Below are positions 1 to 64,000 of a DNA stretch of 64,000 bases, in pieces. How positions within the stretch are numbered: position 1 is the stretch's first letter; each line of letters starts with the position of its first letter. The stretch covers positions 8,530-72,529 of the forward strand of contig DYIT01000001.1 of assembly GCA_020723505.1 (NCBI GenBank), read 5' to 3'. The notes under the pieces were generated by a model. That model did not search any database, was not told the origin of the DNA, and worked only from the letters and a program-made list of their open reading frames with translations. The position numbers were made by a program, and so were the translations under genes. Source of the stretch: Candidatus Kuenenia stuttgartensis (GTDB lineage Bacteria > Planctomycetota > JAKEIC01 > DYIT01).

Positions 1-148
1 CAGGCTGGCTCTCCCCGAAAGGGACACCGAGGCTCGCGCGCCCCGGCACCCGTTACGACCGATGCGCCTCCATTTGCAGACGGGCCGGGATGTGTCATAA
101 TCCATGGTTTACGCCCAGAGTGGTCCGAAAAACCTCAGGGACCGACAC

Positions 149-2026
149 ATGCATGGCGGCGGGAACGAATACGCGGGATTCGAGGAGCTCGATCGGAGCA
201 AGGGAATCAACCTGGGCCTCCTGCGGAGGGTTCTCCCCCTTTTCGCGCCGCACCGGAAGCTTTTCGCGTTCTGCTTCCTCCTGATGGGGTGCGCAAGCCT
301 CCTTTCCCTCGCCGGCCCACTCCTGCTCAAGAGGGCGATTGACGAGGACATCCCCGCCGGGAATCAGAAGGGGCTCATGCTGACCCTCGGCCTCTTCCTG
401 TTCTGCCAGGCCCTAGTGCACGTCCTCGGGTATGCGCACACCGTCATCACGGGAATTGCGGGCCAGAGGATCATGGCCAGGCTCAAGCTCGACCTCTTCG
501 ACGTGCTGATGGGCCTCTCCATGGATTTCTTCGACAAGACGCCGGTGGGGAGGATCATGAGCAGGGTGGAGAACGACGTCGAGACGCTGAGCATGCTGTT
601 CGCGCAGACAGTTCTCGCGCTTGCCGGAAGCGCGGTCATGTTCGCGGGCATGGCGGCGGTGATGCTGGTCGTCGACGTCAAGCTCGCCTTCGTCACGTTC
701 GCCATCCTTCCATTCATGGTGATTATCGCCGCGGCATTCAGCAGGGTATCGGCGCCGCTGTTCCTCAACGTGCGGAGGAAGTACGCGGACGTGACTTCGT
801 TCATCTCCGAATGCGTCCAAGGCAGCCAGTCGCTCAGACTCTCGAACGCGGACGGATTCGCCCGCGACAGGATGGCCGGTATAGCCGGGGATTATTTCCG
901 CTCGCAGTGGAAAGCCGAGCTGTCGGTCATCTTCCTCTGGAACTCGATAATGTTCTTCGAGATAGTGGGCCTGGCCCTGGTCCTTTGGGTGGGTGGGGGA
1001 TGGGCGCTTGAGGGCGATCTTACAATCGGCGTCCTCGTGCTGTTCATCGGCTACATCCGGCAGCTCTTCGGGCCAATCCGGGCGCTATCCGAGCAGCTCA
1101 ACGTAATCCAGCGCGGCCAAGCCTCATCCCGCCGAGTATTCCACCTGCTCGACATGAAGCCATCGGTCGCGGACCCCGCCGAGCCCAAGCCGTGGCTGGG
1201 ATTCGAGAGTACAATCGAATTCAGGAACGTCACGTTCTCCTACGACGGCAGGAAAAAGGCGCTGGACGGCGTGTCCTTCACGATACGCAAGGGCGAACGC
1301 GTCGCCGTCCTGGGGCTCACGGGCTCAGGCAAGACCACCCTTGCCAGCCTGCTGTGCAGGTTCTACGACCCGACGGGGGGCAGCATCCTCGCGGACGGGA
1401 TTGACATCAGGGAGATGCGCCAGCGGGATTTGAGGGCGAAGACGGGCCTCATCCTCCAGGACGTGTTCCTCTTTCCCGGCGACATCTCCGGCAACGTGCG
1501 ACTCGGCAGGGAGGACCTTCCGCAGGAGAAGGTCGAGGCCGCATGCGTAACGGCAAAGGCGCACGAGTTCATCTCCGCCCTGCCTCTCGGGTACTCGACG
1601 GTGCTTTCCGAGCGCGGGCAGAACCTCTCAACCGGGCAGAGGCAGCTGCTCGCATTCGCCCGCGCCCTCGCCGCGGACCCGGAGATTCTCATCCTGGACG
1701 AGGCGACCTCCTCGGTGGACGGCAAGACCGAATCCCTTATTCAGGAGGCCATGGCCACCCTGCTGAGGGGCAGGACGTCGCTCATCATAGCCCACAGGCT
1801 GACGAGCATCCTCCATGCCGACCGCGTGCTCGTGCTGCACGAGGGCAGGCTCGTGGAGGAGGGCACCCACGCGGACCTGCTCGCCGCCGGAGGGCGCTAC
1901 GCGGCTTTCTTCAGGCTCCAGTTCGGGAACCACGCGAACGGCGGGGCATCGGGGACATGCGCCGCGGCCGACGGGTCATCAGGCCTGTCGCCAGCGCTGG
2001 CCGAGGGGCCGGGAGCGGCGCAATGA
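149..2026 (+). CDS. ABC exporter, fused permease/ATPase subunit 1 of a heterodimeric pair
   Basis: Long ORF 104..2026 with an N-terminal multi-TM exporter domain followed by an NBD. Walker A GLTGSGKTTL, signature LSTGQRQ (non-canonical), Walker B ILILDEATS. Start placed at ATG 149 (AGGGA about 8 nt upstream); start uncertain. Confidence 0.85.
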   Translation: MHGGGNEYAGFEELDRSKGINLGLLRRVLPLFAPHRKLFAFCFLLMGCASLLSLAGPLLLKRAIDEDIPAGNQKGLMLTLGLFLFCQALVHVLGYAHTVITGIAGQRIMARLKLDLFDVLMGLSMDFFDKTPVGRIMSRVENDVETLSMLFAQTVLALAGSAVMFAGMAAVMLVVDVKLAFVTFAILPFMVIIAAAFSRVSAPLFLNVRRKYADVTSFISECVQGSQSLRLSNADGFARDRMAGIAGDYFRSQWKAELSVIFLWNSIMFFEIVGLALVLWVGGGWALEGDLTIGVLVLFIGYIRQLFGPIRALSEQLNVIQRGQASSRRVFHLLDMKPSVADPAEPKPWLGFESTIEFRNVTFSYDGRKKALDGVSFTIRKGERVAVLGLTGSGKTTLASLLCRFYDPTGGSILADGIDIREMRQRDLRAKTGLILQDVFLFPGDISGNVRLGREDLPQEKVEAACVTAKAHEFISALPLGYSTVLSERGQNLSTGQRQLLAFARALAADPEILILDEATSSVDGKTESLIQEAMATLLRGRTSLIIAHRLTSILHADRVLVLHEGRLVEEGTHADLLAAGGRYAAFFRLQFGNHANGGASGTCAAADGSSGLSPALAEGPGAAQ

Positions 2027-3768
2027 TGAAGACCTTCAGATGGCTGCTTCCGGTCTACAGGCGCCAGGCGCCCCTGCTCGCGGGGATCGTGGCACTCACG
2101 GTCCTGTACACGGCCGGGCACCTCGGATATCCATACATCCTCGGCAGCGTCATAGACGGGGTCAAGACCGGCCTTTCAGGCGGGAAGATCGCCTTCTACG
2201 CGGTGCTCATCATGGCGCTCGGCGGCGGTTCCCACGTGGCCTACGCGCTGATTCAGGCCTGCAGGGTGAGGGTCAACATAGGCAACGAGCGCATGATACG
2301 CGTGAGGGTGTTCAACCACCTGACAAGGCTGAGCAGCCCGTTCTTCAACCGCTTCCAGAGCGGGGACATCATCACGCGCCTTACGAACGACATATCCGAG
2401 AAGATTGCCTGGTTCAGCTGCTCGGGCATTTTCAGGTTCTTCGAAGCCCTGCTCGTGATATCGATAGGCGTGGCGGTGATGACGGGCATCAACTGGAAGC
2501 TCACGCTGCTCGCCCTGGCCCCGCTGCCTGGAATCCTGCTCGCGTTCCGCATGCTGTCCTCGCGGTTCCGCAAGGCGTTCGAGCGCGTGCAGGCCACGGC
2601 CTCGGAGGCGAACGACGAGCTAGAGTCCGCGCTGTCGGGCGTCAGGATTGTCAAGGCCTACGGCAGGGAGCCCTCGGTGCGCCGCAGATACATGGAAGCC
2701 ACGGACAGGCGCGTGGAAGCGGAAATCCGCCAGGTCAGGATGCACAACCTCTTCCACAACGCGGGCGCGGCAATCGGAGAGCTCGGGGTCGTCGCCCTGC
2801 TCTGGGCCGGCTGCAGCATGGTCATGTCTTCGGAGCTGAGCCTGGGCGACCTGGTCAGGTTCAACATCTACATGATGATGATCATAGAGCCCCTCTGGAG
2901 CATCGGATTCTTCCTCCCGGCGCTGCGGCGCGCAGCCGTGTCAATCGGGAGGCTTTCGGAAATCGAGGACTGGAAGCCCGAGGTCGGGGACGCGCCCGGG
3001 GCCGAGGCCCTGCAGGGGACGAAGGGAGCCGTGGCGTTCGAGAAGGTCGTCTACTGCCACCCTGACTCCGGCGGCGCGGGCGTCTCAGGACTTTCCCTAT
3101 CGGTCCCGGCAGGGAGCAGGCTCGGGATCGTCGGCAGGGTGGGATCCGGCAAGACGACCCTCCTGAACCTCATTCCGCGCGCATGGGATCCTTCGGAAGG
3201 GAGGATCACCGTCGACGGCCGCGACATAAGGAGCTTCACCCTCTCGTCCCTGCGTTCGCACGTGGGGTACGTGCCGCAGGAACCGTTCCTGTTCTCGGAG
3301 ACCATAAGGTCGAACATCCTGCTCGGGCGCGGAATCCGGAGCGAAGCCGACCTCGAGGCGGCGGTGAGGACCGCGCAGCTTTCAGCCGAGCTGGCTGGGT
3401 TCCCTTCCGGGCTGGACGAGGCCCTCGGCCCGAGGGGGATAACGCTTTCCGGCGGGCAGAAGCAGAGGGTGTGCATAGCCCGCGCGCTGCTGGCGCGCCC
3501 GGAAATCCTCGTGCTCGACGACGTGACGTCGAACCTCGACTCCGCGACCGAGGCGGCGTTCTGGCAGGATTTGAAGCGCGACTTCCCGGGCGTCACGGTG
3601 ATTGCGGTGCTGCATAGATCAGCCACGGTCCGCGAGATGGACCGCATCGCGGTGCTGGACGGGGGGAGGGTGGCGGAGGAAGGCACCCACGACGAGCTGT
3701 GGGCGCGCAACGGCATCTACGCCGATCTTCTTCGCCGCCAGATGCTCAAGGACAAGATTTATCCGTGA
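2023..3768 (+). CDS. ABC exporter, fused permease/ATPase subunit 2 (degenerate catalytic site)
   Basis: ATG at 2023 overlaps the upstream TGA (2024-2026). Protein begins MMKTFRWLLPVYRR with a TM domain then an NBD. Walker A GRVGSGKTTL, signature LSGGQKQR, Walker B ILVLDDVTS with Asp in place of the catalytic Glu. The upstream part of ORF 1543..3768 is an out-of-frame shadow of subunit 1. Confidence 0.85.
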   Translation: MMKTFRWLLPVYRRQAPLLAGIVALTVLYTAGHLGYPYILGSVIDGVKTGLSGGKIAFYAVLIMALGGGSHVAYALIQACRVRVNIGNERMIRVRVFNHLTRLSSPFFNRFQSGDIITRLTNDISEKIAWFSCSGIFRFFEALLVISIGVAVMTGINWKLTLLALAPLPGILLAFRMLSSRFRKAFERVQATASEANDELESALSGVRIVKAYGREPSVRRRYMEATDRRVEAEIRQVRMHNLFHNAGAAIGELGVVALLWAGCSMVMSSELSLGDLVRFNIYMMMIIEPLWSIGFFLPALRRAAVSIGRLSEIEDWKPEVGDAPGAEALQGTKGAVAFEKVVYCHPDSGGAGVSGLSLSVPAGSRLGIVGRVGSGKTTLLNLIPRAWDPSEGRITVDGRDIRSFTLSSLRSHVGYVPQEPFLFSETIRSNILLGRGIRSEADLEAAVRTAQLSAELAGFPSGLDEALGPRGITLSGGQKQRVCIARALLARPEILVLDDVTSNLDSATEAAFWQDLKRDFPGVTVIAVLHRSATVREMDRIAVLDGGRVAEEGTHDELWARNGIYADLLRRQMLKDKIYP

Positions 3769-4012
3769 CAGGCTAAGACTAGCGGCGGCGAAGTCGGTTC
3801 GCGGATAAAACCGATCCGGAGGGTGAAGTCAATCGGCGGAGTCCGGGCATGGGAATACAAAGCCCGGACATCCGCCTCCACACAGAGACGGGGCTTTCCG
3901 ATGCTTCGCCGAATAATAAAAATCTCTTCCCGGCAATCCTGCCAAACAGCTATACTATGAACCCAATAAACGGGATATCCGGACCAAGTAAATACAGCTT
4001 ATAGTGGTAATC

Positions 4013-5890
4013 ATGATCAAGAAGCCCAAATCCGGGAACATTCGCAAGTCAAAGCCGGTTCAAGAGGAGCCTGAGCCGGATATGCCGGCGGAGATCAAGG
4101 CTCAACCCCCTGTCGCCAAGGCGCCGGTCGGAATCCCCGAGGCAGTGGACGGCATCGAGGAGCCCGGGGACAAGCCGAAGACCTCTTCGCGAACGCTTGG
4201 GGCGAGGAGGGCCACGGCTGTCGACCTGGCCAAGGGCCAGCGGGAGATATCCGTTTCCGAGTTCTTCATGAAGAACCGGCACCTGCTCGGATTCGACTCG
4301 CCGCGCAAGGCCCTCCTCACCACAATCAAGGAGGCGGTGGACAACTCGCTGGACGCTTGCGAGGAGGCCGGGGTACTCCCCCACATCGACGTGACGATAA
4401 AGGGCATTTCCGAGACGCGGTTTCGGGTGATTGTCCAGGACAACGGGCCCGGAATCGTGAAGAACCAGATAGGGAGGATTTTCGGAAAGCTCCTCTACGG
4501 ATCCAAGTTCCACAGGCTCAAGCAATCCAGGGGGCAGCAGGGCATCGGGATTTCCGCAGCGGGCATGTACGGGATGCTCACCACGGGAAAATCGGTTGCC
4601 ATCACGACCAAGCCGCATCCTGCCAAGCCCGCGCACTACTGCGAAATCCAGATTGATTCCAAGAAGAACGAACCGCAGTATCTCAAGGAGGAGGACGGGC
4701 ACGAATGGACCGGGAGTCCGACCGGAACGCGCGTGGAAATCGAGCTGGAGGCCGAGTACAAGAAGGGCAAGCACTCGGTGAACAACTACCTCCAGCAGAC
4801 GGCGATAGCCAATCCGCACGCGACGCTCTCCTTCAAGGGGCCTGAGGGCGAGGACATGGAGTGGACGAGATCCTCGGACCAGCTTCCGCCCGAGCCGAAG
4901 GAGATAAAGCCCCATCCGCGCGGCATCGAGCTCGGGATACTGATAAAGATGATGAAATCCACGACGGCCCGGAACATGGGGGGCTTTCTGAAGAAGGACT
5001 TCTCGCGCGTATCGCCTGCGGTGGCCGCGCAGATACTGGCCGAGGCGAAGATACCCGCCACGGCCAACCCGAAGCGCCTGGCGGCGAGCAACGCGGAGGA
5101 CGTGTTCAAGGCGATAAATTCCGAGAAGATTCGCATCATGGCGCCGCCGACCAACTGCATATCGCCAATCGGCGGGGACCTCATCGAGAAGAGCCTCAGG
5201 GCGCAGATTAACGCGGAGTTCTACTGCGCGCTGTCGAGGCCGCCCGCGGTGTACAGGGGGAACCCGTTCCAGATCGAGGCGGGGATTGCGTACGGCGGTC
5301 CCGACGCGGACGCGGACTCCCTGGTGAAGGTGATGCGTTTCGCGAACCGCGTGCCGCTGCTCTACCAGCCCGGGGGGTGCGCGATAACTCAGGCCATCAT
5401 CGAGACCGACTGGCGCAACTACCACATGAGCCAGTCGCGCGGATCGCTCCCCGCGGGCCCGGCGGTGATTCTGGTGCACCTTGCTTCCGTGTGGGTGCCG
5501 TTCACTTCCGAGAGCAAGGAGGCGGTCGCCCAGTACCCGGAAATCCGCAAGGAAATCAAGCTCGCTCTCCAGGAATGCGGCAGGGCGCTGGGAAGGTTCC
5601 TGTCGGGCAAGGCGAGGGTCGCGTACGAGGCGAAGCGCCGGAAGATCTTCGAGATCTACATAGACGAGCTGGTGGAAGCCGCCGGGGCGATGGCCAGGAT
5701 AAACAGGGCGAACCTCCGGAAGGACCTGGTCGGGATTGCCAAGAGCAAGACGCTCGACGCGGAGACCCCAAGCGGCGGAGAGAACGGATCGGAGGCCGAA
5801 GCGGCGGCGGCGGCCGGAACCGCGGCCGGCGCCAAGCCCGCGGCGTTCAACGGCGAAGCGAAGGGAGAGGCGGATGACGAAGGCGCTTAA
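4013..5890 (+). CDS. top6B: DNA topoisomerase VI subunit B (GHKL ATPase)
   Basis: Sequence GQREISVSEFFMKNRHLLGFDSPRKALLTTIKEAVDNSLDACEEAG, then VQDNGPGI and GQQGIGISAA, is characteristic of the Top6B Bergerat ATPase fold. A charged/Pro-rich N-terminal leader and an Ala/acidic C-terminal tail flank the core. ATG 4013 is in frame with GTG 4004. Confidence 0.85.
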   Translation: MIKKPKSGNIRKSKPVQEEPEPDMPAEIKAQPPVAKAPVGIPEAVDGIEEPGDKPKTSSRTLGARRATAVDLAKGQREISVSEFFMKNRHLLGFDSPRKALLTTIKEAVDNSLDACEEAGVLPHIDVTIKGISETRFRVIVQDNGPGIVKNQIGRIFGKLLYGSKFHRLKQSRGQQGIGISAAGMYGMLTTGKSVAITTKPHPAKPAHYCEIQIDSKKNEPQYLKEEDGHEWTGSPTGTRVEIELEAEYKKGKHSVNNYLQQTAIANPHATLSFKGPEGEDMEWTRSSDQLPPEPKEIKPHPRGIELGILIKMMKSTTARNMGGFLKKDFSRVSPAVAAQILAEAKIPATANPKRLAASNAEDVFKAINSEKIRIMAPPTNCISPIGGDLIEKSLRAQINAEFYCALSRPPAVYRGNPFQIEAGIAYGGPDADADSLVKVMRFANRVPLLYQPGGCAITQAIIETDWRNYHMSQSRGSLPAGPAVILVHLASVWVPFTSESKEAVAQYPEIRKEIKLALQECGRALGRFLSGKARVAYEAKRRKIFEIYIDELVEAAGAMARINRANLRKDLVGIAKSKTLDAETPSGGENGSEAEAAAAAGTAAGAKPAAFNGEAKGEADDEGA

Positions 5891-6986
5891 GAAGCTCAGG
5901 TCCATGAAGGACCCGGCCGATAAGATTAGGGCCATGGCGGACGCGCTCGTGCGTTTCGCGGAAAAGGGGGAGAACCCCTATCTGGACATACCGTCGAGGA
6001 CCCTTTCGAACGTCACGTTCAGCGACCGCGATTCCATCATCAAGCTCGGCGACGAGACGCAGAGGCGGTTCTTCTTCAACATCGGCCAGGCCAAGAAGTT
6101 CATGCAGACGTATCTCGTGGCGTCGGGGTGCTCGGAGCTGCTCAAGGTCCGGAAGACGACCTCCATCCGCGATCTCTACTACATGACCAAGCACACGATA
6201 AAGGACGCGCGCGAGGAGACGTTCAACGACCAGAAGGAATCGGACCCGATAATCGAGGACCTCGAGGTGGCGCTCGGGTCGCTGAGGGAGGAGCTCAACC
6301 TGTTCGCGAGCAACCGCGGAGCCATGGTGGGCAACATGACGATATGGGACTCCGGCGACATGATCAACCTCAGGAAGCAGGGGTCGGGCGGCTGGTCGGT
6401 GCCGTCCATCGTGGAGGAGAACGTCGTACGGTTCAAGAGCTGCGAGGCGAAGTTCATCCTCCTCGTCGAGAAGGACGCCGTATGGCGCAGGCTCAACGAG
6501 GACAAGTTCTGGAAGAAGCACAACTGCATGCTCGTGCACGGCCAGGGCATGGCGCCCAGGGGGGTCAGGAGGCTTCTCTACCGGATGGTGAACGAGCTAA
6601 AGCTGCCGCTTTTCGTTTTTGTGGACAACGATCCGTGGGGTTTCTACATCTATTCGGTCATCAAGCAGGGGTCGATAAACCTCGCGTTCGAATCGTCGCG
6701 CATGGCGGTGCCGTCCGCGAGATTCCTCGGGCTCAGCTCCTACGACAAGGGCAAGTTCAAGCTGCCCGACAACGTGTCAATCAGCCTCAACAAGGAGGAC
6801 CGCGACAGGGCGAAGCAGATACTCGAGTATCCCTGGTTCCAGAAGGAGGAATGGCAGAAGGAGATAAAGAAGATGCTCAAGGAGGGCATCAAGCTCGAGC
6901 TGGAGGCCCTGAGCGCCAAGGGAATCAGCTTCGTGTCGGAGGAATACCTGCCGTACAAAATCAAGAACAAGCTCTGGCTGAACTGA
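5874..6986 (+). CDS. top6A: DNA topoisomerase VI subunit A (Spo11-like)
   Basis: ATG 5874 (MTKALKKLRSMKDP...) overlaps the top6B end by 17 nt. The ILLVEKDAVW and FVFVDNDPWGFYIYSVIKQGS Toprim-type motifs are typical of Top6A/Spo11. The upstream Arg-rich part of ORF 5736.. is a shadow of top6B. Confidence 0.85.
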   Translation: MTKALKKLRSMKDPADKIRAMADALVRFAEKGENPYLDIPSRTLSNVTFSDRDSIIKLGDETQRRFFFNIGQAKKFMQTYLVASGCSELLKVRKTTSIRDLYYMTKHTIKDAREETFNDQKESDPIIEDLEVALGSLREELNLFASNRGAMVGNMTIWDSGDMINLRKQGSGGWSVPSIVEENVVRFKSCEAKFILLVEKDAVWRRLNEDKFWKKHNCMLVHGQGMAPRGVRRLLYRMVNELKLPLFVFVDNDPWGFYIYSVIKQGSINLAFESSRMAVPSARFLGLSSYDKGKFKLPDNVSISLNKEDRDRAKQILEYPWFQKEEWQKEIKKMLKEGIKLELEALSAKGISFVSEEYLPYKIKNKLWLN

Positions 6987-7002
6987 GCGGCGGGATCCGG
7001 GT

Positions 7003-8955
7003 TTACAGGTACATCAGCCTGTAGAATTCGAGTACGACGCCTTTCGCGGGTTCGACGGTATCTGTGTCGAACATGAACCCGGCGCCGCGCACCTGATCGT
7101 AGGCTTCCCTCGTGAGAAGTATCTCCTTGCCGGAGGCAACGTCCTCGCCGAGCTTGGAGGCCTTGTTCACCTGGTCGCCGAACGCGTCGCCCTCTATCCG
7201 CGTGATTCTGCCGAAACCGATGCCCGTGCATATCTGGATGGTCGAGTCCGGCTCCGCGACCGCGTTGTAGCCGTCGAGCGCCGCGTTCATGGCTATCGCC
7301 GCGTCCACCGCCTGCTTCGCCGAAGGGAAGACCGCGAACAGGTTGTCCACGTCCTGCTTGAGCAGCTCGCCCCTGTGGCGCTCTATCACGGGCCTCAAAA
7401 GCTCCGCATGCATCTGGAGGATGCTTAGCGAATGTATGATGCCCTTGCTGGCCGTGATTCTCGTGAACCCCACCGAATCCGTCATCATCACCGCGGCGTC
7501 CGTCTCGAACCGCTCGCGAATCTGCGCGTCTATCTTCTCCTTCTCCTCGGGTTTCTCGAGCCTCCGCCTGAGGAGTTCCGCGAATTCGCCGCTGATCCGG
7601 CCGGGCCCCCTGTGGACCGGCTTCACCAGGGCCGAAATCCTCGATGGGGCATCGACCGAGGCGACCGATTCCTGCACGCCGCTGCGCATGTCCTTGATCT
7701 TCACCTGACCGGCGGCAATTTCATCGGGCCCGACGACGGCGGTTATCGGTATGTTCTTCTTCGCCGCATGCTTGAATTGCTTCGCCAGTTTGCCCGCCTC
7801 GCCCACGTAGGTCTCCGCCCTGAGCCCTGCCTTCCTCATGGCGTCCGCGAGCCTGAGCGACTGCGGGGCGAGATCGTCGGAAAAGACCGTCACCAGGACG
7901 TCGGCGGCGGGGCTCGCGGCGGCGTCCTTCTTCTCTGCGAGGGCGATGATTATCCTCTCGAGCCCGAATGCGAGCCCCACGGCCGGATAGCCTTCCCCGC
8001 CGCCGAGCTGGCCCACGAGCCTGTCGTAGCGGCCGCCTCCCCCCAGCGATCCGATTTTCGGCTCAGTGACCTTTATCTCGAATATCGGACCCGTGTAATA
8101 GTCCAGCCCGCGCACCATTCCGGGCGAGAAGCGGAGCCAGCCCGGCTCGCCGGTCGCGGCTTCGGCCAGCGCGTATATCCTCCTCAGCTCCCCGAAGCCC
8201 TCCTTGCCCGCGGCCGAATTCCCGACGGCAGCCTCCACCCGCCTCATGTCGTCCGCGGGGTCCCCGGTGGTCACGAGCGCGTCCAGCAGCCCTCCGGCTG
8301 CGGCCTCGGCCATTCCAGGGCCGCCGTCGCGGGAGACGAGAATCTCGCCGACCGCCCCGGGGCCCATCTTCTCGAGCTTGTCCACGGCCTTGCATGCAGC
8401 GACCCTCGACTCGGGCGGAACGCCGAAGGCTTCCATAAGGCCCGTGATAATCTTCCTGTTGTTCACCTCGACGCAGAATTCCGCGAAGCCGAGCTTCTTC
8501 ATGGCCGAGCGGACGATGAGCAGGATTTCCGCGTCGGCTGACATCTCCGGACTGCCGATTATGTCGATGTCGCACTGGCAGAACTCGCGGAACCTCCCGG
8601 CCTGGGGGTTGTCGGCGCGCCATACCGGCTGAATCTGGTACCGCTTGAACGGCATGGGCAGGTTCTTGCCGTGCATGGCCATCACCCTGCTCAGGGGCAC
8701 GGTCAGGTCGTACCTGAGGCCGAGCGTGCGTCCGTCGCGGTAGGCGAGAGGGAAGATGAGCTTGTCCTCCTCGCCGCCGCTCTTGCCCGTCAGCACGTCC
8801 ATGAACTCGAAGGCGGGGGTCTCAATCGGCTCGAAGCCGAACGACTCGAAGGTCTCCCTGAGGATTGAGATTGCTCGATTGCGGACCGCCATGTCCGCCG
8901 GCAGGAAATCCCTCGTGCCCTTGAAGATTCTCGTCTCTATGCCGCCGCTCATCAT
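7003..8955 (-). CDS. hisS: Histidyl-tRNA synthetase fused to a C-terminal class III adenylate/guanylate cyclase domain
   Basis: N-terminal about 420 aa: KGTRDFLP, class II motif 2 FKRYQIQPVWRADNPQAGRFREFCQCDIDIIG and motif 3 GGGGRYDRL, plus an anticodon-binding-like region. C-terminal about 190 aa: AAVMMTDSVGFT, KQDVDNLFAVF and TGIGFGRITRIEGDAFGDQVNKASKLGE, which match class III cyclase core motifs. Start set at the MMSGGIETRIFKGTRD pair (ATG 8955); the longer ORF to 9225 would overlap pdaD. Confidence 0.8.
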   Translation of the reverse strand: MMSGGIETRIFKGTRDFLPADMAVRNRAISILRETFESFGFEPIETPAFEFMDVLTGKSGGEEDKLIFPLAYRDGRTLGLRYDLTVPLSRVMAMHGKNLPMPFKRYQIQPVWRADNPQAGRFREFCQCDIDIIGSPEMSADAEILLIVRSAMKKLGFAEFCVEVNNRKIITGLMEAFGVPPESRVAACKAVDKLEKMGPGAVGEILVSRDGGPGMAEAAAGGLLDALVTTGDPADDMRRVEAAVGNSAAGKEGFGELRRIYALAEAATGEPGWLRFSPGMVRGLDYYTGPIFEIKVTEPKIGSLGGGGRYDRLVGQLGGGEGYPAVGLAFGLERIIIALAEKKDAAASPAADVLVTVFSDDLAPQSLRLADAMRKAGLRAETYVGEAGKLAKQFKHAAKKNIPITAVVGPDEIAAGQVKIKDMRSGVQESVASVDAPSRISALVKPVHRGPGRISGEFAELLRRRLEKPEEKEKIDAQIRERFETDAAVMMTDSVGFTRITASKGIIHSLSILQMHAELLRPVIERHRGELLKQDVDNLFAVFPSAKQAVDAAIAMNAALDGYNAVAEPDSTIQICTGIGFGRITRIEGDAFGDQVNKASKLGEDVASGKEILLTREAYDQVRGAGFMFDTDTVEPAKGVVLEFYRLMYL

Positions 8956-9077
8956 GCGCTCCGCAAAACCCCGGCTGGATTCTATCCTCCGCGTGCCGGG
9001 TGTCAAGCGAGCCGCCTGATGCCCAGGGCTGAAGAGTCCGGAACCTTCGCCCCCGGGTCCGCCCGGGAGATTTTCCA

Positions 9078-9106
9078 TTGACCCAGGGATTTTATGCATT
9101 ATATAT
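9078..9106 (+). promoter_or_regulatory. Candidate sigma-70 promoter for pdaD-speB
   Basis: TTGACC (9078-9083), a 16-17 nt spacer, then a TATATA/ATATAT box at 9100-9106, about 60 nt upstream of the pdaD ATG. Sequence pattern only. Confidence 0.4.
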
Positions 9107-9168
9107 ATGATCGCTCCCGACGGCGGCTTCGGACGTCGGTGCTCTCCGGTCATTTTGGGGGATTCTCG

Positions 9169-9723
9169 ATGGAGGATCAGTTCGTATTCAACAAGATATT
9201 TCTCACCAAGGGTTGGGGGGTCCACAAGGAGAAGCTGTCGAGCTTCGAGATGGCCCTCAGGAAGGCTGAAATCGCGCGGTTCAATCTCGTCAAGGTGTCG
9301 TCAATCATTCCTCCAGGCTGCAAAATCATCTCCAAGGCCAAGGGCCTTTCGCAGCTGAAGTCGGGCCAGATTCTCTACCTGGTCCTCGCGCGCGCCGAGA
9401 CAAACGAGCCCAACAGGATGGTATCGGCGTCCATCGGCATGGCCATTCCGCGCGATCCCACGAAGTACGGATACATCTCCGAACACCACAGCTTCGGGCA
9501 GACGGCGAAGGAAGTGGGCGACTACTCCGAGGACCTCGCGGCCACGATGCTCGCCTCGACTCTCGGAATCCAGTTCGACCTGGACAAGGGATGGGACTGG
9601 AGGCGCGAGCAGTTCAAGATGGGCGGCAACATCGTCAAGACGCAGAACCTGACGCAGGTCGCCCGTGGGGACATGAAGCACAACTGGACGACGGTGATAT
9701 CGGCCGCCGTGTTCGTGCCGTAA
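9169..9723 (+). CDS. pdaD: Pyruvoyl-dependent arginine decarboxylase
   Basis: MEDQFVFNKIFLTKGWG...FNLVKVSSIIPPGC contains the Ser-Ser self-cleavage site context. Size (184 aa) and the ending VISAAVFVP are typical of PdaD. Confidence 0.85.
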   Translation: MEDQFVFNKIFLTKGWGVHKEKLSSFEMALRKAEIARFNLVKVSSIIPPGCKIISKAKGLSQLKSGQILYLVLARAETNEPNRMVSASIGMAIPRDPTKYGYISEHHSFGQTAKEVGDYSEDLAATMLASTLGIQFDLDKGWDWRREQFKMGGNIVKTQNLTQVARGDMKHNWTTVISAAVFVP

Positions 9724-10592
9724 TGAGGAGCGGGAGATTCATCTACGAGACCGCCGCGGAGATGCCCCGGCCGCCGCGCGTGCGCGTCATCCCCGTTCCC
9801 ATGGAAGAGACGGTGTCGTATCGCCCGGGCGCGGCCAGGGCTCCGGCCGCGATTCTCAACGCCTCGATGCAGGTGGAATACTACGACGCCTTTCTGGGGA
9901 CAGAGCCCTGCCTCGAATTCGGAATCGAGACCTCCGCCCCGGTCCTCGGGCGCGGGCCTTCGGACTGGGTCCGCAAGACCGCGGCCGAGTGCAGGAAGGC
10001 CCTGCTTGCCGGCAGGATTCCGGCGTTCATCGGCGGCGAGCACACTCTCACGGCCGGAGCGGTGCATGCGGCCATGGACGTCCATCCGGACCTTATCATC
10101 GTGCAGATTGACGCCCACGCCGATTTGAGGGACTCGTACAGGGGCAACCCGCTGTCCCACGCGTGCGCGATGCGCCGCTGCAGGGACGAGGGCGCTGAAA
10201 TCGTCTCGTTCGGCGTCAGGGCCTACTGCGCCGAGGAGGCGGAATACGTCAAAGGGGACAGGGGAATAACCGCCGTCCCAGTGGAAGCCCTTTCGCGCGA
10301 CGGGTCATGGAAGAAGCTCTTGGCGTCACGGCTCAAGGGGAGGCCCGCATATCTGACCGTGGACCTGGACGGGCTGGATCCTTCCGTCGTTCCGGCCGTG
10401 GGCACGCCCGTTCCGGGCGGGCTGTCGTGGCGGGAAGCGAAGTCGGTAATCGACACGGTCTTCGCCTCGTGCAGGCAGGTTGCCGGGCTTGACATGGTTG
10501 AACTCGCTCCCGGGAAGGACGACCAGACGTCCGAATTCGCGGCGGCGCAGCTCCTCTACTACGCCATCTCGAGGGCTGCCGGCCGCAGGTGA
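9723..10592 (+). CDS. speB: Agmatinase (ureohydrolase family)
   Basis: ATG 9723 overlaps the pdaD TAA by 1 nt. Ureohydrolase metal-binding motifs are present: GGEHTLT, VQIDAHADLRD, LTVDLDGLDPS. Confidence 0.85.
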   Translation: MRSGRFIYETAAEMPRPPRVRVIPVPMEETVSYRPGAARAPAAILNASMQVEYYDAFLGTEPCLEFGIETSAPVLGRGPSDWVRKTAAECRKALLAGRIPAFIGGEHTLTAGAVHAAMDVHPDLIIVQIDAHADLRDSYRGNPLSHACAMRRCRDEGAEIVSFGVRAYCAEEAEYVKGDRGITAVPVEALSRDGSWKKLLASRLKGRPAYLTVDLDGLDPSVVPAVGTPVPGGLSWREAKSVIDTVFASCRQVAGLDMVELAPGKDDQTSEFAAAQLLYYAISRAAGRR

Positions 10593-10672
10593 GGGGGAGA
10601 GCGGGGAATACATATGCGGTATCGGCGAAGTGCCGGAAGGCCTCACGGCACATTCGCCTCCCGCAGGATTGG

Positions 10673-12706
10673 TTACTGCAGCCTTCCGCGGATCTCGTCG
10701 ACGAGGTCCTTTTCGACCGGGCAGCCCTTCTCGCCGGCAATGCGCACGTGAATCCATGCCATGTTGGCGTCCCCGGCCTTGAAATAGGCCCTGGCGATTG
10801 CGTTGTGCACCGGTCCCGAATCGGGATTTTCCGCCGCCCCGGTCTTCAGCATCCCGAGCGCCTGCTCCGTCTTCCCCGCTTCCATGAGGGCCATGGAGTA
10901 GTCGAACAGCGTCTCGTCCGAGGGGAATCGTTTGTACAGGTCCTCGAGCACGGCCTCGGCCTCGTCGACGGTCCCCGCGGAAATGAGCATGAAGGCGTAG
11001 TCGCGCCGTATTTTCAGGACGTCCGGGCTCGAGTCCGAGGCCAGCTTCATGTGCTCGAGGGCCTGCTTCCGGTCCCCGGCGGCGGAGAGGGCCAGGGCGA
11101 GCCTGTATCTCAGAGCCGGGTCCTCAGGCCTGAGACCTACCGCCCGCCCGACGAATTCGACGGCAGCGGCGGGGTTCCCGGAATCCAGCAGGAGCGAACC
11201 CCGGTCCGCCAGGAGGAACGGATCATCGCGCGAAGCCGCAAGCCCCCTTTCGAGGACGAGGAGCGCGTCCTGAATCCTCCCCAGCGACTTGAGCAGCGAG
11301 GCGAGCTTCCTCGCCATCTCGGCGTTCTCCGGCATAATCTCCAGGATGGCGCCGAGCGCCTCAAGCGCGGCCTCGTTCTTCCCGGCCATGACCAGCACGT
11401 CGGCGAGCCTCATCCGAAGCTGCATGAGGCCCGGCTTGAGCGCGATGGTCTTGCTGATTACCTCCTCGGCCAGGTTGAACTCGCCCCTGTCCACGTGGAC
11501 TTCCGCAAGCAGCCTCCTCGCGTCCACGTGCTCCGGGTTGCCGGAAATGACCTCGACGAGGAGCTTCCTGGCTTCCTCGGTCTGCCCGAGCCTGTGGTGC
11601 GCCCTCGCGAGGTTGAAGAGTATCTCCTCGGACCGGAACCCGTGGCCCATCGCCGTGGACAGGATTCCCTCCGCCGCCTTTGGCCTGTCAAGGTCCACGT
11701 AGAGCTTGCCGAGCCTCACGTAGGGCAGCTCCATACCCGGTTCCGCGTCAATGCACGTGAGATAGATGCCGACCGCGGCGTGCAGGTCCCCCACGCCTTC
11801 GAGCGCCTTGGCCAGGTTGAATCTCGCGGGCATGAAGTCCGGCTTGCTGGAGAGGACCTCCACGAAGGCCGTCTTCGCCTCGTCGAACCGCTCGAGTTCA
11901 AGGAGGGCCGTCCCGGCGTTGTTCTCGGCGTCAAGGAACCCGGGTGACGACTTGAGGGCTCTCCGGAAGAACTCGAGCGCCTTGCCCGGTCTTCCCGTCT
12001 TCATGAAGACCATGCCTATGGCGTTCCTGGCCTCGGCGTTCTCAGGCGAGAGCTCGAGAGAGGTGAAGAGGCTCGACTCCGCGGCGCCGAGGTCGCCCCT
12101 GTAGTACTCCTCGAGGCCCTTGTTGTACGCGGCCTCGAACATGTCGGGTTTTATCCTGAACGCCTCGGCGAAGCTCTTGAGCGCCCCTTCGGAATCCCCC
12201 ATGGCCCTCATGGCCACGCCGAGGTTGACCCTGCTCACGGCGCTCTGGGGGCTCAAGTCCAGGGCCTTCTCGAAGCTCGCCGAGGCGCCGAACGCGTCGC
12301 CGGCCGCGAGCATGGCGAGCCCCTCGTCGTTGTACTTCTTGACGCCGGCGAGGCTGTACTGGAACGAGAGCTGCTGGTAGTATCGCGCCTCCTCGTTGCG
12401 GCCGAGGGCGCGCAGGCTGACGGCAGTGAGGTAGTAGACCTTTCCGTTCTCGGGATTCTGCACGCGGGCGGAATCGAGAACGGCAATCGCCTTCTCGTGA
12501 GCGCTCACCTTCTGGAGCGCCTGCGCATGCAGGAGCATGGCCTCCTGGTTCGATGAATCGAGCTCGAGAGCGCGGAGGGCGAGCTTCCCGGCTTCGTCGA
12601 CCCTTCCCACCGCCACGTACCTCTTCGCGAGTTCGACGTAGGGCTCCGGCGCCGACGGATTCGTCTTTATGAGCTCGGCCAGGTCCTTGAGGGCGAGTTT
12701 TTCCAT
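10673..12706 (-). CDS. Tetratricopeptide (TPR) repeat protein
   Basis: 677-aa ORF made of repeated 34-residue A/L/Y/G-pattern units (for example AEARNAIGMVFMKTGRPGKALEFFRRALKSSP) from end to end. Confidence 0.8.
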   Translation of the reverse strand: MEKLALKDLAELIKTNPSAPEPYVELAKRYVAVGRVDEAGKLALRALELDSSNQEAMLLHAQALQKVSAHEKAIAVLDSARVQNPENGKVYYLTAVSLRALGRNEEARYYQQLSFQYSLAGVKKYNDEGLAMLAAGDAFGASASFEKALDLSPQSAVSRVNLGVAMRAMGDSEGALKSFAEAFRIKPDMFEAAYNKGLEEYYRGDLGAAESSLFTSLELSPENAEARNAIGMVFMKTGRPGKALEFFRRALKSSPGFLDAENNAGTALLELERFDEAKTAFVEVLSSKPDFMPARFNLAKALEGVGDLHAAVGIYLTCIDAEPGMELPYVRLGKLYVDLDRPKAAEGILSTAMGHGFRSEEILFNLARAHHRLGQTEEARKLLVEVISGNPEHVDARRLLAEVHVDRGEFNLAEEVISKTIALKPGLMQLRMRLADVLVMAGKNEAALEALGAILEIMPENAEMARKLASLLKSLGRIQDALLVLERGLAASRDDPFLLADRGSLLLDSGNPAAAVEFVGRAVGLRPEDPALRYRLALALSAAGDRKQALEHMKLASDSSPDVLKIRRDYAFMLISAGTVDEAEAVLEDLYKRFPSDETLFDYSMALMEAGKTEQALGMLKTGAAENPDSGPVHNAIARAYFKAGDANMAWIHVRIAGEKGCPVEKDLVDEIRGRLQ

Positions 12707-12824
12707 AGCAGCCGGCGGAATCGCACGTTCCCTTTCCCGGAAAGGGCGTCAAGCGCACTTCGTCCCGGAAGAACCTCGATGCCCCGCGTTCTTCCGGCAT
12801 GACTGACATCGCTGCGTCGGGGCT

Positions 12825-14186
12825 TCAGGCCCTGGATGCAGCACGAGATTTTACCAATCCGGATAGCGCGTTCAATCCGAATCCGCGGTTGCCGAGAAAC
12901 CGGTAGAAGCCGTGGACGGACTTCCTGGACCTCAAGTAGAAGGCCGCGTACGCCTTGACGAGCATGAGCTGAATCTCCCTCTTCCCGATGTGGTCCAGCC
13001 TGAACACGGAATGGACGGAGTCGTAATGGCTCCAGTCGCGGTCGAATATCCGGTCCCGGACATCGTCGTAGAGCGGCGTTCCCGGATAAGGGGTCAGGAT
13101 TGTGAACTGCGCCGTGTCGGTATCGAGGTCGCAGGCGAACCTGATTGTGGCCCTGAGATCGGAAGGAGTCTCCCCGGGAGCCCCGAGGATGTAGCTCGCC
13201 AGCACCTCGTATCCCCTTTCCCCGAGGATTTCCCGGGCCTCGCGGGCGGTTTGCGGCCCGATGCCCTTGTTGTAGTTCTCTAGGGTCCGTTCGGCGGCGC
13301 TTTCCACGCCCATGAACACCGATTTCGCGCCGGCCTTCGCCAGAAGAGCGAAGGTGTCGGGGTGCCGCACGACCGTGTCCGCGCGGGTGAAGAACCACCA
13401 GTGGATGTCGAGCCCCCTCCTGAGCACCCCTTCGGCGATGTCCTCTATCCGCCTGGGATTCAGGGTGAAGTTGTCGTCCATGAAGGCGATTGCGCGGGCG
13501 CCGTACCTGTCGTGGAGGAACGTGATCTCCTCGAGCACGGACTCAGCGCTCCTCGATCGCCAGCGGGCGCCGTCGAAGGACGTGGACGAGCAGAACCTGC
13601 ACGCGCCCGGGCATCCCCTGCTCGTGTGGACCGGCATGACCGTGCGGTTCCCCATCCTGGCTGACGCGTACCTCCCGAGGTCGATGAGGTGCCTCGCGGG
13701 AAATGGAATGGAGTCGACGTCCCTCATGTGCACGGCGGGCGGCCCCTGGACGACTTCCCCCTCGCTGAGCCAGTACAGGCCCGGGATTTCCCCGAATCCG
13801 CCTCCCGAGGCCATCGCATCGAGGAGGCGGACGAACGCCGTTTCGCCTTCGCCTTTTATTATGAAGTCCACAGCCCCGGACCCGAGCACCTCCCCTGCGG
13901 CGAAGCAGGGATGCGGGCCGCCCATCACCACCTTGGCTCCGGCCGCCTTCGCCCTCCTGGCGAGCGCGAGGGCCAGGCCGGACCTCGATGTGTCCGAGTG
14001 TATCCCAACGACGTCGAACCCCGTCGGCGAGAACTCCCGTTCGTCCGCGGCAAGGTCGATTACCGTCACGTCGTGGCCGGCCTTTTCGGCCGCAGCCGCG
14101 ACGTACAGAATCCCGAGCGGCGGCATGGTGAAGCTCAGCAGGCCGAAAACCCCGCTCGAGGTCGGATTGAGGAGCAGGACCTTCAT
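12825..14186 (-). CDS. B12-binding-domain radical SAM protein
   Basis: Starts MKVLLLNP with an N-terminal Rossmann-like cobalamin-binding-type domain (GILYVAAAAEKAGHDVTVIDL). The radical SAM cluster motif is TSRGCPGACRFCSS (CxxxCxxC). Its ATG overlaps the upstream gene stop (ATGA at 14183-14186). Confidence 0.8.
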   Translation of the reverse strand: MKVLLLNPTSSGVFGLLSFTMPPLGILYVAAAAEKAGHDVTVIDLAADEREFSPTGFDVVGIHSDTSRSGLALALARRAKAAGAKVVMGGPHPCFAAGEVLGSGAVDFIIKGEGETAFVRLLDAMASGGGFGEIPGLYWLSEGEVVQGPPAVHMRDVDSIPFPARHLIDLGRYASARMGNRTVMPVHTSRGCPGACRFCSSTSFDGARWRSRSAESVLEEITFLHDRYGARAIAFMDDNFTLNPRRIEDIAEGVLRRGLDIHWWFFTRADTVVRHPDTFALLAKAGAKSVFMGVESAAERTLENYNKGIGPQTAREAREILGERGYEVLASYILGAPGETPSDLRATIRFACDLDTDTAQFTILTPYPGTPLYDDVRDRIFDRDWSHYDSVHSVFRLDHIGKREIQLMLVKAYAAFYLRSRKSVHGFYRFLGNRGFGLNALSGLVKSRAASRA

Positions 14187-15016
14187 TTGGGTGTCTTTCC
14201 CTCCACGTCGAACGCCTCGGCGGAGATCTTCCCGTTCATCTTCTGCTTTGCCGTGTCGAAGACGAACTCCTGGTACTCGTCCCTCGGGTCGATGATTTTC
14301 ACGTTCATGGGCATCGAGTCCTTCGCGGAGAGCTTGACGTGCATCTCCTTTACCCATTTTTCCAGGTCCTTCTTCTTCGGAGCCAGCACCAGAAGCGCTG
14401 AGAACGATTTCTTCTCCTCTTCCTCGAGCGTTCCAAGGCGGAACGTCCAGCATTTCCTCAGGTCTTCCATCGGCCTTCCGAGAATCCACATCTCCGAAGG
14501 CCTGACTCCGCCTTTTTTAGGGTCGAAGACCTCGACCTTGTCAGTCTCGAGATCCCTGAAGACGACCGCGTCGTCGGTGAAAAGCAGCTTCATCCTGTGG
14601 GGGACGGTCTCCTCGAACAGAATCCTTATGCCTGCTGGGGCGGGCCTCTTCTCGAGCAGCATGACGCCCTCGGATTTCCGGATCTTCTTGGAAATCCGCA
14701 CTTTCCTGTTCTGGACGTAGGGCACGACGAGCGTCGTGAGCCTGGCATTGAGCTTGTCGAGCGCGGCCAGGGCGGCGGCGAGCTCGGGAGGGTCCGGAGG
14801 TGGGTCCGCGGGTTTTTCCGGCTGCGGTTCCCCCTTCTCCCCGTCGCCTTTCTCCTTCCCGCCGTCCTTTCCGGGTTCGGGTTCCCTGCCTCCGCCCTCC
14901 TTTGAATCCGGAGGCTTTTCCCCGGCCTCGGCCGCGCCGGGTCCCGCGCCGGACGCGAGGGCTGCGGCGATGGCCAGCGCCGCCAGAATGGACCTGAACA
15001 TGCTGCTATCCGTCAT
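14183..15016 (-). CDS. Secreted LolA-like / lipoprotein-carrier-fold protein (putative)
   Basis: Signal peptide MTDSSMFRSILAALAIAAALASGAG, a Gly/Glu/Pro/Lys-rich linker, then a beta-rich domain resembling LolA-like sorting proteins. GGAGG lies 6 nt upstream of ATG 15016. The fold assignment is by eye only. Confidence 0.5.
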   Translation of the reverse strand: MTDSSMFRSILAALAIAAALASGAGPGAAEAGEKPPDSKEGGGREPEPGKDGGKEKGDGEKGEPQPEKPADPPPDPPELAAALAALDKLNARLTTLVVPYVQNRKVRISKKIRKSEGVMLLEKRPAPAGIRILFEETVPHRMKLLFTDDAVVFRDLETDKVEVFDPKKGGVRPSEMWILGRPMEDLRKCWTFRLGTLEEEEKKSFSALLVLAPKKKDLEKWVKEMHVKLSAKDSMPMNVKIIDPRDEYQEFVFDTAKQKMNGKISAEAFDVEGKTPK

Positions 15017-16010
15017 GCGCCGCCTCCAGTCCCGCCGGGTCGCGGTCGTCCTCCCAGTCGGGGAAGAAGTTGTACCACTGGTTGAAATGCCTGCCAACCA
15101 TGCGCTCGAAAGCCTTCGCCATCTCGGCGGTAATCGCTTCGATTGCCCGGTCGCGCGGAAGGCGCCCGAAGGGACCCGGGTAAATCGGAGGCTCGTTGCC
15201 GGCGAAGTACTTGCCGCCTGCGCCCCGGACCACGTAGACCGGGAGTATGGGCGCGCCGGTCACGAAGGACAGCACCGCCGCGCCTGACGACATCCGCATG
15301 CTCCCTCCGAGGAATGGGACCTTGAGGCTCCTCGAGGAGCTGTCCCTGTCGGTGAGCATGGCTACGAACTCGTTCCTCCTCAGCGCGTTGACAAGCGGGA
15401 TGGACGAGAGGGGCGAACCTGATTCGTTCATCGGTATCGTCTTCATCCCAAGGCGCTCCCTTATGCCGTCGCGAAGGGCCTTTGTCCAGGGGTCGGCGGC
15501 CATGAGCCCGGTCACGTTGACCGGGTAGCCGTCGGCCGCGAGGAGCGCTCCGCCCAGCTCCCAGTGGCCCAGATGCGGCGTGACCAGGATGCATCCGTTG
15601 CCGGCCTCGAGCATGCCGTCGAAGACGCCCCTGCCGCCGAGGTGCTCGACGACGGTCCTCACGGCTTCGCCGTCCATGAAGGACATCTCCATGAAGTCCA
15701 CGACGCAGCAGGCGTAGTTCTGAAAGGTGCTGAGGATTTCGCGTCTCAAGCCCCGCGCGGGCGCCCTGCCCCTCAGGGCCATCCTGATGTTGTATCCGAC
15801 GACCCTCCTCGTCTTCCTCATGGCATACGCGAGAACGCTTCCCAGGCCCGCGGCAAGGATGCGGTTGAGCCTTCGGGGCATGAACCGCACGAACACCAGG
15901 ATGGGGTACAGGTGCTTCGCGTTGTGCGTCGTGTTCCTGTCCCATCTCCAAGTGCGGACGGGCCTCCAGTCGGGATTTGCCGCCTGCTCATCTGCCGCCT
16001 TGCGGTTCAT
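15006..16010 (-). CDS. Lysophospholipid/lipid A (LpxL/HtrB-family) acyltransferase
   Basis: An N-terminal TM segment and the HLGHWE (HX4E) acyltransferase motif. LTDRD and PFLGG...SGAAVLSFVTGAPILPVYV are typical of lauroyl/myristoyl acyltransferases. Confidence 0.75.
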   Translation of the reverse strand: MNRKAADEQAANPDWRPVRTWRWDRNTTHNAKHLYPILVFVRFMPRRLNRILAAGLGSVLAYAMRKTRRVVGYNIRMALRGRAPARGLRREILSTFQNYACCVVDFMEMSFMDGEAVRTVVEHLGGRGVFDGMLEAGNGCILVTPHLGHWELGGALLAADGYPVNVTGLMAADPWTKALRDGIRERLGMKTIPMNESGSPLSSIPLVNALRRNEFVAMLTDRDSSSRSLKVPFLGGSMRMSSGAAVLSFVTGAPILPVYVVRGAGGKYFAGNEPPIYPGPFGRLPRDRAIEAITAEMAKAFERMVGRHFNQWYNFFPDWEDDRDPAGLEAAHDG

Positions 16011-16220
16011 CGAAGCTCGTTTCCCGAAAAACGCCGCGCGGAACCGGTCCTTGAGCGCAATCGAAGGAGCGCCCGCGAAGCCAGTTAATTATAGCAGCGT
16101 GGCGGAACGGCCGCGAGCGGGCCGGCTTCATGTGGAATTATGGTTCTCCGCGGGTAGAATCAGGAGCCCGGAGAGCGCGAATCCCCGCTCTTCCGGGCTT
16201 GACGGATTCCGAGCACAATC

Positions 16221-17702
16221 ATGGCAGCGACTGGACCTTTGAAGTTCGGATTGCGCGCGAAGCTGATTGTCATAACAGCGCTGATGCTCATCTATGCGGG
16301 CCTCGGCTTCATGTTCGAGGTCTGCTTCGGCGAGGAAATCCTCTACACGCATTTCGGCTACCTGCCGATTGTCCTTGCCGGGTTCTGGTGGGGAATGCGC
16401 GGGTGGGTCGTGGTGGCGCCTCTAGCGGCCCTCGTGCTGACGTTCCACGCAACCGGCATAGACGGAGGGGGCATCCTGCCGGATCTCGGCAGGATAGCGT
16501 CGTACATAATCGTGTCCTCGGCCGTGGGATTGATTTCGGACAGGCTCGCCTCCGGTCGCAGGGCGCTGGAGGCATCGGAGGAGAAATACCGCCAGGTCAC
16601 CGAGAAGTCGTTGAGCGGCATCTTCGTGTACAGGGGCGAGACGATAGTCTTCGCCAATATCAGGCTCTTGAAGATGCTGGACTACGGCCCGGAGGAGATG
16701 ATAGGCAGGTCGATTTGGGGGATAATCTGCCCCGAGGACCACCCGAAGGTCAGGGAACTGATAGAGAGGCGCATAAGGGAGGGGTTCTCCGACCTCCATT
16801 ACGAGGCGAGGTACGTGAAGAAGGACGGGAGCGTCATCTGGGTCGAGACCAGGAGCTCGATTACGGGAATCGACGACGGGCCGGAGGTCATAGTGAACAT
16901 CTACGACATAACGGCGAGGAAGGAGGCGGAGGAGAAAGAGCGCAAGCTGTCGGAGCTTGCGAGGACGCAGGAGGAGCAGCTCATCCACTCGACGAGGCTT
17001 GCCGAGCTCGGGGAGATGGCTGCCGGGGTGGCGCACGAGCTCAACCAGCCGCTGACGGGAATCAGGAACTTCGCAAGGAACACGATCTTCATGGTCGAGC
17101 AGGGAGCGGGCAAGCCGTCCGAGGTCGTCGAGAACCTGAACATGATTTCGCGCCAGGTCGACAGGGCGTCGAGGATAATTTCGCAGATGAGGGAGCTTGC
17201 GAGAAAGACCGAGAGGAAGCTCGAGCCCGTGGATCTCTGCGCGGTCGCCGCCCAGACCGCGGATTTCCTTGCGCCTGAGTTCTCGCGCAGGGGCATCGCG
17301 GTGGAGAAGGACCTTCCCCCGGGCCTTCCGAGCATCAACGGGGACCGAATGAGAATCGAGCAGGTCTTCCTGAACATCTTCAACAACGCGATGCACGCCA
17401 TGGAGAAGACCGACAGGAAGAAGCTAATCGTGAAGGCCAGGGCCGCATCAGGCGGCCGGGAAGTCGCCCTGGAGATCAGGGATACCGGAATCGGTTTCGA
17501 TTCCGCGGTCAAGGCCAGGCTCTTCACGCCTTTCTTCACTACAAAGGAGCCCGGCAAGGGCACGGGACTGGGGCTTTCCATCTCCTTGAGTATCATCAAG
17601 GAGCACGGGGGAGCCATCGAGGCGTCGGGCGAGCCCGGGGCAGGGGCGTGTTTCACCGTCATTCTGCCGGCAGCCGGCCAGAAGAAGGAGGAGGCGAGGT
17701 GA
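16221..17702 (+). CDS. Membrane sensor histidine kinase with PAS domain (NtrB-like)
   Basis: N-terminal TM helices and a PAS region (IFVYRGETIVFAN...YEARYVKKDGSVIWVE). HisKA H-box is GVAHELNQPLTGI. HATPase N/G boxes are NNAMHAM, DTGIGF and GTGLGLSIS. Confidence 0.85.
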   Translation: MAATGPLKFGLRAKLIVITALMLIYAGLGFMFEVCFGEEILYTHFGYLPIVLAGFWWGMRGWVVVAPLAALVLTFHATGIDGGGILPDLGRIASYIIVSSAVGLISDRLASGRRALEASEEKYRQVTEKSLSGIFVYRGETIVFANIRLLKMLDYGPEEMIGRSIWGIICPEDHPKVRELIERRIREGFSDLHYEARYVKKDGSVIWVETRSSITGIDDGPEVIVNIYDITARKEAEEKERKLSELARTQEEQLIHSTRLAELGEMAAGVAHELNQPLTGIRNFARNTIFMVEQGAGKPSEVVENLNMISRQVDRASRIISQMRELARKTERKLEPVDLCAVAAQTADFLAPEFSRRGIAVEKDLPPGLPSINGDRMRIEQVFLNIFNNAMHAMEKTDRKKLIVKARAASGGREVALEIRDTGIGFDSAVKARLFTPFFTTKEPGKGTGLGLSISLSIIKEHGGAIEASGEPGAGACFTVILPAAGQKKEEAR

Positions 17703-19105
17703 TGAGGGAAGAAGGCGTTCAGCATGAAGGCGTGGTGGCCGTCATCGACGACGACGAGGCCGCCAGGGTGTCCATCGGCCAGATGCTCAGGCTCAGGCGG
17801 TACAGGGCGGAATCGTTCGCGTCCGCGGAAGCCGCGCTTGCCTGGCCCGGCCTGGCCTCGGCCGACTGCGTGATTACGGACATCAGGATGCCCGGAATGG
17901 ACGGCGAGCGGTTCCTGGCGCAGATGACGTCGAGGCAGCACTCCCCCCCGGTCATCATGATCACCGGGCACGGCGACGTCTCCACGGCCGTGCGCTGCCT
18001 CAAGGCCGGGGCCTACGATTTCGTCGAAAAGCCGTTCGAGGACGACTTCCTTCTCGCCTCGGTCTCGAGGGCCGTGGAGAAGTCATCGCTCAGGAAGATG
18101 AGCGCTGACCTGGAAAAGAGGCTCGGCAGCCTCGCCTCCGCGGAGGACGGGCGCTACGGCATGGTCGGGCGCAGCAGGGTCATGCTCGACCTCTACGAGC
18201 AGATTGAGGCCCTCGCGAAGTCCAACGCCCCGGTCCTCATCTACGGCGAAACCGGCGCCGGCAAGGAGCTCGTCGCCAGGGCGCTGCACGTCCAGAGCCT
18301 CCGCAGCCAGGGGCCCTTCGTGGCCGTGAACGCGGCCGCCCTGCCCGAGACAATGATGGAGAGCGAGCTTTTCGGGCACTCCAAAGGGGCCTTCACGGGC
18401 GCGGACGCCGGGAGGGACGGGAAGATAGTGTCCGCTGACAAGGGAACGCTGCTTCTCGACGAGGTAGAGAGCATATCGATGCGCGCCCAGATGCAGCTTC
18501 TGCGAGTCCTGGAGGACGGCCAGGTGTACGCGCTGGGCAGGGACAAGCCGAGGGAGGTGGACGTCCGGATACTTGCGGCGACCAAGCAGGACCTGAGGGA
18601 AGTCATGAAGCAGGGGATGATGCGCGAGGACTTCTTCCACAGGATTATGGTCCTCTCCATAACAGTCCCTCCTCTTAGGGACCGAACGGACGACATACCG
18701 CTCCTGGTCTCCCACTTCCTGAAACTCATATCCGAGAAGAACGGCGTGCCCGTGCCAGCCGTGCCCGAGAGCGCGATGGAGGACATGCTCCGCCACAACT
18801 GGCCCGGAAACGTCCGGGAGCTGCGGAACGCCGTGGAACGGATGCTGATAACGTCCACGGGAGGCAGGACCGGCTCGTTCAGCATGGACGAGAGCTTCGA
18901 CGGATCGCGGCTCGTATCACTCCCCGCCACGTCCGGCAGGCTCAAGGACGAGATGGAGCAGACGGAAAGCCGCGTCATCGAGGCGGCGCTCAGGGAGAAC
19001 GGGGGCGAGATAAACGCAACCGTGGCTGCGCTGGGCATTTCAAGAAGGGCCCTGTACGACAGGATGAAGAAGTACCAGTTCAGGAAAGAGGACTTCAAGG
19101 GATAA
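17702..19105 (+). CDS. Sigma-54-dependent response regulator (NtrC family)
   Basis: ATG overlaps the kinase TGA by 1 nt. REC domain (VIDDDEA...DIRMPGMDG), AAA+ domain with Walker A GETGAGKE and the GAFTGA motif (KGAFTGA), and a C-terminal Fis-type HTH. Confidence 0.9.
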   Translation: MREEGVQHEGVVAVIDDDEAARVSIGQMLRLRRYRAESFASAEAALAWPGLASADCVITDIRMPGMDGERFLAQMTSRQHSPPVIMITGHGDVSTAVRCLKAGAYDFVEKPFEDDFLLASVSRAVEKSSLRKMSADLEKRLGSLASAEDGRYGMVGRSRVMLDLYEQIEALAKSNAPVLIYGETGAGKELVARALHVQSLRSQGPFVAVNAAALPETMMESELFGHSKGAFTGADAGRDGKIVSADKGTLLLDEVESISMRAQMQLLRVLEDGQVYALGRDKPREVDVRILAATKQDLREVMKQGMMREDFFHRIMVLSITVPPLRDRTDDIPLLVSHFLKLISEKNGVPVPAVPESAMEDMLRHNWPGNVRELRNAVERMLITSTGGRTGSFSMDESFDGSRLVSLPATSGRLKDEMEQTESRVIEAALRENGGEINATVAALGISRRALYDRMKKYQFRKEDFKG

Positions 19106-19110
19106 AAAAA

Positions 19111-19136
19111 CCGGGGCCGGCTTTCGCCGGCCCCGG
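19111..19136 (-). terminator. Rho-independent terminator for the HEAT-repeat gene
   Basis: Perfect 11-bp G+C stem CCGGGGCCGGC / GCCGGCCCCGG with loop TTTC. On the minus strand it is followed by a T7 run (the A7 at 19104-19110 on the plus strand). It sits between convergent genes. Confidence 0.7.
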
Positions 19137-19171
19137 CAAGCTTTCACCGGAACCTTCCGGCGGGACGCCTC

Positions 19172-21208
19172 CTAGAACACCCTCACCACGAAGTCAATCG
19201 AAGGATAGGACAGCGAAGCCAGCCAGTTGAAGTCCTGCGACACCTGCCTCAGGACCGGGATCTCCTCGGCCGAGTCTCCGATGTATCCGAGCGACACGAT
19301 GTACATCGCCTGGATTTCCTTGTTGGACTCCTTGTTGAAGTTGTCGATGAGAGTCTTTATCTGAGTCTCATCGCGGAAGTACCCGATTGCCTGGATTGCT
19401 GCTTCCTTCACCACGCGGCTTCCGTCGCTGAGGTTCTTGGTCAGCAGTTCCATGCAGGACTTGTCGCCGAGCCTCGCGAGGCCGATTGCGGCCGACCACC
19501 TGAGGTAGGGCACGTTGACCTTCTCGAGCACTGCCTTGAGGTAGTTGCTCGCGGCAAGGTCGCCAATCAGGCCGAGCGAGATGCAGCAGAACCTGCGCAC
19601 GTCGCCGCCGCCCTTCGGGTCCTCGATTTCCTTGCCCAGAATCGGGAGGGAATCCTTGTCCTTGAGGAGTCCGAGACCCACGGCAGCTGCCGCGCGGACG
19701 TCGGCATGCTCGCCGCTCTCGAAGATTTCCCTGAGAATCTTCGCGCCTTCGGCGTCCTCTGAGAGGCCGACGGCAAGGGCGGCGTAGCTCTTCACGATTA
19801 CGTTCTTCTCGGTCTTGAGAATCCTGCGCAGGAACTCGCGGACCGCGGTCTTCCTGCTCTCGTCCTTCTTAATCTGGGCGAGAGAAAGGAGCGCGAACGA
19901 CCTCACACCCTTGTCCTTGTCGTCGATGACGACCTGCTCGAGGACGTTGATCGTCTTGTCGTCGCCGAACCTGCCGAGAATCATGGCGAGGGACTGGCGC
20001 ACGTAGACCTTGGTCTGCTTGTCCGAGAGGTACTTCTCGAAATACCTGACCAGGTTGATGGTGCTCTTCGCCCTGGGATTCGGCTTGAACTCGGTAACGC
20101 CGAGCTTGCCCAGAGAGGTGACGGCCAGGGCGCGGATGCGCTCCTCTTCCTGGCTCACGAAGATGTTGAGCAGTGTGCTGACGGCCCTTTCGTCGCCGAT
20201 GAGGCCGAGAGCCGTGACCGCCGCGGCCTTAATCTCGTCCTTGCGCTCGTTCTGGGCGAGCTGGTTCAGCAGGGAGAGGTTGGCCGAGTCCTTCATGAGG
20301 CCGAGCGCGATTGCGCAGTAGGACCTCAGGCTGTGGTCGACGGTCTTGTCGCCGAGCATCTTGCTCAGGAGGAACGAGGATTTCGTCGACTTGAGCATGC
20401 CCAGGGCCAGAACGGCGGATTCCTGGACGTTCTTGTCCTTGTCGTTGATTGCCGCCTCGATCTTCTCGCGGATGTCCTCGTTCTTGAGGCCAATCTTGCC
20501 GAGCGCGAGGCAGGAAGCAGCCCTGACGTCCCAGTAGTCGTGCTTGAGCTGGCTGGTGAGGAACGTCACGAGATCTTTCATCTCGGGGCTCATGTCCTCC
20601 ATTGCGAGCTCGGAGCCTGACTTGGTAATCGCCTTCTTCTCGACCCTGATGAAGCGGTACTCGTTGCGAATCCACCATTCCTGCCACTTCATCATGGATT
20701 CTTCGATTTGCTGATTGTCAGGTCCGCCCGTGGGAACGCCTGCTCCCGGATTGGACTGCGGTCCGCCCGTAGGAGTCACCTGGGGGCCCGGAGTCGGGCT
20801 GGGTCCAGGAGTCGGGCCGGGGGTCGGATTCGGATTGGGAGTAGGATTGGGCGACGGGGTCGGAGTCGGGGTCGGGGTCGGAGTCGGGGTCGGAGTCGGA
20901 GTCGGGGTCGGCGTCGGAGTCGGGGTCGGAGTCGGCGTCGGAGTAGGCGTCGGCGTCGGCGACGGAGTGGGCGTCGGCTGCGGCGTCGGCGAAGGAGGAG
21001 GCGTCGGCGTCGGAGCGGGCGACGGACCCGGGGTAGGTGTGGGTCCGGGCGTCGGCGTCGGCGTCGGAACGGGAACCGGGACAGGTGTGGGAGTCGGAGG
21101 AGGCGGAGCCGGAGGCGGGTGTGTGCCGCCATGCGCAAAGGCGGTGCTCATCATCCAGAAGAACAGGATGAGCGTCGCCAGTCCGAACACTACAACTACC
21201 TTTCTCAT
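19172..21208 (-). CDS. Secreted protein: signal peptide, long Pro/Thr repeat linker, about 13 HEAT (PBS-lyase-type) repeats
   Basis: [25 protein letters not shown] signal peptide, about 135 aa of (T/S/G/N/V)P repeats, then repeated units such as [28 protein letters not shown] lies 7 nt upstream of ATG 21208; the TTG at 21223 is unlikely to be used. Confidence 0.8.
20713..21118 (-). repeat. In-frame GTCGGN hexanucleotide tandem repeat tract encoding the (Thr-Pro)n linker
   Basis: The plus strand reads ggtcggagtcggggtcggggtcggagtcgg... for several hundred nt. It translates on the minus strand to [22 protein letters not shown].... Confidence 0.85.
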
Positions 21209-21255
21209 TTCACATCCTTTCAAGAGTGACGTGAGTTAAATGCCGATTAGTTTGA

Positions 21256-21271
21256 AGCAAACCACGTACCA
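21256..21271 (-). promoter_or_regulatory. Sigma-54 (-24/-12) promoter upstream of the HEAT-repeat gene
   Basis: The minus strand reads TGGTACG-TGGT-TTGCT, against the consensus TGGCACG-N4-TTGCW. There is one mismatch and the GG/GC spacing is exact. It lies about 48-63 nt upstream of ATG 21208. Confidence 0.6.
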
Positions 21272-21527
21272 TTGACGAAATTGGAGAGAGGCTGGAATTA
21301 CCGGGAAAGAATTCGAACCTATAATGCTGCAGGACTCCTATATGCTGTATTTCATGGAAAAAAAATACTATATATGGTGTTTCATTCATTTGCTCGTCGT
21401 ATGCCTCGATCTACCAATGCTTCTTTTATATAAGGATATATATATATTAGGCGTAACCGGAAAGTGACATTGTTACAGCCGTGTAACGTCAATTTGCTGA
21501 GTTCTTCATCAGGATTTTCCTTACCTG

Positions 21528-22301
21528 CTACTTTCCTTCCCTCAGCCGGTCCCCGCATCTGGTGTCGATGCATCCGTTCGCTTTGATTTTCGCGGCCGTG
21601 GTTTCATAGTCATACGCGACCCTGCGCCATTCGATTTCGCCGGCATCCAGGTCCCAGATAACATAGCAGGCCCTTGAATCCAGATCCCTCGGCTGTCCTA
21701 CGGACCCGATGTTGACGATTGCCTTCCTGCCAGGATCGAGCTTCGCCTTGTACCCGGTTTCCGCCGGGGACTTGCACTCTAAGTCCTGGTAGATGATGCA
21801 GGGATGATGAGTATGGCCGCAGAACATGAGCTCTCCGAAATTATCGAAAATCAGGGAGAGCTTCTCCTCGTTCCACATGGGCGTCAGGTTCTTGCAGAAC
21901 ACGTAGTCGGCGAGCGGGTCGAGCGGCGATCCATGGACGTAGAGCACGCCGCCCTCGGTCCTGTCGTTGGGAAGCCTGTCGATGAACGCCCACCTGCTTT
22001 TCTTCTTCATGCACATAATCAGGCATTTCGGAAGCATTGTTTCCCGCTGGCAGTGAATCGCCTCGGCGGCTATGTAGTTGAACCCGTATGGGCCGTTTAT
22101 GAGGGCGTAGTCGTGGTTTCCCTTGGTGTGGGCGGCGCAGCGGTCCATAATCAGGTCAGTGCAGGCCTCTGGGTCGGGGCCGTACCCCACGAGGTCGCCC
22201 AGGAAATAGACGTCATCCGCGCCGGCCTGCCTGATGTCCTTGAACACGGCCTCGAGCGCCTCGAGGTTCGAATGCACGTCCGATATGAGAGCCCTTTTCA
22301 T
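21528..22301 (-). CDS. Metallophosphoesterase (calcineurin-like phosphoesterase family)
   Basis: Metallophosphoesterase motifs ISDVHSN, YFLGDLVGYGPDP, GNHD and CGHTHHP. GGAGAA RBS, with the ATG overlapping the upstream stop (ATGA). Confidence 0.85.
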   Translation of the reverse strand: MKRALISDVHSNLEALEAVFKDIRQAGADDVYFLGDLVGYGPDPEACTDLIMDRCAAHTKGNHDYALINGPYGFNYIAAEAIHCQRETMLPKCLIMCMKKKSRWAFIDRLPNDRTEGGVLYVHGSPLDPLADYVFCKNLTPMWNEEKLSLIFDNFGELMFCGHTHHPCIIYQDLECKSPAETGYKAKLDPGRKAIVNIGSVGQPRDLDSRACYVIWDLDAGEIEWRRVAYDYETTAAKIKANGCIDTRCGDRLREGK

Positions 22302-22453
22302 CAGTTCTCCTTCATTACGTTAGTATCATATTCGGTCTCGAGACCGAGCTTGTGCTTCTTTTCCTCCTCCACGAGCACGGCAAGCAGGTCCTTTATAATC
22401 TTGTCCGCCGAGCGGTTTTTCAGGATGATACTAGATTGACGGACAGGGCGCAC
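22301..22453 (-). CDS. Small ORF (50 aa) with a single ferritin/rubrerythrin-like ExxH helix; possible gene remnant
   Basis: The C-terminal LLAVLVEEEKKHKLGLETEYD resembles one half of a di-iron four-helix motif. Its stop is translationally coupled to the phosphoesterase ATG. The only plausible start is GTG 22453. The longer ORF to 22864 overlaps the opposite-strand membrane protein gene. Confidence 0.3.
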   Translation of the reverse strand: MRPVRQSSIILKNRSADKIIKDLLAVLVEEEKKHKLGLETEYDTNVMKEN

Positions 22454-22595
22454 ATTTTTTCCCGCGCGTTCCGAGGACCGACAGCAGCTCGATACGTCGG
22501 CCGATTCGGGCGCTTCCCGGAAAATCGGGGGGATTTCCGGCGCACGCCGTGCTAGGATATCCGGCGCACTGGGCAGCAATTCTGGAGCCCGAAAC

Positions 22596-23303
22596 ATGGA
22601 TATTCCGCAGCAGAATCCAGGAACGCCTTCTCCTTCCGGACCGGAACCGCCGCCGGGAACGCCCAGGCGGTATTTCGAGCCGCCTGCCCCCGACCCGCCC
22701 GATCCCGGAGGCGGCTTCCAGGGGTTTCCCGGCAAGCCTTCGGGCGGACTCCTGGCTCTCGGAATAGTCACAATCATCTTCGCGGCGCTGTTGCTGCTCA
22801 TGAACTGCTGCGGGGCGGGGGGATTCCTTTCGATGATGCTTCTAAAGAACTCGCCGGCCTTCAATCAGCCTGGCACGGCCGAGGCTATGCAGATCTACAA
22901 TGATCCGGCGTTCGCCGCGTTCGCGGGCGCGACTGTTTTCCTCAACCTCGTCATATACTCGTTCGCACTCGCCGGCGGCATCGGGCTGCTCAAACTCAGG
23001 CAATGGGCACGCAAAATCTGCATGTGGTATGCCGTCGCGACCATCGTAATCGTGGCAGTCTCCAGCGCCGTCAACCTGATTGTCTTCAACCCGAGGATGC
23101 AGGCCGCCTTCGCCTCCAACCCGCTCGCCTCCTTCATGCAGGGGAATCCGGCCATGCAGGCGCTGGGCATCGCGTTCAATTTCGCCTGCTACGATACGCT
23201 TCCCGTGGTGCTTCTCATCGTACTCACGAGGGCCTCGGGAAAGGCGCAGTTCGAGGCCGCCGAAAAAATGCGCCTGAACTACTGGCATGACCGGCAGCCC
23301 TGA
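22596..23303 (+). CDS. Membrane protein with Pro-rich N-terminus (unknown function)
   Basis: 235-aa ORF with a PGTPSPSGPEPPPGTP leader followed by about four hydrophobic helices. No recognisable catalytic motif. Confidence 0.65.
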   Translation: MDIPQQNPGTPSPSGPEPPPGTPRRYFEPPAPDPPDPGGGFQGFPGKPSGGLLALGIVTIIFAALLLLMNCCGAGGFLSMMLLKNSPAFNQPGTAEAMQIYNDPAFAAFAGATVFLNLVIYSFALAGGIGLLKLRQWARKICMWYAVATIVIVAVSSAVNLIVFNPRMQAAFASNPLASFMQGNPAMQALGIAFNFACYDTLPVVLLIVLTRASGKAQFEAAEKMRLNYWHDRQP

Positions 23304-23784
23304 CGAATCGAACGGGCCCCCGCCGTCTTGTGGAAAAGAGCCCCGCAACGGCACTTCCGCCCGCAAAGGCATCGGGAAATCCGAAGCTTCCGCCTGCGCC
23401 CTGTACATCCTATTCTTCGCGGGAGCGTTCGCAGCAAGCATCGCAATCCATCCTGATCCGTCGGGCCTGGGCAGCCACACCCAAATCGGCCTTCCGCCCT
23501 GCGGATTCCATGCCGCCACCGGAATCCCCTGCTTCTCCTGCGGGATGACCACGGCCTTCGCGCACATGGCCCGCGGCAGGATTGACCTGGGTTTCAAGGC
23601 GCAGCCCTTCGGAGCGCTTCTCTTCATCGCAGGCGCCGCATCGTGGTTAGCGTGCGCCTTCGCGCTTGCGTCCGGGTGGAGCTTCCTGGACTGGCTTTCT
23701 CGGCTGCGCTGGAAGTACTGGGGCCCCTTGATCGCGCTAGCCGCCGTCGCGGCGTGGATTTACAAAATCATAGTTGTCATTTAA
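23287..23784 (+). CDS. DUF2752-family membrane protein
   Basis: GLPPCGFHAATGIPCFSCGMTTAF matches the CPxCGxTR-type motif of DUF2752, followed by TM helices. Overlaps the upstream gene by 17 nt. Confidence 0.65.
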   Translation: MTGSPDESNGPPPSCGKEPRNGTSARKGIGKSEASACALYILFFAGAFAASIAIHPDPSGLGSHTQIGLPPCGFHAATGIPCFSCGMTTAFAHMARGRIDLGFKAQPFGALLFIAGAASWLACAFALASGWSFLDWLSRLRWKYWGPLIALAAVAAWIYKIIVVI

Positions 23785-24012
23785 CCGGAATGCTCTTGCA
23801 GGAATTTTCATGATTTTCGGCAAGGCACGCGCGGAGCGCGTGGTATAACCCGGACGAGCCTTCATCCCTGTTTGCATCCGCTCGTCCGGGTTATGCTGAG
23901 TCCGTTCCAGGGCGGCGAATCCATAAATACCGAAAATCATTTTTTCTTTTGACTCCCCGGCAGGATCGATGTATAAAGTCCCGGTACTCGAATCTGGATT
24001 GGCTGGCTTCTG

Positions 24013-24402
24013 ATGGCTTTCAGATCCGGCATCACGGCGATGAGGCTTCGAAGCCGGCTGCCCCGGGTGGCTGGAAAGCGCGGGACCGCGGCGCTGGTGC
24101 TGGGAATCATCGGGCTCGTGGGTATGGTGCCCGGTTGCTGCAGCGCTTCGGTTCTTCCGTTCGCGATTTGCTCGGTCCTGGCCTGGTCGCTGGGCCAGTC
24201 GGAACTGAGGATGTACCAGGCGCTCGGGGCCGTAGGGGCCGAGGAAAGCCAGGCAAGGGCAGGCTACGTTCTGGGGATAATCGGCACGTCCCTGGCTTGC
24301 CTGGGAATGATGTTCTGGATAATGTACATTCTCTTCGTCATCGCGGCGATAATGGCCGCCGCGATTGGAGAGAACAGGATTCTGCTAATCACGGAGTTCT
24401 AA
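24013..24402 (+). CDS. Small membrane protein (DUF4190-like)
   Basis: 129 aa with two hydrophobic hairpins (AALVLGIIGLVG..., YVLGIIGTSLACLG...). Codon usage is consistent with coding. Confidence 0.55.
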   Translation: MAFRSGITAMRLRSRLPRVAGKRGTAALVLGIIGLVGMVPGCCSASVLPFAICSVLAWSLGQSELRMYQALGAVGAEESQARAGYVLGIIGTSLACLGMMFWIMYILFVIAAIMAAAIGENRILLITEF

Positions 24403-24431
24403 CTTTCTTTTTTTATATAAGGGAGGGATAG

Positions 24432-24959
24432 ATGAAAGGCGGAGTTGACTACGCAAAGGCAGGATGGGAAGCGATGAAGAAGGACCTCGTGAACAACGTC
24501 ATCGTTTTCCTCGTGGCGTCTATTACATGCATGCTTTTCGGCGTGGGGATCGTGAGCATGTTCTACTGCGCCAACAAGTGCAGGAAGGGCGAAAAGCTGG
24601 CAATCGCGGACGCGCTGTGGGCTCTCAAGAACAATCCGGTGCAGAGCATCATCGCGGCAATCATTTTCGTGATTCCCTTCTACATCTGCCTGCTGCCCGG
24701 GCTCTACCTCGGACCGCAGATGATTTACGCCTTCCCGATGCTCGCAAGGGAGGAGGAGAAGGACGCGATTGCGGCGATTAAAGCCTCGATGGCCAGGGCA
24801 AAAGCCGCAGGCGGATTCATGGATCACCTGATCCGCTTCTTCATCCTCGGCCTCGTTGGATACGTCGGAAACCTGCTCTGCGGAATCGGCGGCCTCGTCA
24901 CCAACCCGGTAGCCCTGATGGGTTTCGACGCTGCCTACGACGATCTCCCGAAGGCCTAG
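24432..24959 (+). CDS. Membrane protein (unknown function)
   Basis: 175-aa ORF with GGGAGGGA upstream of the ATG, four predicted TM helices and a strong terminator downstream. Confidence 0.65.
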   Translation: MKGGVDYAKAGWEAMKKDLVNNVIVFLVASITCMLFGVGIVSMFYCANKCRKGEKLAIADALWALKNNPVQSIIAAIIFVIPFYICLLPGLYLGPQMIYAFPMLAREEEKDAIAAIKASMARAKAAGGFMDHLIRFFILGLVGYVGNLLCGIGGLVTNPVALMGFDAAYDDLPKA

Positions 24960-24987
24960 GAACCTGGATTAGTACGGTCGATGAAAA

Positions 24988-25015
24988 GGAGCGCTCGCTC
25001 GAGCGCTCCTTTTTT
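24988..25015 (+). terminator. Rho-independent terminator
   Basis: GGAGCGCTC-GCTC-GAGCGCTCC hairpin followed directly by TTTTTT, 29 nt after the stop at 24959. Confidence 0.8.
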
Positions 25016-25038
25016 CATTTCATTCGGACGGCGGTCGG

Positions 25039-25557
25039 ATGAAGAAGCAGAGAATCGAGGTCATCGAGGGCGACATAACCAGGATTAATGCCGACGCGAT
25101 TGTAAATGCCGCGAATCCGAGCCTTCTGGGCGGCGGCGGAGTCGACGGAGCCATCCACCGGGCGGCAGGGCCGGAACTGCTCGAGGAATGCCGCCTTCTC
25201 GGAGGCTGCGAAACCGGCGGCGCGAAGATCACCCGGGGATACGGCCTGCCTGCCGCTTTCGTCATCCACACAGTTGGTCCGGTCTGGAGAGGCGGCGCGC
25301 ACGGGGAGGATGAACTGCTCAGAAGATGCTATCTCAATTCCCTGGGTATCGCAGCGGACAGGAGGCTCAAATCCATCGCCTTCCCTGCGATTAGCGCCGG
25401 CGCCTACGGCTTTCCGCTCGAACGGGCGGTCGGAATCGCAGTCCGTACGACCAGGGAATTCCTCGACGAGAACAAGTTCCCGGCAAAGGTGATTTTCGCG
25501 CCATTCAGTCCGGAAGCCAAGTCGCTGTACGAGAAGGCGTTGCTGAGCGAGGAATGA
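25039..25557 (+). CDS. Macro domain protein (ADP-ribose / O-acetyl-ADP-ribose hydrolase, YmdB-like)
   Basis: The motifs [30 protein letters not shown] and [14 protein letters not shown] are the canonical macro-domain ligand-binding motifs. Confidence 0.9.
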
Positions 25558-25628
25558 AGAGGGAAGCCGGGTTCAATCGGTCAAACCGAACACATGTGCG
25601 CCGCACCGGCTTGCTGACAGCGGAATTC

Positions 25629-25826
25629 TCATTCCCGGCCGTATGGCGAATCGGGCCCCATGTCAGGATGATTGATGGAATCCAGGCCGTGCTTGTTGGT
25701 CAACCGCTTCCTCATCAGACGCACCCCGTCCTGGCCCTTGAACGAATCACAATACAGGATGCGTTCCGATCTCAGGGAACATTCCTTGATGCAAGTGACA
25801 CAGATGTTGTTGCTCTTTTTGTTCAT
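25629..25826 (-). CDS. Small Cys-rich hypothetical protein in an AT-rich islet
   Basis: 65-aa ORF MNKKSNNICVTCIKECSLRSERILYCDSFKG... with weak RBS. Lies in low-G+C DNA. Speculative. Confidence 0.3.
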   Translation of the reverse strand: MNKKSNNICVTCIKECSLRSERILYCDSFKGQDGVRLMRKRLTNKHGLDSINHPDMGPDSPYGRE

Positions 25827-25858
25827 CCACAGATGCTCAAACCAAGGTGTAAAGAACG

Positions 25859-26017
25859 TTAATATCCCATTTTGCCGTAAATTTCATCCTTGGTATAATA
25901 ACGCTTGCCGTTCTTGAAGTCAATGAACCAGTACACATCCTCTCCCTTGCTTCTTCCCATTTCCACGAATATCAGATCAAACCTCCGGCAGAAGGAATTC
26001 AGAAATGCGACGCTCAT
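25859..26017 (-). CDS. Small hypothetical protein (52 aa) in an AT-rich islet
   Basis: Not in the supplied track because it is under 60 aa. ATG 26017 is preceded by GGAGGA at 5 nt. Translated by hand to MSVAFLNSFCRRFDLIFVEMGRSKGEDVYWFIDFKNGKRYYTKDEIYGKMGY with stop TAA at 25859-25861. Confidence 0.4.
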   Translation of the reverse strand: MSVAFLNSFCRRFDLIFVEMGRSKGEDVYWFIDFKNGKRYYTKDEIYGKMGY

Positions 26018-26260
26018 CTGAGTCCTCCATATTTAGAGATATGAATCTTAGAAAAATACCATTAGTTGTATGACCCGAATAAGCCGGTTTTTTACTCCGA
26101 TCGCACGCTCCTGTCCAGAGAAAAATGTGATTTCACCGTATTTTTTTCACTTCTTTTTTTTTGGATTTCTTCCGCCGGGAAAAAGTCGTTAAGATTGAAT
26201 CGCCGGGAGAATTCCACCCCCTGCCCGGCGAATCCAAATCAATTTGCTGGGGTTTCGACC

Positions 26261-26755
26261 ATGGGTTCGCATCGCATCTCTCCAGCGGTCCCGGCAACCG
26301 CCGGCCGCCGTGCCAGGGTAATCCCTTTCGCCCTTGCGGTCGTCTGGAACTGCTGCGCCCTTCCCTTCCTCCTCCTCGCATGCTCGACCGTCGAGGAACA
26401 GCTACCTGCCGGGCCTTTCGAAACAATCAAATCCTTCTCGCAGGTGGACGAGGACATAATACTTCCCCCAGGCGCTTCAATAAGCGATACCCCGACATCC
26501 TGGATGAAGAAGGCTGATGGAGCCAGGTCCTGCAAGATATTCGTGCGCGGCTCGTTTTCCGCCCAGGAAATGGCCGCCTTCTACGCTGTCCACATGAGAA
26601 TCGCCCTCTGGAGTCCCGACGGCAGCCCTGAGAAGACCGCCTCAGGCTGGATTCTCAGGTTCGGGAAGGACAACGAGAAATGCGTCGTGACCGTACCGGC
26701 TCAAGGGAACGAAGCAGGCATCGAAGTCATGCCTGCGGGGGCGAAGAAACAGTAG
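26261..26755 (+). CDS. Lipoprotein (unknown function)
   Basis: Start at MGSHR... with a hydrophobic signal ending in the lipobox-like LLLAC-S. The upstream part of ORF 26066.. is AT-rich and unlikely to be coding. Confidence 0.6.
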   Translation: MGSHRISPAVPATAGRRARVIPFALAVVWNCCALPFLLLACSTVEEQLPAGPFETIKSFSQVDEDIILPPGASISDTPTSWMKKADGARSCKIFVRGSFSAQEMAAFYAVHMRIALWSPDGSPEKTASGWILRFGKDNEKCVVTVPAQGNEAGIEVMPAGAKKQ

Positions 26756-26771
26756 CCCCACGGCGCGCGGC

Positions 26772-29561
26772 TCATGATTTCCCCAGCAGAATGGCGAGAT
26801 GATTCCCGGTAATCGACCCGGGAATCGAGGCCACCTCCTCAGGCGTGCCTTCGGCCACGATCCTGCCCCCATCGTCTCCTCCGTGAGGTCCCATGTCGAT
26901 TACGTAGTCGGCGCACTTGACGACCTCCAGATTGTGCTCGATTACGATCACCGTGTTCCCCGCCTCGACAAGCCGGTCGAGCACTGCAAGGAGTTTCCTG
27001 ATGTCGTCGAAGTGCAACCCGGTCGTGGGCTCGTCCAGCATGTACACCGTGTCTCCTCCGCCGGCCTTGGAAAGCTCCCTGGCCAGCTTCACCCTCTGTG
27101 CTTCACCTCCCGAAAGGGTCGTGGACGACTGCCCCAGCTTCACGTAGTCGAGCCCGACATCCGCCAGCGCTTCGAGGGGCTTTGCTATCTGGGGATTCGC
27201 GGCGAAGAGGTCATGCGCCTCCCTGACGGTCAGGTCCAGCACCTCCGCTATTGAAAGGCCGCGGTATCTGACCTTGAGCGTCGCCTGGTTGTACCTGCTG
27301 CCGGAGCAGAGGTCGCAGGGGACGAAGACGTCCGGGAGGAAGTGCATTTCAATCCGCCTGATTCCATCTCCCTGGCAGGCCTCGCATCTGCCCCCCTTCA
27401 GATTGAAGCTGAACCTGCTCTTGCCGTAGCCGTATGCCTTCGCCTCCTTGAGAGAGGCGAAGAGGTCGCGGATTGCGTTGAACGCGCCCGTATAAATGAC
27501 CGGATTGGACCTTGGGGTCCTTCCAATCGGCCGCTGGTCCACGGAGACGACCCTGCTCAAGCTCTGAAGGCCGACTATCCTCTGGTAGCCGCCCTCCTTG
27601 AGCCTTGCGCGCCTGCGCATCCCGTTGACGAGCGCCGGATAGAGCACCTGGTTGACCAGGGAGCTCTTTCCCGCGCCCGACACGCCTGTGACGCAGATGA
27701 AGAGCCCGAGCGGGAAATCCACCGAGACCTTCCTGAGGTTGTTCTGCACTGCGCCTATGACCCGGATTGCCCCCCTCTGCGGAGCCCTTCTCGCGGGGAT
27801 TGCTATGCGCATCCTGCCGGACAGATAGGCGCCCGTGAGGCTCTCGGGACAGGAAGAGATGCCTTCCACCGGGCCGGAATAGACGATTCCGCCCCCGTTC
27901 ACGCCTGCGCCCGGGCCGAAGTCGACCAGATGATCGGCATGCCTGATAATCTCCGCGTCGTGCTCCACCACAATCACGGTGTTGCCTGCGTCGCGGAGGG
28001 CCTTGAGAGTGGAGATTAGCCTTCCCGCGTCGCAGGGATGCAGGCCGATGCTGGGCTCGTCGAGGATGTACATGACGCCCGTAAGGTCGCTTCCCAGCTG
28101 GCTTGCGAGGTGAATCCTCTGGCTCTCCCCGCCCGAGAGCGATCCCCCCTGCCTGTCCAGCGTAAGGTATCCGACGCCGACGCCCGACAGGAAGTCCAGC
28201 CTCGACGCGATCTCCTTCACGATTTCCGCTGCCGCAGCCCGGATTCCGCCTGCGAAGGAAAGGCCCCGGAAGAAGTCCGCCGCCCTGTCAATCGTCATCG
28301 CGGTCACGCCCGCGACCGACTCGCCGCCGATTCTGACGGCGAGGCTGGCGCTCGAAAGCCTCGCCCCGCGGCATTCCGGGCAGGTGTTCTCGGCGAAGAA
28401 CCGCCTGTAATACCGCTGCATCTCTGCGGATTTCGTCTGGTCCAGGCGCCTCCGGATGAGCTCCGCCGCGCCCTCGAACCTGCCCCCGGTCTGCCCCTCC
28501 CGGCCGTAGAGCAAGAGCTTCCTATGTTCCCCGGAAAGCGCCCGCCACGGCTTGTCGACCGGTATCCCCTCATCCCCGCAGAACTTCTCGAGCTCCTTCT
28601 GGAAGTACTTCTTCGGGGCGTTCTTGTCCTGCGTCTTGAAGAGCATTATCGCGCCGTCCTCGATGGTCCGGCCCTGGTCGGGGACAATCTTGGACGGATC
28701 CATCTCGAGGACGCATCCGAGGCCCTGGCACCGGGGGCACATGCCCTGGGGCGAGTTGAACGAGAACGAGAGGGGCGTGACGGGCGGGAACGAGAGCATG
28801 CAGCGGCGGCAGGAGAGCTTCTCGGAAAAGGAGGTCTCCGGAAGCCCCTCGGGCGCCACGGTGACGGCGCCGTCGCCGGTCTTGCACGCGAGCTCGATTG
28901 AGTCGTTCACGCGGTCGAAGATGTCGTCCTTCATCACGAGCCTGTCGATGACGACCTCGAACGGGGCCGGGCAGGGGGCGTCGGGGACCTCGCCGTCCAC
29001 GGCAATCACCTCGCCCCCGGCGCGCACGCGGACGAATCCCTTCCGGCGGGCCTCCCGGGCCGCTTCCCTCAGGCCGGACATTGGCCCCTCCCGGAACGGC
29101 GCCAGTATGAGGAACCTCGTCCCCTGCGGCAGCTTCATTATCTCCGCCACCATCTCCTGCGCGCTCCGGCTGTAGACCGCCTCGCCGCACGACGGGCAGT
29201 GCTGCACCCCGGCCCTGGCGAAGAGCAGTCTCAGGTAATCGTATATCTCGGTGATTGTCCCCACTGTGGACCGCGGGTTCTGGGTCAGGGCCTTCTGCTG
29301 GATGGAAATGGCGGGCGCAAGGCCCCGGAGAGTCTCGTACCTCGGCTTGCGCATCTGTCCTAGGAATTGCCTCGCGTACGTGGAAAGCGATTCCACGTAT
29401 CGCCGGTTGCCTTCGGCGAAGAGAGTGTCGAACGCGAGCGAAGTCTTGCCGGATCCCGACACCCCCGTGAAAACCACGAGCTTCTTCTTGGGAATGTCGA
29501 GGTCCACGGACTTCAGGTTGTGCTCCGAGGCCCCCCGTATTTCGATTGACTCGCTCTGCAT
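26772..29561 (-). CDS. uvrA: Excinuclease ABC subunit A
   Basis: MQSESIEIRGASEHNLKSVDLDIPKKKLVVFTGVSGSGKTSLAFDTLFAEGNRRYVESLSTYARQFLG. There are two ABC ATPase modules (second Walker A GVSGAGKSSL), zinc-finger Cys pairs and LSGGE signatures. The N-terminal 119 codons of the listed ORF are a shadow of queE. Confidence 0.95.
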   Translation of the reverse strand: MQSESIEIRGASEHNLKSVDLDIPKKKLVVFTGVSGSGKTSLAFDTLFAEGNRRYVESLSTYARQFLGQMRKPRYETLRGLAPAISIQQKALTQNPRSTVGTITEIYDYLRLLFARAGVQHCPSCGEAVYSRSAQEMVAEIMKLPQGTRFLILAPFREGPMSGLREAAREARRKGFVRVRAGGEVIAVDGEVPDAPCPAPFEVVIDRLVMKDDIFDRVNDSIELACKTGDGAVTVAPEGLPETSFSEKLSCRRCMLSFPPVTPLSFSFNSPQGMCPRCQGLGCVLEMDPSKIVPDQGRTIEDGAIMLFKTQDKNAPKKYFQKELEKFCGDEGIPVDKPWRALSGEHRKLLLYGREGQTGGRFEGAAELIRRRLDQTKSAEMQRYYRRFFAENTCPECRGARLSSASLAVRIGGESVAGVTAMTIDRAADFFRGLSFAGGIRAAAAEIVKEIASRLDFLSGVGVGYLTLDRQGGSLSGGESQRIHLASQLGSDLTGVMYILDEPSIGLHPCDAGRLISTLKALRDAGNTVIVVEHDAEIIRHADHLVDFGPGAGVNGGGIVYSGPVEGISSCPESLTGAYLSGRMRIAIPARRAPQRGAIRVIGAVQNNLRKVSVDFPLGLFICVTGVSGAGKSSLVNQVLYPALVNGMRRRARLKEGGYQRIVGLQSLSRVVSVDQRPIGRTPRSNPVIYTGAFNAIRDLFASLKEAKAYGYGKSRFSFNLKGGRCEACQGDGIRRIEMHFLPDVFVPCDLCSGSRYNQATLKVRYRGLSIAEVLDLTVREAHDLFAANPQIAKPLEALADVGLDYVKLGQSSTTLSGGEAQRVKLARELSKAGGGDTVYMLDEPTTGLHFDDIRKLLAVLDRLVEAGNTVIVIEHNLEVVKCADYVIDMGPHGGDDGGRIVAEGTPEEVASIPGSITGNHLAILLGKS

Positions 29562-30340
29562 CACGGCACGCCGGCTATCTTGTGCGTCTGGGGGATGATC
29601 CTCACGTCGCGGACGAGGGCAAGGCCCCTGGCCTGGATTTCGAGCAGCCTGGACGGCGGCGGCGGCCCGGGGCCGTCCGCGACCCTCGTCACCGGCTGCA
29701 CGACCGCGATTGCGGAAGGGGAACCGGACGCTATCAGGCCGAATGCCCTGTCCAGCTCGGCGTCCTGCGTCCCTTCGGCCACGACCATCTTCACGATGAG
29801 CTCCCTGCCCGAGGCGGCCTTGAGGAACCTGCCTGCCCTTCCCCAGTCGAGCGGCTCCCCGGTCGCGGACGGAAGCTTGATGTCCGCCGACACTATGTCC
29901 ACGCGCCTGGAAAGCCAAGCCATGGCTTCCGGGAAATCCGAGTTCGTCTCGAGGAAGGTCCGGAAGCCATTCCCGGCCAGGAGGGAAAGCAGCGGGTCGA
30001 GGAAATCAGGCTGGAGAAGCGGCTCCCCTCCGGTGAGAGAGACCGAATGGTGCATGCCCTTGAACGCCTCGAGCGCAAGGACCGCCTCCGCGACGCGCGA
30101 GGGGCTCATGGGATTCCGCGCCTTCCTCCGGACGCCGGAGCCGGGTCCCGTCTCTATCGACGCCGATTTCGGCCTCGCGTCGAGGCCGGCGGGCGTGTCG
30201 CAGAATCTGCACCTCCTCGAGCAGCCGGCGAGCCTGACGAATATCTGCCTGCAGCCGAGCAGCGGGCCTTCGCCCTGCGCCGACGAGAAGATTTCGCAGA
30301 TGAACCCCGGCGGGGCGGACGGCTTTCTCGATTTGACCAT
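29561..30340 (-). CDS. queE: 7-carboxy-7-deazaguanine synthase (radical SAM)
   Basis: ICEIFSSAQGEGPLLGCRQIFVRLAGCSRRCRFCDT contains the QueE N-terminal motif and a CxxxCxxC cluster. Adjacent to queC. Confidence 0.85.
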   Translation of the reverse strand: MVKSRKPSAPPGFICEIFSSAQGEGPLLGCRQIFVRLAGCSRRCRFCDTPAGLDARPKSASIETGPGSGVRRKARNPMSPSRVAEAVLALEAFKGMHHSVSLTGGEPLLQPDFLDPLLSLLAGNGFRTFLETNSDFPEAMAWLSRRVDIVSADIKLPSATGEPLDWGRAGRFLKAASGRELIVKMVVAEGTQDAELDRAFGLIASGSPSAIAVVQPVTRVADGPGPPPPSRLLEIQARGLALVRDVRIIPQTHKIAGVP

Positions 30341-30341
30341 G

Positions 30342-31022
30342 TCACTTCCTCAGAGATTCGAACCATTCGAGATTCCCGGACTTCCTGAGCGCCCGGAACA
30401 TCCTCTGGCAGGATTCGCAGGTCCGGCACAGGTCCCGGCCTCCGCGGTAGCACGGCCATGCGTACTCGAGAGGCGCCCCGATTTCCCGCGCCAGGGAGAC
30501 GATTTGGGTCTTGTCCATCCCCGACGTGAAGCTGACCACCTTGGGCCTCGACAGCGTCGAGAGGGAGAGGAATTTGTTCGCCGCCGCTATGAACTGCGGC
30601 GAGTTGTCCGGGAACGTCCTGGCCTCCTCCGCGTTGAATCCCGCCACGACCATGGCAGCGCCCGAGGATTCGGCGAAGGCCCCGGCGATGTTGATGAAAA
30701 TCCCGTTCCGGTTCGGCACCCAAACCGCCTGCGCTGACGCCCTGGTCTCCGCGTCGTCGTCGAGATTGGACGGCGAGGGAAGCTCGACTGCATCGTCGAC
30801 AAGCGCCGTCTGGGTGATGTCCGCAAGCCAGTCGAGCCGGATTACCCTGTGGTCCACTCCGAAGCGCTTGCATATGGCGGCGGACATCTCCGCCTCCATC
30901 GCCGCGGCTCGCTGTCCGTAATCGAAGGTCAGAGCCGTCGTTATGACTCCCTCGTCGAACGCCTTCTTGAAATTCACCGTGGAGTCGAGCCCGGCGGAGA
31001 GCAGAACGACCGATTTAAGCAT
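30342..31022 (-). CDS. queC: 7-cyano-7-deazaguanine synthase
   Basis: VVLLSAGLDSTV is the PP-loop (SGGxDS-type). The C-terminal zinc Cys cluster is CYRGGRDLCRTCESC. 226 aa. Confidence 0.9.
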   Translation of the reverse strand: MLKSVVLLSAGLDSTVNFKKAFDEGVITTALTFDYGQRAAAMEAEMSAAICKRFGVDHRVIRLDWLADITQTALVDDAVELPSPSNLDDDAETRASAQAVWVPNRNGIFINIAGAFAESSGAAMVVAGFNAEEARTFPDNSPQFIAAANKFLSLSTLSRPKVVSFTSGMDKTQIVSLAREIGAPLEYAWPCYRGGRDLCRTCESCQRMFRALRKSGNLEWFESLRK

Positions 31023-31052
31023 CTCATGTCCCTCAATCGCGTGAAAAGGCGG

Positions 31053-31081
31053 AGTCTAGTACTCGAATGCCCCGCAGTCAA
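31053..31081 (-). promoter_or_regulatory. Candidate sigma-70 promoter for queC-queE-uvrA
   Basis: The minus strand reads TTGACT-N17-TAGACT, ending about 30 nt upstream of the queC ATG. GAGGGA RBS lies between them. Confidence 0.45.
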
Positions 31082-31200
31082 CCCGGGCGGATGAACGGGC
31101 GGCGCCGGGCTTTCCTTCCGGGCGCCGCGCGTGTTATAACCCCACAAGCCGCCGTCCGGCTTTTCGTCCTGTTCCGGCTCGTCCGTGTCATGGAGGGACC

Positions 31201-31989
31201 TTGAATCCGCTCGAAGCCTTTCTGCTCGGAATCCTCCAGGGGCTGACCGAATTCCTTCCCGTGTCAAGCTCCGGGCATCTCGTTCTGGGCGGAATGCTGC
31301 TCGGCGCCGAGGAGCCCGGCATGCTGTTCGAGGTCGTAGTCCACCTTGCAACGCTGGTCGCGGTCATGACTTATTACCGCGCCAGAATATGGGAAATCAT
31401 CGCAGGCCTCGCGGCAGGAGGGGAAAGCAGGAGGTCGAGCCTGCGTTTCGTCGCCCTCCTTGCCGCAGCCTCCATTCCTGCCGGGCTTGTGGGACTCCTG
31501 CTCAGGAAATGGATTGAACGGGCCTTCGACTCCCCACTCTTCGCCTCCTCCATGCTGATAGTCACGGGATTCGTGCTGCTCTCCACCCGGTTCGCGCGCG
31601 GAGCAGGGGATGCGCCCGTGACCCCGCTCCGCGGAATGACCGCCGGATTCGCCCAGGCGGTCGCCATACTCCCCGGAATTTCGAGGTCGGGGTCCACAAT
31701 CTCCGCCGCGCTCTGGACGGGCGCGGGGGGGAAGAACGCAGCCGAGTTCTCCTTCATGCTGTCTATCCCAGCCGTGGCAGGGGCCGGGCTGCTCGCTTTG
31801 CTCGACCTTGATGCGGCGCGCGTCAATCCGGTTCCGCTCGCAGCCGCGGGCATCGCCGCGCTTGCGACCGGGTACGTCTCGCTCGGGCTTCTCACGAAAG
31901 TCCTCGAGAAGAACCGCCTGTTCTGGTTCGGCCCCTACTGCATCGCCGCCGGAATCCTCGGCATGGCCCTATGCCTGCTCCGGCCTTGA
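31201..31989 (+). CDS. uppP: Undecaprenyl-diphosphate phosphatase
   Basis: LLGILQGLTEFLPVSSSGHL is the BacA/UppP signature, and PGISRSGSTI is the second conserved motif. TTG start with GGAGGG 4 nt upstream. Confidence 0.9.
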   Translation: MNPLEAFLLGILQGLTEFLPVSSSGHLVLGGMLLGAEEPGMLFEVVVHLATLVAVMTYYRARIWEIIAGLAAGGESRRSSLRFVALLAAASIPAGLVGLLLRKWIERAFDSPLFASSMLIVTGFVLLSTRFARGAGDAPVTPLRGMTAGFAQAVAILPGISRSGSTISAALWTGAGGKNAAEFSFMLSIPAVAGAGLLALLDLDAARVNPVPLAAAGIAALATGYVSLGLLTKVLEKNRLFWFGPYCIAAGILGMALCLLRP

Positions 31990-32114
31990 GCGCTCAGACC
32001 AAAGCCCCGCCGATGGGCTGAGCGCTAAGGGCCTCGAATAGGCCCGGGGAATCTCCTCAACTCCCGACCGATTCCAGCCGATAAACGGCCAGGGAGATTT
32101 GTTGAGAGGTTCCC

Positions 32115-32321
32115 ATGGCAATCTGCATTTGCTGTCTGTACGAAGTCCAGCATTTCAAGCGGACGAAGACCGGGCTTTGCGTATGCGACTACTGCCTCGA
32201 GGAAGGGATAGCCAGAATCCGCGGGGGATCCGTGATCCTGAGACCGATGAAAGCCATCCCCGAGAAGAAGCGCAGGGGAAGACCGCCGAAGAACAGGGCG
32301 GTCACCAGTAATGCCGGCTAA
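32115..32321 (+). CDS. Small Cys-rich protein with C-terminal AT-hook-like motif
   Basis: MAICICCLYEVQHFKRTKTGLCVCDYCLEEG then KKRRGRPPKNR (an RGRP core). GAGAGG RBS. The 3' end overlaps the convergent DUF2752 gene by 20 nt. Confidence 0.45.
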   Translation: MAICICCLYEVQHFKRTKTGLCVCDYCLEEGIARIRGGSVILRPMKAIPEKKRRGRPPKNRAVTSNAG

Positions 32322-32778
32322 TCAGCAGCAGCTTCATCGCCCAGACCGCCAGCACCGCGGCCGCGGCGGGTATCCACGCGATTCCGGCAATCCTCCGCCC
32401 CGTCCCCACTCCGCGCGCAGCTTCTCCGGTCCCGGCGGCGGACCGTCCTCTCCAAGGCAGAAACCCCGCTGCCCTTGCCGCGAAATACGCCAGCGCCACG
32501 GCTGCAAGCGCCCACAAAGCCGGTCCGAGAGGGTGATACTGCAAGGCCTCCCGCAGGCTAAGATGGGCTGTGCAGACGAAACTCCGCGTGAGCCCGCAGA
32601 ATGGGCAGGGGAGCCCGGTCACGGCCTTGAAAACGCAGAGCGGAATGCCGAGGACGAAACCGCGCCCGGAGTCCTCATCCGCGACGGGAATCGGCAGAAG
32701 GAAGGAGGCGGCAAGGACGGCCGCCAATGCGACCGCGGCGAACAAGCTGTTGGAAGGGGATTTCACCTGAGGTTCCAA
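32302..32778 (-). CDS. DUF2752-family membrane protein (second paralogue)
   Basis: TGLPCPFCGLTRSF motif plus flanking TM helices. Confidence 0.65.
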   Translation of the reverse strand: MEPQVKSPSNSLFAAVALAAVLAASFLLPIPVADEDSGRGFVLGIPLCVFKAVTGLPCPFCGLTRSFVCTAHLSLREALQYHPLGPALWALAAVALAYFAARAAGFLPWRGRSAAGTGEAARGVGTGRRIAGIAWIPAAAAVLAVWAMKLLLISRHYW

Positions 32779-32831
32779 AACCGCGGCCCGGCGCGCATGG
32801 ACCGCGGTCTGCGATGCACGAGCCGGGCCGG

Positions 32832-33104
32832 CTAGCGGATCTTCTTCTCCATTTCCCTTCCGGGCTTGAAGACAACCACGCGCTTGGGCGGAACGCTCAC
32901 TTCCTCGCCGGTGCGGGGATTGCGCGCTTTCCTGGCTGCCCGGTGCTTCACCTCGAACACCCCGAAGTTCCGGAGCTCGATTCGGCCGTCCCTGGCGATT
33001 GCATTTATGATCTCGTCGAACGCCCCCTGGACTACGTTCTTGGCGTCTACTTGCGTAAGCTTATATTTGTCGGCGAGCATTTTGACGATTTCTTTCTTAG
33101 TCAC
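32832..33104 (-). CDS. HU/IHF-family DNA-binding protein (IHF-like)
   Basis: [43 protein letters not shown] is the canonical beta-arm. Start reassigned to GTG 33104 (MTKKEIV...) because AGGAGG lies 7 nt upstream. The listed ATG 33119 is itself part of that RBS. Confidence 0.85.
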
Positions 33105-33145
33105 GATTCTCCTCCTCATTCACTATGACCTTTGTAAGGCAATAT

Positions 33146-33174
33146 ATTACACGCAATTATGGCGACAGTGTCAA
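33146..33174 (-). promoter_or_regulatory. Candidate sigma-70 promoter for the HU/IHF gene
   Basis: The minus strand reads TTGACA-N17-TGTAAT (followed by AT), in an AT-rich stretch. Confidence 0.45.
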
Positions 33175-33285
33175 GGAATTCATATTTTTTTCCGCAGCCG
33201 CAATCTGCGATTCGAGCCGTCCATGCAATCCCGGGCCGGAGGGTACCGCACTCCCGTCCCAAGGCGAGGTCCTGGATGACCGCCG

Positions 33286-34089
33286 TCAGGGCAATCCCAT
33301 GAGCCCGGCGAACGTGTGCAATCCCGCCGGCGACGCGGCGAGCCTCTTCGCCGCCCAGAGAGCCCCATGCGCGAAGATTGACCTGTTCTCGGCCCTGTGG
33401 GTGATTTCGATCCTCTCGCCTTCCATGAAGAAATACACCGTGTGCTCGCCGGTGACGGTCCCCCCCCTCAACGCATGCACGCCGATTTCGTCGCGCGTCC
33501 TCCGCTTTCCCGCGCCTTCGCGCCCATGCAGGACCGGAGCAGCGCTCCCGGCGCCGGATGCGGCCAGCACGCGCCTTAAAATTTCCCCCGCCGTGCCGCT
33601 TGGAGCGTCCGCCTTCTTGTCATGGTGAATCTCCGCAATCTCGGTTTCCGCCCGCCCGCTAAGCGCCTTCGCCGCCGATTCGACCAGAGAATACATGAGG
33701 TTCACCCCGAGGCTCATGTTCGGGCTGTGCATCACCGGTATCCGGGCGGAGGCTTCGGCGAGGCGCCTCGAGAGCGCGGCGTCGAGCCCGGTAGTGCCCG
33801 AAACGAGCGGTATCCGGGCTTCAACGCATTCCGAAATCCTCGCTGACAGGCCCTGCGGCGAAGAAAAATCCACAATCGCGTCCGCCCCGCCCTTGAATCC
33901 GGACTCGATTCTCAGGCCTGCGAGGCGCCGGTTCGAAAGCGCCTCCGCCGCGTCCTTCCCGCATGAAGGATGCCGCGCATCTTCGAGGAGCATTCCTATC
34001 TCGAATTCGCCGGACTCGAGAGCCGCGGAGACCACCGCCGCTCCCATCCTTCCCATAGCCCCGGAAACCGCAATTCTGAACTTCGACAT
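33286..34089 (-). CDS. dapB: 4-hydroxy-tetrahydrodipicolinate reductase
   Basis: MSKFRIAVSGAMGRMG (NAD(P)-binding GxxGxxG), IAEIHHDKKADAPSGTA and HALRGGTVTGEHTVYF are DapB signatures. The upstream 123 codons of the listed ORF are not supported. Confidence 0.9.
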   Translation of the reverse strand: MSKFRIAVSGAMGRMGAAVVSAALESGEFEIGMLLEDARHPSCGKDAAEALSNRRLAGLRIESGFKGGADAIVDFSSPQGLSARISECVEARIPLVSGTTGLDAALSRRLAEASARIPVMHSPNMSLGVNLMYSLVESAAKALSGRAETEIAEIHHDKKADAPSGTAGEILRRVLAASGAGSAAPVLHGREGAGKRRTRDEIGVHALRGGTVTGEHTVYFFMEGERIEITHRAENRSIFAHGALWAAKRLAASPAGLHTFAGLMGLP

Positions 34090-34285
34090 CGCCGCCTCGC
34101 AATCCGGATATCGCGGACCGGGACCGGCCCGCAGTCCCCGTTTATACAGCATGCCGCGCCGCGGTTTCAAGACAATCAGGAGAACCGCCGCTGAGCGCGG
34201 ATGAACCCTCCTTCTCCAGGATGCTTCCGCCGAGACCGCGTCGGCTTCGCCCGGCGCGCGCGCGTCCATCAAAGCGAAGGCGGGT

Positions 34286-36025
34286 TCATCGGCGGTTTCC
34301 TTCGGCATCCTCGACCCGGAACGCGACAATCGGCCTTCCGCGCCCGTCTGGATCGAACTCCAGGATCTTCTCGAAGCCTTCGATGCGGCGCTTCCAGAGG
34401 GCGGCGGCGGCCTTGGGGTAGTCGCGGAGAAACGGCATAGCGCCGTAGTTGACGACAAGCATCCTGCAGTTCCCGCGAAGGCAGGAATCCCTCAGGGCGT
34501 TCAAGCCGTCGCGGCCGGGCATGGGAACGTACTCGCCGGCCGCATAGACCGGCACGCGCATTTCCGAACTCATTATCCTGTGCCCCTCCCCTTCAATCCC
34601 CGCCAGGGCCTCTCCGATATCCCGGAGATGCCGCTTCTCCGCGCCGAAAGGCCTGAGCGCCCTGGGAAGGCAAAGGGCCGCGAAGAGCGCGACCAGCAAG
34701 GCAGCCAGGGCGTATTCGAGCGCAGGACCGCAATCCCTGCCCCGGAAGCGTTTCAGGGCAGCGGCCGAAAGCTTGCCCATACAAATCAACCCCGCCCCTA
34801 TGAACGGCATCGTGCATATCAGGGCGGCGCTCAGGTGCCTGCTGCTCAAGTAGCCGTGTGTGAAGAGAAGCAGCCAGCATACCGCTCCGTACAATGCGAT
34901 GACCGAGAGGAGAAAGGCTTTCCCGGTCCTCCGGCCGCCTTCGGGAGGAGCCATGAAGAATCCCAGAAGGCCGATGAGCGGCGGGACGTAGAAGAGAATC
35001 CCGACCGCCGTGTTCGCCGTCGCGAAAAAGCTCCACGCGACCTTCGCGGCGCTCGACCGCGTCTCCAGGGCAGGACCGGGCTCGTATTCGGGCACCGGGG
35101 GAAGGGATTTATCGGGAGGCGCTTCCTCCCCCGGGCCGGAGTCCCGGCCGGGAACCGCGTCCCCGGCGGCCTCATCCGTCGTCTTGCCGGAGTCCGCCTC
35201 CTCTGTCCCCACCAGTATGGAGATCTTCTTCTTCTTCGTTATCTCCCACCTGCCGGTCTGCTCCTTTATGTGAATCATGTAGGGGACCGAACAGGCGGAG
35301 AAGACCGCGACTCCGAGCGCGGCTGACGCTGCGATTCTCCATGATGCGGGCGATCGCAGGCGGATCGCCAGGAACGCCGCCCAGAGGACGAGAAGGACCA
35401 TGAGCCCGCCCCCTTCGGGCCTGCACAGGTACGCGAATGCCGCAGACAATCCGGCGAGCATCCCGAGGCGGACGGACGGAAGTGCGAGGGCGGAGTGAAT
35501 CGCCCAAAGCGAAAGGATGAAGAAGAAGTAATAGGGCCCCTCCGAGAGGACCGATGATCCGAAGGAGACGTATGCGGGAATTGCGGCATAGGCGACGCAG
35601 GCCGCGAACGCGGGCCTTGCGCCGAGAACGTCCTTGGCGAGGAAGTAGAGCGGCAGAACCGCAAGGGAGGAGAAGAACACGGATGAGGCGTACCCGGCGG
35701 AGACCAGCGAAGGCGCCGCGATGCGGAACGCTGCAATGAGCAACGACGGGAGCGGATGGTAGTCGTACGAAAGGGCCTCGGCCCACCTGCCGTCGTGGAA
35801 CCTGCGCGCGATTTCCATGTAGATTGCCGAGTCGTTGTGCACCAGGACGGCCGACGCCGCCGCGGCGGTCCTCAGACACGCCGCGAAGAGGATGAGAACG
35901 AGGTGCGGCCTCCGGCGGATCCAATCCGCTGCCCGCCGGAGCGGACCGGTGTTTATCGTTTTCCCGTCCAATTGCCGGCCCTCAGAACCTTGAAGAACGG
36001 ACCTGCCTCGAAGCCGCTGACGCAT
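34286..36025 (-). CDS. Polytopic membrane glycosyltransferase, ArnT/PMT-like (GT-C fold, GT39/GT83-type)
   Basis: About 10 or more TM helices. The N-terminal region NDSAIYMEIARRF...YDYHPLPSLL is typical of polyprenyl-phosphate-sugar-dependent GT-C enzymes. An internal soluble Pro/Glu/Asp loop and a C-terminal soluble domain are present. Start at ATG 36025 is uncertain. Confidence 0.65.
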   Translation of the reverse strand: MRQRLRGRSVLQGSEGRQLDGKTINTGPLRRAADWIRRRPHLVLILFAACLRTAAAASAVLVHNDSAIYMEIARRFHDGRWAEALSYDYHPLPSLLIAAFRIAAPSLVSAGYASSVFFSSLAVLPLYFLAKDVLGARPAFAACVAYAAIPAYVSFGSSVLSEGPYYFFFILSLWAIHSALALPSVRLGMLAGLSAAFAYLCRPEGGGLMVLLVLWAAFLAIRLRSPASWRIAASAALGVAVFSACSVPYMIHIKEQTGRWEITKKKKISILVGTEEADSGKTTDEAAGDAVPGRDSGPGEEAPPDKSLPPVPEYEPGPALETRSSAAKVAWSFFATANTAVGILFYVPPLIGLLGFFMAPPEGGRRTGKAFLLSVIALYGAVCWLLLFTHGYLSSRHLSAALICTMPFIGAGLICMGKLSAAALKRFRGRDCGPALEYALAALLVALFAALCLPRALRPFGAEKRHLRDIGEALAGIEGEGHRIMSSEMRVPVYAAGEYVPMPGRDGLNALRDSCLRGNCRMLVVNYGAMPFLRDYPKAAAALWKRRIEGFEKILEFDPDGRGRPIVAFRVEDAEGNRR

Positions 36026-36044
36026 GCCCGAGGAGACCGGTGAA

Positions 36045-37043
36045 TTATAGCCCGGCACGGCCGTTCCGCGAGGGCCGCGTTCGAAGGCGCGCCGCGGAAA
36101 TGCCTGACAGGGCGAGCAACACTTCGGATGGAACATCGAGTATCGAGTTCATCCGGGCGGCGACGGCATCGGCGCCCGGCCCCCACGCCATGGTCATCGC
36201 GGGATTCCGCGTGTGCCCGCCGACAGAGACGTCCTCGATGTTCCCGTGGTCCGAGGTCAGAATGAGCAGCACCCGATTGGTATCGAGGCAGGACAGGGCC
36301 GAATCCACGAAAGCATCGAGCTTCCTGATTTCCTCCTTCGCCGCTTCCATGTCGCCCCCGTGGCCCGCGTGATCGGTCTGGAAATACTCGTAGAGCGTGA
36401 AATCGTACCCGGCCGCCTCCCGCGCGAGGATGCCGCCGGCCTCGGCAGGGGTCCTGACCGGGACGTCGAATCCCATCTCGACGAGCTTCCGGTTGGTGAA
36501 GTCCTGGTACAGGCACCTGCCTGCCCTCAGGTCGTCGAGACCGAAGAACGGCGCGCCGGACGCGAGCGCGGCCACAGTCGATGCGGACAGCCTGTCGATG
36601 ATTCCCGCCGGGTCCTGTTCGAAGAACTGGGGCCGGAACGCGTTCAGGAACCTCGGAACCAGCCCCATCCCGGCGGCCGATTTGAGAATCGATTTCTCCA
36701 TCAGGATTTCCCGCAGCCTCCTGTTCGGAAAGCCGAAGAGGTGCCTCCCCAGGTCCATGGCCGCATTCACGCCCGTGAAAAGCGCGGTCTGGCCGGTCGC
36801 GCTCTGCGGAAGGCCTTCGACGCCGAGACCCGCGTCGAGCCGCGCCCTGTACCCTCCCCGGGGCGCCATGCCCATGGGCCGGTCCAGGAAATCGCTGAAA
36901 TATGGGCCGCCGACAGCGGCCATGGGATTGACTTCGGGGTCGCATGCGCCGACTCCGAGACCGTCGATGAAGAAGAGAAGGACCGAATCGGGTTTTCCGC
37001 AGACATGGGTCAACGACCGGAAATCCAAAGAACTGCTTTTCAA
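36045..37043 (-). CDS. Alkaline-phosphatase-superfamily metalloenzyme (phosphomutase/phosphodiesterase-like)
   Basis: Metal-ligand motifs LLFFIDGLGVG, QSATGQTALFTG, TDHAGHG and LTSDHGN are characteristic of the iPGM / phosphopentomutase / NPP superfamily. TTG start. Confidence 0.6.
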   Translation of the reverse strand: MKSSSLDFRSLTHVCGKPDSVLLFFIDGLGVGACDPEVNPMAAVGGPYFSDFLDRPMGMAPRGGYRARLDAGLGVEGLPQSATGQTALFTGVNAAMDLGRHLFGFPNRRLREILMEKSILKSAAGMGLVPRFLNAFRPQFFEQDPAGIIDRLSASTVAALASGAPFFGLDDLRAGRCLYQDFTNRKLVEMGFDVPVRTPAEAGGILAREAAGYDFTLYEYFQTDHAGHGGDMEAAKEEIRKLDAFVDSALSCLDTNRVLLILTSDHGNIEDVSVGGHTRNPAMTMAWGPGADAVAARMNSILDVPSEVLLALSGISAARLRTRPSRNGRAGL

Positions 37044-37047
37044 GCGA

Positions 37048-37821
37048 CTAGATACTTCGCGATCCTTCGCGGATTATGCGGGGGATTTCCCCGACCGTCC
37101 CGGCCCGGATGCGCGGCATCGAATCAGGATTCGCCGCGCATCCGACGCCAATCGTGAGCATCCTCTTCTCCTCGGCCGCTTCGAACGACCCCGGCTCCCC
37201 GGATCCCGCGTAGGCGACCTCCGTGCCGTCGAGCCCCATGGATTCGAGGGCCGACTCGAAGAAGAACAGGTTCGGCCTCCTCAGTCCCGCCTCCGAGGAC
37301 AGGGTTATTCCGTCCAGGAGGCCGGCCAGGGGGCCACGGGCAATCACGTCCAGGACCAGCCTCGCGGGCCAGGGGGTGTTCGCGCAACCGCGGGTCCTGA
37401 TCCCCGCGCGGCGCAGCTCCCTGAGCGTGCGGTCGGCACCGCTCGCGGGCGCGAACCGGGCGGCGAAGGGCTCGAACCAGAGGTCGATTGCGCGGGTCAC
37501 GCTTCCTTTCCCGATTCCGGGAGCCACGGATGCCAGGATTCCGCCAATCTCCTTCTCGATGTCAATCTCCCTGCAGTTCCCGAAGACGAGGCCGAGTTTC
37601 GCAGCGGAGAGCGCGGCATGCACGATGCCGAAGGCTCTCGGGAAGTCCGGGAGCTCGACCCCGAGCCCCAGCAGGAAGTCGTAGGCCTGTCTTACGCCCT
37701 TCATATGGAGGCTCATGCCGTCCGCGGGGGCGGAGTCCATGAGCACGCCTTCGAGATCGAACAGCACGCCTTTTATGTTCACGCGAAACTCCCGGCCGCC
37801 GGCCGGGGGGCAGGCCTCCAT
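37048..37821 (-). CDS. HAD-superfamily hydrolase
   Basis: Motif I is GVLFDLEGVLMD (DxE variant of DxD). A downstream GIRTRGCANT region and a C-terminal GSGEPG/.. region are present. Start uncertain (ATG 37821 chosen to avoid overlap with the upstream gene). Confidence 0.6.
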   Translation of the reverse strand: MEACPPAGGREFRVNIKGVLFDLEGVLMDSAPADGMSLHMKGVRQAYDFLLGLGVELPDFPRAFGIVHAALSAAKLGLVFGNCREIDIEKEIGGILASVAPGIGKGSVTRAIDLWFEPFAARFAPASGADRTLRELRRAGIRTRGCANTPWPARLVLDVIARGPLAGLLDGITLSSEAGLRRPNLFFFESALESMGLDGTEVAYAGSGEPGSFEAAEEKRMLTIGVGCAANPDSMPRIRAGTVGEIPRIIREGSRSI

Positions 37822-37859
37822 CGCGCCCCCCCCCCGCCGCGCCATACATGCCGCGCCTG

Positions 37860-40800
37860 TCACGGCGCCTTGGGTTTCCCGGCCCTGCGGGCGGCCTTTT
37901 CCGCGAGGATGTCCGGGCTCGTCTCGAGGAGCTCCTCAATCGGGATCCCATCGAGGCAGGAATCATCGAAGCCCGTCATGATTTCGCCCGCCGCCCACCT
38001 TATCTCCTCGTACCGCTCGTAGTAGTTCCTGAGTATCTTCACCTTGGCGTCCAGCGGCAGGTCTTTCCTGAAGGACACGTGGAACAGGATCATCGGCATG
38101 GCGCCGGTGTCCTCCCTCTTTACGATTGTGGGGATGATTGCAATAGCCCTCCTGTCGCGCTTGCCGGTACCGATGAAGACCCTTCCCCTGGCCATGACGC
38201 TGAGCTTCGTGCCGGCCAGCCTTCTGGGGCTTGAATAGCGGGACTCGATTTCCCCGGCCACGCCCTGCCTTCTTTCCACGGCGATTGTCGTGTTCTCGTC
38301 CCGCCTGAAGGTCTCGTCGAGGCCCAGTATGGAATAGAGGGTGAAGCCTAAGACCTCGCTAATCGCCTCCGACACGTGCTCTATCACGTTGAGGTTCGAG
38401 TAGTCTATCTGGTCCGGGCTTATCCCGAGCTCGCCGAGCATCCTGAACAGCACGCCCGTGAACTTGACCTCCTCCCTTGAAATCCCGACTGTGACGGTCT
38501 TGGCCTGGTGCTTAATCGCGTCTATGGGTCTCGTGAGCTCCCCGATGCCCTTCGACAGCACCATCAGGAACTCGTCGTACAGAGCGTCCCATCGCGGCGT
38601 GATTCCGAAGTCGTATTTCACGTCCTGGAGCCTCGTCCGGCCCGCCGCGTAGGCGTAAAGAGCCAGAATCCTGGTGGAGGTCTCGACCTCGAGGGCGGAG
38701 TTGTAGCTTCCCTTCCAGACTAGGTCGCGGAACCTCTGGCCGAGCACGCCGACCTGCCGGGCGAGGAGACCCGCGGTCTGGGCCAGAGCGAAGCCCGACC
38801 GCCGCCTGATTTCCGGCAGTGCGGCCACGATCGCCGCCCTGGTCGCCCTCATCACCTGCGCCGACTCGTCCGTCGCCCTCGCGGCGTAGTACCCGAAGAG
38901 GTGCCCGACCATCGTGCTGAGGAGGAAGGAGAGCTCCCCCGCCCCCCGCCGCACGGTGAGCACGGCCGAGGCGAAGCTCGAGAACGCGGGCTGGCCCTCC
39001 TGCGCAATCACCACCGGGCAGGCCCTGTGCGCCTTGAAGATTGAGACCTCCTTCACGATGTCCCCCAGGTTGGACTCCGGAACGCCGGCGGCGCAGACGA
39101 TTATCAGGGGCTCGGACGAGAGGTCGATGTGCTTCTTGTCCTCGGTCACGTCGCAGGAGATGGACTTGTAGTTGAGCTCGCTCAGCTTGATTCTGATTTC
39201 CTCCGCGCTCACCTTGTCGAAGCCGCTGCCGACCACGGCCCAGTGCCTCTTCGACGGCGCCAAGCCCTCGGCGGCCGCCCGCACCTTCTCCCGGTCGGCC
39301 AGCGTCTGGCGCATGAGGTCCGGAAGCCTGCCCAGGACCCACAGCCTTCTTGCGATTTCCTCCTCCGCCATCGCCCCGCACTCGTGCGCGAGGTGCAGGG
39401 AAACGAGGTAGCCGGCGGCTACCTGGCAGTAGAACGCCTTGGTCGAGGCCACCGACATCTCGACGTCCCTTCCGTCGGACGTGTACATCACCCCGTCCGA
39501 CTTGTCGGTGAGGTCGGAGTTCCTCCTGTTCACGATGGCGAGCACGGACGCGCCGCGCTTGCGGGCGAGATCCACCGTCCTGTTGGTGTCGGTCGTCGTG
39601 CCGGACTGGGAGACGGCGACGACGAGCGTGTCGGACATGTTCCTGCGCAGCCCGAAGCCCGAAAGCTCGGACGCCTTCATAGCCTGGACGTGGAACCTCT
39701 CCCGGCCGAACACCTCCTCGAACAGCGCCGCGATGCCGTATCCTGCAATCGAGGCCGTCCCCTGGCCGATGAACGTCACGTTCCTGATTGTCCCGTTCTT
39801 CAGCGATTCCAGGACCGCGGGGGGCACAATCCCGTCCGAGAGCATGAAGACCGGACGAGGGAACCCGGTCTCGGGATCGGTTTCGACCCTGAACTTGCCG
39901 CGTATCGTCTTCGCGAAGCTGTCGGGCGACTCGGAGATCTCCTTCAGGAAGAAGTGCTCGTGCTCCCCCCTGTGGATGTCGCGGGTCGTTATTCCCGCCT
40001 TCGAGGGCTTTCCCAGGGCCAGTTCCCGCCCGTCGAATCCGAAGGTGCGCAGGCTGCATGCCCCCTCGGGCCTGCATTCGAGCGAGAAGATGCGGCCGGA
40101 TCCGCCGCCCTTGCCGCCGTCGTCCTCCATCTTGTGGTAGGCGTTCGCAAGCTCGACCATGCCGTAGATCTCGGAGGCGAAGAGCGTGCACATGTCGGAC
40201 CTGCCCACGTACAGCGCCTGGCCGCTGCCCTTCTGGGCGAGCAGCACCTTCCCCGGCTCGGAGGTGCAGATCGACGCGATTGCGAAAGAGCCCTCGAACC
40301 GGGTGACGGCGCTCCTGAAAGCGTCATGGAAGCCCATCCCTCCCGCCATCCCGGCTTCTATGACCATAGGTATGATCTTCGCGTCCGTGGTGACGGTGGG
40401 CGGGACGCGCGTTCCCGCCGCCTCGACCTCCCTCCTGAGCGCATGGTAGTTGTCGATGTCCCCGTTGAGGACGGAGAACACGACCGGGACTTCGAGCATG
40501 GAGGGGGCGCCGTCCCCGCGGGAGTCCACGGGATGGCAGTTCTCCTCGTTTATTATCCCGTTCGACGCCCAGCGCGTGTGCCCCAACGAAATCATCTCCG
40601 CCCCTTCGGTCCCAAGGGCCGCGAGGAACGGCGCATCCAAGCGAATCTTCTGCAGAAGCCCGGTCACGTTCTGCCCCAGCCTTCCGATTTCGTCCGCGAC
40701 CTTGTGCGCGAACACCAGGCACTGGCCGCCGTCCGGATTCACTGTCCTGAGCACGGCCCCGTCCCTGAGGTTCGGGATTTTCATGCGCTCCAGGAGAGCG

Positions 40801-41375
40801 CCGCCGGCCCTGCCGAGGAATCCCTCCGCCTCCCCCGCCGTCCGGAACGTGAAGACCGTAATCATCCCGGCCGAATCCCTGCCCCTGACCTCGAGCCTGT
40901 CCAGGGAACGGAGCATGGAAGCCAGCTCGAAACCGCGGTTGAACACGTGCGCGGCCCCCTGCTTCCCGGGAACCCCTTCTATAATCAGTTTCACTCGCTC
41001 CGCGAGCTCGGGGATGTCCTTGCGGAAACGCCAGCAGGCGTCCTTCAGGAGCACGGCCACGCGGTTCCATTCCTCGAGGACGTCGGTGGACGCTCCCTCG
41101 CACCTCGCCGAAAGGGATTCCAGGGCGGACGAAATGGCGGATGCGGCTTCATCGGCCGGCGAGGGGCCGCGGAGCGCAATCTCCCTTATCGCCCAGGGGT
41201 TGACGCAGGCCAGCGACTTGTGATCCATCTCCGTCGAGATTCCCATCACGCGCCCGGCGTCCGCACCGCCTGCAATCTCCGTCCTGGCTGCCTGCGCTAT
41301 CCGCACGGCCTCCGCAAGCCCCCCGTCGCCTCCGTCCGCGGTCTTCCTCGCGATTACCCCGATTATCCCGCACAT
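37860..41375 (-). CDS. Giant GlmS-like protein: class II glutamine amidotransferase plus two SIS domains with large insertions and extension
   Basis: MCGIIGV carries the N-terminal Cys nucleophile. LEVRGRDSAG and HTRWASNG are GATase-II motifs. SIS motifs are VAVSQSGTTTDT and a second SIS (WAVVGSGFDKV...). An internal AKTVTVG resembles the canonical GlmS C-terminus. At 1171 aa it is about twice canonical length. Confidence 0.75.
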   Translation of the reverse strand: MCGIIGVIARKTADGGDGGLAEAVRIAQAARTEIAGGADAGRVMGISTEMDHKSLACVNPWAIREIALRGPSPADEAASAISSALESLSARCEGASTDVLEEWNRVAVLLKDACWRFRKDIPELAERVKLIIEGVPGKQGAAHVFNRGFELASMLRSLDRLEVRGRDSAGMITVFTFRTAGEAEGFLGRAGGALLERMKIPNLRDGAVLRTVNPDGGQCLVFAHKVADEIGRLGQNVTGLLQKIRLDAPFLAALGTEGAEMISLGHTRWASNGIINEENCHPVDSRGDGAPSMLEVPVVFSVLNGDIDNYHALRREVEAAGTRVPPTVTTDAKIIPMVIEAGMAGGMGFHDAFRSAVTRFEGSFAIASICTSEPGKVLLAQKGSGQALYVGRSDMCTLFASEIYGMVELANAYHKMEDDGGKGGGSGRIFSLECRPEGACSLRTFGFDGRELALGKPSKAGITTRDIHRGEHEHFFLKEISESPDSFAKTIRGKFRVETDPETGFPRPVFMLSDGIVPPAVLESLKNGTIRNVTFIGQGTASIAGYGIAALFEEVFGRERFHVQAMKASELSGFGLRRNMSDTLVVAVSQSGTTTDTNRTVDLARKRGASVLAIVNRRNSDLTDKSDGVMYTSDGRDVEMSVASTKAFYCQVAAGYLVSLHLAHECGAMAEEEIARRLWVLGRLPDLMRQTLADREKVRAAAEGLAPSKRHWAVVGSGFDKVSAEEIRIKLSELNYKSISCDVTEDKKHIDLSSEPLIIVCAAGVPESNLGDIVKEVSIFKAHRACPVVIAQEGQPAFSSFASAVLTVRRGAGELSFLLSTMVGHLFGYYAARATDESAQVMRATRAAIVAALPEIRRRSGFALAQTAGLLARQVGVLGQRFRDLVWKGSYNSALEVETSTRILALYAYAAGRTRLQDVKYDFGITPRWDALYDEFLMVLSKGIGELTRPIDAIKHQAKTVTVGISREEVKFTGVLFRMLGELGISPDQIDYSNLNVIEHVSEAISEVLGFTLYSILGLDETFRRDENTTIAVERRQGVAGEIESRYSSPRRLAGTKLSVMARGRVFIGTGKRDRRAIAIIPTIVKREDTGAMPMILFHVSFRKDLPLDAKVKILRNYYERYEEIRWAAGEIMTGFDDSCLDGIPIEELLETSPDILAEKAARRAGKPKAP

Positions 41376-41501
41376 GCCGTCGTCCTCAACAACCGGTTCC
41401 CCTGGATCCTAACAAATCCAGGCCCCGCGGGCTAGAACACGGCCAGGCACCCGGCGATGAAGAGTCGAGTCTTCATCAACGCCGGTCCGTTCAATATTTT
41501 C

Positions 41502-41530
41502 TTGATTTCACCCGGCGCCGGCCGTAGACT
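41502..41530 (+). promoter_or_regulatory. Candidate sigma-70 promoter for the coiled-coil protein gene
   Basis: TTGATT-N17-TAGACT, about 75 nt upstream of ATG 41605. Confidence 0.4.
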
Positions 41531-41604
41531 CGCTTACGCCTACGCATCTGCGGGGTTCCGTTACTTCGGGTCCGGTGAGGCCGGACAAGGGAGGTTGCGT
41601 CTTC

Positions 41605-42660
41605 ATGGCCCTGAGACGAAGAAAACCCATGAACGGGCTCGATGCGCTCAAATCCGCGCTGGGCGCACGCAAGGAAAGGGACGACGACGAGACCGAGGAC
41701 GAGCCGGAAAAGCCGGTCGTGACCGGAGGCGCGGTCCGCGGCGCCTCGCCGGCTGAGGAGGCGCGCAGGGCCCCCCCCCAGCCTCAGCGCGAGGAGCCCG
41801 CGCACCTGCCGGCCGCCACGAAGCCCCCGGCGGAGCAGTCGCAACCGAAGCCAAGGCTTCCGCAAATCGAACCTGTCTCGCCGCCGAAGCCTTCTTTTGC
41901 GGCGCGTGATGAAAGAACAAGGCCTTCAGAGACATCCCCGCCCGCGGTGCCGGACAGGGGCGCCGTAAGACCGCCGGCAGGGAGGATTGCGCCTGCGCCC
42001 GACGGCTCTGCTGCCGACGGGAAGCGGGCATCCGAGAACCGTTCAATCGTTGGGAGGAAAGAGGAAATGGCGGAGAACATCAGGAAAACCCAGGAACCGG
42101 TCCAGAGCAGAGAACTCGCGCCGATTCAGGAGAGCCTGGAAGGCGTTTTCAAGGAGCAGGCCGAGGCGGCGTCCGGAGCGGCCGGCAGGGTGATTTCCAA
42201 CCTCAAGGAGGCCGGGGAAATCCTCGACCGGCAGTACAGGAAGATAATCGACATGCTGCGGGCAAACGAGCTCCTGACCCGCGACGCCGGCCGGATAAAC
42301 GAATCCGTCAAGAAGCGCCGCGAGCTCAAGACCTCCATCGAGGAAGCCATCACCGAGCTTTCCTCTGCCAACGAGCAGCTCGACAAGAACTACCAGAGGC
42401 TCGTTTCCGAAAAGGACGGGCTGCTCTCCGAGAAGGAGAAGGCCACGGGCGAGAACGACGAGCTCATCGCCTCAATCAGGGAGTTCACCGAGGACATCTC
42501 GAGCCTCCAGAAGGAGAGCGAGGATCTGACGGGCGAGACGGCGAAACTGGAGAAGGAACGGGACAGGCTCGAAGAGGACGTGCGCAGGCTTTCAAGGCTC
42601 AAGGAGGAGTACCTGGCCAACGTCGCGAGATTCCGCGAGGGCGAGGGCGAAGGCGGCTAG
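41605..42660 (+). CDS. Coiled-coil protein with disordered Pro/Glu-rich N-terminal half
   Basis: GGGAGG lies 10 nt upstream of ATG 41605. The C-terminal about 170 aa has strong heptad-like character (LSSANEQLDKNYQRLVSEKDGLLSEKEKATGENDELIASIREF...). Confidence 0.6.
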   Translation: MALRRRKPMNGLDALKSALGARKERDDDETEDEPEKPVVTGGAVRGASPAEEARRAPPQPQREEPAHLPAATKPPAEQSQPKPRLPQIEPVSPPKPSFAARDERTRPSETSPPAVPDRGAVRPPAGRIAPAPDGSAADGKRASENRSIVGRKEEMAENIRKTQEPVQSRELAPIQESLEGVFKEQAEAASGAAGRVISNLKEAGEILDRQYRKIIDMLRANELLTRDAGRINESVKKRRELKTSIEEAITELSSANEQLDKNYQRLVSEKDGLLSEKEKATGENDELIASIREFTEDISSLQKESEDLTGETAKLEKERDRLEEDVRRLSRLKEEYLANVARFREGEGEGG

Positions 42661-42816
42661 GACGCCTATTGCGCATCCAGGCGGGCCGGGGGGATTCCTG
42701 AAGCCGGCTCGCATGCGGGGGCGGCGAGGGATCCGCTCATCCGCTGTCTCCCGTCCGCAAGCGGAATCCGTTGTGCTCTCCCGATGCTTCATTGATTGTT
42801 TGTCGAAGCGGTCCAT

Positions 42817-43701
42817 ATGAAGTGTCCGAAGTGCGGCTACAACAACCTTGACGGCTCGGCCGTGTGCAACCTGTGCGGGAATCTCATGCACCAGGTCGGC
42901 CGGAACTACTTCAAGATGCCTCAGGCCAAGGTGCAGAAGCAGGCTCCGCAGGCCCCGCAGGCCCCGCCGCCCGCGATAGGCGGGGGAATGGCCGGCGCGC
43001 CGGCGATCCAGCCTTCCATGAGGGAGATTAGGCACTGCATAGTCTGCTTCCCGCTGGAGCCGGTGAAGCTCGACAGGAACACGGTTTACGAAATCGGGCG
43101 GTCCAGGGACTGCGCGCTGATTCTGCCGGTCGGGATGGTCTCGAGGCACCATGCGAGGATACAGTGGAAGGGCAGCGGCTTCGCGGTGTCTGATCTCAAC
43201 TCCTCGAACGGCACGTTCGTGAACGGCGAGCAGATATCGGAGCATGTTCTCCGCAACCGCGATCAGATTAAAATCGGCCCCTACCTCCTCGAGTATTACG
43301 TCTACGCCGGCGACACGGAAATCGTGACCTCCCGCGACAGGGAGATGGAGGTCACCAAGGACATATCAATCGGAGACCCCACGAAGAATATCAACACGTT
43401 CAGAGGCAACGTGGGCGAGATGGCGCTCGGGGAAATCATGCAGCTCCTCAACCTCACGAGGAAGTCCGGCAACCTCGTGGTGACTTCCGGCGGATCCGAG
43501 GGCACGGTCTTCTTCCGCGGCGGGGAGATAGTGCACGCCGTTTTCGGGGACAAGACCGGGGAAGACGCGGTCATGAAGCTTGTCCGGTTCCGCGAGGGGT
43601 CCTTCGTCTTCTCCCTGGACGATTCCGTCCAGCCGCAGACCATCATGCAGAAGACGTCCAAAATACTCGTCGAAGCCCTGAGGTTCGCGCGCAAATCCTG
43701 A
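42817..43701 (+). CDS. Zinc-ribbon / FHA / DUF4388 (PATAN-like) three-domain protein
   Basis: MKCPKCGYNN...CNLCG is the zinc ribbon. The FHA core is GRSRDCALILPVGMVSRHHARIQ...DLNSSNGTFVNGEQI...IKIGPY. The DUF4388-like region is GEIMQLLNLTRKSGNLVV...VFFRGGEIVHA. Confidence 0.8.
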   Translation: MKCPKCGYNNLDGSAVCNLCGNLMHQVGRNYFKMPQAKVQKQAPQAPQAPPPAIGGGMAGAPAIQPSMREIRHCIVCFPLEPVKLDRNTVYEIGRSRDCALILPVGMVSRHHARIQWKGSGFAVSDLNSSNGTFVNGEQISEHVLRNRDQIKIGPYLLEYYVYAGDTEIVTSRDREMEVTKDISIGDPTKNINTFRGNVGEMALGEIMQLLNLTRKSGNLVVTSGGSEGTVFFRGGEIVHAVFGDKTGEDAVMKLVRFREGSFVFSLDDSVQPQTIMQKTSKILVEALRFARKS

Positions 43702-43831
43702 TCCGGACGAACAGGAGCCTGAGAGCCGTCTCGATTCCGGTCGTCCGGGCAGAACGCGCTTCGCGCTTCAATTCCATATTCTCATCGGTTCCCGACCCAT
43801 TGAACCGGAGCGGACCGGTACGGAGAAAGAG

Positions 43832-44197
43832 ATGCACGACGAGGAATCGCCCGTCAGGGGAAACAAGCACTGGCTAGAGGAATTGCATGCGGCCGTGACC
43901 GTTGCGGACGCGGCGGGAACCATAGTCTTCATGAACGCGCTGTCGCGGGAGACATTCGCTTCCCATGGAGGAGGCGCTCTCGTCGGAAAGAGCGTTTTCG
44001 ACTGCCATGCGGGGCCCCCGCTGGGAAAGATTCGGAAGCTGTACGAGAACAAGGCTCCGAACCACTACACGATCCGGAAGAAGGGCATGAGGAAAATAAT
44101 CCACCAGCTTCCCTTGTTCGAGCACGGCAGATTCGCGGGGTTCGTAGAAATCTCCATTCCCATCCCCGAAGCCCTTCCCCATTTCGAGAGGGGCTGA
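43832..44197 (+). CDS. Stand-alone PAS-domain protein
   Basis: 121 aa. LHAAVTVADAAGTIVFMNALSRETF...GKSVFDCH... is a typical single PAS fold pattern. Confidence 0.6.
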   Translation: MHDEESPVRGNKHWLEELHAAVTVADAAGTIVFMNALSRETFASHGGGALVGKSVFDCHAGPPLGKIRKLYENKAPNHYTIRKKGMRKIIHQLPLFEHGRFAGFVEISIPIPEALPHFERG

Positions 44198-44371
44198 TTC
44201 CCGCCCACCGGCCTTAGCCCGGCTTATTCATGAAATTTCGTGACGCGAAGCGTCGATAACTCGCAAAAATCGGCGGCCACAAGGTTTGCGTCGATTCGAG
44301 TCCTGGAAACGGGCTTTGGAATTTTCGACACACTGTTGAAAGCCAAGAACCAAGCCGATTTTTGCTGGCCA

Positions 44372-44400
44372 GCGCAAATGGCTTCCGAAGCCATTTGCGC
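44372..44400. terminator. Perfect 29-nt palindrome (hairpin) in a convergent intergenic region
   Basis: GCGCAAATGGCTTC-C-GAAGCCATTTGCGC. There is no flanking T-run, so its function as a terminator is inferred only from position. Confidence 0.35.
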
Positions 44401-44409
44401 GCCCGGCCC

Positions 44410-44443
44410 CCGGATAATTCATGTTCCTACGTGAATTATCCGG
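44410..44443 (-). terminator. Hairpin immediately after the stop of the 44445..45110 gene
   Basis: CCGGATAATTCA / TGAATTATCCGG forms a 12-bp stem with a 10-nt loop, starting 2 nt from the stop codon. No clear U-tract. Confidence 0.35.
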
Positions 44444-44444
44444 G

Positions 44445-45110
44445 TTAGGAGCTCTTCTCGGGACTCAGGTACCTGCTTTTTCCGACACTGGGGAATTCCC
44501 TGTACAGTTCTGGGCGATCGGGGAAGAGCTTCCTGTAAGGCATGGCCCAGAGATGCCGGACGATGTGCGAAAGATCCTCCGCGGTGATCCAGCCCCTGCC
44601 GAAGGTCGAAAGGTCCACGACTCCATAGCCCCGAAGCGTGAGGTCGGTCAGGTCATTGGTGAAATAATTGAAGTAGTATGGATGATAGGACATCACGAGA
44701 CTCCGCAGGGAGCGGTGCTTCGCCGGCCTGCCAAGCAGATTCAGGTCCCGGGATTTCGCAACGGAGCCGTATTTCCCGTTGGACTTGTAGATGAACATGT
44801 TGTGATCTATATCCGCTGCCTCCATGCACATGATGATGGGCGGGTAGCTATGCATCGAAAGCACCGCCGCGGCGAATACGGCTCCCTCGAAGCAGTGCGC
44901 CGTCCGGGTGCGCGCCACGCCCCTGAAGGACCTCCACGTCTCTTCCCGCTCGTCGAAGTTGTACGGCATCTGAAGCAGGAATTCCTGGACCTTCCCGGGC
45001 GTGTCGCACGCGCGAATGATTTCAAGCTCTTCGGGAGTGAAGTCCTGCATTTCTTCATTGCCTGCCGTGGCAGGATGCACTGATTTCCCGGAAGTCTTCA
45101 TGGACTGCAA
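44445..45110 (-). CDS. Hypothetical protein, possible transglutaminase-like Cys/His fold
   Basis: 221-aa ORF. TAHCFEGAVFAAAVL followed by DIDHNMFIY resembles Cys...His catalytic spacing of transglutaminase-like peptidases. Assignment is weak. Confidence 0.5.
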   Translation of the reverse strand: MQSMKTSGKSVHPATAGNEEMQDFTPEELEIIRACDTPGKVQEFLLQMPYNFDEREETWRSFRGVARTRTAHCFEGAVFAAAVLSMHSYPPIIMCMEAADIDHNMFIYKSNGKYGSVAKSRDLNLLGRPAKHRSLRSLVMSYHPYYFNYFTNDLTDLTLRGYGVVDLSTFGRGWITAEDLSHIVRHLWAMPYRKLFPDRPELYREFPSVGKSRYLSPEKSS

Positions 45111-45209
45111 GGATGATAAAAATCACACGATTTTGCGACACTTTTCGGCGGCCCTAATCCCGCGCATGGGAATCCCCATTGGCGTCAACTCGAGGAATCC
45201 CGGGATCCC

Positions 45210-47126
45210 CTAGCGCTTGCGGCTCCTGAAGAACTCCCATATCAGGGAGGTCGTGTCCGGGGCCGCAAGGCACCTGCCCGTGACCGATTCCGGGAGCAGG
45301 TTCTTTCCTCCGGACCAGGCGTGACCGTGGCCTTTAATCAGTATGAATACAACGCCCGCGCCGTCGCGTCCGGTGCCGTGGTCCGAGGTTTTCACCTTGC
45401 CGTCGTCGGATTCGCCGACCGGTTTCTCGGAGCAGCCGAGAGCGGAAATCCATCTCCGGAGGGATTCGCGCACCGGGGGCTTCTCGCGGCCTCCGAGCGG
45501 GATTCCGGCCTCTGCCGTGCGCGGCATGCCCCCGTCCAGGGGATTCATGGGATCGTCGTCGCCGGTGACATACAGCAGCGGAATCCCGCGCTCCATTTCC
45601 GGGTTCTCCGTCCAGCATGCGCCCGCGACCGGCGCTACGGCGGCAACCCTCGCCGAAAGCCTCGAGGCCGCCAGGAAAGCCATGGAGGCCCCGTTCGAGA
45701 AGCCCGAAAGGTATATACGCCCGGCATCGACCGCGAAACGCGCGGTCACGTCGTCGAGCATGAGCGAAAGGAACTCCACGTCGTCCACGGCCCGCCCCCC
45801 GGCCTCGAACCTGCCTGATCCGTCGTTCCATACCTGCGGATTGGAGGAGAACCGGGCGGGCTTCGAGGGATCGGCGGGCATCGCATCCGGATACACGGCC
45901 AGGAATCCCCCGGAGTCGGCTTTCTTGGACCATCCGGTCTCTTCGGCGGCGCCCTTCCCGGATCCTCCGCCGCCGTGCAGCATCACGACCGCGGGGACGG
46001 GTCTTATCCCGTCATAGGACGGCGGCACGTGCACCAGGAACCGCCTGTCGTGGCGCCCGGCATGCAGCATGCATTCATGGTCGCCCTTTTTCGCGGGCCT
46101 ATCGAAGGCCTCGGCCGCGCAGCGCAGCCCCGCGAAATCCCGCCTCACGCCCTCCAGAATCCCCGAGGCACCCTTCCTGTCTCCTGCCCCGGCCTTCACG
46201 ACGGCTTCCTCGATTCGCTTCCGCCCCTCGGCCTCCATGCCGTCCAGCAGGCGGAGCGCCTCGACCGTGAACGGTCCGTGCACTCCGGAATCCGCAATCC
46301 CGAGGAGAACCGCGATCGCCGCCGGGAACCTCCGTTCATTGAGGTCCTTCCGGGCCTTTTCGAGATCAGCGGAAAGCCCGGGGGCCTTCGCCCTGAATGT
46401 CCCGGCTAGCGCATCGAGCCGGTCGAGAATCCCCCCGATTTCCGCCGCGGGCGCTTCGTGGCCGAGCCCGGGAATCGTCTTCAAGGCGGCTCTCCTGAAG
46501 CCCGCGGCCTCGAGCGTCCGGAATCCCTGCCTCATCGCCCCGCAGAAGGGATCCATTCCGCCGACGAAGCCCATGACCGGCAGGCTCCTGGCGCGGGCGA
46601 GATCAGCGGCCGGAATTCCCGGCGGAATCATCCCCGCGAAGGGGACGATGGCGGCGTAATCCGCCGGATGCGAAAGGCCCAGCGCGAAAGTCATGTGGGC
46701 GCCCGCTGAAAAGCCGAAAACGCAGACCCTCGTGGGATCAACCTTGCACCGCTTCTTCACCTCCTCAGTCACCCACGAGACGAAGTCCGCTGATTTCGGC
46801 CCCCACGTGCGCACCATGCCGTCGCATCTTCCGCACTGGCAGGGGACCTCGTGGTTCCCGCCAGGCAACGCCAGGACGTACCCGTGCCTGCCCGGAAGAT
46901 CGTTGAACACCTCGCGGAAACTGCCGGGATTGTCCCCCATGCCGTGCAGCGCGATGATTAGCGGCATCTCCCCCTCCCCGTCCGCGGGAACATCGAGCAG
47001 GAAGAACGAGTCGTAGTCCGGAGCCTCAATCCTCTGCGGCGCCGCGGGAATCTCCTGGCCTGCCGCGTGCCGGCACAGGAGCGCCAGGACCGGGGGAAGA
47101 ACAAGCACTATTGGAGCGAATCGCAT
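45210..47126 (-). CDS. Secreted tandem alpha/beta-hydrolase (carboxylesterase-like plus PHB-depolymerase/CE1-like esterase)
   Basis: Signal peptide MRFAPIVLVLPPVLALLC. There are two nucleophile elbows, GFSAGAH and GFSNGASMAF. The second half has the VMLHGGGGSG...VYPD pattern of LpqC-type esterases. Confidence 0.7.
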   Translation of the reverse strand: MRFAPIVLVLPPVLALLCRHAAGQEIPAAPQRIEAPDYDSFFLLDVPADGEGEMPLIIALHGMGDNPGSFREVFNDLPGRHGYVLALPGGNHEVPCQCGRCDGMVRTWGPKSADFVSWVTEEVKKRCKVDPTRVCVFGFSAGAHMTFALGLSHPADYAAIVPFAGMIPPGIPAADLARARSLPVMGFVGGMDPFCGAMRQGFRTLEAAGFRRAALKTIPGLGHEAPAAEIGGILDRLDALAGTFRAKAPGLSADLEKARKDLNERRFPAAIAVLLGIADSGVHGPFTVEALRLLDGMEAEGRKRIEEAVVKAGAGDRKGASGILEGVRRDFAGLRCAAEAFDRPAKKGDHECMLHAGRHDRRFLVHVPPSYDGIRPVPAVVMLHGGGGSGKGAAEETGWSKKADSGGFLAVYPDAMPADPSKPARFSSNPQVWNDGSGRFEAGGRAVDDVEFLSLMLDDVTARFAVDAGRIYLSGFSNGASMAFLAASRLSARVAAVAPVAGACWTENPEMERGIPLLYVTGDDDPMNPLDGGMPRTAEAGIPLGGREKPPVRESLRRWISALGCSEKPVGESDDGKVKTSDHGTGRDGAGVVFILIKGHGHAWSGGKNLLPESVTGRCLAAPDTTSLIWEFFRSRKR

Positions 47127-47297
47127 GCACACCTCCGGAAATGACCGCGATTCACGTTGCATGAGCAAGATAAGAATCGCGCTTTTTTCTTCCCTGTTGG
47201 AGCTACAATATCATAGCAATGACGAGCCGGACCCGGGAGTGAATGCTCGCGCGGGTTCTTTTCATGAAGTGACCGCGGACCTATTCGGAGGACCATC

Positions 47298-48863
47298 ATG
47301 AGGCTGCAAGCATCTGCGGCCGCTGCGGCTGCGTTCGCAGCGCTGATTATCCCGTGCGCGGACAAGGCTTCGGGCGCAGAGGTGCTCGAGGCCTGGAAGA
47401 AGGGAGTCGCGAAAACCTGCGCCGCGAAGGCCCAGGAGCATGCAGGCAGGAAATGCTTCCTCGCGGCCCGCACGCTGGTGGATTTCGGGGCGGCCTTCTC
47501 TCCTGCGGACGAGGGGCTTTCGAAGCTCAACGAAATGTACAAGTTCGCGCCGCCCGTGCCGCTGCCCGTGGTGCAGGCAGGGTTCAGGCAGGAGGAGATT
47601 CCCGCGTCCCCCGAACTGACGCAGAACCACCACAACGTGCCGGATGACGTCGAGGCCCTGAAGAAGTTCTGGACCTCCGAGCGGGACGACATGCTGCTCT
47701 CTTTCCTTGGATCGCTCCAGAAGAGCGCGAAGAAGCCCGAGGAGAAGACCCTCGCCGGCCAGTACGCCTCCATAATCCGCGGCCTTTCCAAACTCACGCC
47801 GCCGTACGGGAAATGGGACGCGTTCAAGAAGGCCGAGGAATACATGCGCATCCTCGGATACAGGTCCGACGACCGCACCGGAAGGCCGATATCGCCCGAG
47901 GAGGTGGCTTTCCTCGAGAGGAGGAACGTCCTGGCCTCGGAGAAAATCAAGGCCCTCAAAATCGACATCGCGGTAGAGGACATATCCGGGCAGTCCGAAT
48001 TCGAGAGCCAGCTCGGAATCGTCCTCTCCAAATACCGTTCCGACCACTGGCGCGTCGAGGGCTCGTTCCCAAGGCGGGAGGACGCCGTGCTCGCGCTGGC
48101 AATCCTCGAGGAGCACAGCAGGCTCTTCGCCGAAAAGATGAAGGTCCAGGACCCCGGCAGGCTCAAGGACCCGTTCGTGCTCGCCATCCTCCCGGGAAAA
48201 CAGGAGTTCGAAAACTACATCGACATGATGACGGACGAGTCGCCGGAGAGAAGGGAGTTCCTGAAGAAATCCACCGGCGCCCATCCGGTGCCGTCCAAGG
48301 GCCTCTTCGTGGTGTACGACCACCTTATAGGCCAGGGGACCCCGTTCGCGGACGTCTCGCTGATACCGCTCCGCGACAAGATCGGCTCCATGGCGGTCGA
48401 GACCATAGCCTACAAGTTCGGCTTCTACTACTTCCCGCAGTGGGTCCGCTTCGGCCTCGGGTCATGGTTCACCCTCGCGATACTCGGCACCGCTGAGACC
48501 GGGAGAATCTCCATGGAGGAGACCACGGGCATCGAACAGACCGAATGGTACAACTACCTGAAGTGGAAGGAGCTGATGAAGGCGGCGGTCCTCAGGAACG
48601 CCGATCCCGGGACCGGATCGCTCCTTGCGAGGGAGAACGCGAACGAAATCAACTGGACCCACAGGGCCAAGATGTTCTCGGTGGCCGACTTCTTCGTGGA
48701 AAAGGACGTGGAGTCGTTCAAGCAGTTCCTCAGATCCGTTGGGTCGAACTGGCAGTCGTGGAAGAGGTCCGCCGACGGGGAATTCGCGCCCCTCAAGGCC
48801 GTCGGGTATTCGATGTCGAAGATGGATTCGGACTGGCGGGCGTTCGTGAAGGACAAGTACTGA
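47298..48863 (+). CDS. Secreted hypothetical protein
   Basis: 521-aa ORF with an Ala-rich signal-like N-terminus (MRLQASAAAAAAFAALIIPCA). No motif I can assign with confidence. Confidence 0.6.
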   Translation: MRLQASAAAAAAFAALIIPCADKASGAEVLEAWKKGVAKTCAAKAQEHAGRKCFLAARTLVDFGAAFSPADEGLSKLNEMYKFAPPVPLPVVQAGFRQEEIPASPELTQNHHNVPDDVEALKKFWTSERDDMLLSFLGSLQKSAKKPEEKTLAGQYASIIRGLSKLTPPYGKWDAFKKAEEYMRILGYRSDDRTGRPISPEEVAFLERRNVLASEKIKALKIDIAVEDISGQSEFESQLGIVLSKYRSDHWRVEGSFPRREDAVLALAILEEHSRLFAEKMKVQDPGRLKDPFVLAILPGKQEFENYIDMMTDESPERREFLKKSTGAHPVPSKGLFVVYDHLIGQGTPFADVSLIPLRDKIGSMAVETIAYKFGFYYFPQWVRFGLGSWFTLAILGTAETGRISMEETTGIEQTEWYNYLKWKELMKAAVLRNADPGTGSLLARENANEINWTHRAKMFSVADFFVEKDVESFKQFLRSVGSNWQSWKRSADGEFAPLKAVGYSMSKMDSDWRAFVKDKY

Positions 48864-49144
48864 ACCCGGACGGTCCCGATCCCGGCCTCATGTGCCGGGC
48901 CGAGGTGAACGCAGACGGTCGGCGGTGCCGGGCGAATGTCCGGAGCGGAATCGATGGACTTCGTCGTTTGCCCGACGCTCGACTTCGGATTTTGGACCTT
49001 CGACTTTCGACTCTCAGCCACCGCGACTATCACGGCGCTCAGTCGCCGTGATCATCCGGTATGAGGATCTCCGTGATCGCCCGCGGGCTCACGACCGCGG
49101 CTCCGTTGTGCTCCTTGCGCATGCCACAACTTGCCGCCTGCGGC

Positions 49145-50341
49145 TCAAAGCTCGCGCTTAATCACCATGGCCATGGTCACGCCCCCGCCGCCGCAGATGC
49201 CCGCGACGCCGAGCTCCCCGCCGGTCCGCCTGAGGACGTTGTAGAGGGTCACGACGATTCTCGCCCCTGAGATACCGGTAGGGTGCCCGAGCGCGATGGC
49301 CCCGCCGTGAAGGTTGAGCTTCGCCTGGTCGATTTTCAGCGCCTTCGCGTTCGCGAGCACCTGGGCCGCGAAGGCCTCGTTGATTTCTATCGCGGCCATG
49401 TCGTCGAGGGAAAGGGACGCCCTCCTCAATGCCATCGGAATGGAGACCGCGGGGCCTTCGCCCATCGTGCGGCCGTCCACCGCGGTCATGGCGTGCCCGA
49501 GCACGGAGAAAAGCGGCTTCGCGCCGATTGCCTTGGCCCTCTGCCTTGAGGTGAGCACCAGCGCGCATGCGCCGTCCGTCATGCCGCAGGAGTTGCCGGC
49601 GGTTACCAGACCGTTCTTCCTGAACGCGGGAGGGAGCTTCGCGAGCTTTTCGAGGGTCGTGTCCGCCCTGATGGACTCGTCCTTCGAGAAAACGACCGGA
49701 TCGCCCTTCTTCTGCGGTATCTCGACCGGCGTGATTTCCGCGTCGAACCACCCGGAATCCTGGGCCTTCTGGGCCTTCCGGTGGCTTTCGAGCGCGAAGG
49801 CGTCCATTTCCTCGCGCTTGATGCCGTGCTTTTCCGCGACGTTCTCGGCGGTGTCGCCCATGCCTATGAGATCATGCACGGGATCGAGCGAGTCGGACCA
49901 GCCGTCATCCAGCGTCTTCGGGCCCATCTTCAACCCCTCGAACCTGCAGCCCTTGAGGAGCCAGGGGATGGTGCTCATCGAATCCATGCCGCCGGCTACG
50001 ACGATTTCCGCGTCGTCCGCCAGTATTTCCTGGCAGGAAACCACCAGAGCCCTCATCCCCGCCGGGCAGGCCATGTTGATGGAGACCGAGGGGACGCCCG
50101 CGGGGATTCCTGCGAACGCCGCCGCCGAGTGGGCGGGGTTCACGTAGTTTCCTGCCTGCCTGCAATGGCCCAGGTTGACGTTGTCCACGTCCTCGCCCGA
50201 GATTCCGGCCCTTTTCAGGGCTTCCTTGATTGCCGCGGCTCCCAGCCTGTACGCCGGCACTTCCATGAGGGTCCCTCCGAACCGGCCCATGGGCGTGCGC
50301 ACCGCCGAAATCGCCACAACGTCGCTCAGCTCCTGGCACAT
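49145..50341 (-). CDS. Acetyl-CoA acetyltransferase (thiolase)
   Basis: AVRTPMGRFGG. The active-site Cys context is INMACPAGMRAL. The C-terminal NLHGGAIALGHP and GICGGGG motifs are thiolase signatures. Confidence 0.9.
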   Translation of the reverse strand: MCQELSDVVAISAVRTPMGRFGGTLMEVPAYRLGAAAIKEALKRAGISGEDVDNVNLGHCRQAGNYVNPAHSAAAFAGIPAGVPSVSINMACPAGMRALVVSCQEILADDAEIVVAGGMDSMSTIPWLLKGCRFEGLKMGPKTLDDGWSDSLDPVHDLIGMGDTAENVAEKHGIKREEMDAFALESHRKAQKAQDSGWFDAEITPVEIPQKKGDPVVFSKDESIRADTTLEKLAKLPPAFRKNGLVTAGNSCGMTDGACALVLTSRQRAKAIGAKPLFSVLGHAMTAVDGRTMGEGPAVSIPMALRRASLSLDDMAAIEINEAFAAQVLANAKALKIDQAKLNLHGGAIALGHPTGISGARIVVTLYNVLRRTGGELGVAGICGGGGVTMAMVIKREL

Positions 50342-50528
50342 GGGAATCCTCCTCCATCTCGAGTGAAAAACAAGTCACGGCGGGACCGAACCCGGCAGGG
50401 ACGCGAATTCCGGCTCGCCCGTTTCATGTCACGCGCCTCGCTTGCGCCTTTCGGCAAATCCTTCGAATCCCGAGTACCCGCTTCCGTGATTTCGGAAGCC
50501 GGGATTCTAATGCATGCGGGACGCGGAA

Positions 50529-51200
50529 TCAATCCCGCTTCCTCGGCTGGAAGATGAAGATGCACCTGCCGCAGGATTCGAGCAGGTTCTCGGCTGAGGA
50601 GACCAGCTTCTGCGCGTCGTTCCTCCGGGCCTCGTCCATTCCTCCCATTCTGCGGGAGAGGTCCTGCACCGCGGCGGTCACGGCGGCCCGCGCAGCCTCG
50701 CATTCCTTGTAGAAGGCCGCTTTCGCCGCCTCCTCCTCCGCCTCGAACAGGTTGCTCCAGGAGCTTTTGGACCCTTCTTCAAGCTCCTTGGGCTTGCCTC
50801 GGAGCATGCAGCACTTCGCCAGGAGCGAGAACTGGAGGATGACGTCCGGGCCTTCGGCAGCGCCCGCCTGCGACACCGTCCCGAGCGTCTCGAGGAACGC
50901 GCGGTGGACGCTCAGGAAATCCGCCGCCCTGCTCCTGGATTCGGGATCGTCGAAGAACAAGGAGGTCTTCAGCAGCTTCGCGGTCTTCTCAATCGCCCTG
51001 AGGAGCCCAGGATCCGATCCGAGCGCAGGCGAAGAGGCGATTATCCTGGTCCCCCTCATTGGTTTCGATGCCTTCTTGCGGACAGCGCCCTCCTCGGAGG
51101 CTTTTTTCAGCCTGGCGATGAGAGGTTCGAGGAAACTCCTGTTCGTCTCCTCCATAATCGCGGCGCACCGTTCGGCAGCATGGGCGAGCTCAATCTTCAT
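50529..51200 (-). CDS. Hypothetical helical protein
   Basis: 223-aa ORF with consistent codon usage and no recognisable motif. Confidence 0.5.
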   Translation of the reverse strand: MKIELAHAAERCAAIMEETNRSFLEPLIARLKKASEEGAVRKKASKPMRGTRIIASSPALGSDPGLLRAIEKTAKLLKTSLFFDDPESRSRAADFLSVHRAFLETLGTVSQAGAAEGPDVILQFSLLAKCCMLRGKPKELEEGSKSSWSNLFEAEEEAAKAAFYKECEAARAAVTAAVQDLSRRMGGMDEARRNDAQKLVSSAENLLESCGRCIFIFQPRKRD

Positions 51201-51374
51201 GATTCGATTCGGACTTCCTGCGACAGATTACGCTTTTTCAGCCCCACGTACATCATTCTGCATCCGCCGCGCACGGAGGTCAAGTCCGCAGGGGTCCTTG
51301 ACATCGCCCGGACGGCGTGAATAATCTCCCTCTTTGCGGCGTCCCGAGGCCGGCAATTCTTCTTTTTTCGGCGG

Positions 51375-52488
51375 ATGAACATGGCTATAAGCCTCTCTGA
51401 AACGGAACAGTCCCTGAAGGACATCGGCGAAAGGCTCGATCTCCTCAGGGACTCGCTTTGACTACGGGGCCAACCGCAGGAAATTTACCGAGATCGAGAC
51501 CAGAATGGCGGCGCCCGGTTTCTGGGACAAGCCCGAGACTGCCAAGACGACCGTAGCCGAGTTCAAGGTTCTAAGGGACAGAGTCCGCCCCTTCGAGGAA
51601 ATCGAGGGCTCGTACCGCAGCCTTTCCGAGCTTCTCGAACTCTGCCGCAAGGAAGCCGACCAGGGCATCCTCGACGAAGTGGCGGCCGAGACCAGGGCGC
51701 TCAAATCGAAGCTCGAGAAGCTCGAGCTGGCTTCGATGCTCGGAAAGGAGACTGACAGGCTCAACTGCTACATGAGCATCCACGCCGGCGCGGGCGGCAC
51801 GGACTCGAGCGATTGGGCGGCCATGCTCATGAGGATGTACGTCAAGTGGATGGACCGCCGCGGGTACACCGCGTCGATAATCGATTACGCGGCCAACGAG
51901 GAAGCCGGCATAAAGAGGGTGGTCATCAAGGTCAACGGCCCATGGGCATACGGTTTTCTGCGATCGGAAATCGGTGTGCACAGGCTCGTGCGGATTTCGC
52001 CGTTCGATTTCAACCAGAGGCGGCACACGTCGTTCGCCTCTGTCGACCTGCTGCCGCAGTTCGAGGACGAGGAGGAAATCGAGATTAGCGAGAGCGAGAT
52101 TAAGATGGACACTTACCGATCCTCCGGCGCCGGCGGGCAGCACGTCAACGTCACGGACTCGGCGGTCAGAATCACGCACATCCCGACCGGAATCATCGTC
52201 CAGTGCCAGAACGAGAGGTCCCAGCACCGGAACAGGGCCGAGGCCTTGTCGATGCTGAAGGCCAAGCTCATGAGGCTCAAGGAAATCGATCGAGAAAGCG
52301 AGCTCAAGGCCATGTACAGCGAGAAGGGCGAAATCGCGTGGGGCAACCAGATTAGGTCGTACGTCCTGCATCCGTACACCCTGGTCAAGGACCACAGGAC
52401 TGATCTGGAGACAGGCAACGTCCAGGCGGTCCTGGACGGCGACCTGGATGAGTTCATGAAGGCGTTCCTCATGCTCAAGAAGCCCTGA
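51375..52488 (+). CDS. prfB: Peptide chain release factor 2, requires programmed +1 frameshift (join 51375..51458, 51460..52488)
   Basis: Frame 0 encodes M(N)MAISLSETEQSLKDIGERLDLLRDSL then TGA at 51459. The +1 frame continues DYGANRRKFTEIETRMAAPGFWD... and contains SPF (RISPFD) and GGQ (SGAGGQHVN). Confidence 0.95.
51447..51462 (+). promoter_or_regulatory. prfB +1 recoding site
   Basis: AGGGAC TCG CTT TGA C: an internal SD-like AGGGA sits 3 nt before the slippery CTT-TGA-C, the same geometry as the classical prfB site. Confidence 0.9.
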
Positions 52489-52531
52489 TGTGCCGGGCGA
52501 ATCGCATATCCGGATTTTTTTGCGCCTTCTC

Positions 52532-52560
52532 TTTACATGCCCCGAAAACGGGCCTACAAT
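52532..52560 (+). promoter_or_regulatory. Candidate sigma-70 promoter for the vWA gene pair
   Basis: TTTACA-N17-TACAAT, about 22 nt upstream of ATG 52582, with GGAGG RBS in between. Confidence 0.45.
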
Positions 52561-52581
52561 AATCGATTCGGAGGTTGCGTC

Positions 52582-54924
52582 ATGAAACATCGCCTTTTCG
52601 CCTATTTTCTTCTGGCGGCCGCATTTGGGGCCGTCCAGTCCTGCGAGACGCTCGATGAGCCCGATTCGTCCATGCAGACCGTGAACGTCTTCGGCAAGGT
52701 AGTGGTCCTGATTGTCGACAATTCCTCGGGGCCGGAGGAATGGGACCCGCAGGGATACGTCAGGGAGGGGTCGAAGTTCCTCCTGTCCACGCTCAACAAG
52801 GAGGACAACATAGGACTCGTCACCTGCAGGTTCCCGGCGTCGGTTCTTTCGCTGACGCAGTCCGTGCGCGCGGAGGACAACAGGCGCGAGATGTTCAAGC
52901 TGATAGACGAGATGCCCGTAGGCGGCGAGTCCAGGTACACGGACGCCCTGAACCTCGCAGGCGACCTTCTCAAGACCTTCAACGACACGGGGGACTCATA
53001 TGTCGTGTTCATAACGGGCGGCAAGGAGAAGCCCGTGGGAGAGGAGAGCGAGATAACGGAAATCCTGAGGAGGTACACGGCCAACGGCTGGCGCGTGTTC
53101 CCGGTCGTGCTGGCGCCGACCGGGCATATGCCCCTGCTCGAGAAGATGGCGGTCATGACCCGCGGGGCGATTTTCAAGGTCGAGAAGCCCGAGAACCTCC
53201 TGACCTCGCTGTCGTCGGTCTCGGCGGAGATAAACCACCGGATGATTTGCCGGGGCTTCCGCAAGCCGAACTCGCTACTTCCGGGTTCCTCGTCACTGGT
53301 GGTCGCGCTGACCGCCCGCGGCGGCAAGACTGCGCTTTCGGAGATTAAGCAGTCCGGGAAGGCGGTCGCGATGCCTGCGGGCGAAGGGGCGCCGAACTAC
53401 ATGAGCGAGGGTTTCTTCCACGTCGTCCATCTGGACAAGGCGGTTCCGGGGGCGTACGAAGCCAAGGCTTCCGGAGAAGCGGTGGACGAGCTCATGTTCC
53501 TCGACGCGCCGATGGTCGTCAGGCTCTCCACGTCGGCCCTCCAGGGGGCGGTCAAGGAGGGCGAGCCGCTGCGGCTTGCGCTGTCGCTCGAGACGGAGAA
53601 CAAGGCCAACCTCAAGCTGTTCATGGAGAAGGCGAAGGTCTCGGCGTCGGTCCTGAGCGAGTCCACGGGCAAGACGGTCGCCGAGATGCTGCTCACGGAT
53701 TTCAGCATGAGCGGCAACAGGGTCGAGTACGAGACGGGCGTCAGGATGCTTACGACCGCGCCGGGAAAGGAGGAGGCCTTCACGGCGAAGATTACGCTCG
53801 TGCTGGAGGACAAGGACCTCTCCTGGACGCTTGAGCGCTACGCCTCCTTCATCGTGACGCCGGCCTCGCCGCCCCTCTTCCAGGTCTCGCCCGCAGAGGT
53901 CGATCTCGGCATGCTGTGGGCGGACGACTCGCAGGCCGCGGCCAAGGTGACGGTCACGTCGCGCGCGTCACAGAGCCTCAAGGTCGAAGCCGCCGGCGCG
54001 GGGCAGGGGATGGAGGTGTCGCCGCAGACTGCGATGAGCATGAAGGACAAGCCCATGCAGTTCACCGCGACGCTCGGAGGGCTGCTCCGGTCCGCGGGTC
54101 CGGGACCGGGCAGGGCGGACATCAGGATAACCGCGTCCGCCGCGGCCCAGGGGGAGCTAAAGTTCGAGAAGACCGTGCCCGTGACCTACAATCTCGTGAT
54201 ATACAGGGGCATCGGCGACGCCGACCTCGGCATGCTCAAGCCCGGCGAGACGGTGAGGAAGGAGCTCGAGTTCGGGACGGAGCCATCCCTGGACCTGGAC
54301 GTGGCGGCCGAGAGCCTGGTCGGCCAGGCCGCGATACCCATGACGCTCGAGCCCGTGGAGGGGCAGCCCGGACGGAGGACGCTCGTGGTCTCCGTGCCGC
54401 AGAATTGCACGCCCGGGCAGTACTCCGGCAAGGTGAGGATTTCCGTTCGCGGCGCCGCCCTCGCGCCGCGGGATGTAAGGATAACGGCGGTCGTGGAGCC
54501 CGAGGGCGGGACCGCGGTCGCGCAGCCCGAGGAGAAGAGGCCCCTCGTCAGCGCCAATCCCGTCGAGCTCGCCCTGAAGGCCGAGAAGGACGGATGGATT
54601 GAGGGATTCATCACGCTCGAGCTGGGTCCCGACAGCCCGGCGGCGATAATCGCCTCAATCAAGCCGACCGCGCTCAAGGGGCAGAAGGAATTCGAGGTCA
54701 TCTCGGGCGAGTTCGATTTCATGACCAAGCCCGGACCGGGATGGGACGGGAAGGAGATAATCCAGGGGCAGGCCGCGAGGCTCGAATACCGCATATTCGT
54801 TTCCTCGGACCTTCCGGACAGCGTCTATTCCGGAAAGATTGAAGTCACGTACAAGGGCGCGGGCGAAAAGGAGTACGTCCTCGAAGTGCCCGTGGAGCTG
54901 ACCGTGGGGCGGTCGGCCCGATGA
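52582..54924 (+). CDS. Secreted/lipoprotein vWA-domain protein with long beta-rich C-terminal region
   Basis: Signal MKHRLFAYFLLAAAFGAVQSC. The vWA region VVLIVDNSSG...VVFITGGKE...RVFPVVL has an imperfect MIDAS (DNSSG). About 550 aa of repeated Ig-like-looking segments follow. Confidence 0.75.
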   Translation: MKHRLFAYFLLAAAFGAVQSCETLDEPDSSMQTVNVFGKVVVLIVDNSSGPEEWDPQGYVREGSKFLLSTLNKEDNIGLVTCRFPASVLSLTQSVRAEDNRREMFKLIDEMPVGGESRYTDALNLAGDLLKTFNDTGDSYVVFITGGKEKPVGEESEITEILRRYTANGWRVFPVVLAPTGHMPLLEKMAVMTRGAIFKVEKPENLLTSLSSVSAEINHRMICRGFRKPNSLLPGSSSLVVALTARGGKTALSEIKQSGKAVAMPAGEGAPNYMSEGFFHVVHLDKAVPGAYEAKASGEAVDELMFLDAPMVVRLSTSALQGAVKEGEPLRLALSLETENKANLKLFMEKAKVSASVLSESTGKTVAEMLLTDFSMSGNRVEYETGVRMLTTAPGKEEAFTAKITLVLEDKDLSWTLERYASFIVTPASPPLFQVSPAEVDLGMLWADDSQAAAKVTVTSRASQSLKVEAAGAGQGMEVSPQTAMSMKDKPMQFTATLGGLLRSAGPGPGRADIRITASAAAQGELKFEKTVPVTYNLVIYRGIGDADLGMLKPGETVRKELEFGTEPSLDLDVAAESLVGQAAIPMTLEPVEGQPGRRTLVVSVPQNCTPGQYSGKVRISVRGAALAPRDVRITAVVEPEGGTAVAQPEEKRPLVSANPVELALKAEKDGWIEGFITLELGPDSPAAIIASIKPTALKGQKEFEVISGEFDFMTKPGPGWDGKEIIQGQAARLEYRIFVSSDLPDSVYSGKIEVTYKGAGEKEYVLEVPVELTVGRSAR

Positions 54925-55021
54925 GGAGGCACCGGCGTCTGCGGCGCGGATGCGCCGCGCGGCCAGGTGCGGGGTTTCCAGGGATTCCGCCGGTCCGTTT
55001 CCGGCTTTGCGGGAGACTGGT

Positions 55022-58000
55022 ATGCGCGCGAACAAATCGATGACAACGGCCTTTGTTGCCGCGGCCTTCTGCGTCCTTGCCGCGGTCCCAGCCTCCGGCG
55101 ACGCCCCCGTGGACGTCGTCTTCGTCACGGACGATTCCCCGTCCATGGCCCGGAACGACCCGTACGGGCTGAGGTCGATGCTGTTCAAGGCGCTGTGCGA
55201 TTTGCTCGCGCACCAGGGCGGCGACCGGGTGGCGGTGCTCAGGCTGGGCGGCGCACTGGAATCCGCGGAGGCCGGAATCGAGGTATTCCCGCTCACGGAG
55301 ATTCCAAAGGCCGCTGACGAGAAGGCGAAGGCGCTCTTCGAGCTCAAGGCCGTCTTCGACGGCTCCCTCGCAGGATTCGGGCGCGCGGCGGACTTCAATC
55401 ACCTTTTCGAGAAAGGGGTCTTCCCGCTCCTCCGGGACCGCAAGGACGCGCGGAAGGCAATACTGATTCTCGTCACCGACGGGAAGATGGACGTGGTCGA
55501 GGGGAACAGGGTCCACGAGGACTACCGCAAGGCCGTGGCCGACTCCGGACAGGCGCCCGGCCGCGAGGCCCTGAACGACGCCGCCTTGAGGCGCTTCCGC
55601 AACGCGGCGCTCCCGATGCTCGCCGAGACGGGGCTGACAGTGGTGCCGATTGCCGTGGCCGGCTCGCCCGCCGCCGATTCGGCGGTGCTCGCCGACCTCG
55701 CGTCCCTCAAGGGCGGCACGGGACGGGTGATTCCGCTCTCCCCCGACATTAATGCCTGCGTCGCCGACGTTCTCAGGGCGCTGGGCAGGGAGATCGGTCT
55801 TATCCCGCTCGGGCCGCCGGTGACGCTCAAGGCCGAGCCCGGCTCCGAGATTTCCCGCGACATGTGGATTCCCTCCGAGGCTTCGGCGACCAGGATTCTC
55901 GTCGTTTCCGACACCGCCGACTTCACCATATCCTTCTCGGACGTGTCCGGATCGGCGCTCGGCTCCGAGGAGGGGCTTGGGTTCTTCGGCGCCAACGAGA
56001 AGCACCGCGTGATTTCCCTGGGCAGGCAGAAAATCCCCAACAGGATTCTGAAACTTCGGAACCGGGGCAAGCAGGCCGCTTCGTTCGGAATACACACATT
56101 GTCCAGGTTCGACATAGCACCCCGGGCAAAGGTGGTGAATCCCGGCAGGACCGCCGTCGCCGGCGGTTCAATCATGATCGAGGCCGGGCTCGTGTCGCTG
56201 CCCGACGAAACCCCCGTGCGAGACCGCTGGCTTGTCGAGCGCTCGTCGGTGGACATCAGCGTAATCGATTCGTCCGGAGAGAGGACGGAGATTACCCGCG
56301 GGTTCAGCGGCGGCGATTCCGCGTTCAGAATCGTGGAGATTCCCCTTTCAAAGGACGCGGCCGGCGGAACATACCTGCTCAGGATAGAACCCCGGATTCT
56401 TTCCGGGGCGGATGCGGTCTCGACCGGCTGGGTGGACGAGCAGGTGAAGGTGGTGGCCGCGAGAACGGTCGTCAAGGTCGAGTTCGATTCCACAGCGGGC
56501 TTCCCGGACACGGAAGTCAGCCTCAAGGGAGCGGTCGAAAGCGGCAAGGTGGAATCGGAGGCGCTGGAAATCAGGCTAGCGGCCAGGGGCGGGACCGGGG
56601 ACGCCATAAGCACGTCTCTCAAGTGGGACCCCGAAGCCAGGATTTTCCGCGGATCAGTCAAGTTCCCGTTCACGGGCAGGTTCGAGGTCGAGCGGAGCAT
56701 GATTAGGGAGGTGGAAGTGCAGCCCGGCCTCGCGGGCGGGGTCGACATCTCCGAGCGGAGATTCTCGGTGCTCGGGGCCTCCGGGAAGCCGATAGAGGGC
56801 CTGACGTTCGAGGGCGCGGCCGGAAGCGCCTTCGGGGACCAGTCGGTCGAGATATCCGCCAACCTCGCCCCCGGGGAGGAGGGTAGTTTCACGATTTCTC
56901 CGGAACTCAGGGCCGACGCCGGAGCCGTGGCGGTCGAGATTCTGAAGGACGGCCAGCTTCTCCTCGGCCAGGAGCGGATAAGGCTTGCGGGCGGTAAAGC
57001 GGGCCAGAAGCTTACTTTGAGGCTCAAGCCCGGAAACGACGCCAGGCCTTCTGGGGAGATTGGGACGTTCCGAATCAGGGGGAAGATTGGCGAGTCCTCC
57101 ATGGTTCTCGACAAGTACCTGCGGGTGGTGCCGCTGCCTCCGGGAGCGGTCGAGAAGAAGGTGCTGTACGAGGACTTGAGGGTAGTCGCCGCCGCCGCGG
57201 CAGCCGGCGGGCTCCTTGTGCTGGGGCTCGCGTGGTGGCTCGTCCAACCGAGATTCAAATCCGAGCACATCGTGGAGCTTGATCCATCGACCGGGGAGCC
57301 GGGCGAGGGGACGATGCTGCGGGACATGAGCGGCTCCGTGTCGCCGGGCAGGGCCGACGGCATGCCCGACGTCAAGAACTCCGTGAGCTTCGAGCTCACG
57401 GGATTGAGGCCGTTCTCGAAATCGGTGTGCCTCGCCGGCCCGCTCAAGCCGTTCATCCAGTTCCACGTGAACGGCAAGCCCTACCTGAGCCCCACGCAAA
57501 TCAGGCACGGTGACTGGATTCGGCTCAGGGGTTCGAGGTTCACGAGGGAGTACGTCTTCTTCACGGCGCCCGTCGAGGACGACGACTGGAAGGAGATTAT
57601 GGGCAGGATAGCGGCCGACAAGTCGAGACCCAGGCAGGAGGTCGATGCGCAGGCCGAGGCGCCGGCAGCCGCCACAGCCGCGCCCTCGGCATCCACGGGC
57701 GAGGCGGCCGCCCAGCTCGACAGGATTTTCGGCGGCGAGGCGAAGCCGGCCGCCGAGGCGCCTGCGCCCACCCCGGCCGCTCCGGAGTCCCAGAGGCCGC
57801 GCAAGGTCGTCACCCTCGAGGACTTCTTCGGCGCCGATGCAGCCGAGAAGGTCAGGGTCGAGGAAGGGCACAAGCCGAAAGCCGCCGCCGAACCGGCCAG
57901 GGACGAGACGCCGAAGGGCGCGGAAGGCGAGATTAAGGAGGCGCTGGACGACCAGGCCACGGTGCTCGAGACCTTCTTCGGGTCGAAGGACGGAATCCCG

Positions 58001-58741
58001 GGCAAACCCGCCGCGAAGGCGGCCGAGAAGGCGCCCGCCCCCGCGGAGGAGCCCGGCGAAGAGGAGACTATCCTCAATGCCTCCGACGCCGTGGAGAAGC
58101 TGTTCGGCGGCGAGAAGACCGAGATTGTCGACGCGGGCGCGGAGGAGCCGGCGGAGCATGCGCCCGAGTTCGCCGAGAAGGGAGACAGCACTGAAATCGT
58201 CGAGAGCGTGGAGGAGCCGCCCGGATTCAAGGGGGACCGTACGGAAGTAGTCGAAGGGGACGTGCAGGCGAAGGACGAGATGGAGTTCTTCGAGGTTTCC
58301 GAGGACGAGGAGCCCTCAATCGAGATCCCCGAGAGGGTTTCAGAGCCCGAGCCGGCCCCGGAGCCGCCTGCGGACGAGTCGGCGGAGATTCCGGCCGAGC
58401 TCAGGGAAACCAAGGTGGAGGAGTCCACCGGGATTCTGGGCAAGGCGTACGGCACCGAGATGAGGACGATTGGGAAGCAGGCCCCGAAGGAGGACGTGGA
58501 AATCAGCAACGAGGGCGACGACGACGTGGAGATTATCGAGAGCGGGGAGGAGTTCGAGGCGTTCCCTGAGCAGCAGACGATACTCGAGACGGCGTTCGGC
58601 GACGCCATGAAGGAAGACAGGAAGGTCCCGCCCCAGCCGCCGGCCGGGGAACAGGGGCAGATAATCGTCATTGACGAGTGGGAATCCAAGAAAATCGAGG
58701 ACAGGAACAAGGGCAAGGACAAGGGGACCAGGAAGAGGTGA
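55022..58741 (+). CDS. Single-pass membrane vWA protein: extracytoplasmic vWA plus beta-rich repeats, TM helix, cytoplasmic FHA-like segment and long acidic repeat-motif tail
   Basis: Signal MRANKSMTTAFVAAAFCVLAAVPASG. Perfect MIDAS DDSPS in VVFVTDDSPSM, and ILVTDGK. The TM helix is VVAAAAAAGGLLVLGLAWWLV. Next comes HVNGKPY...GDWIRLRGSRF..YVFF (weakly FHA-like), then about 380 aa of Glu/Ala/Pro-rich sequence with repeated short motifs. Confidence 0.75.
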   Translation: MRANKSMTTAFVAAAFCVLAAVPASGDAPVDVVFVTDDSPSMARNDPYGLRSMLFKALCDLLAHQGGDRVAVLRLGGALESAEAGIEVFPLTEIPKAADEKAKALFELKAVFDGSLAGFGRAADFNHLFEKGVFPLLRDRKDARKAILILVTDGKMDVVEGNRVHEDYRKAVADSGQAPGREALNDAALRRFRNAALPMLAETGLTVVPIAVAGSPAADSAVLADLASLKGGTGRVIPLSPDINACVADVLRALGREIGLIPLGPPVTLKAEPGSEISRDMWIPSEASATRILVVSDTADFTISFSDVSGSALGSEEGLGFFGANEKHRVISLGRQKIPNRILKLRNRGKQAASFGIHTLSRFDIAPRAKVVNPGRTAVAGGSIMIEAGLVSLPDETPVRDRWLVERSSVDISVIDSSGERTEITRGFSGGDSAFRIVEIPLSKDAAGGTYLLRIEPRILSGADAVSTGWVDEQVKVVAARTVVKVEFDSTAGFPDTEVSLKGAVESGKVESEALEIRLAARGGTGDAISTSLKWDPEARIFRGSVKFPFTGRFEVERSMIREVEVQPGLAGGVDISERRFSVLGASGKPIEGLTFEGAAGSAFGDQSVEISANLAPGEEGSFTISPELRADAGAVAVEILKDGQLLLGQERIRLAGGKAGQKLTLRLKPGNDARPSGEIGTFRIRGKIGESSMVLDKYLRVVPLPPGAVEKKVLYEDLRVVAAAAAAGGLLVLGLAWWLVQPRFKSEHIVELDPSTGEPGEGTMLRDMSGSVSPGRADGMPDVKNSVSFELTGLRPFSKSVCLAGPLKPFIQFHVNGKPYLSPTQIRHGDWIRLRGSRFTREYVFFTAPVEDDDWKEIMGRIAADKSRPRQEVDAQAEAPAAATAAPSASTGEAAAQLDRIFGGEAKPAAEAPAPTPAAPESQRPRKVVTLEDFFGADAAEKVRVEEGHKPKAAAEPARDETPKGAEGEIKEALDDQATVLETFFGSKDGIPGKPAAKAAEKAPAPAEEPGEEETILNASDAVEKLFGGEKTEIVDAGAEEPAEHAPEFAEKGDSTEIVESVEEPPGFKGDRTEVVEGDVQAKDEMEFFEVSEDEEPSIEIPERVSEPEPAPEPPADESAEIPAELRETKVEESTGILGKAYGTEMRTIGKQAPKEDVEISNEGDDDVEIIESGEEFEAFPEQQTILETAFGDAMKEDRKVPPQPPAGEQGQIIVIDEWESKKIEDRNKGKDKGTRKR

Positions 58742-58840
58742 TTGTTTTCGCGCGGAGGGTTCGACTACGAGCGCGGAAACGTCCCGGCGCGCGAATCAGG
58801 TTCCGCGCCGGATTCCCGATTTGCCGGAATGACGCTGATG

Positions 58841-58872
58841 AAACAGGGGCGGTTCGCGAACCGCCCCTGTTT
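58841..58872. terminator. Bidirectional hairpin terminator between convergent operons
   Basis: Perfect 32-nt palindrome AAACAGGGGCGGTTCG/CGAACCGCCCCTGTTT, with A/T residues on both flanks. Confidence 0.65.
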
Positions 58873-58947
58873 CATTGACTCCCCCCCCCAGGGGTGAATA
58901 ATCATGTGAATCAGCAATCAGATCATGTTAATCAGCGTCGTAGTCCC

Positions 58948-60000
58948 TTATCCCATCGGCCCCTTGACCGGGTATCCCCTGAAGAACCTGCCGAGCGCCT
59001 CGGGATTGGGAGCGGCCTTGAACATGTCGCCGTTCACCTTCATCACCGGCTCGCCGTCGAAGACCACGGCTTCCACGAGCCTGCGCGCGTCCTTCCACGC
59101 GACGAAGCCTTCCATGGCCGCGAGCACGATTTCTCCGGCGAGCTTGGACCTGCCGTCGGACATCTCGATCTTCCTCTTCGCCGGGTCCTTTTCGAGCGCG
59201 TCGAAGTAGATGATCTTCGGGTATCCTTCAACGCCGGCGGTCAGCCTGAACGCGTTGTTGAGCCCCTTGAGCAGGGCGATGAGCCCGTCGATTCTGTCGA
59301 TGTCTCCGCGCTTCTCCTTAATCGTCCTCTGGTCGGCGAACTGGATGTAGGCGAGATCGCAGGTATCGCGGCCGGATCCCTGGGCCAGGAATATCTCGTC
59401 CACCTCCTCGCACACGGGAGTACGCTCGGTGATGTAGAATATCTTGAATCCTTCCCAGGGGTCGAAGCCCGCCAGGACCTGGGAATTCCCGAATATGCCC
59501 TTGACGTCGTCCGGCATGCCGTCGAAGGTCATGTACTTGAGCGCCTGCTCGACCGCCTTGTCGTCCGAAATCTGGACCTTCTGCCCGTCCTTCATGTACC
59601 AGCCGCGCATCAGGTCCGTCGCGTCGAAGTTGTAGCGGCCCAGCAGGAAGTCGTCCACATGGCGCTGCTTCACCGAGGAAATCACGTCGAACGCGACGTT
59701 CGCGAGGTCCTCGACGGTCTTGAACTTCTCGGGCGGCTTGCCGAGGTTCTTCTTCTCGGCGGCGTAGAGCCCGGTGATTTCCTTCTCCACGCGGTCCGTG
59801 AACTCGTCGCCTATGCTCGACGTGCCGGTCTGGCCCATGAACATGACGATGCCCTGCTCGCGCGTGATTTCCTCGTTCACGACCGACCTGATTTTTTCGG
59901 GCGTGTGGAAGATCATCCATTCCGGGTTCCAGTACCTAGCCTCGTCGCAGAGGCAGAGCCCTGAATGCCAGTTGAGCCTCAATGCGTTGATGGAAGTCAT
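58948..60000 (-). CDS. Proteasome-beta-like Ntn hydrolase, oversized, catalytic residues present (putative active subunit)
   Basis: M-TSINALRLNWHSGLCLCDEARYW...PEKI aligns by eye with proteasome beta TTxVGxxxxDGVVLAADxR...K (Thr1/Asp17/Lys33 equivalents at Thr2, Asp19, Lys36). FLAQGSGRD matches the GSG loop. The ATG overlaps the stop of the upstream paralogue (ATGA). Confidence 0.6.
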   Translation of the reverse strand: MTSINALRLNWHSGLCLCDEARYWNPEWMIFHTPEKIRSVVNEEITREQGIVMFMGQTGTSSIGDEFTDRVEKEITGLYAAEKKNLGKPPEKFKTVEDLANVAFDVISSVKQRHVDDFLLGRYNFDATDLMRGWYMKDGQKVQISDDKAVEQALKYMTFDGMPDDVKGIFGNSQVLAGFDPWEGFKIFYITERTPVCEEVDEIFLAQGSGRDTCDLAYIQFADQRTIKEKRGDIDRIDGLIALLKGLNNAFRLTAGVEGYPKIIYFDALEKDPAKRKIEMSDGRSKLAGEIVLAAMEGFVAWKDARRLVEAVVFDGEPVMKVNGDMFKAAPNPEALGRFFRGYPVKGPMG

Positions 60001-61103
60001 CTGCGGCCTCCTTTCCTCTGCGCGCCGCTCCTGTTCCCGGGCTTTCCGGAGCCCGCCGCGAGCAATTCGGGGATTTCCCTGAGCTTGTAGCCCCTGAGCA
60101 CGAGCATGAGCCCGTCGGGACCTCCGGCCTTGTCGACGAGCTTCTTTTCCACGGTCTTGAAATCCACCCTGCCGTAGACCAGGGAATCCAGGAGGTCTAT
60201 CGCCTGGTCCTTCCCGAGGAGTCCGGCGAGGTGGGCCTTGATGATTTCGCCGGCCAGCCTCGCGGAGCCGTCCACTACTTCCCTGAACCTGTCCTCGCGC
60301 TTCTTTCCCCTGCGATCGAAAAGGACCATGTTCATATTGCCGCCGACTTCCTTGAAGTGGTCCTTTGCGATGAGCGCAGAGGATAGGAGCTCGAACAGCC
60401 CCTCAGCGGGCTCGTACCCGGCCTTGCGCATCATCAGCGTGCGGGTCCTGAAATCACGGCCGAGAGAGAGGCCGGATGCGTACTTGCCCGGGCCGATGCA
60501 TTCGAATCCCTCATGCACGTACCCGCAGATGTACTTGTCCGGCGAGAGGTGGTACGAGGTCATGCCCACCTGCTGGTCGAACCCGAACACAACGGCCTTG
60601 GAGTCGAAGATGAACTTGAGCAGCATGTCCTTGCTGTCGCCGGAGGATACGGCCCTCAGCGCGTCCATGACCTTGCCCTGCTTTATCGGGAAGGTTTCGC
60701 CCTTCCGCGAGAGCGAGGAGCGGTTCACATCCTCGGTATCCACGCCGTAGAAGAACCTGAGCTTCTGGTCTATGCGCCTGCGGATCTGCTTCCTGAGCTC
60801 GTCGAATGCCATGCGGGCGATTTCGCGGACGGTCGCCGGCGGCTCGGCCTCCTGCTTCTCGGCCTGCGCCATCCGGGCGGCGATTGCCTTGCGGGTCTCC
60901 CTGACGACCTCGCGGTGGAAGGACGGGTAGCCTGATCCGCCGTAGACCACCTCCATCCCGCAGGCCTGCGCGGTCTTCCCGTCGAGCAGGGAATGGAGGC
61001 TGTCGCAGCAGAGCCTCCTGCGGAAGAAGACGTTCCAGAACTCTTCGTCCGCAACGCCTGCGCCGCAGTCGTCGTTGAACCTGAGAAAGTTGACGAGGGC
61101 CAT
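59997..61103 (-). CDS. Paralogue of the proteasome-beta-like protein lacking the nucleophile (putative non-catalytic partner subunit)
   Basis: M-ALVNFLRFNDDCGAGVADEEFWN has the same N-terminal pattern but Ala2 replaces Thr and Ser replaces the Lys equivalent. CIGPGKYAS aligns with the GSG loop. It shares a C-terminal DGxxxLAGEI motif with the downstream gene. Confidence 0.55.
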   Translation of the reverse strand: MALVNFLRFNDDCGAGVADEEFWNVFFRRRLCCDSLHSLLDGKTAQACGMEVVYGGSGYPSFHREVVRETRKAIAARMAQAEKQEAEPPATVREIARMAFDELRKQIRRRIDQKLRFFYGVDTEDVNRSSLSRKGETFPIKQGKVMDALRAVSSGDSKDMLLKFIFDSKAVVFGFDQQVGMTSYHLSPDKYICGYVHEGFECIGPGKYASGLSLGRDFRTRTLMMRKAGYEPAEGLFELLSSALIAKDHFKEVGGNMNMVLFDRRGKKREDRFREVVDGSARLAGEIIKAHLAGLLGKDQAIDLLDSLVYGRVDFKTVEKKLVDKAGGPDGLMLVLRGYKLREIPELLAAGSGKPGNRSGAQRKGGRR

Positions 61104-61180
61104 CGTAGTCAGTCCTCAACGCCATACTGGGGCGGGAAGCCCGCGCTCGCGCCCGGCGCTTTCCGGCCCCGAACTGCGGA

Positions 61181-61209
61181 ATGCTAGACGGAAAGGAAAG
61201 GGATGTCAA
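61181..61209 (-). promoter_or_regulatory. Candidate sigma-70 promoter for the proteasome-like gene pair
   Basis: The minus strand reads TTGACA-N17-TAGCAT, about 75 nt upstream of ATG 61103. GAGGA RBS lies 9 nt before the ATG. Confidence 0.45.
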
Positions 61210-61290
61210 CAAAAGCACGGGGCGCGGCAGCCGTAAATAGGTGTTAGCCGCCGATGCTCCGGTCTCGGCTTTCGCAGCGACGGCGGTCCC

Positions 61291-61977
61291 TCATTTCCCC
61301 AGTACTGCCTCGATGACCGACGGGGGTATGCTGATGTCCGCCACGACGATCTTCCCGCAGAGCGCGGGACCGTCGGCCAGCGCGAAACCGGCCTTCTCCA
61401 CTCCGAAGGTGACGGTTACCGACGCTCGCACCGCCTCGCCCTCGGTCTTTCCGGTGTCGCAGTCGAGCCCCGAGGGGATGTCGACGGCCAGGACCTTCCT
61501 CCCGGACCTGTTGAGAATCGAAATAGCCGATGCCACGGGCTCTCTCGGCCTTCCGGACGAACCGGTCCCGAGCATGGCATCCACGGCCACCGAGCAGGAC
61601 GTGAGGGCGGCGGAGAGCCTGTCCATGAAATCCCGGTCCGACAAGTCCACGACGCGCAGGCCCATCTTCACGACGGCGGCCAGGTTGGCGCCCGCGTCCG
61701 ACCTGCGGTCCGAATCCGCCGCCCTGCCGAGGAAGAAGACCACCGCGGGAATGCCCCGGTTGTGCAGCCGGCGGGCCACGACGAATCCGTCGCCTCCGTT
61801 GTTGCCTGGCCCGGCGACGACGACCACGGGGAGCGGGTCGGGACCGCGCATCCTGAGCGCTTCCTCGGCGACCGCCGCGCCCGCGTTCTCCATGAGGACG
61901 GCGCCGGGAATGCCGATTTCCTCGATTGTGATTCTGTCCATTTCCCGCATCTGCATGCGGCTTGCGGCGATGCGCAT
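61291..61977 (-). CDS. nnrE: NAD(P)H-hydrate epimerase (stand-alone YjeF N-terminal domain)
   Basis: VVVVAGPGNNGGDGFVVARRL and VDAMLGTG...LAVDIPSGLDCDTG are YjeF_N signatures. There is no fused C-terminal dehydratase domain. Start (ATG 61977) is uncertain. Confidence 0.8.
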   Translation of the reverse strand: MRIAASRMQMREMDRITIEEIGIPGAVLMENAGAAVAEEALRMRGPDPLPVVVVAGPGNNGGDGFVVARRLHNRGIPAVVFFLGRAADSDRRSDAGANLAAVVKMGLRVVDLSDRDFMDRLSAALTSCSVAVDAMLGTGSSGRPREPVASAISILNRSGRKVLAVDIPSGLDCDTGKTEGEAVRASVTVTFGVEKAGFALADGPALCGKIVVADISIPPSVIEAVLGK

Positions 61978-62212
61978 ATTCCGCCTTTCAAGCAACCGGC
62001 GAGGGGGGATCAGGGTACCGGGGAGCCTTCTGGGAACACCTCGCCGGCTCTTGTCGCGGGTTTCGCAAGCGCCAGCGAAACCAGGGGCTCGATTGGACTC
62101 GTACGGCGCCACGCTCCAGTCATTGGTTGTTGGAAGTTAAGATTTCATTGGGAGTTGGGATTTGGACGTTGGGATTTTCCTACTGCTTATCTCATGACTT
62201 TGCGCAGTAGGA

Positions 62213-62968
62213 TTATTCCTCCGCCTTTCCTTCGCTGCCCACGGACTTGGAGGGCGGAACCCCGACGTAGAACTCGAAGATCGCCCTGCCAATCCTGAAC
62301 TTGTCTCCATGCTGGAGCCGTTCGTCGTCCATCTCCTTTTCGTTGAGCTTGGTGATGCGGCGCGGGGCGAGGTTAATCAGGCGGAAGCCGTTATTGTCGC
62401 GTACGAGCGCGGCATGCTTGGGATAGATGAAGAATCCGCCCACGTTGAAATCGCAGGACACGGCCTTCCCGAAGAAGGTGATTGTCTTGACCACGGGCTG
62501 GTTCTGCTTCTTCCCCGAGGGCGCGAGATATGTGATGTATGCCTTGAGCTTGCTGGCGCGCTCCCTCTGCATCATCTCCATCTCCCTCGCGTCCACCGCG
62601 AGGGTGAGGTCGGGGCTCGCGCCGGGCTGGGCCAGGGCCGCGGGGGGCGCCGCACGCTTCTGGGTCTGCGGCTTGGCGCCCAGGCCCAAATCCACCTCGA
62701 AGGAGAACTTCCCGATGCTGAATTCGTCGCCGGTGTTGAGGTTGTACGCGTCTATCTTCTTCCCGTTCGCGAAGGTCCCGTTGTTCGAGCCCAGGTCGTG
62801 GAGGATGTAGACTCCGGCCTTCCTCTCGATTTGCGCATGCTCGCGCGACACTCCGAGATTGTCGAGGACCACGTCGCAGGTCGTGTTCCTGCCGATGACA
62901 ATCAAGTCCTTGTCGAGCTGGTATTTGTCGACGAGGTTTCCCGAAAATCTGAGCGTCAGCTTAATCAT
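62213..62968 (-). CDS. Double FHA-domain protein
   Basis: FHA 1 is IVIGRNTTCDVVLDNLGVSREHAQIE...LHDLGSNNGTFANGKKI...FSIGKFSF. A second, more divergent FHA-like domain is FFGKAVSCDFNV...HAALV...FRIGRAIFEF. Confidence 0.8.
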   Translation of the reverse strand: MIKLTLRFSGNLVDKYQLDKDLIVIGRNTTCDVVLDNLGVSREHAQIERKAGVYILHDLGSNNGTFANGKKIDAYNLNTGDEFSIGKFSFEVDLGLGAKPQTQKRAAPPAALAQPGASPDLTLAVDAREMEMMQRERASKLKAYITYLAPSGKKQNQPVVKTITFFGKAVSCDFNVGGFFIYPKHAALVRDNNGFRLINLAPRRITKLNEKEMDDERLQHGDKFRIGRAIFEFYVGVPPSKSVGSEGKAEE

Positions 62969-63004
62969 CGTTCTCTGTCTCCAGTTCGGAGGAAAACGGC
63001 AGTG

Positions 63005-63034
63005 ATTCTAGAAAAGCAGCGGAGAACAAATCAA
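63005..63034 (-). promoter_or_regulatory. Candidate sigma-70 promoter for the double-FHA gene
   Basis: The minus strand reads TTGATT-N18-TAGAAT, about 35 nt upstream of ATG 62968. Confidence 0.4.
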
Positions 63035-63161
63035 GGCATTTCCGGAGGAATGTGATAAGATACTTTGACGCGAGGTTGCCTGGCGGTCATGGCAGGCCGG
63101 CCTCGGCCGTCCTGGCGTGTTCCCGGGGCGGCCGGCGGCATGACCGCGGATTCGGTGACGT

Positions 63162-63779
63162 ATGAAGAACCAGCATGAGAGGCTGTTCGAAGCGCTCGCC
63201 TCGGACGCGAGGGAGGAGCGCATGGACGCAATCGGCGCGCTCTCGATATTGAGGTGCGCCGACGGCATGCAGCCTTCGTACGTATTGTCCGCCGCGGACA
63301 GAATCATGGCTTCGTACCATGCCCGCAACCGGGCCGAGAGGCATGCAATCGCGAGGCTCCTCGAGACGTGGTTCCAGTCGGAGCGGTCGCTGCCCCTTTC
63401 GCGCCGCATCGCCTCCGCGAGGATGGAGGAACTGGACGAGGGAATCCGCGAGTCGCTGCTCTCCGCGTCAATCTCCGCCATGCCCTCGGCTGATTTAATC
63501 GGCATGCTCGCATGCCCCTCGGACGAACACCTCAGGGAGGGGCTCGGACTGCTCATGATGCTTGAAGCCCTGTCGTTCCGCTTCTCGGCGCGGGAATTCG
63601 CCCCGGAGGACGTCCCGGCGCTGATGAGCGCGCTTCGCGGGGCCCGGGCGCTGAGGGGCAGCCACATAGCGCGGCCCTTCCTCTGGCGGCTCGAGGACGT
63701 AATCGCCGCGGTCGAGGCGTTCGCGTCGAAATTCGGGATTGACCTCTGCCTCGAAGAGCGGCCTGAAGCCCAATTCTAG
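63162..63779 (+). CDS. Hypothetical helical protein
   Basis: 205-aa ORF between the FHA gene and the kinase gene. Helical repeat-like composition with no assignable motif. Confidence 0.5.
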   Translation: MKNQHERLFEALASDAREERMDAIGALSILRCADGMQPSYVLSAADRIMASYHARNRAERHAIARLLETWFQSERSLPLSRRIASARMEELDEGIRESLLSASISAMPSADLIGMLACPSDEHLREGLGLLMMLEALSFRFSAREFAPEDVPALMSALRGARALRGSHIARPFLWRLEDVIAAVEAFASKFGIDLCLEERPEAQF

Positions 63780-63810
63780 CCAGGATGATTCGGCTTTTTC
63801 CGGTTTGCCA

Positions 63811-64000
63811 ATGTCTCAGAGCACGACTCTCATAGGAAGAAAGCTGGGCGGCTTCGAGATACTCGACATCATCGGCGAAGGCGGCATGGGAACCGTCTTC
63901 CGGGCCGTCCAGAGCAACCTCGGGCGGCAGGTGGCCCTCAAGGTCCTGCGCAAGAGGCTCCTCTCGAAGAACCGCGAGTTCGCCGCGAGGTTCCTTCGGG
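63811..64000 (+). CDS. Ser/Thr protein kinase, 5' partial (runs off the window)
   Basis: Hand translation from ATG 63811: MSQSTTLIGRKLGGFEILDIIGEGGMGTVFRAVQSNLGRQVALKVL. It carries the Gly-rich loop GxGxxG and the VALK catalytic Lys motif of Hanks-type kinases. Confidence 0.8.
   Translation, partial: MSQSTTLIGRKLGGFEILDIIGEGGMGTVFRAVQSNLGRQVALKVLRKRLLSKNREFAARFLR

What the first reader, a model, noticed from the sequence alone, without database searches (positions are those of the whole stretch)
7003..8955. Histidyl-tRNA synthetase fused in frame to a class III nucleotidyl cyclase domain
**Seen in sequence**
- One uninterrupted ORF contains a complete-looking HisRS. It has motif 2 (FRyE-like ...GRFREFCQCDIDIIG), motif 3 (GGGGRYDRL) and an anticodon-binding region.
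- After an about 35-aa charged linker comes a cyclase homology domain.
- That domain has both metal-binding Asp contexts (MMTDSVGFT and VDNLFAVF), a Lys four residues before the second Asp (adenine-type position), and GDQVNKASKLGE.
- In that last motif Lys sits where the canonical transition-state Arg is found.

**Established knowledge**
HisRS-like domains serve as uncharged-tRNA or histidine sensors in GCN2 and HisZ.

**Inference**
This fusion could couple tRNA-His or histidine status to cAMP (or another cNMP) production. Alternatively, a cNMP-related domain may regulate aminoacylation. I do not know of a characterised aaRS-cyclase fusion.
Basis: partly seen in the sequence, partly recalled or inferred. 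Interest (0 to 1): 0.65.

Follow-up and report, generated by a model that had tools for sequence, protein, structure and literature searches.

The report
One-off HisRS–cyclase fusion of neighbouring genes
A normal histidyl-tRNA synthetase gene runs in frame into the small adenylate-cyclase-like gene that lies just downstream as a separate gene in its four closest relatives, so this is a unique join of two neighbours (or a 1–2-base assembly error), not an established sensor protein.

Summary
Window 8955..7003 (minus strand) is one 650-codon ORF. It encodes a complete HisRS (aa 1-444; TIGR00442 370 bits, cutoff 287) and a class III cyclase homology domain (aa ~457-650). The cyclase assignment rests on Pfam PF00211 (25.4 bits alone, cutoff 21.9), an AF2 model (pLDDT 94.5) and a fold match to Ma1120 (TM 0.87). 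Both metal Asp, the Lys/Asp adenine pair and the Asn are present. Lys601 replaces the transition-state Arg, and that Lys is invariant across a widespread family of ~200-aa stand-alone proteins.

The fusion is a singleton. In all four closest relatives, hisS and the cyclase are separate genes overlapping by 4 nt ([A/G]TGA) in the same synteny. None of the 160 more distant cyclase loci has hisS nearby. The top lists of two very large protein searches showed no other HisRS-cyclase protein.

The window's junction is 36 nt, against 32/35/38 nt in relatives. That is a relative-like junction shifted by +1 or -2 nt.

I read it as a lineage-specific fusion of a translationally coupled gene pair (about 0.6). 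An assembly indel at the GTGA of codon 444 is the main rival (about 0.3). The tRNA/histidine-sensing idea has no support beyond gene linkage in one narrow clade.

The parts
8979..9006 (-). Promoter-like site TTGACA-16 nt-TAGAAT, ending 24 nt upstream of the ATG at 8955
   Evidence: 11 of 12 matches; 1 site found against 0.3 expected. This is a consensus match only. The public gene call of 667 aa (P0121) starts at the TTG of this -35 hexamer. Alignment with relatives supports a start at 8955 or 8952 instead.
7624..8955 (-). HisRS portion (aa 1-444): class II catalytic core with motifs 2 and 3, an insertion domain and an anticodon-binding domain. It is of the LRYDLTVP / WRAD..GRFREFxQCD type.
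   Evidence: PF13393, PF03129, and TIGR00442 at 370 bits (cutoff 286.75); 62% identical to the stand-alone HisRS P0122 and P0123, and the window shares every column that is invariant across the 12 aligned sequences. Homology runs through ...SRISAL-V444.
7623..7626 (-). GTGA: GTG (codon V444, in the ORF frame) overlapping a TGA in the next frame. It is the only stop/start overlap left in the junction. V444 aligns with the conserved C-terminal Leu of HisRS.
   Evidence: In-frame NTG followed by A occurs at 1.6-2.8% of codons, so one in a 15-codon junction is expected about 20-35% of the time.
7588..7623 (-). Junction/linker, aa 445-456 (KPVHRGPGRISG), 36 nt. It corresponds to the HisRS tail plus the cyclase head of relatives.
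   Evidence: the equivalent spacing is 32, 35 and 38 nt in L001, L005 and L006, all 2 mod 3; the window's 36 nt is 0 mod 3. GC3 is 12 of 12 in the fused frame. AF2 pLDDT is about 51 for the first 10 residues.
7507..7590 (-). Conserved N-terminal helical hairpin of the stand-alone cyclase family (aa 456-483; xF..LLRRR...ID..I..RF)
   Evidence: family alignment; helices at model residues 13-24 and 26-40, pLDDT above 90; the profile aligns with Ma1120 residues 10-40.
7012..7506 (-). Class III cyclase homology domain core (aa 484-648). Residues: Asp493 and Asp537 (metal), Lys533 and Asp590 (purine-specifying), Asn597, and Lys601 (where Arg is canonical).
   Evidence: PF00211 scores 25.4 bits against a gathering score of 21.9 when the domain is scanned alone; 33 solved class III cyclases match, the best at 2.9e-23; pLDDT 94.5; Ma1120 at TM 0.87-0.89 and rmsd about 2 A; coordinates.
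7003..7005 (-). Stop codon of the ORF. It lies 16 nt from the convergent end of the Topo VI subunit A gene (ends at 6986, + strand).

Best explanation
The ORF is a lineage-specific, probably recent, in-frame fusion of two neighbouring genes.

What the parts are. One is the housekeeping histidyl-tRNA synthetase gene. The other is a small stand-alone class III cyclase-homology gene that lies directly downstream. It belongs to the 'N-x-A-S-K-L-G-E-D' family of about 200 aa. In the four closest known relatives the two genes form a translationally coupled pair, with the hisS stop overlapping the cyclase start as [A/G]TGA.

How the fusion arose. In the window a net change of +1 or -2 nt in the roughly 36-nt junction puts both genes in one frame. 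No stop remains between them.

What the product would do (inferred). It is a 650-aa bifunctional polypeptide. The N-terminal 444 residues should charge tRNA-His as usual. The C-terminal domain has both metal-binding Asp, a Lys/Asp adenine-type pair and the catalytic Asn, so it is most likely an ATP-using cyclase making cAMP. The family-wide Lys in place of the transition-state Arg may alter its catalytic rate. HisRS is a homodimer and class III cyclases need a head-to-tail dimer. Tethering would therefore fix a 1:1 stoichiometry and favour cyclase dimerisation.

Shown versus inferred. Shown: ORF continuity, domain identities, the conserved residues, separate genes in relatives, and singleton status. 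Inferred: that the DNA sequence is correct, that the fusion protein is made, cAMP as product, and dimer scaffolding. Nothing shows that histidine or tRNA-His regulates the cyclase.
For: ORF and domains.

Fold.

Family-wide invariants (D50, D94, N154, K158 in domain numbering).

Separate, 4-nt-overlapping hisS and cyclase genes, in two contigs within the same PvlArgDC-agmatinase / Topo VI synteny, in all four relatives whose junction could be seen:
-, the P0004 contig;
-, L001;
-, L005 and L006.

Junction:
- Length is 36 nt against 32/35/38 nt in relatives.
- GC3 is 12 of 12 in the fused frame.
- The linker holds no in-frame ATG, GTG or TTG. This fits a junction whose internal start and stop signals have been lost rather than a single miscalled base.

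The single-error alternative would require two unusual features:
- HisRS would end before its conserved C-terminal Leu. Only 5 of 119 homologues do so.
- The cyclase head would be about twice as long as in any of the five clade members.

Assembly quality: every large gene inspected in the window is intact, with ORFs of 1263, 1171, 1048, 795 and about 450 aa. That argues against an indel-rich assembly.
Against: The fused protein is a singleton: one member on one contig (P0121). It has no independent copy.
- It is the only protein spanning both parts among the listed hits of the 5.8-billion-cluster searches.
- It is the only one in the top 150 of the 1.84-billion-representative search.

A GTGA start/stop overlap sits exactly where HisRS homology ends (7626-7623), with a GAGGA 11 nt upstream. 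One extra base in the preceding gCCCtg run, or 2 missing bases, would restore the two-gene arrangement seen in every relative. No read-level data are available.

The cyclase activity, its product and any effect of the Arg-to-Lys change are untested.
Confidence: 0.6

Rival explanations
1. The fusion is an assembly or sequencing artefact, or a private frameshift variant with no functional meaning. On this view the true genome has two genes, as in all relatives. hisS would end at the TGA of the GTGA at 7626-7623, and the cyclase would start at the GTG (codon 444). A 1-nt insertion in the last three hisS codons (for example in the C-run of gCCCtg), or a 2-nt deletion, merged the frames in the consensus.
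For: The protein is a singleton with one member on one contig. All four relatives have separate, overlapping genes. A GTGA lies exactly at the end of HisRS homology, with a GAGGA upstream. It is the only stop in the neighbouring frame within the junction. The linker's 100% GC3 in frame is equally compatible with it being the cyclase's own N-terminal head.
Against: HisRS would then end before its conserved C-terminal Leu, as only 5 of 119 homologues do. With the 2-nt variant it would end right at it, as 3 of 119 do.

The cyclase head would be 12 residues before the xF motif, against 6 in four clade members and 3 in the fifth.

The total junction length of 36 nt matches relatives (32-38 nt). That suggests the ancestral overlap lay inside the present linker, not at codon 444.

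A GTGA at that spot is expected by chance about 20-35% of the time.

No broken genes were noticed among the large ORFs of the window.
Confidence: 0.3
2. This is the first reader's idea: an evolved sensor-effector. The HisRS moiety would sense histidine or uncharged tRNA-His and allosterically control cNMP synthesis by the fused cyclase, or cNMP production would control aminoacylation. The analogy is with the HisRS-like domains of GCN2 and HisZ.
For: The hisS-cyclase pair is conserved and translationally coupled in five members of a narrow clade. Fusion of neighbours is classically taken as a hint of functional interaction (established 'Rosetta stone' reasoning). Both partners are obligate dimers (established knowledge).
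Against: The linkage is confined to that clade.
- The next-closest HisRS orthologues (52-55% identity) have unrelated downstream genes.
- None of the 160 other loci of the cyclase family has hisS within 3-4 kb.

The HisRS is a full catalytic orthologue, not a degenerate sensor. The cyclase family works as a stand-alone protein in at least 594 species genomes. The linker is 12 disordered residues with no added regulatory element. There is only one fused example.
Confidence: 0.1
3. The C-terminal domain is not a conventional adenylate cyclase. The invariant Lys in place of the transition-state Arg, within the invariant KLGED motif, could mark a subfamily with a different reaction. Candidates are another NTP, a pyrimidine cNMP as in Pycsar cyclases, or a non-cyclising nucleotidyl transfer. 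It could also have only a nucleotide-binding role.
For: Lys158 (Lys601 in ORF numbering) and KLGED are invariant in 51 of 51 aligned family members. Asn and Arg are described as essential for catalysis in mammalian cyclases, in a reference cited within PMC4215837. There is weak similarity to PycC models (at most 23.6 bits). No member of this subfamily turned up as characterised in my searches.
Against: Both metal-binding Asp and the Asn are invariant, and the Lys/Asp purine pair is mostly conserved. That pattern indicates catalysis on a purine NTP. Ma1120 is itself active with a non-canonical Ala-Arg pair (PMC4215837), so this position tolerates variation. The PycC scores are no better than generic cyclase-domain similarity. 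No Pycsar-type effector gene is next to the cyclase in any of the called gene maps.
Confidence: 0.2

Closest known systems
Ma1120 (Mycobacterium avium), a minimal soluble class III adenylate cyclase (PDB 4wp3, 4wp8, 4wp9, 5d15)
   Same: It is the best solved structural match: Foldseek TM 0.87-0.89, rmsd about 2 A; sequence E 2.6e-9 with the single protein and 1e-17 with the family profile. Both are single cyclase domains of about 200 aa with an N-terminal helical extension. Both have the two metal Asp and a Lys/Asp (K101/D157) substrate pair (PMC4215837).
   Different: Identity is only about 25%. Ma1120 has Ala164-Arg168 at the transition-state positions; the window's domain has Asn597-Lys601. 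Ma1120 is not linked to hisS.
The family of stand-alone ~200-aa 'adenylate/guanylate cyclase domain-containing proteins' with the N-x-A-[SC]-K-L-G-E-D motif (uncharacterised; e.g. P0001-P0120, L007-L166)
   Same: The window's C-terminal 207 residues are a full-length member. Identity is 52-57% to the clade members and 32-42% to the other aligned members. All family invariants and the N-terminal hairpin are present.
   Different: All 120 listed hits of the domain search are stand-alone proteins of 189-286 aa. The exhaustive search added longer tandem-cyclase-domain, TPR or IQ proteins. None is joined to an aaRS.
hisS-cyclase bicistronic pair of the closest relatives (L001 2971-4305 / 4302-4919; L005; L006; the contig of P0004/P0122)
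   Same: The genes are orthologous: HisRS 62% and cyclase 52-57% identical. In the P0004 contig and L001 the flanking synteny is the same, with PvlArgDC-agmatinase on one side and Topo VI on the other. The junction length is similar.
   Different: There are two ORFs in different frames, with a 4-nt [A/G]TGA stop/start overlap. In the window there is one ORF.
HisRS-like sensor or regulatory domains: GCN2 C-terminal HisRS-like domain and HisZ
   Different: Those are diverged, non-aminoacylating paralogues, and HisZ lacks the anticodon-binding domain. The window's HisRS passes the hisS equivalog model and fails the HisZ model (370 bits against a cutoff of 287; 196 bits against a cutoff of 272). 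It keeps every invariant catalytic-core column and sits in the orthologous hisS locus.
Cyclase domains fused to unrelated enzymes, e.g. Rv1900c/LipJ and 3mr7 (cyclase plus alpha/beta-hydrolase)
   Same: A class III cyclase domain forms the C-terminal module of a two-enzyme polypeptide. Both are among the PDB matches. The NCBIfam LipJ model gives a weak hit.
   Different: The partner domain differs, and those architectures recur in many genomes. HisRS-cyclase is seen once.

Membership tests
Histidyl-tRNA synthetase (hisS, class IIa aaRS) | Scores above the curated equivalog cutoff of TIGR00442 | tested here: met
   370.1 bits against a cutoff of 286.75, covering aa 11-432 and model positions 3-405 of 406.
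Histidyl-tRNA synthetase (hisS, class IIa aaRS) | Class II motifs 2 and 3, the HisRS-specific motifs, and a C-terminal anticodon-binding domain | tested here: met
   GRFREFCQCD at aa 120-129, GGGGRYD at aa 305-311, LRYDLTVP at aa 80-87. PF03129 matches aa 352-441. The window shares every column invariant across the 12 aligned HisRS sequences.
Histidyl-tRNA synthetase (hisS, class IIa aaRS) | Is the organism's functional, and only, HisRS | not testable with these tools
   There is no second hisS in the 64-kb window, but the rest of the genome is not available. Orthologous synteny with the stand-alone hisS of relatives suggests it is the housekeeping copy.
Class III nucleotidyl cyclase (cyclase homology domain, PF00211) | Pfam gathering score | tested here: met
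   The domain alone scores 25.4 bits against 21.9. Within the whole 650-aa protein it scores 21.5 bits, just below the cutoff. 26 of 30 family members match PF00211.
Class III nucleotidyl cyclase (cyclase homology domain, PF00211) | Cyclase-homology fold | tested here: met
   The AF2 model has pLDDT 94.5 and pTM 0.90. All 50 listed Foldseek PDB matches are class III cyclases; the top one, Ma1120, has TM 0.87-0.89.
Class III nucleotidyl cyclase (cyclase homology domain, PF00211) | Two metal-binding Asp | tested here: met
   Asp493 and Asp537 are invariant in 51 of 51 family members.
Class III nucleotidyl cyclase (cyclase homology domain, PF00211) | Substrate-specifying pair (Lys/Asp for ATP) | tested here: met
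   Lys533 and Asp590 align with Ma1120 K101 and D157. They are mostly, but not always, conserved in the family.
Class III nucleotidyl cyclase (cyclase homology domain, PF00211) | Transition-state Asn-Arg pair | tested here: not met
   Asn597 is present, but Lys601 replaces the Arg. The Lys is invariant in the family. Ma1120 shows that the pair is not absolutely required in canonical form (PMC4215837).
Class III nucleotidyl cyclase (cyclase homology domain, PF00211) | Head-to-tail dimer and cNMP synthesis | not testable with these tools
   This needs biochemistry. No characterised member of this subfamily was found.
HisZ / GCN2-type HisRS-like regulatory domain | A diverged, non-catalytic HisRS paralogue (HisZ: no anticodon-binding domain; scores above the HisZ model cutoff) | tested here: not met
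   TIGR00443 scores 196.2 bits against a cutoff of 271.65. The anticodon-binding domain is present and the catalytic motifs are intact.
Pycsar cyclase (PycC) defence system | Strong match to PycC models and an adjacent cNMP-binding effector gene | tested here: not met
   PADLOC PycC hits reach only 14-23.6 bits. The neighbours are hisS, Topo VI and PvlArgDC/agmatinase, with no effector.
Recurrent (evolutionarily established) multidomain architecture HisRS+CHD | The same architecture is present in independent genomes | tested here: not met
   Only P0121, the window's own protein, spans both parts. Ten of the long hits were scanned and none has an aaRS domain. The limit is that only the top 120 or 150 hits are listed per search.

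The most novel reading that the evidence does not exclude
The fused ORF is real and expressed. On this reading it reveals a genuine physical partnership between HisRS and a minimal class III cyclase, a partnership already implied by their translationally coupled operon in this clade. The HisRS dimer would scaffold the cyclase dimer. Occupancy of the anticodon-binding domain by tRNA-His, next to the 12-residue tether, would gate cAMP synthesis. That would be a bacterial link between aminoacylation status and second-messenger signalling, and the first aaRS-nucleotidyl cyclase enzyme.
Probability: 0.1. Interest if true: 0.75.

Novelty: new variant of a known kind. Interest (0 to 1): 0.3.

Why it matters
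If the junction is real, this would be the only known aminoacyl-tRNA synthetase covalently joined to a nucleotidyl cyclase. It would also be a 'Rosetta stone' pointer to a possible HisRS-cyclase partnership in a small, probably planctomycete-related clade.

The more solid by-products are two:
- A narrow clade has a conserved, translationally coupled hisS-cyclase operon.
- A widespread, uncharacterised subfamily of about 200-aa class III cyclase-like proteins has an invariant Lys where the transition-state Arg normally sits.

If the junction is an indel error, the finding is a cautionary example. Four-nucleotide gene overlaps turn into apparent 'novel architectures' with a single miscalled base.

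Tried and rejected
1. Looking for other HisRS-cyclase fusions.
- I searched with the C-terminal domain, the full length, and the anticodon-binding domain plus cyclase against 1.84 billion representatives.
- Only the window's own protein spans both parts.
- Ten of the long hits were scanned with Pfam; they are tandem cyclase-domain, TPR or IQ proteins.

2. Looking for more members of the narrow clade or an independent copy of the junction.
- The genome contigs and metagenome-contig scans returned only relatives at 49% identity or less.
- The window's exact protein is not on record elsewhere.

3. Conserved-neighbour analysis of the broad cyclase family. It was too noisy because of shadow ORFs in GC-rich DNA, so I abandoned it. 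Only the hisS presence/absence result is used.

4. An 'ATCA relic' reconstruction.
- The idea was to drop one G of the G5 run and change ATCA to ATGA, giving hisS ...GPAG* overlapping MSGEFAELL.
- It is attractive because it mimics P0001's start.
- It needs two changes, and the linker's 12 of 12 GC3 in the fused frame argues against a recent frame-0 tail there. I keep it only as a possible older history.

5. GTGA at codon 444 as decisive evidence for an artefact. I rejected this as decisive because such overlaps occur at 1.6-2.8% of in-frame codons.

6. Defence-system (Pycsar) membership: only weak generic hits.

7. Regulatory RNA (T-box or similar) near hisS: no Rfam hit and no tRNA in the window.

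8. A crude in-house gene caller to detect frameshifted genes. It mis-called several genes. Manual inspection of one 'gap' showed an intact radical-SAM ORF. The assembly-quality argument is therefore qualitative only.

9. Literature searches for aaRS-cyclase fusions: nothing relevant.
Full report

Yes. On the minus strand an uninterrupted ORF runs from ATG 8955 to the stop at 7005-7003, 650 codons in all. The longest possible ORF reaches 9225.

The N-terminal two-thirds is a complete HisRS.
- Pfam finds tRNA-synt_His at aa 13-335 and the HGTP anticodon-binding domain at aa 352-441.
- The NCBIfam hisS equivalog TIGR00442 scores 370.1 bits against a cutoff of 286.75. The HisZ model TIGR00443 scores 196 bits against a cutoff of 272 and fails.

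A promoter-like TTGACA-16-TAGAAT sits at 9006-8979 on the minus strand. Together with the alignment to relatives, it supports the start at 8955. The public 667-aa gene call (P0121) begins at the TTG of that -35 hexamer and is probably over-extended.

**2. What is the C-terminal domain?**

Within the whole protein, PF00211 scores 21.5 bits, just below its gathering score of 21.9. Scanned alone, the last 207 residues score 25.4 bits.

Further evidence places it firmly among class III cyclases.
- A single-sequence search of the PDB finds Ma1120 at E = 2.6e-9.
- A profile of 30 family members finds 33 solved class III cyclases, the best being 3mr7 at 2.9e-23 and Ma1120 at 1e-17.
- An AlphaFold2 model built on 51 homologues has mean pLDDT 94.5 and pTM 0.90.
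- All 50 listed Foldseek matches in the PDB are class III cyclases. Ma1120 leads with TM 0.87-0.89 and rmsd about 2 A.

I mapped the residues using the Ma1120 alignment and the roles given in PMC4215837.

| Role | Window residue | Ma1120 equivalent |
|---|---|---|
| Metal binding | Asp493, Asp537 | – |
| Substrate-specifying | Lys533, Asp590 | K101, D157 |
| Transition state | Asn597 | A164 |
| Transition state | Lys601 | R168 |

The Lys is not a peculiarity of this protein. In alignments of 30 and 51 homologues, D50, D94, N154 and K158 (domain numbering) and the whole KLGED motif are invariant.

Residues 456-483 form the conserved N-terminal helical hairpin of the family, predicted with pLDDT above 90. 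Only aa 445-456 (KPVHRGPGRISG) are junction.

**3. Where does the domain come from?**

A search with the C-terminal 220 residues returned 156 hits. All 120 listed are stand-alone proteins of 189-286 aa, many named 'class 3 adenylate cyclase' by their sources. The closest four are 54-59% identical.

The family is widespread. The motif [VM]NxA[SC]KLGED confirmed relatives in at least 594 GTDB species-representative genomes. They include Cyanobacteria, Leptospira, Acidobacteriota, Myxococcota, Burkholderiales, Planctomycetota, Chloroflexota and Patescibacteria.

**4. The decisive context**

The contig carrying the close homologue P0004 has this gene order: agmatinase-family gene, PvlArgDC, hisS (457 aa), cyclase (199 aa), Topo VI subunit A. 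The window has the same neighbours. But in that contig hisS and the cyclase are two genes that overlap by 4 nt.

Three further relatives show the same two-gene arrangement.
- L001: hisS 2971-4305 and cyclase 4302-4919, with Topo VI B/A downstream.
- L005 and L006: two short contigs.
- I confirmed that their upstream ORFs are HisRS and that the overlaps read GTGA, ATGA and ATGA.

The HisRS of these relatives is 62% identical to the window's.

The linkage does not extend further.
- The next-closest HisRS orthologues (52-55% identity) are followed by unrelated genes.
- None of the 160 loci of the broader cyclase family has a hisS within the 3-4 kb fetched on each side.

**5. Is the fusion found anywhere else?**

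No.
- In the full-length search only the window's own protein is long (P0121: one member, one contig of 140,495 bp). The other 119 listed hits are HisRS of 428-498 aa.
- An exhaustive HMMER search of 1.84 billion representatives used the anticodon-binding domain plus cyclase as query, so that a true fusion would outrank stand-alone cyclases. Again only P0121 spanned both parts.
- Ten of the long hits were scanned. They are tandem cyclase-domain proteins or carry TPR or IQ modules, and none has an aaRS domain.
- The literature searches found nothing on aaRS-cyclase fusions.

**6. Anatomy of the junction**

HisRS homology runs through ...SRISAL-V444. V444 (GTG, 7626-7624) aligns with a C-terminal Leu found in 76 of 120 HisRS sequences. 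Cyclase-family homology starts at E457-F458 (EFAELLRRR).

Between the two lie 36 nt. In L001, L005 and L006 the same interval is 32, 35 and 38 nt, each 2 mod 3 as the 4-nt overlap requires. So the window has a relative-like junction that differs by a net +1 or -2 nt. That difference is exactly what merges the frames.

Inside the linker there is no in-frame ATG, GTG or TTG. The only stop in the neighbouring frame is the TGA that overlaps GTG444. All 12 linker codons end in G or C, against a gene-wide GC3 of 0.86. The fused frame therefore looks like the frame that has been translated.

**7. Real fusion or indel artefact?**

The artefact model is simple. One extra base in the last three hisS codons (for example in gCCCtg), or two missing bases, would make hisS stop at the TGA of GTGA. 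The cyclase would then start at GTG444, which has a GAGGA 11 nt upstream.

Four points count against it.
- (a) In-frame NTG-A occurs at 1.6-2.8% of codons in this genome, so one in a 15-codon junction is expected 20-35% of the time.
- (b) HisRS would end before its conserved Leu, which only 5 of 119 homologues do. With the 2-nt variant it would end right at it, as 3 of 119 do.
- (c) The cyclase head would be 12 residues before the xF motif. It is 6 in four clade members and 3 in the fifth.
- (d) The conserved total spacing suggests the ancestral overlap lay inside the present linker, where start and stop have since disappeared. That takes more than one change.

The large genes I inspected in the window are intact: 1263, 1171, 1048, 795 and about 450 aa. 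The assembly is therefore not obviously indel-prone, though this check was qualitative.

Against a real fusion stands the complete lack of independent confirmation. I put a real fused ORF at about 0.6-0.65 and an artefact or private variant at about 0.3-0.35. Only reads can settle it.

**8. How it most likely works**

Shown:
- a full HisRS;
- a cyclase domain with an intact metal site, an adenine-type Lys/Asp pair and the Asn;
- origin from a translationally coupled gene pair.

Inferred:
- The fusion protein charges tRNA-His normally.
- The tethered cyclase makes cAMP.
- The HisRS homodimer brings two cyclase domains together for the head-to-tail dimer that class III cyclases need (established knowledge of both families).
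- The family-wide Arg-to-Lys change may alter the catalytic rate. Ma1120 shows that non-canonical transition-state pairs can be active (PMC4215837).

There is no evidence of allosteric coupling to histidine or tRNA-His. The HisRS is not a degenerate sensor like HisZ or GCN2. The cyclase family functions without HisRS almost everywhere. The weak PycC similarity (at most 23.6 bits), with no effector gene nearby, gives no reason to invoke a defence system.

**9. Comparison, novelty and verdict**

The parts are ordinary: hisS, and a member of a large if uncharacterised class III cyclase subfamily. The architecture is unique but seen only once, and it derives from neighbouring genes. I rate it a new variant of a known kind, namely gene fusion of an operon pair, with low-to-moderate interest (0.3).

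The most novel reading not excluded is a true HisRS-cyclase partnership that links aminoacylation status to cAMP. It gets about 0.1 probability and would merit about 0.75 interest if shown.

The organism is probably related to Planctomycetota, because the nearest named HisRS hits are Planctomycetota MAGs at 51-54% identity. I did not pursue the taxonomy further.

Noticed in passing
window 7003-7626 (-); family P0001-P0120, L007-L166: The cyclase domain belongs to a widespread, apparently uncharacterised subfamily of about 200-aa stand-alone class III cyclase-like proteins. The motif confirmed relatives in at least 594 species genomes across many phyla. The family has an invariant N-x-A-[SC]-K-L-G-E-D motif, with Lys where the transition-state Arg normally sits, an EILLT motif, and a conserved N-terminal helical hairpin.
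   Followed up: partly
P0241, P0243, P0247, P0291 (1579-1752 aa) and P0244-P0378 (about 450-830 aa): Some proteins carry 2-5 tandem copies of this same KLGED-type cyclase domain. Among the ten scanned, one also has an IQ calmodulin-binding motif (P0245) and one has TPR repeats (P0350). Class III cyclases work as dimers, so tandem arrays of up to five copies are unusual.
   Followed up: partly
window 8979-9006 (-): A near-consensus sigma-70-like promoter (TTGACA-16-TAGAAT, 11 of 12) lies 24 nt upstream of the hisS ATG. The public 667-aa gene call starts at the TTG of the -35 hexamer, so it is probably 17 codons too long.
   Followed up: partly
window 4004-6986 (+) and 9094-10592 (+): Topoisomerase VI subunits B and A, and a pyruvoyl-dependent arginine decarboxylase plus an arginase-family (agmatinase-like) gene pair, flank the hisS-cyclase locus. 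Two relative contigs have the same neighbours. These are 'archaeal-type' genes in a genome whose nearest named HisRS relatives are Planctomycetota MAGs. The HisRS itself is of the LRYDLTVP eukaryote/archaea-like type; that last point is from my own knowledge of HisRS sequences and was not tested.
   Followed up: partly
window 52537-54924 (+) and 54950-58741 (+): Two large adjacent ORFs (795 and 1263 aa) have strong coding signal but no Pfam match at E <= 1e-5.
   Followed up: no
window 37863-41375 (-): A 1171-aa ORF has a glutamine amidotransferase domain (aa 261-404) and a SIS domain (aa 531-657), which is GlmS-like. It is about twice the usual GlmS length, with roughly 260 N-terminal and 500 C-terminal residues left unassigned by Pfam.
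   Followed up: no
window 1-64000: There are no tRNA genes and no Rfam family at gathering threshold anywhere in the 64 kb.
   Followed up: yes

Follow-up and report, generated by a model that had tools for sequence, protein, structure and literature searches.

A translationally coupled pair of proteasome-like paralogs from uncultured bacteria, one with and one without the threonine nucleophile

Do two adjacent, oversized genes resembling those of proteasome beta subunits, only one of which encodes the catalytic threonine, specify the two halves of a single enzyme? The question is raised by a locus in a 64,000-nt stretch of DNA (the window), in which an upstream gene (A) and a downstream gene (B) are flanked by FHA, YjeF_N and VWA-like genes (Table 1). 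Re-reading of the sequence recovered the two reading frames and their ATGA overlap just as the original prediction had given them. The last A of the overlap is also the first base of the threonine codon of gene B, and plus-strand positions 59995-60000 (agtcat) read ATG ACT on the minus strand. The Shine-Dalgarno regions of the two genes are the reverse complements of 61104-61125 for gene A (ATGGCGTTGAGGACTGACTACG) and of 60001-60025 for gene B (GCGCGCAGAGGAAAGGAGGCCGCAG), and a candidate promoter lies within the 187 bp that separate gene A from the YjeF_N gene upstream of it. The hairpin on the 3' side of the pair (z = -5.6, with 0/200 shuffles folding equally well) is followed by no U-tract on either strand and received no call in the terminator scan; it may act as the transcript end or as a stabilizer of the A-B unit. 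Full-length homologs of the two genes fall into 84 and 66 clusters, that is, dozens for each, which together with dN/dS values of ~0.07-0.08 identifies both as real genes. A 356-aa open reading frame on the plus strand (58894..59964) was rejected as an antisense shadow of GC-rich DNA.

Table 1. Features of the A-B locus, in positions of the window
Feature	Position	Strand	Remarks
Gene A, non-catalytic proteasome-like paralog, 368 aa	59997..61103	minus	start MALVNFLRFNDDCGAGVADEEFWN
Gene B, predicted catalytic proteasome-like subunit, 350 aa	58948..60000	minus	start MTSINALRLNWHSGLCLCDEARYWNPEWMIFHTPEKI; complete Ntn active-site set
ATGA overlap, A stop TGA on B start ATG	59997..60000	minus	read from sequence
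Shine-Dalgarno-like GAGGA for gene A	61113..61117	minus	9 nt upstream of ATG
Strong Shine-Dalgarno AAGGAGG for gene B	60007..60013	minus	within gene A 3' end, 6 nt before ATG
Candidate sigma-70-like promoter, TTGACA + 17-nt spacer + TAGCAT	61181..61209	minus	10/12 consensus matches; consensus match only
Perfect 15-bp GC-rich hairpin	58840..58873	none	between convergent genes 3' of the A-B unit
Thr2 codon of B, predicted N-terminal nucleophile after Met removal	59995..59997	minus	Thr in 171/171 B-type
Asp19 codon of B (proteasome Asp17)	59944..59946	minus	invariant in A, B and solo classes
Lys36 codon of B (proteasome Lys33)	59893..59895	minus	Lys in 173/173 B-type
Gly59 codon of B (oxyanion-hole Gly47)	59824..59826	minus	invariant, 173/173 B-type
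Gly208-Ser209-Gly210 codons of B (proteasome Gly128-Ser129-Gly130)	59371..59379	minus	G-S-G in 172/173 B-type
Family-specific 45-residue insertion after H2 of B (residues 124-170)	59491..59631	minus	model secondary structure
Four-helix C-terminal extension of B (residues 283-340)	58951..59154	minus	ends in family-wide L-R-G-Y (R341, G342, Y343)

The proteins encoded by the two genes are paralogs, as had been proposed from the DGxxxLAGEI block common to both. A BLASTP alignment of 346 columns, interrupted by only 4 gaps, gave 25% identity (E = 3e-29), a likeness that cannot be attributed to chance. Their AlphaFold2 models are confident (pLDDT 91.9 for B and 89.7 for A), and both display the four-layer alpha-beta-beta-alpha Ntn core with strands S1-S10 and helices H1-H4. 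Foldseek searches of the PDB at E <= 0.001 returned 962 proteasome-type chains for B and 1025 for A, with E-values of about 1e-9, and the best 50 of 962 and the best 50 of 1025 were 20S alpha/beta or Anbu chains with target-normalized TM-scores of 0.7-0.8. At the level of modeled structure, the proteasome-type Ntn fold of A and B is confirmed. No Pfam or NCBIfam model matches either window protein, and the Pfam model PF00227 produced nothing even at E <= 10; it is therefore through predicted structure and through relatives that the pair is placed in the family. PF00227 matches 6 of 43 superfamily members, one of them above the curated cut-off (the archaeal solo sequence P0243, 23.9 bits against 22.4). 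Searches of PDB sequences with single sequences and with family profiles reached a best E of ~0.1, the profiles weakly matching proteasome alpha5, beta2 and beta6; these searches served as register checks only, and their alignments placed the Gly-Ser-Gly segment in exact register with all three chains.

To judge from sequence, the threonine nucleophile and the equivalents of Asp17, Lys33, Gly47 and Gly-Ser-Gly that define the proteasome-like Ntn family are all predicted in B, and A lacks the nucleophile and the lysine. The residues originally assigned to the active site of B, including the Gly-Ser-Gly within FLAQGSGRD, occupy columns that are invariant or nearly so in 173 B-type sequences, with Asp in 171/171 at the Asp17 column. 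The refuting condition named in the original prediction, a Thr/Asp/Lys pattern that varies among homologs, thus does not hold for the B type. Solo sequences from archaea carry threonine at position 2 (45/45) and lysine at the Lys33 column (46/46). Every B-type protein begins M-T and hence has no propeptide, in agreement with the statement that propeptides are confined to beta subunits and HslV within the proteasome-like family (PMC8665760). The B-family alignment, read by eye, contains no clear conserved equivalents of Asp166 and Ser169 of proteasome beta. From Lys36 to Gly208 there are 172 residues in B versus 95 from Lys33 to Gly128 in proteasome beta, and these ~77 extra residues agree with the approximately 80 first estimated. 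The models attribute them to a short helix (43-49), to long H1/H2 helices (61-86 and 96-123) and to the insertion 124-170, which sits where the proteasome has its pore loop and would form a helix, a beta-hairpin and two helices, with the same elements in A. The modeled B protein also has an extra short helix (227-230) between H3 (211-223) and H4 (236-253), and the C-terminal extension, likewise foreseen, is resolved into four helices.

Protein A has Ala2 in place of the threonine, S35 at the Lys33 column and G-P-G-K for G-S-G, and retains Asp19-Glu20; its C-terminus is a disordered basic tail. The absence of nucleophile and lysine, first noted in this single protein, holds across 167 A-type sequences: position 2 is occupied by Ala in 114, Ser in 25, Gly in 21 and Thr in 3, and lysine is found at the Lys33 column in only 3. 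For those 25 proteins, a nucleophilic role of the serine is conceivable in principle. Equivalents of Asp17, Gly47, Gly128 and Gly130 are kept in A-type proteins, the Ser129 position is variable, and A has the insertions, the C-terminal extension and the L-R-G-Y motif of B. Over one common set of 21 locus pairs, gene A has a median dN/dS of 0.081 and gene B one of 0.071. Gene A is functional and under purifying selection about as strong as that on B; a decaying duplicate is ruled out by a dN/dS of 0.08.

A survey of the distribution of the gene pair, proposed as a check in the original prediction, revealed the order A-then-B in 70 of 83 arrangements from ~38 genomes of uncultured bacteria. Carriers belong to CSSED10-310, Vulcanimicrobiota, Wallbacteria, Schekmanbacteria, Planctomycetota-labelled genomes and others, and the pair is conserved as a unit across these phyla. 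Of the 64 unique pairs, 34 have a four-base overlap and a further 4 share a single base; most non-overlapping pairs are <= 33 nt apart, and some lie 30-143 nt apart. The conserved order and the frequency of four-base overlaps support the claim of coupled expression, and equal stoichiometry of the products would be its expected outcome. Each class of sequence, whether A, B or solo, falls into an essentially pure clade. Distances among A proteins correlate with distances among B proteins at r = 0.91 (permutation maximum 0.11, n=500), and the pair has been duplicated as a unit, with two pairs within 12 kb at one locus (L005) and 2-4 diverged pairs per genome. A was never found without B where this could be tested. 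A small orphan clade of B genes has no adjacent A (L029, L034, L037), and solo relatives bearing the threonine occur in DPANN archaea. The whole superfamily, drawn from a search space of 1.84 billion proteins, comprises 378 clusters at 50% identity, and each named member derives from a metagenome-assembled genome. A search with a broad profile built from A, B and archaeal sequences returned, among the matches listed, known B-type members only and nothing new.

The genes annotated or scanned around ~80 loci include no AAA+ gene, and neighbor analysis of ~80 loci found no universal or conserved partner, substrate or unfoldase gene. Recurring neighbors are lineage-specific and include an M23 peptidase with an infB-pnp cluster, ispA/dxs/recN, PmbA/TldD and Ser/Thr kinases. 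Only one lineage (L005/L064, L055) has a circularly permuted ATP-grasp gene near the pair, and an Anbu-like ATP-grasp context was therefore rejected as a general feature. Ser/Thr kinases are located near 18 loci and an FHA gene is present in the window; a link to phospho-signaling was set aside, because carrier genomes abound in kinases and the loci cannot be counted as independent. Comparison of both window proteins with PADLOC and PHROGs produced no meaningful match, and tblastn against phages and plasmids produced none. An origin in a defense system or phage was rejected, since neither window protein matches a PADLOC, PHROG, Pfam or NCBIfam model.

We propose, with a probability of roughly 0.7, that A and B form an obligate hetero-oligomeric Ntn-threonine hydrolase in which B would be the catalytic and A the non-catalytic subunit. 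What the analysis shows is the modeled fold, the conserved active site, the paralogy, the gene coupling, the shared inheritance of the genes and purifying selection acting on A as well as on B. Since B has no propeptide, removal of its methionine alone would expose Thr2, and such removal is expected from the specificity of methionine aminopeptidase, which would here generate the N-terminal nucleophile. In the manner of proteasome beta subunits, Thr2 would then act with Asp19, Lys36, the oxyanion hole at Gly59 and the Gly-Ser-Gly at 208-210, and A would be a structural, regulatory or substrate-binding partner supplied 1:1 through translational coupling. The chemistry is most likely ATP-independent cleavage of peptide or amide bonds, whether the substrate is a peptide, an unfolded protein or a single specific protein. 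Given that A and B are mutually closest relatives, their split by duplication would have occurred inside their own family and independently of the 20S alpha/beta split, and the solo DPANN relatives look like the unduplicated state. The two paralogs have been kept together as one unit in uncultured bacteria, so that the pair resembles a separate re-invention of the active/inactive proteasome design. That this design extends to an independently evolved two-subunit particle in uncultured phyla, with dead A and active B in mixed or stacked rings, is a tentative idea that we rather doubt. Insertions comparable to the one at the pore-loop site could prevent ring assembly (PMC8665760), and the 45-residue insertion seen in the models counts against the preferred reading. 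So does the orphan B clade, in which a B-type protein occurs with no A beside it. On the same side stand the missing PF00227 match of the window proteins, the lack of clear equivalents of Asp166 and Ser169, the A-type proteins with serine at position 2 and the absence of a conserved partner, substrate or unfoldase gene around the ~80 loci.

Orphan B genes, and the pairs separated by 30-143 nt, would fit with the absence of any complex, A being a pseudoenzyme with a separate role (a binding protein or regulator) that sits beside B through shared regulation only. This is very improbable: the gene order and close spacing persist from phylum to phylum, 38/64 pairs overlap, co-divergence is strict, duplication involves the pair as a unit, A has not been met without B, and A retains the insertions, C-terminal extension and L-R-G-Y motif of B. 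To our knowledge, moreover, paralogous subunits assemble together in every known homolog but connectase. A less remote, still unlikely, alternative retains the heteromer and changes its chemistry, making it a sequence-specific transpeptidase, ligase or amidase that acts on one protein or metabolite, with A and the insertions recognizing the substrate. There is precedent in connectase, whose Thr1/Asp17/Lys33 site performs specific ligation (PMC7980362; PMC8665760). Such specificity would be compatible with the lack of an AAA+ unfoldase near any pair and with the 2-4 diverged pairs per genome, which are expected if each has its own specificity, and the pore-loop-site insertion and C-terminal helical domain could block formation of a barrel. 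However, connectase lacks H1/H2 and has a two-helix lid, while A and B have long H1/H2 and a short helix only, and no candidate substrate gene is conserved beside the pair.

A further alternative concerns novelty rather than function, namely that the B-type and archaeal solo proteins already belong to a described subfamily and that only the pairing with A is new. The 2021 survey by Fuchs, Alva and Lupas recognized 22 further proteasome-like subfamilies, of which some carry several insertions (PMC8665760). Like the B family, PMI and PHI are uncharacterized prokaryotic proteasome-like proteins with catalytic residues kept, no AAA+ partner and no conserved gene context; the likeliest hosts would be PMI-3, PMI-4 and PHI, in which an insertion follows H1/H2 as does 124-170 in B, a feature that several families share and that amounts to resemblance only. 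PMI-2 to PMI-6 have an H3/H4 insertion, comparable to the short helix 227-230 of B, and divergent C-termini are common in PMI and PHI. Four members of the present family (OGL42185.1, OGL43578.1, OGL48122.1, OQA18071.1) had been released by the time of the database that the survey used, that of August 2020, and PHI comes from PVC bacteria, other bacteria and archaea (PMC8665760), a distribution like that found here. Against this, PHI is tightly BLAST-linked to proteasome clusters (PMC8665760) and the window proteins miss PF00227; PMI-4 has 411 clusters at 70% identity that include phages (PMC8665760), versus the 378 at 50% of the present superfamily, which has no phage or plasmid match; and the representatives of PHI and PMI-1, -2, -5 and -6 are RefSeq WP_ entries, while members here are all metagenome-assembled. 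The survey kept sequences with a conserved active site (PMC8665760), so A-type proteins would have been left out. Its subfamily representatives include OGZ26396.1, HDY66466.1 and WP_012956871.1 (PMC8665760), and these and the other representative accessions were not found in any other paper; its text contains 0 occurrences of 'operon' or 'paralog' and reports no paired inactive paralog or hetero-oligomer (PMC8665760). In size and distribution PMI-4 and PHI fit poorly, and we regard prior membership as less likely than not. The original suggestion that this is not a described system stands in that no Pfam, NCBIfam, PADLOC or PHROG model matched and literature searches found no paper on such an active/inactive proteasome-like bacterial pair; relative to the 22 subfamilies (PMC8665760) it is tentative.

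The origin of the two-tier proteasome, in which inactive alpha subunits accompany active beta subunits, has long been a matter of inquiry, and we know of only one instance of an alpha/beta-type transition that has so far been available for study. If A and B are indeed subunits of one hydrolase, their locus would be a second, independent instance of the active/inactive split, a natural replay of the one behind the 20S proteasome that is small enough for reconstitution. Solo DPANN genes, orphan B genes and coupled A-B pairs would provide a before-and-after series, and two small genes would suffice to test how a proteasome-like protease acquires an obligate pseudoenzyme partner. The analysis also puts a name on ~400 sequence clusters in a family whose window members escape Pfam and NCBIfam models. 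It offers from phyla without cultured members a candidate ATP-independent threonine hydrolase or possibly, by analogy with connectase, a useful specific ligase.

How, then, does the pair compare with known systems? HslV is a protein of ~175 aa encoded beside hslU, and connectase is larger than a beta subunit. HslV is compact, without insertions, and has the AAA+ ATPase HslU as partner (PMC8665760); identity with HslV was rejected given the 368/350 aa of A and B, their insertions and the lack of an AAA+ gene around ~80 loci. Connectase shares its superfamily and catalytic residues with B and likewise has extra elements. It is monomeric, and its lid lies between S3 and S4 (PMC8665760); both our models have long H1/H2 and one short helix (43-49 in B) after S3, and this identity was rejected as well. 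Anbu, which is classed in the Pfam Proteasome family (PMC8665760), resembles the pair in several respects, being bacterial, with no propeptide, a threonine right after the methionine, a C-terminal helical elaboration and no AAA+ partner, and Anbu structures 5nyg, 5nyj and 5nyw are among the top Foldseek matches of A and B. It is, however, a single gene that forms homo-oligomers; the two-gene arrangement of A-B, its lack of a PF00227 match and the FHA/YjeF_N/VWA-like neighbors in the window led us to reject this identity too. The operon of Anbu reportedly contains, as a rule, ATP-grasp, alpha-E and transglutaminase genes. ClpP/ClpR and ClpP1/ClpP2 are comparable by analogy only, as bacterial self-compartmentalizing proteases in which an active and a less active or inactive paralog are encoded together. 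They are serine proteases of unrelated fold with the AAA+ partners ClpX/ClpC, in contrast to A-B, near which none was seen.

A further parallel is the 20S proteasome of archaea and Actinobacteria (prcA/prcB). In the 20S particle, alpha has an N-terminal H0 gate extension, the beta propeptide is removed autocatalytically and the subunits build four stacked heptameric rings. A has no H0 gate extension and B no propeptide, both beginning at S1 directly after the methionine, and both are ~120-150 residues longer than proteasome subunits, with the insertion after H2 and the four-helix C-terminal extension. No Pup, ARC/Mpa or PAN-type partner is found near A-B, which is known from genes and monomer models. 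A and B each match alpha and beta chains equally in Foldseek, and their 25% mutual identity compares with 9-15% to any alpha or beta chain in the structural alignments. Orthology of A with alpha and of B with beta was rejected, as A and B are closest to each other and share insertions and the C-terminal motif. Consequently, the alpha/beta logic of the original prediction survives as an analogy and not as descent. That analogy spans the same Ntn fold (Foldseek E about 1e-9), one paralog with Thr1/Asp17/Lys33/Gly47/Gly-Ser-Gly beside a dead one, and genes that are adjacent and co-inherited.

Genes A and B, whose positions are collected in the table below, are joined end to end on the minus strand of the window. 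We place the TGA stop of A across the ATG of B because the minus strand reads ATG ACT at the junction. A strong AAGGAGG was read 6 nt 5' of the B start codon, within the 3' end of A, and a GAGGA 9 nt 5' of the A start codon. Given these Shine-Dalgarno sequences, the overlap, the promoter candidate and the hairpin that follows B, the pair looks like a self-contained bicistronic unit. The hairpin carries no U-tract and is therefore, at best, a possible terminator. BLASTP aligned the two proteins over 346 columns with 4 gaps (25% identity, E = 3e-29), and all of the motifs listed in the original prediction are present in their sequences. The 356-aa ORF antisense to B was rejected as a gene and is considered a shadow ORF of GC-rich DNA, because the homologues of the minus-strand gene opposite to it are conserved and the dN/dS of that gene is low.

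Features of the window and of homologous loci fetched from other genomes (L handles)
Sequence	Feature	Position	Strand	Description
Window	Two-FHA-domain gene	62213-62968	-	Upstream of A, same strand
Window	YjeF_N gene (NAD(P)HX epimerase-type)	61291-62112	-	Upstream of A, same strand
Window	Sigma-70-like promoter candidate	61209-61181	-	TTGACA / 17-nt spacer / TAGCAT, in 187-bp gap 5' of A
Window	Gene A	59997..61103	-	ORF, 368 aa, N-terminus MALVNFLRFNDDCGAGVADEEFWN
Window	ATGA overlap	59997-60000	-	A stop TGA / B start ATG; plus-strand agtcat at 59995-60000 = minus ATG ACT
Window	Gene B	58948..60000	-	ORF, 350 aa, N-terminus MTSINALRLNWHSGLCLCDEARYWNPEWMIFHTPEKI
Window	Shadow ORF	58894..59964	+	Antisense to B
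Window	Perfect 15-bp GC-rich hairpin	58840-58873		Between B and convergent gene, 3' of B; z = -5.6
Window	Large protein, 1263 aa	54950-58741	+	Weak sub-threshold VWA match at N-terminus
Window	Large protein, 795 aa	52537-54924	+	Weak sub-threshold VWA match at N-terminus
Window	Release factor 2 ORF	51505-52488		Without N-terminus
Window	CTTTGAC motif	51456-51462	+	Just 5' of release factor 2 ORF
L004	Split A gene	8918-9999		220-aa and 140-aa ORFs overlapping by 4 bases, on 4.29-Mb contig
L005	A-B pair	8895-11047		Complete
L005	Second A-B pair	18395-20517		Complete
L013	A-B-B triple	5107-8343		Second B in tandem, overlapping first B by 4 bases
L029	Single B-type gene	8001-9035		Well inside contig
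L034	Single B-type gene	8001-9044		Well inside contig
L037	Single B-type gene	3364-4398		Well inside contig
L082	Archaeal solo homologue beside grpE-dnaK-dnaJ	5140-6918		Divergent
L083	bVLRF1 gene and A-B pair	5276-8161		bVLRF1 directly precedes pair

With the threshold relaxed to E <= 10, no Pfam or NCBIfam model matched either protein, and single-sequence searches against PDB sequences found nothing. Each has its own set of homologue clusters (84 for B, 66 for A), all annotated 'hypothetical', all from metagenomes or metagenome-assembled genomes and none with a Pfam domain. AlphaFold2 models built on the family alignments were confident (pLDDT 91.9 and pTM 0.88 for B, 89.7 and 0.86 for A) and present the same order of secondary-structure elements. 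Foldseek matched 962 PDB chains with B and 1025 with A at E <= 0.001, and the best 50 for each were 20S alpha, 20S beta or Anbu chains (E down to 2e-9, TM-score 0.7-0.8 normalised to target), bearing out the proteasome-beta-like fold that had been predicted. The family profiles of A and B independently gave a marginal match to proteasome alpha5, and that of B also to beta2 and beta6 (E about 0.1 in each case), in correct register over the 'AGyD..G..lf....GSG' segment. Furthermore, 6 of 43 members of the wider superfamily matched PF00227, one of them, the archaeal P0243, with 23.9 bits against a curated cut-off of 22.4. Taken together, the Foldseek matches, the profile register and the relatives that reach PF00227 place A and B in the proteasome-like branch of the Ntn hydrolases, far from the PF00227 core. 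Relative to a proteasome beta subunit, the models show several additions (B residue numbers): S3 is followed by a short helix (43-49), H1 (61-86) and H2 (96-123) are long, and a helix, a hairpin and two further helices make up a 45-residue insertion where the pore loop would be (124-170). A small helix is also added between H3 and H4, and four helices extend the C-terminus (283-340).

The division into an active and a dead subunit, originally read from the two window proteins as Thr, Asp, Lys and GSG in B and the loss of Thr and Lys in A, holds across an alignment of 386 non-redundant full-length sequences drawn from databases and 80 fetched loci.

Residue conservation at active-site columns (proteasome numbering)
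Column	B-type (173)	Archaeal solo (46)	A-type (167)
Thr1	171/171	45/45	Ala 114, Ser 25, Gly 21, Thr 3, Pro 1
Asp17	171/171	46	163
Lys33	173/173	46	Lys 3 (Asn 83, Ser 26, His 18, others)
Gly47	173/173	46	164
Gly128	173/173	46	167
Ser129	172	44	variable
Gly130	170	45	165

All 77 unique B genes of the loci start with M-T and none encodes a propeptide. Consequently, judging by its known specificity, methionine aminopeptidase would expose the B nucleophile. Position 2 of A is nearly always a small residue that also permits Met removal, which suggests that a free N-terminus is still structurally important in this protein. Propeptides are found only in beta subunits and HslV (PMC8665760), which fits the M-T start of B.

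A pattern scan limited to a single genome per species recovered 75 loci in 38 genomes, many of them with 2-4 copies. These genomes belong to CSSED10-310, Vulcanimicrobiota, Wallbacteria, Schekmanbacteria, Muiribacteriota and Sumerlaeota, with others labelled Planctomycetota, Synergistia, Bacillota and Gemmatimonadota. In 70 of 83 arrangements A precedes B; the exceptions include 11 single genes (8 B, 3 A), several of them at contig edges or separated from their partner. One locus (L013) holds an A-B-B triple, and in another (L004) the A gene is split, which reflects a genuine frameshift or else an error of assembly. Among 64 unique pairs, the genes overlap by 4 bases in 34 and by 1 base in 4, and the remaining pairs are mostly <= 33 nt apart. 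In a neighbour-joining tree, A-type, B-type and archaeal solo proteins each formed an essentially pure clade (F1 0.99, 0.997 and 0.98, respectively), and distances between A proteins correlated with those between their B partners at r = 0.91 (maximum of 500 permutations, 0.11). The pair is therefore inherited and duplicated as a unit; one region (L005, the same contig region as L064) carries two complete pairs within 12 kb.

That A could be a decaying duplicate is ruled out by its median dN/dS of 0.081, compared with 0.071 for B in the same 21 locus pairs, where non-synonymous change is just 1.2x faster in A; both genes are under purifying selection. A was never seen without B among loci where the absence of B is checkable. 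Three B-type genes (L029, L034 and L037; 344-347 aa) had no adjacent A-type gene in an HMM scan; their genomes contain A-B pairs as well. Since these single genes lie deep in contigs, and since at L029, the one inspected by hand, the gene upstream is an HExxH protein unrelated to A, there is a small clade of B genes that are true orphans. A convergent GNAT acetyltransferase gene directly follows B in L029 and L037. An A not seen without B at checkable loci and a B that is sometimes orphan fit the expectation for A as an accessory subunit that depends on B.

The A+B profile, run against 1.84 billion representative proteins, retrieved only 378 clusters at E <= 0.001, 178 of them at E <= 1e-30, including a third, shorter class (about 305-327 aa) in DPANN archaea (Woesearchaeota and unclassified archaea). 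These archaeal relatives were single genes in both loci inspected (n=2). Relative to B they have several small deletions, and they keep the catalytic residues, the insertion after H2 and the extension at the C-terminus. No relatives were found by tblastn in 50,697 phage and 72,556 plasmid records. A C-terminal L-R-G-Y-(K/P) motif is common to the three classes (residues 340-343 of the window B, 336-340 of A), followed after its Tyr by 1-2 residues in most archaeal proteins, a median of 6 in B and a median of 24 in A, where the tail of the window protein is predicted to be disordered. In most archaeal proteins this Tyr is penultimate or nearly so. Such an ending calls to mind the tails, HbYX and GQYL, by which proteasome activators dock.

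Genomic neighbours are lineage-specific. In the window, the two genes with weak VWA matches converge on the pair from downstream, and the C-terminal half of the 1263-aa product is a long low-complexity stretch rich in Glu, Ala and Pro; none of the FHA, YjeF_N or VWA-like neighbours recurs at any other locus examined. Recurring neighbours elsewhere are an M23 peptidase following an infB-rbfA-truB-rpsO-pnp cluster; ispA, dxs, and recN with an SBP_5 solute-binding gene; and PmbA/TldD. At 18 other loci, Ser/Thr kinases lie no more than a few kb from the pair and, with the FHA gene, hint at a phospho-signalling theme, which may be chance in kinase-rich genomes. Only in one CSSED10-310 lineage (L005/L064, L055) do M20 peptidase and circularly permuted ATP-grasp genes accompany the pair; they flank the second L005 pair on the same strand, a context that recalls the Anbu operon. 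The bVLRF1 (Vms1-like release factor) gene before a bacterial pair and the grpE-dnaK-dnaJ genes beside an archaeal solo homologue, each seen once, are proteostasis or ribosome-rescue contexts. The CTTTGAC motif of the window is the well-known site of programmed +1 frameshifting in prfB. No AAA+ unfoldase was found at any locus examined, and a 2021 survey likewise reported none for its own new families (PMC8665760).

We propose a hydrolase of the threonine N-terminal-nucleophile type in which B would be the catalytic subunit and A a catalytically dead sister subunit that would assemble with it, translational coupling providing the two in equal amounts. Our analysis establishes the predicted fold, the conservation of residues, the paralogy, the coupling of the genes, their co-inheritance and the purifying selection on each; Met removal, A-B association, stoichiometry, any ring or other quaternary form and the substrate are inferred. 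The B insertion lies at the pore-loop site, and insertions of this kind could prevent rings from assembling or could form a cap (PMC8665760), so that a barrel, a heterodimer and an open assembly are equally plausible. Activity may also be that of a connectase-like specific ligase or amidase. The finding is real, and the evidence supports the active/inactive pair originally proposed, which we read as an Ntn hydrolase of the proteasome-like kind whose obligate pseudoenzyme partner arose independently.

Fuchs, Alva and Lupas (2021) added 22 uncharacterised proteasome-like subfamilies (PMC8665760), among which PHI and PMI-1 to PMI-6 carry insertions at sites similar to those of A and B (PMC8665760). 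Compared by description only, B and the archaeal solo proteins have an appreciable but less than even chance of being members of one of these subfamilies; PMI-4 is made unlikely by size and distribution, and PHI by its description as near the proteasome core. The survey chose its hits by active-site conservation (PMC8665760) and reported no operon, paralogue pairing or gene co-occurrence (PMC8665760), and our literature search found no later paper on a paired active/inactive bacterial proteasome homologue. Consequently, the pairing, its strict conservation, the co-divergence and the A family itself appear undescribed so far. Their relevance to proteasome evolution and pseudoenzyme biology is fairly high, tempered by the great diversity of the superfamily already shown in 2021 and by A and B being known from sequence and models. 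The closest solved structures to A and B are the 20S subunits (actinobacterial, archaeal and eukaryotic) and Anbu. Given that duplication occurred inside the A/B family, the resemblance to the alpha and beta subunits of the proteasome is convergent in logic and not one of orthology.
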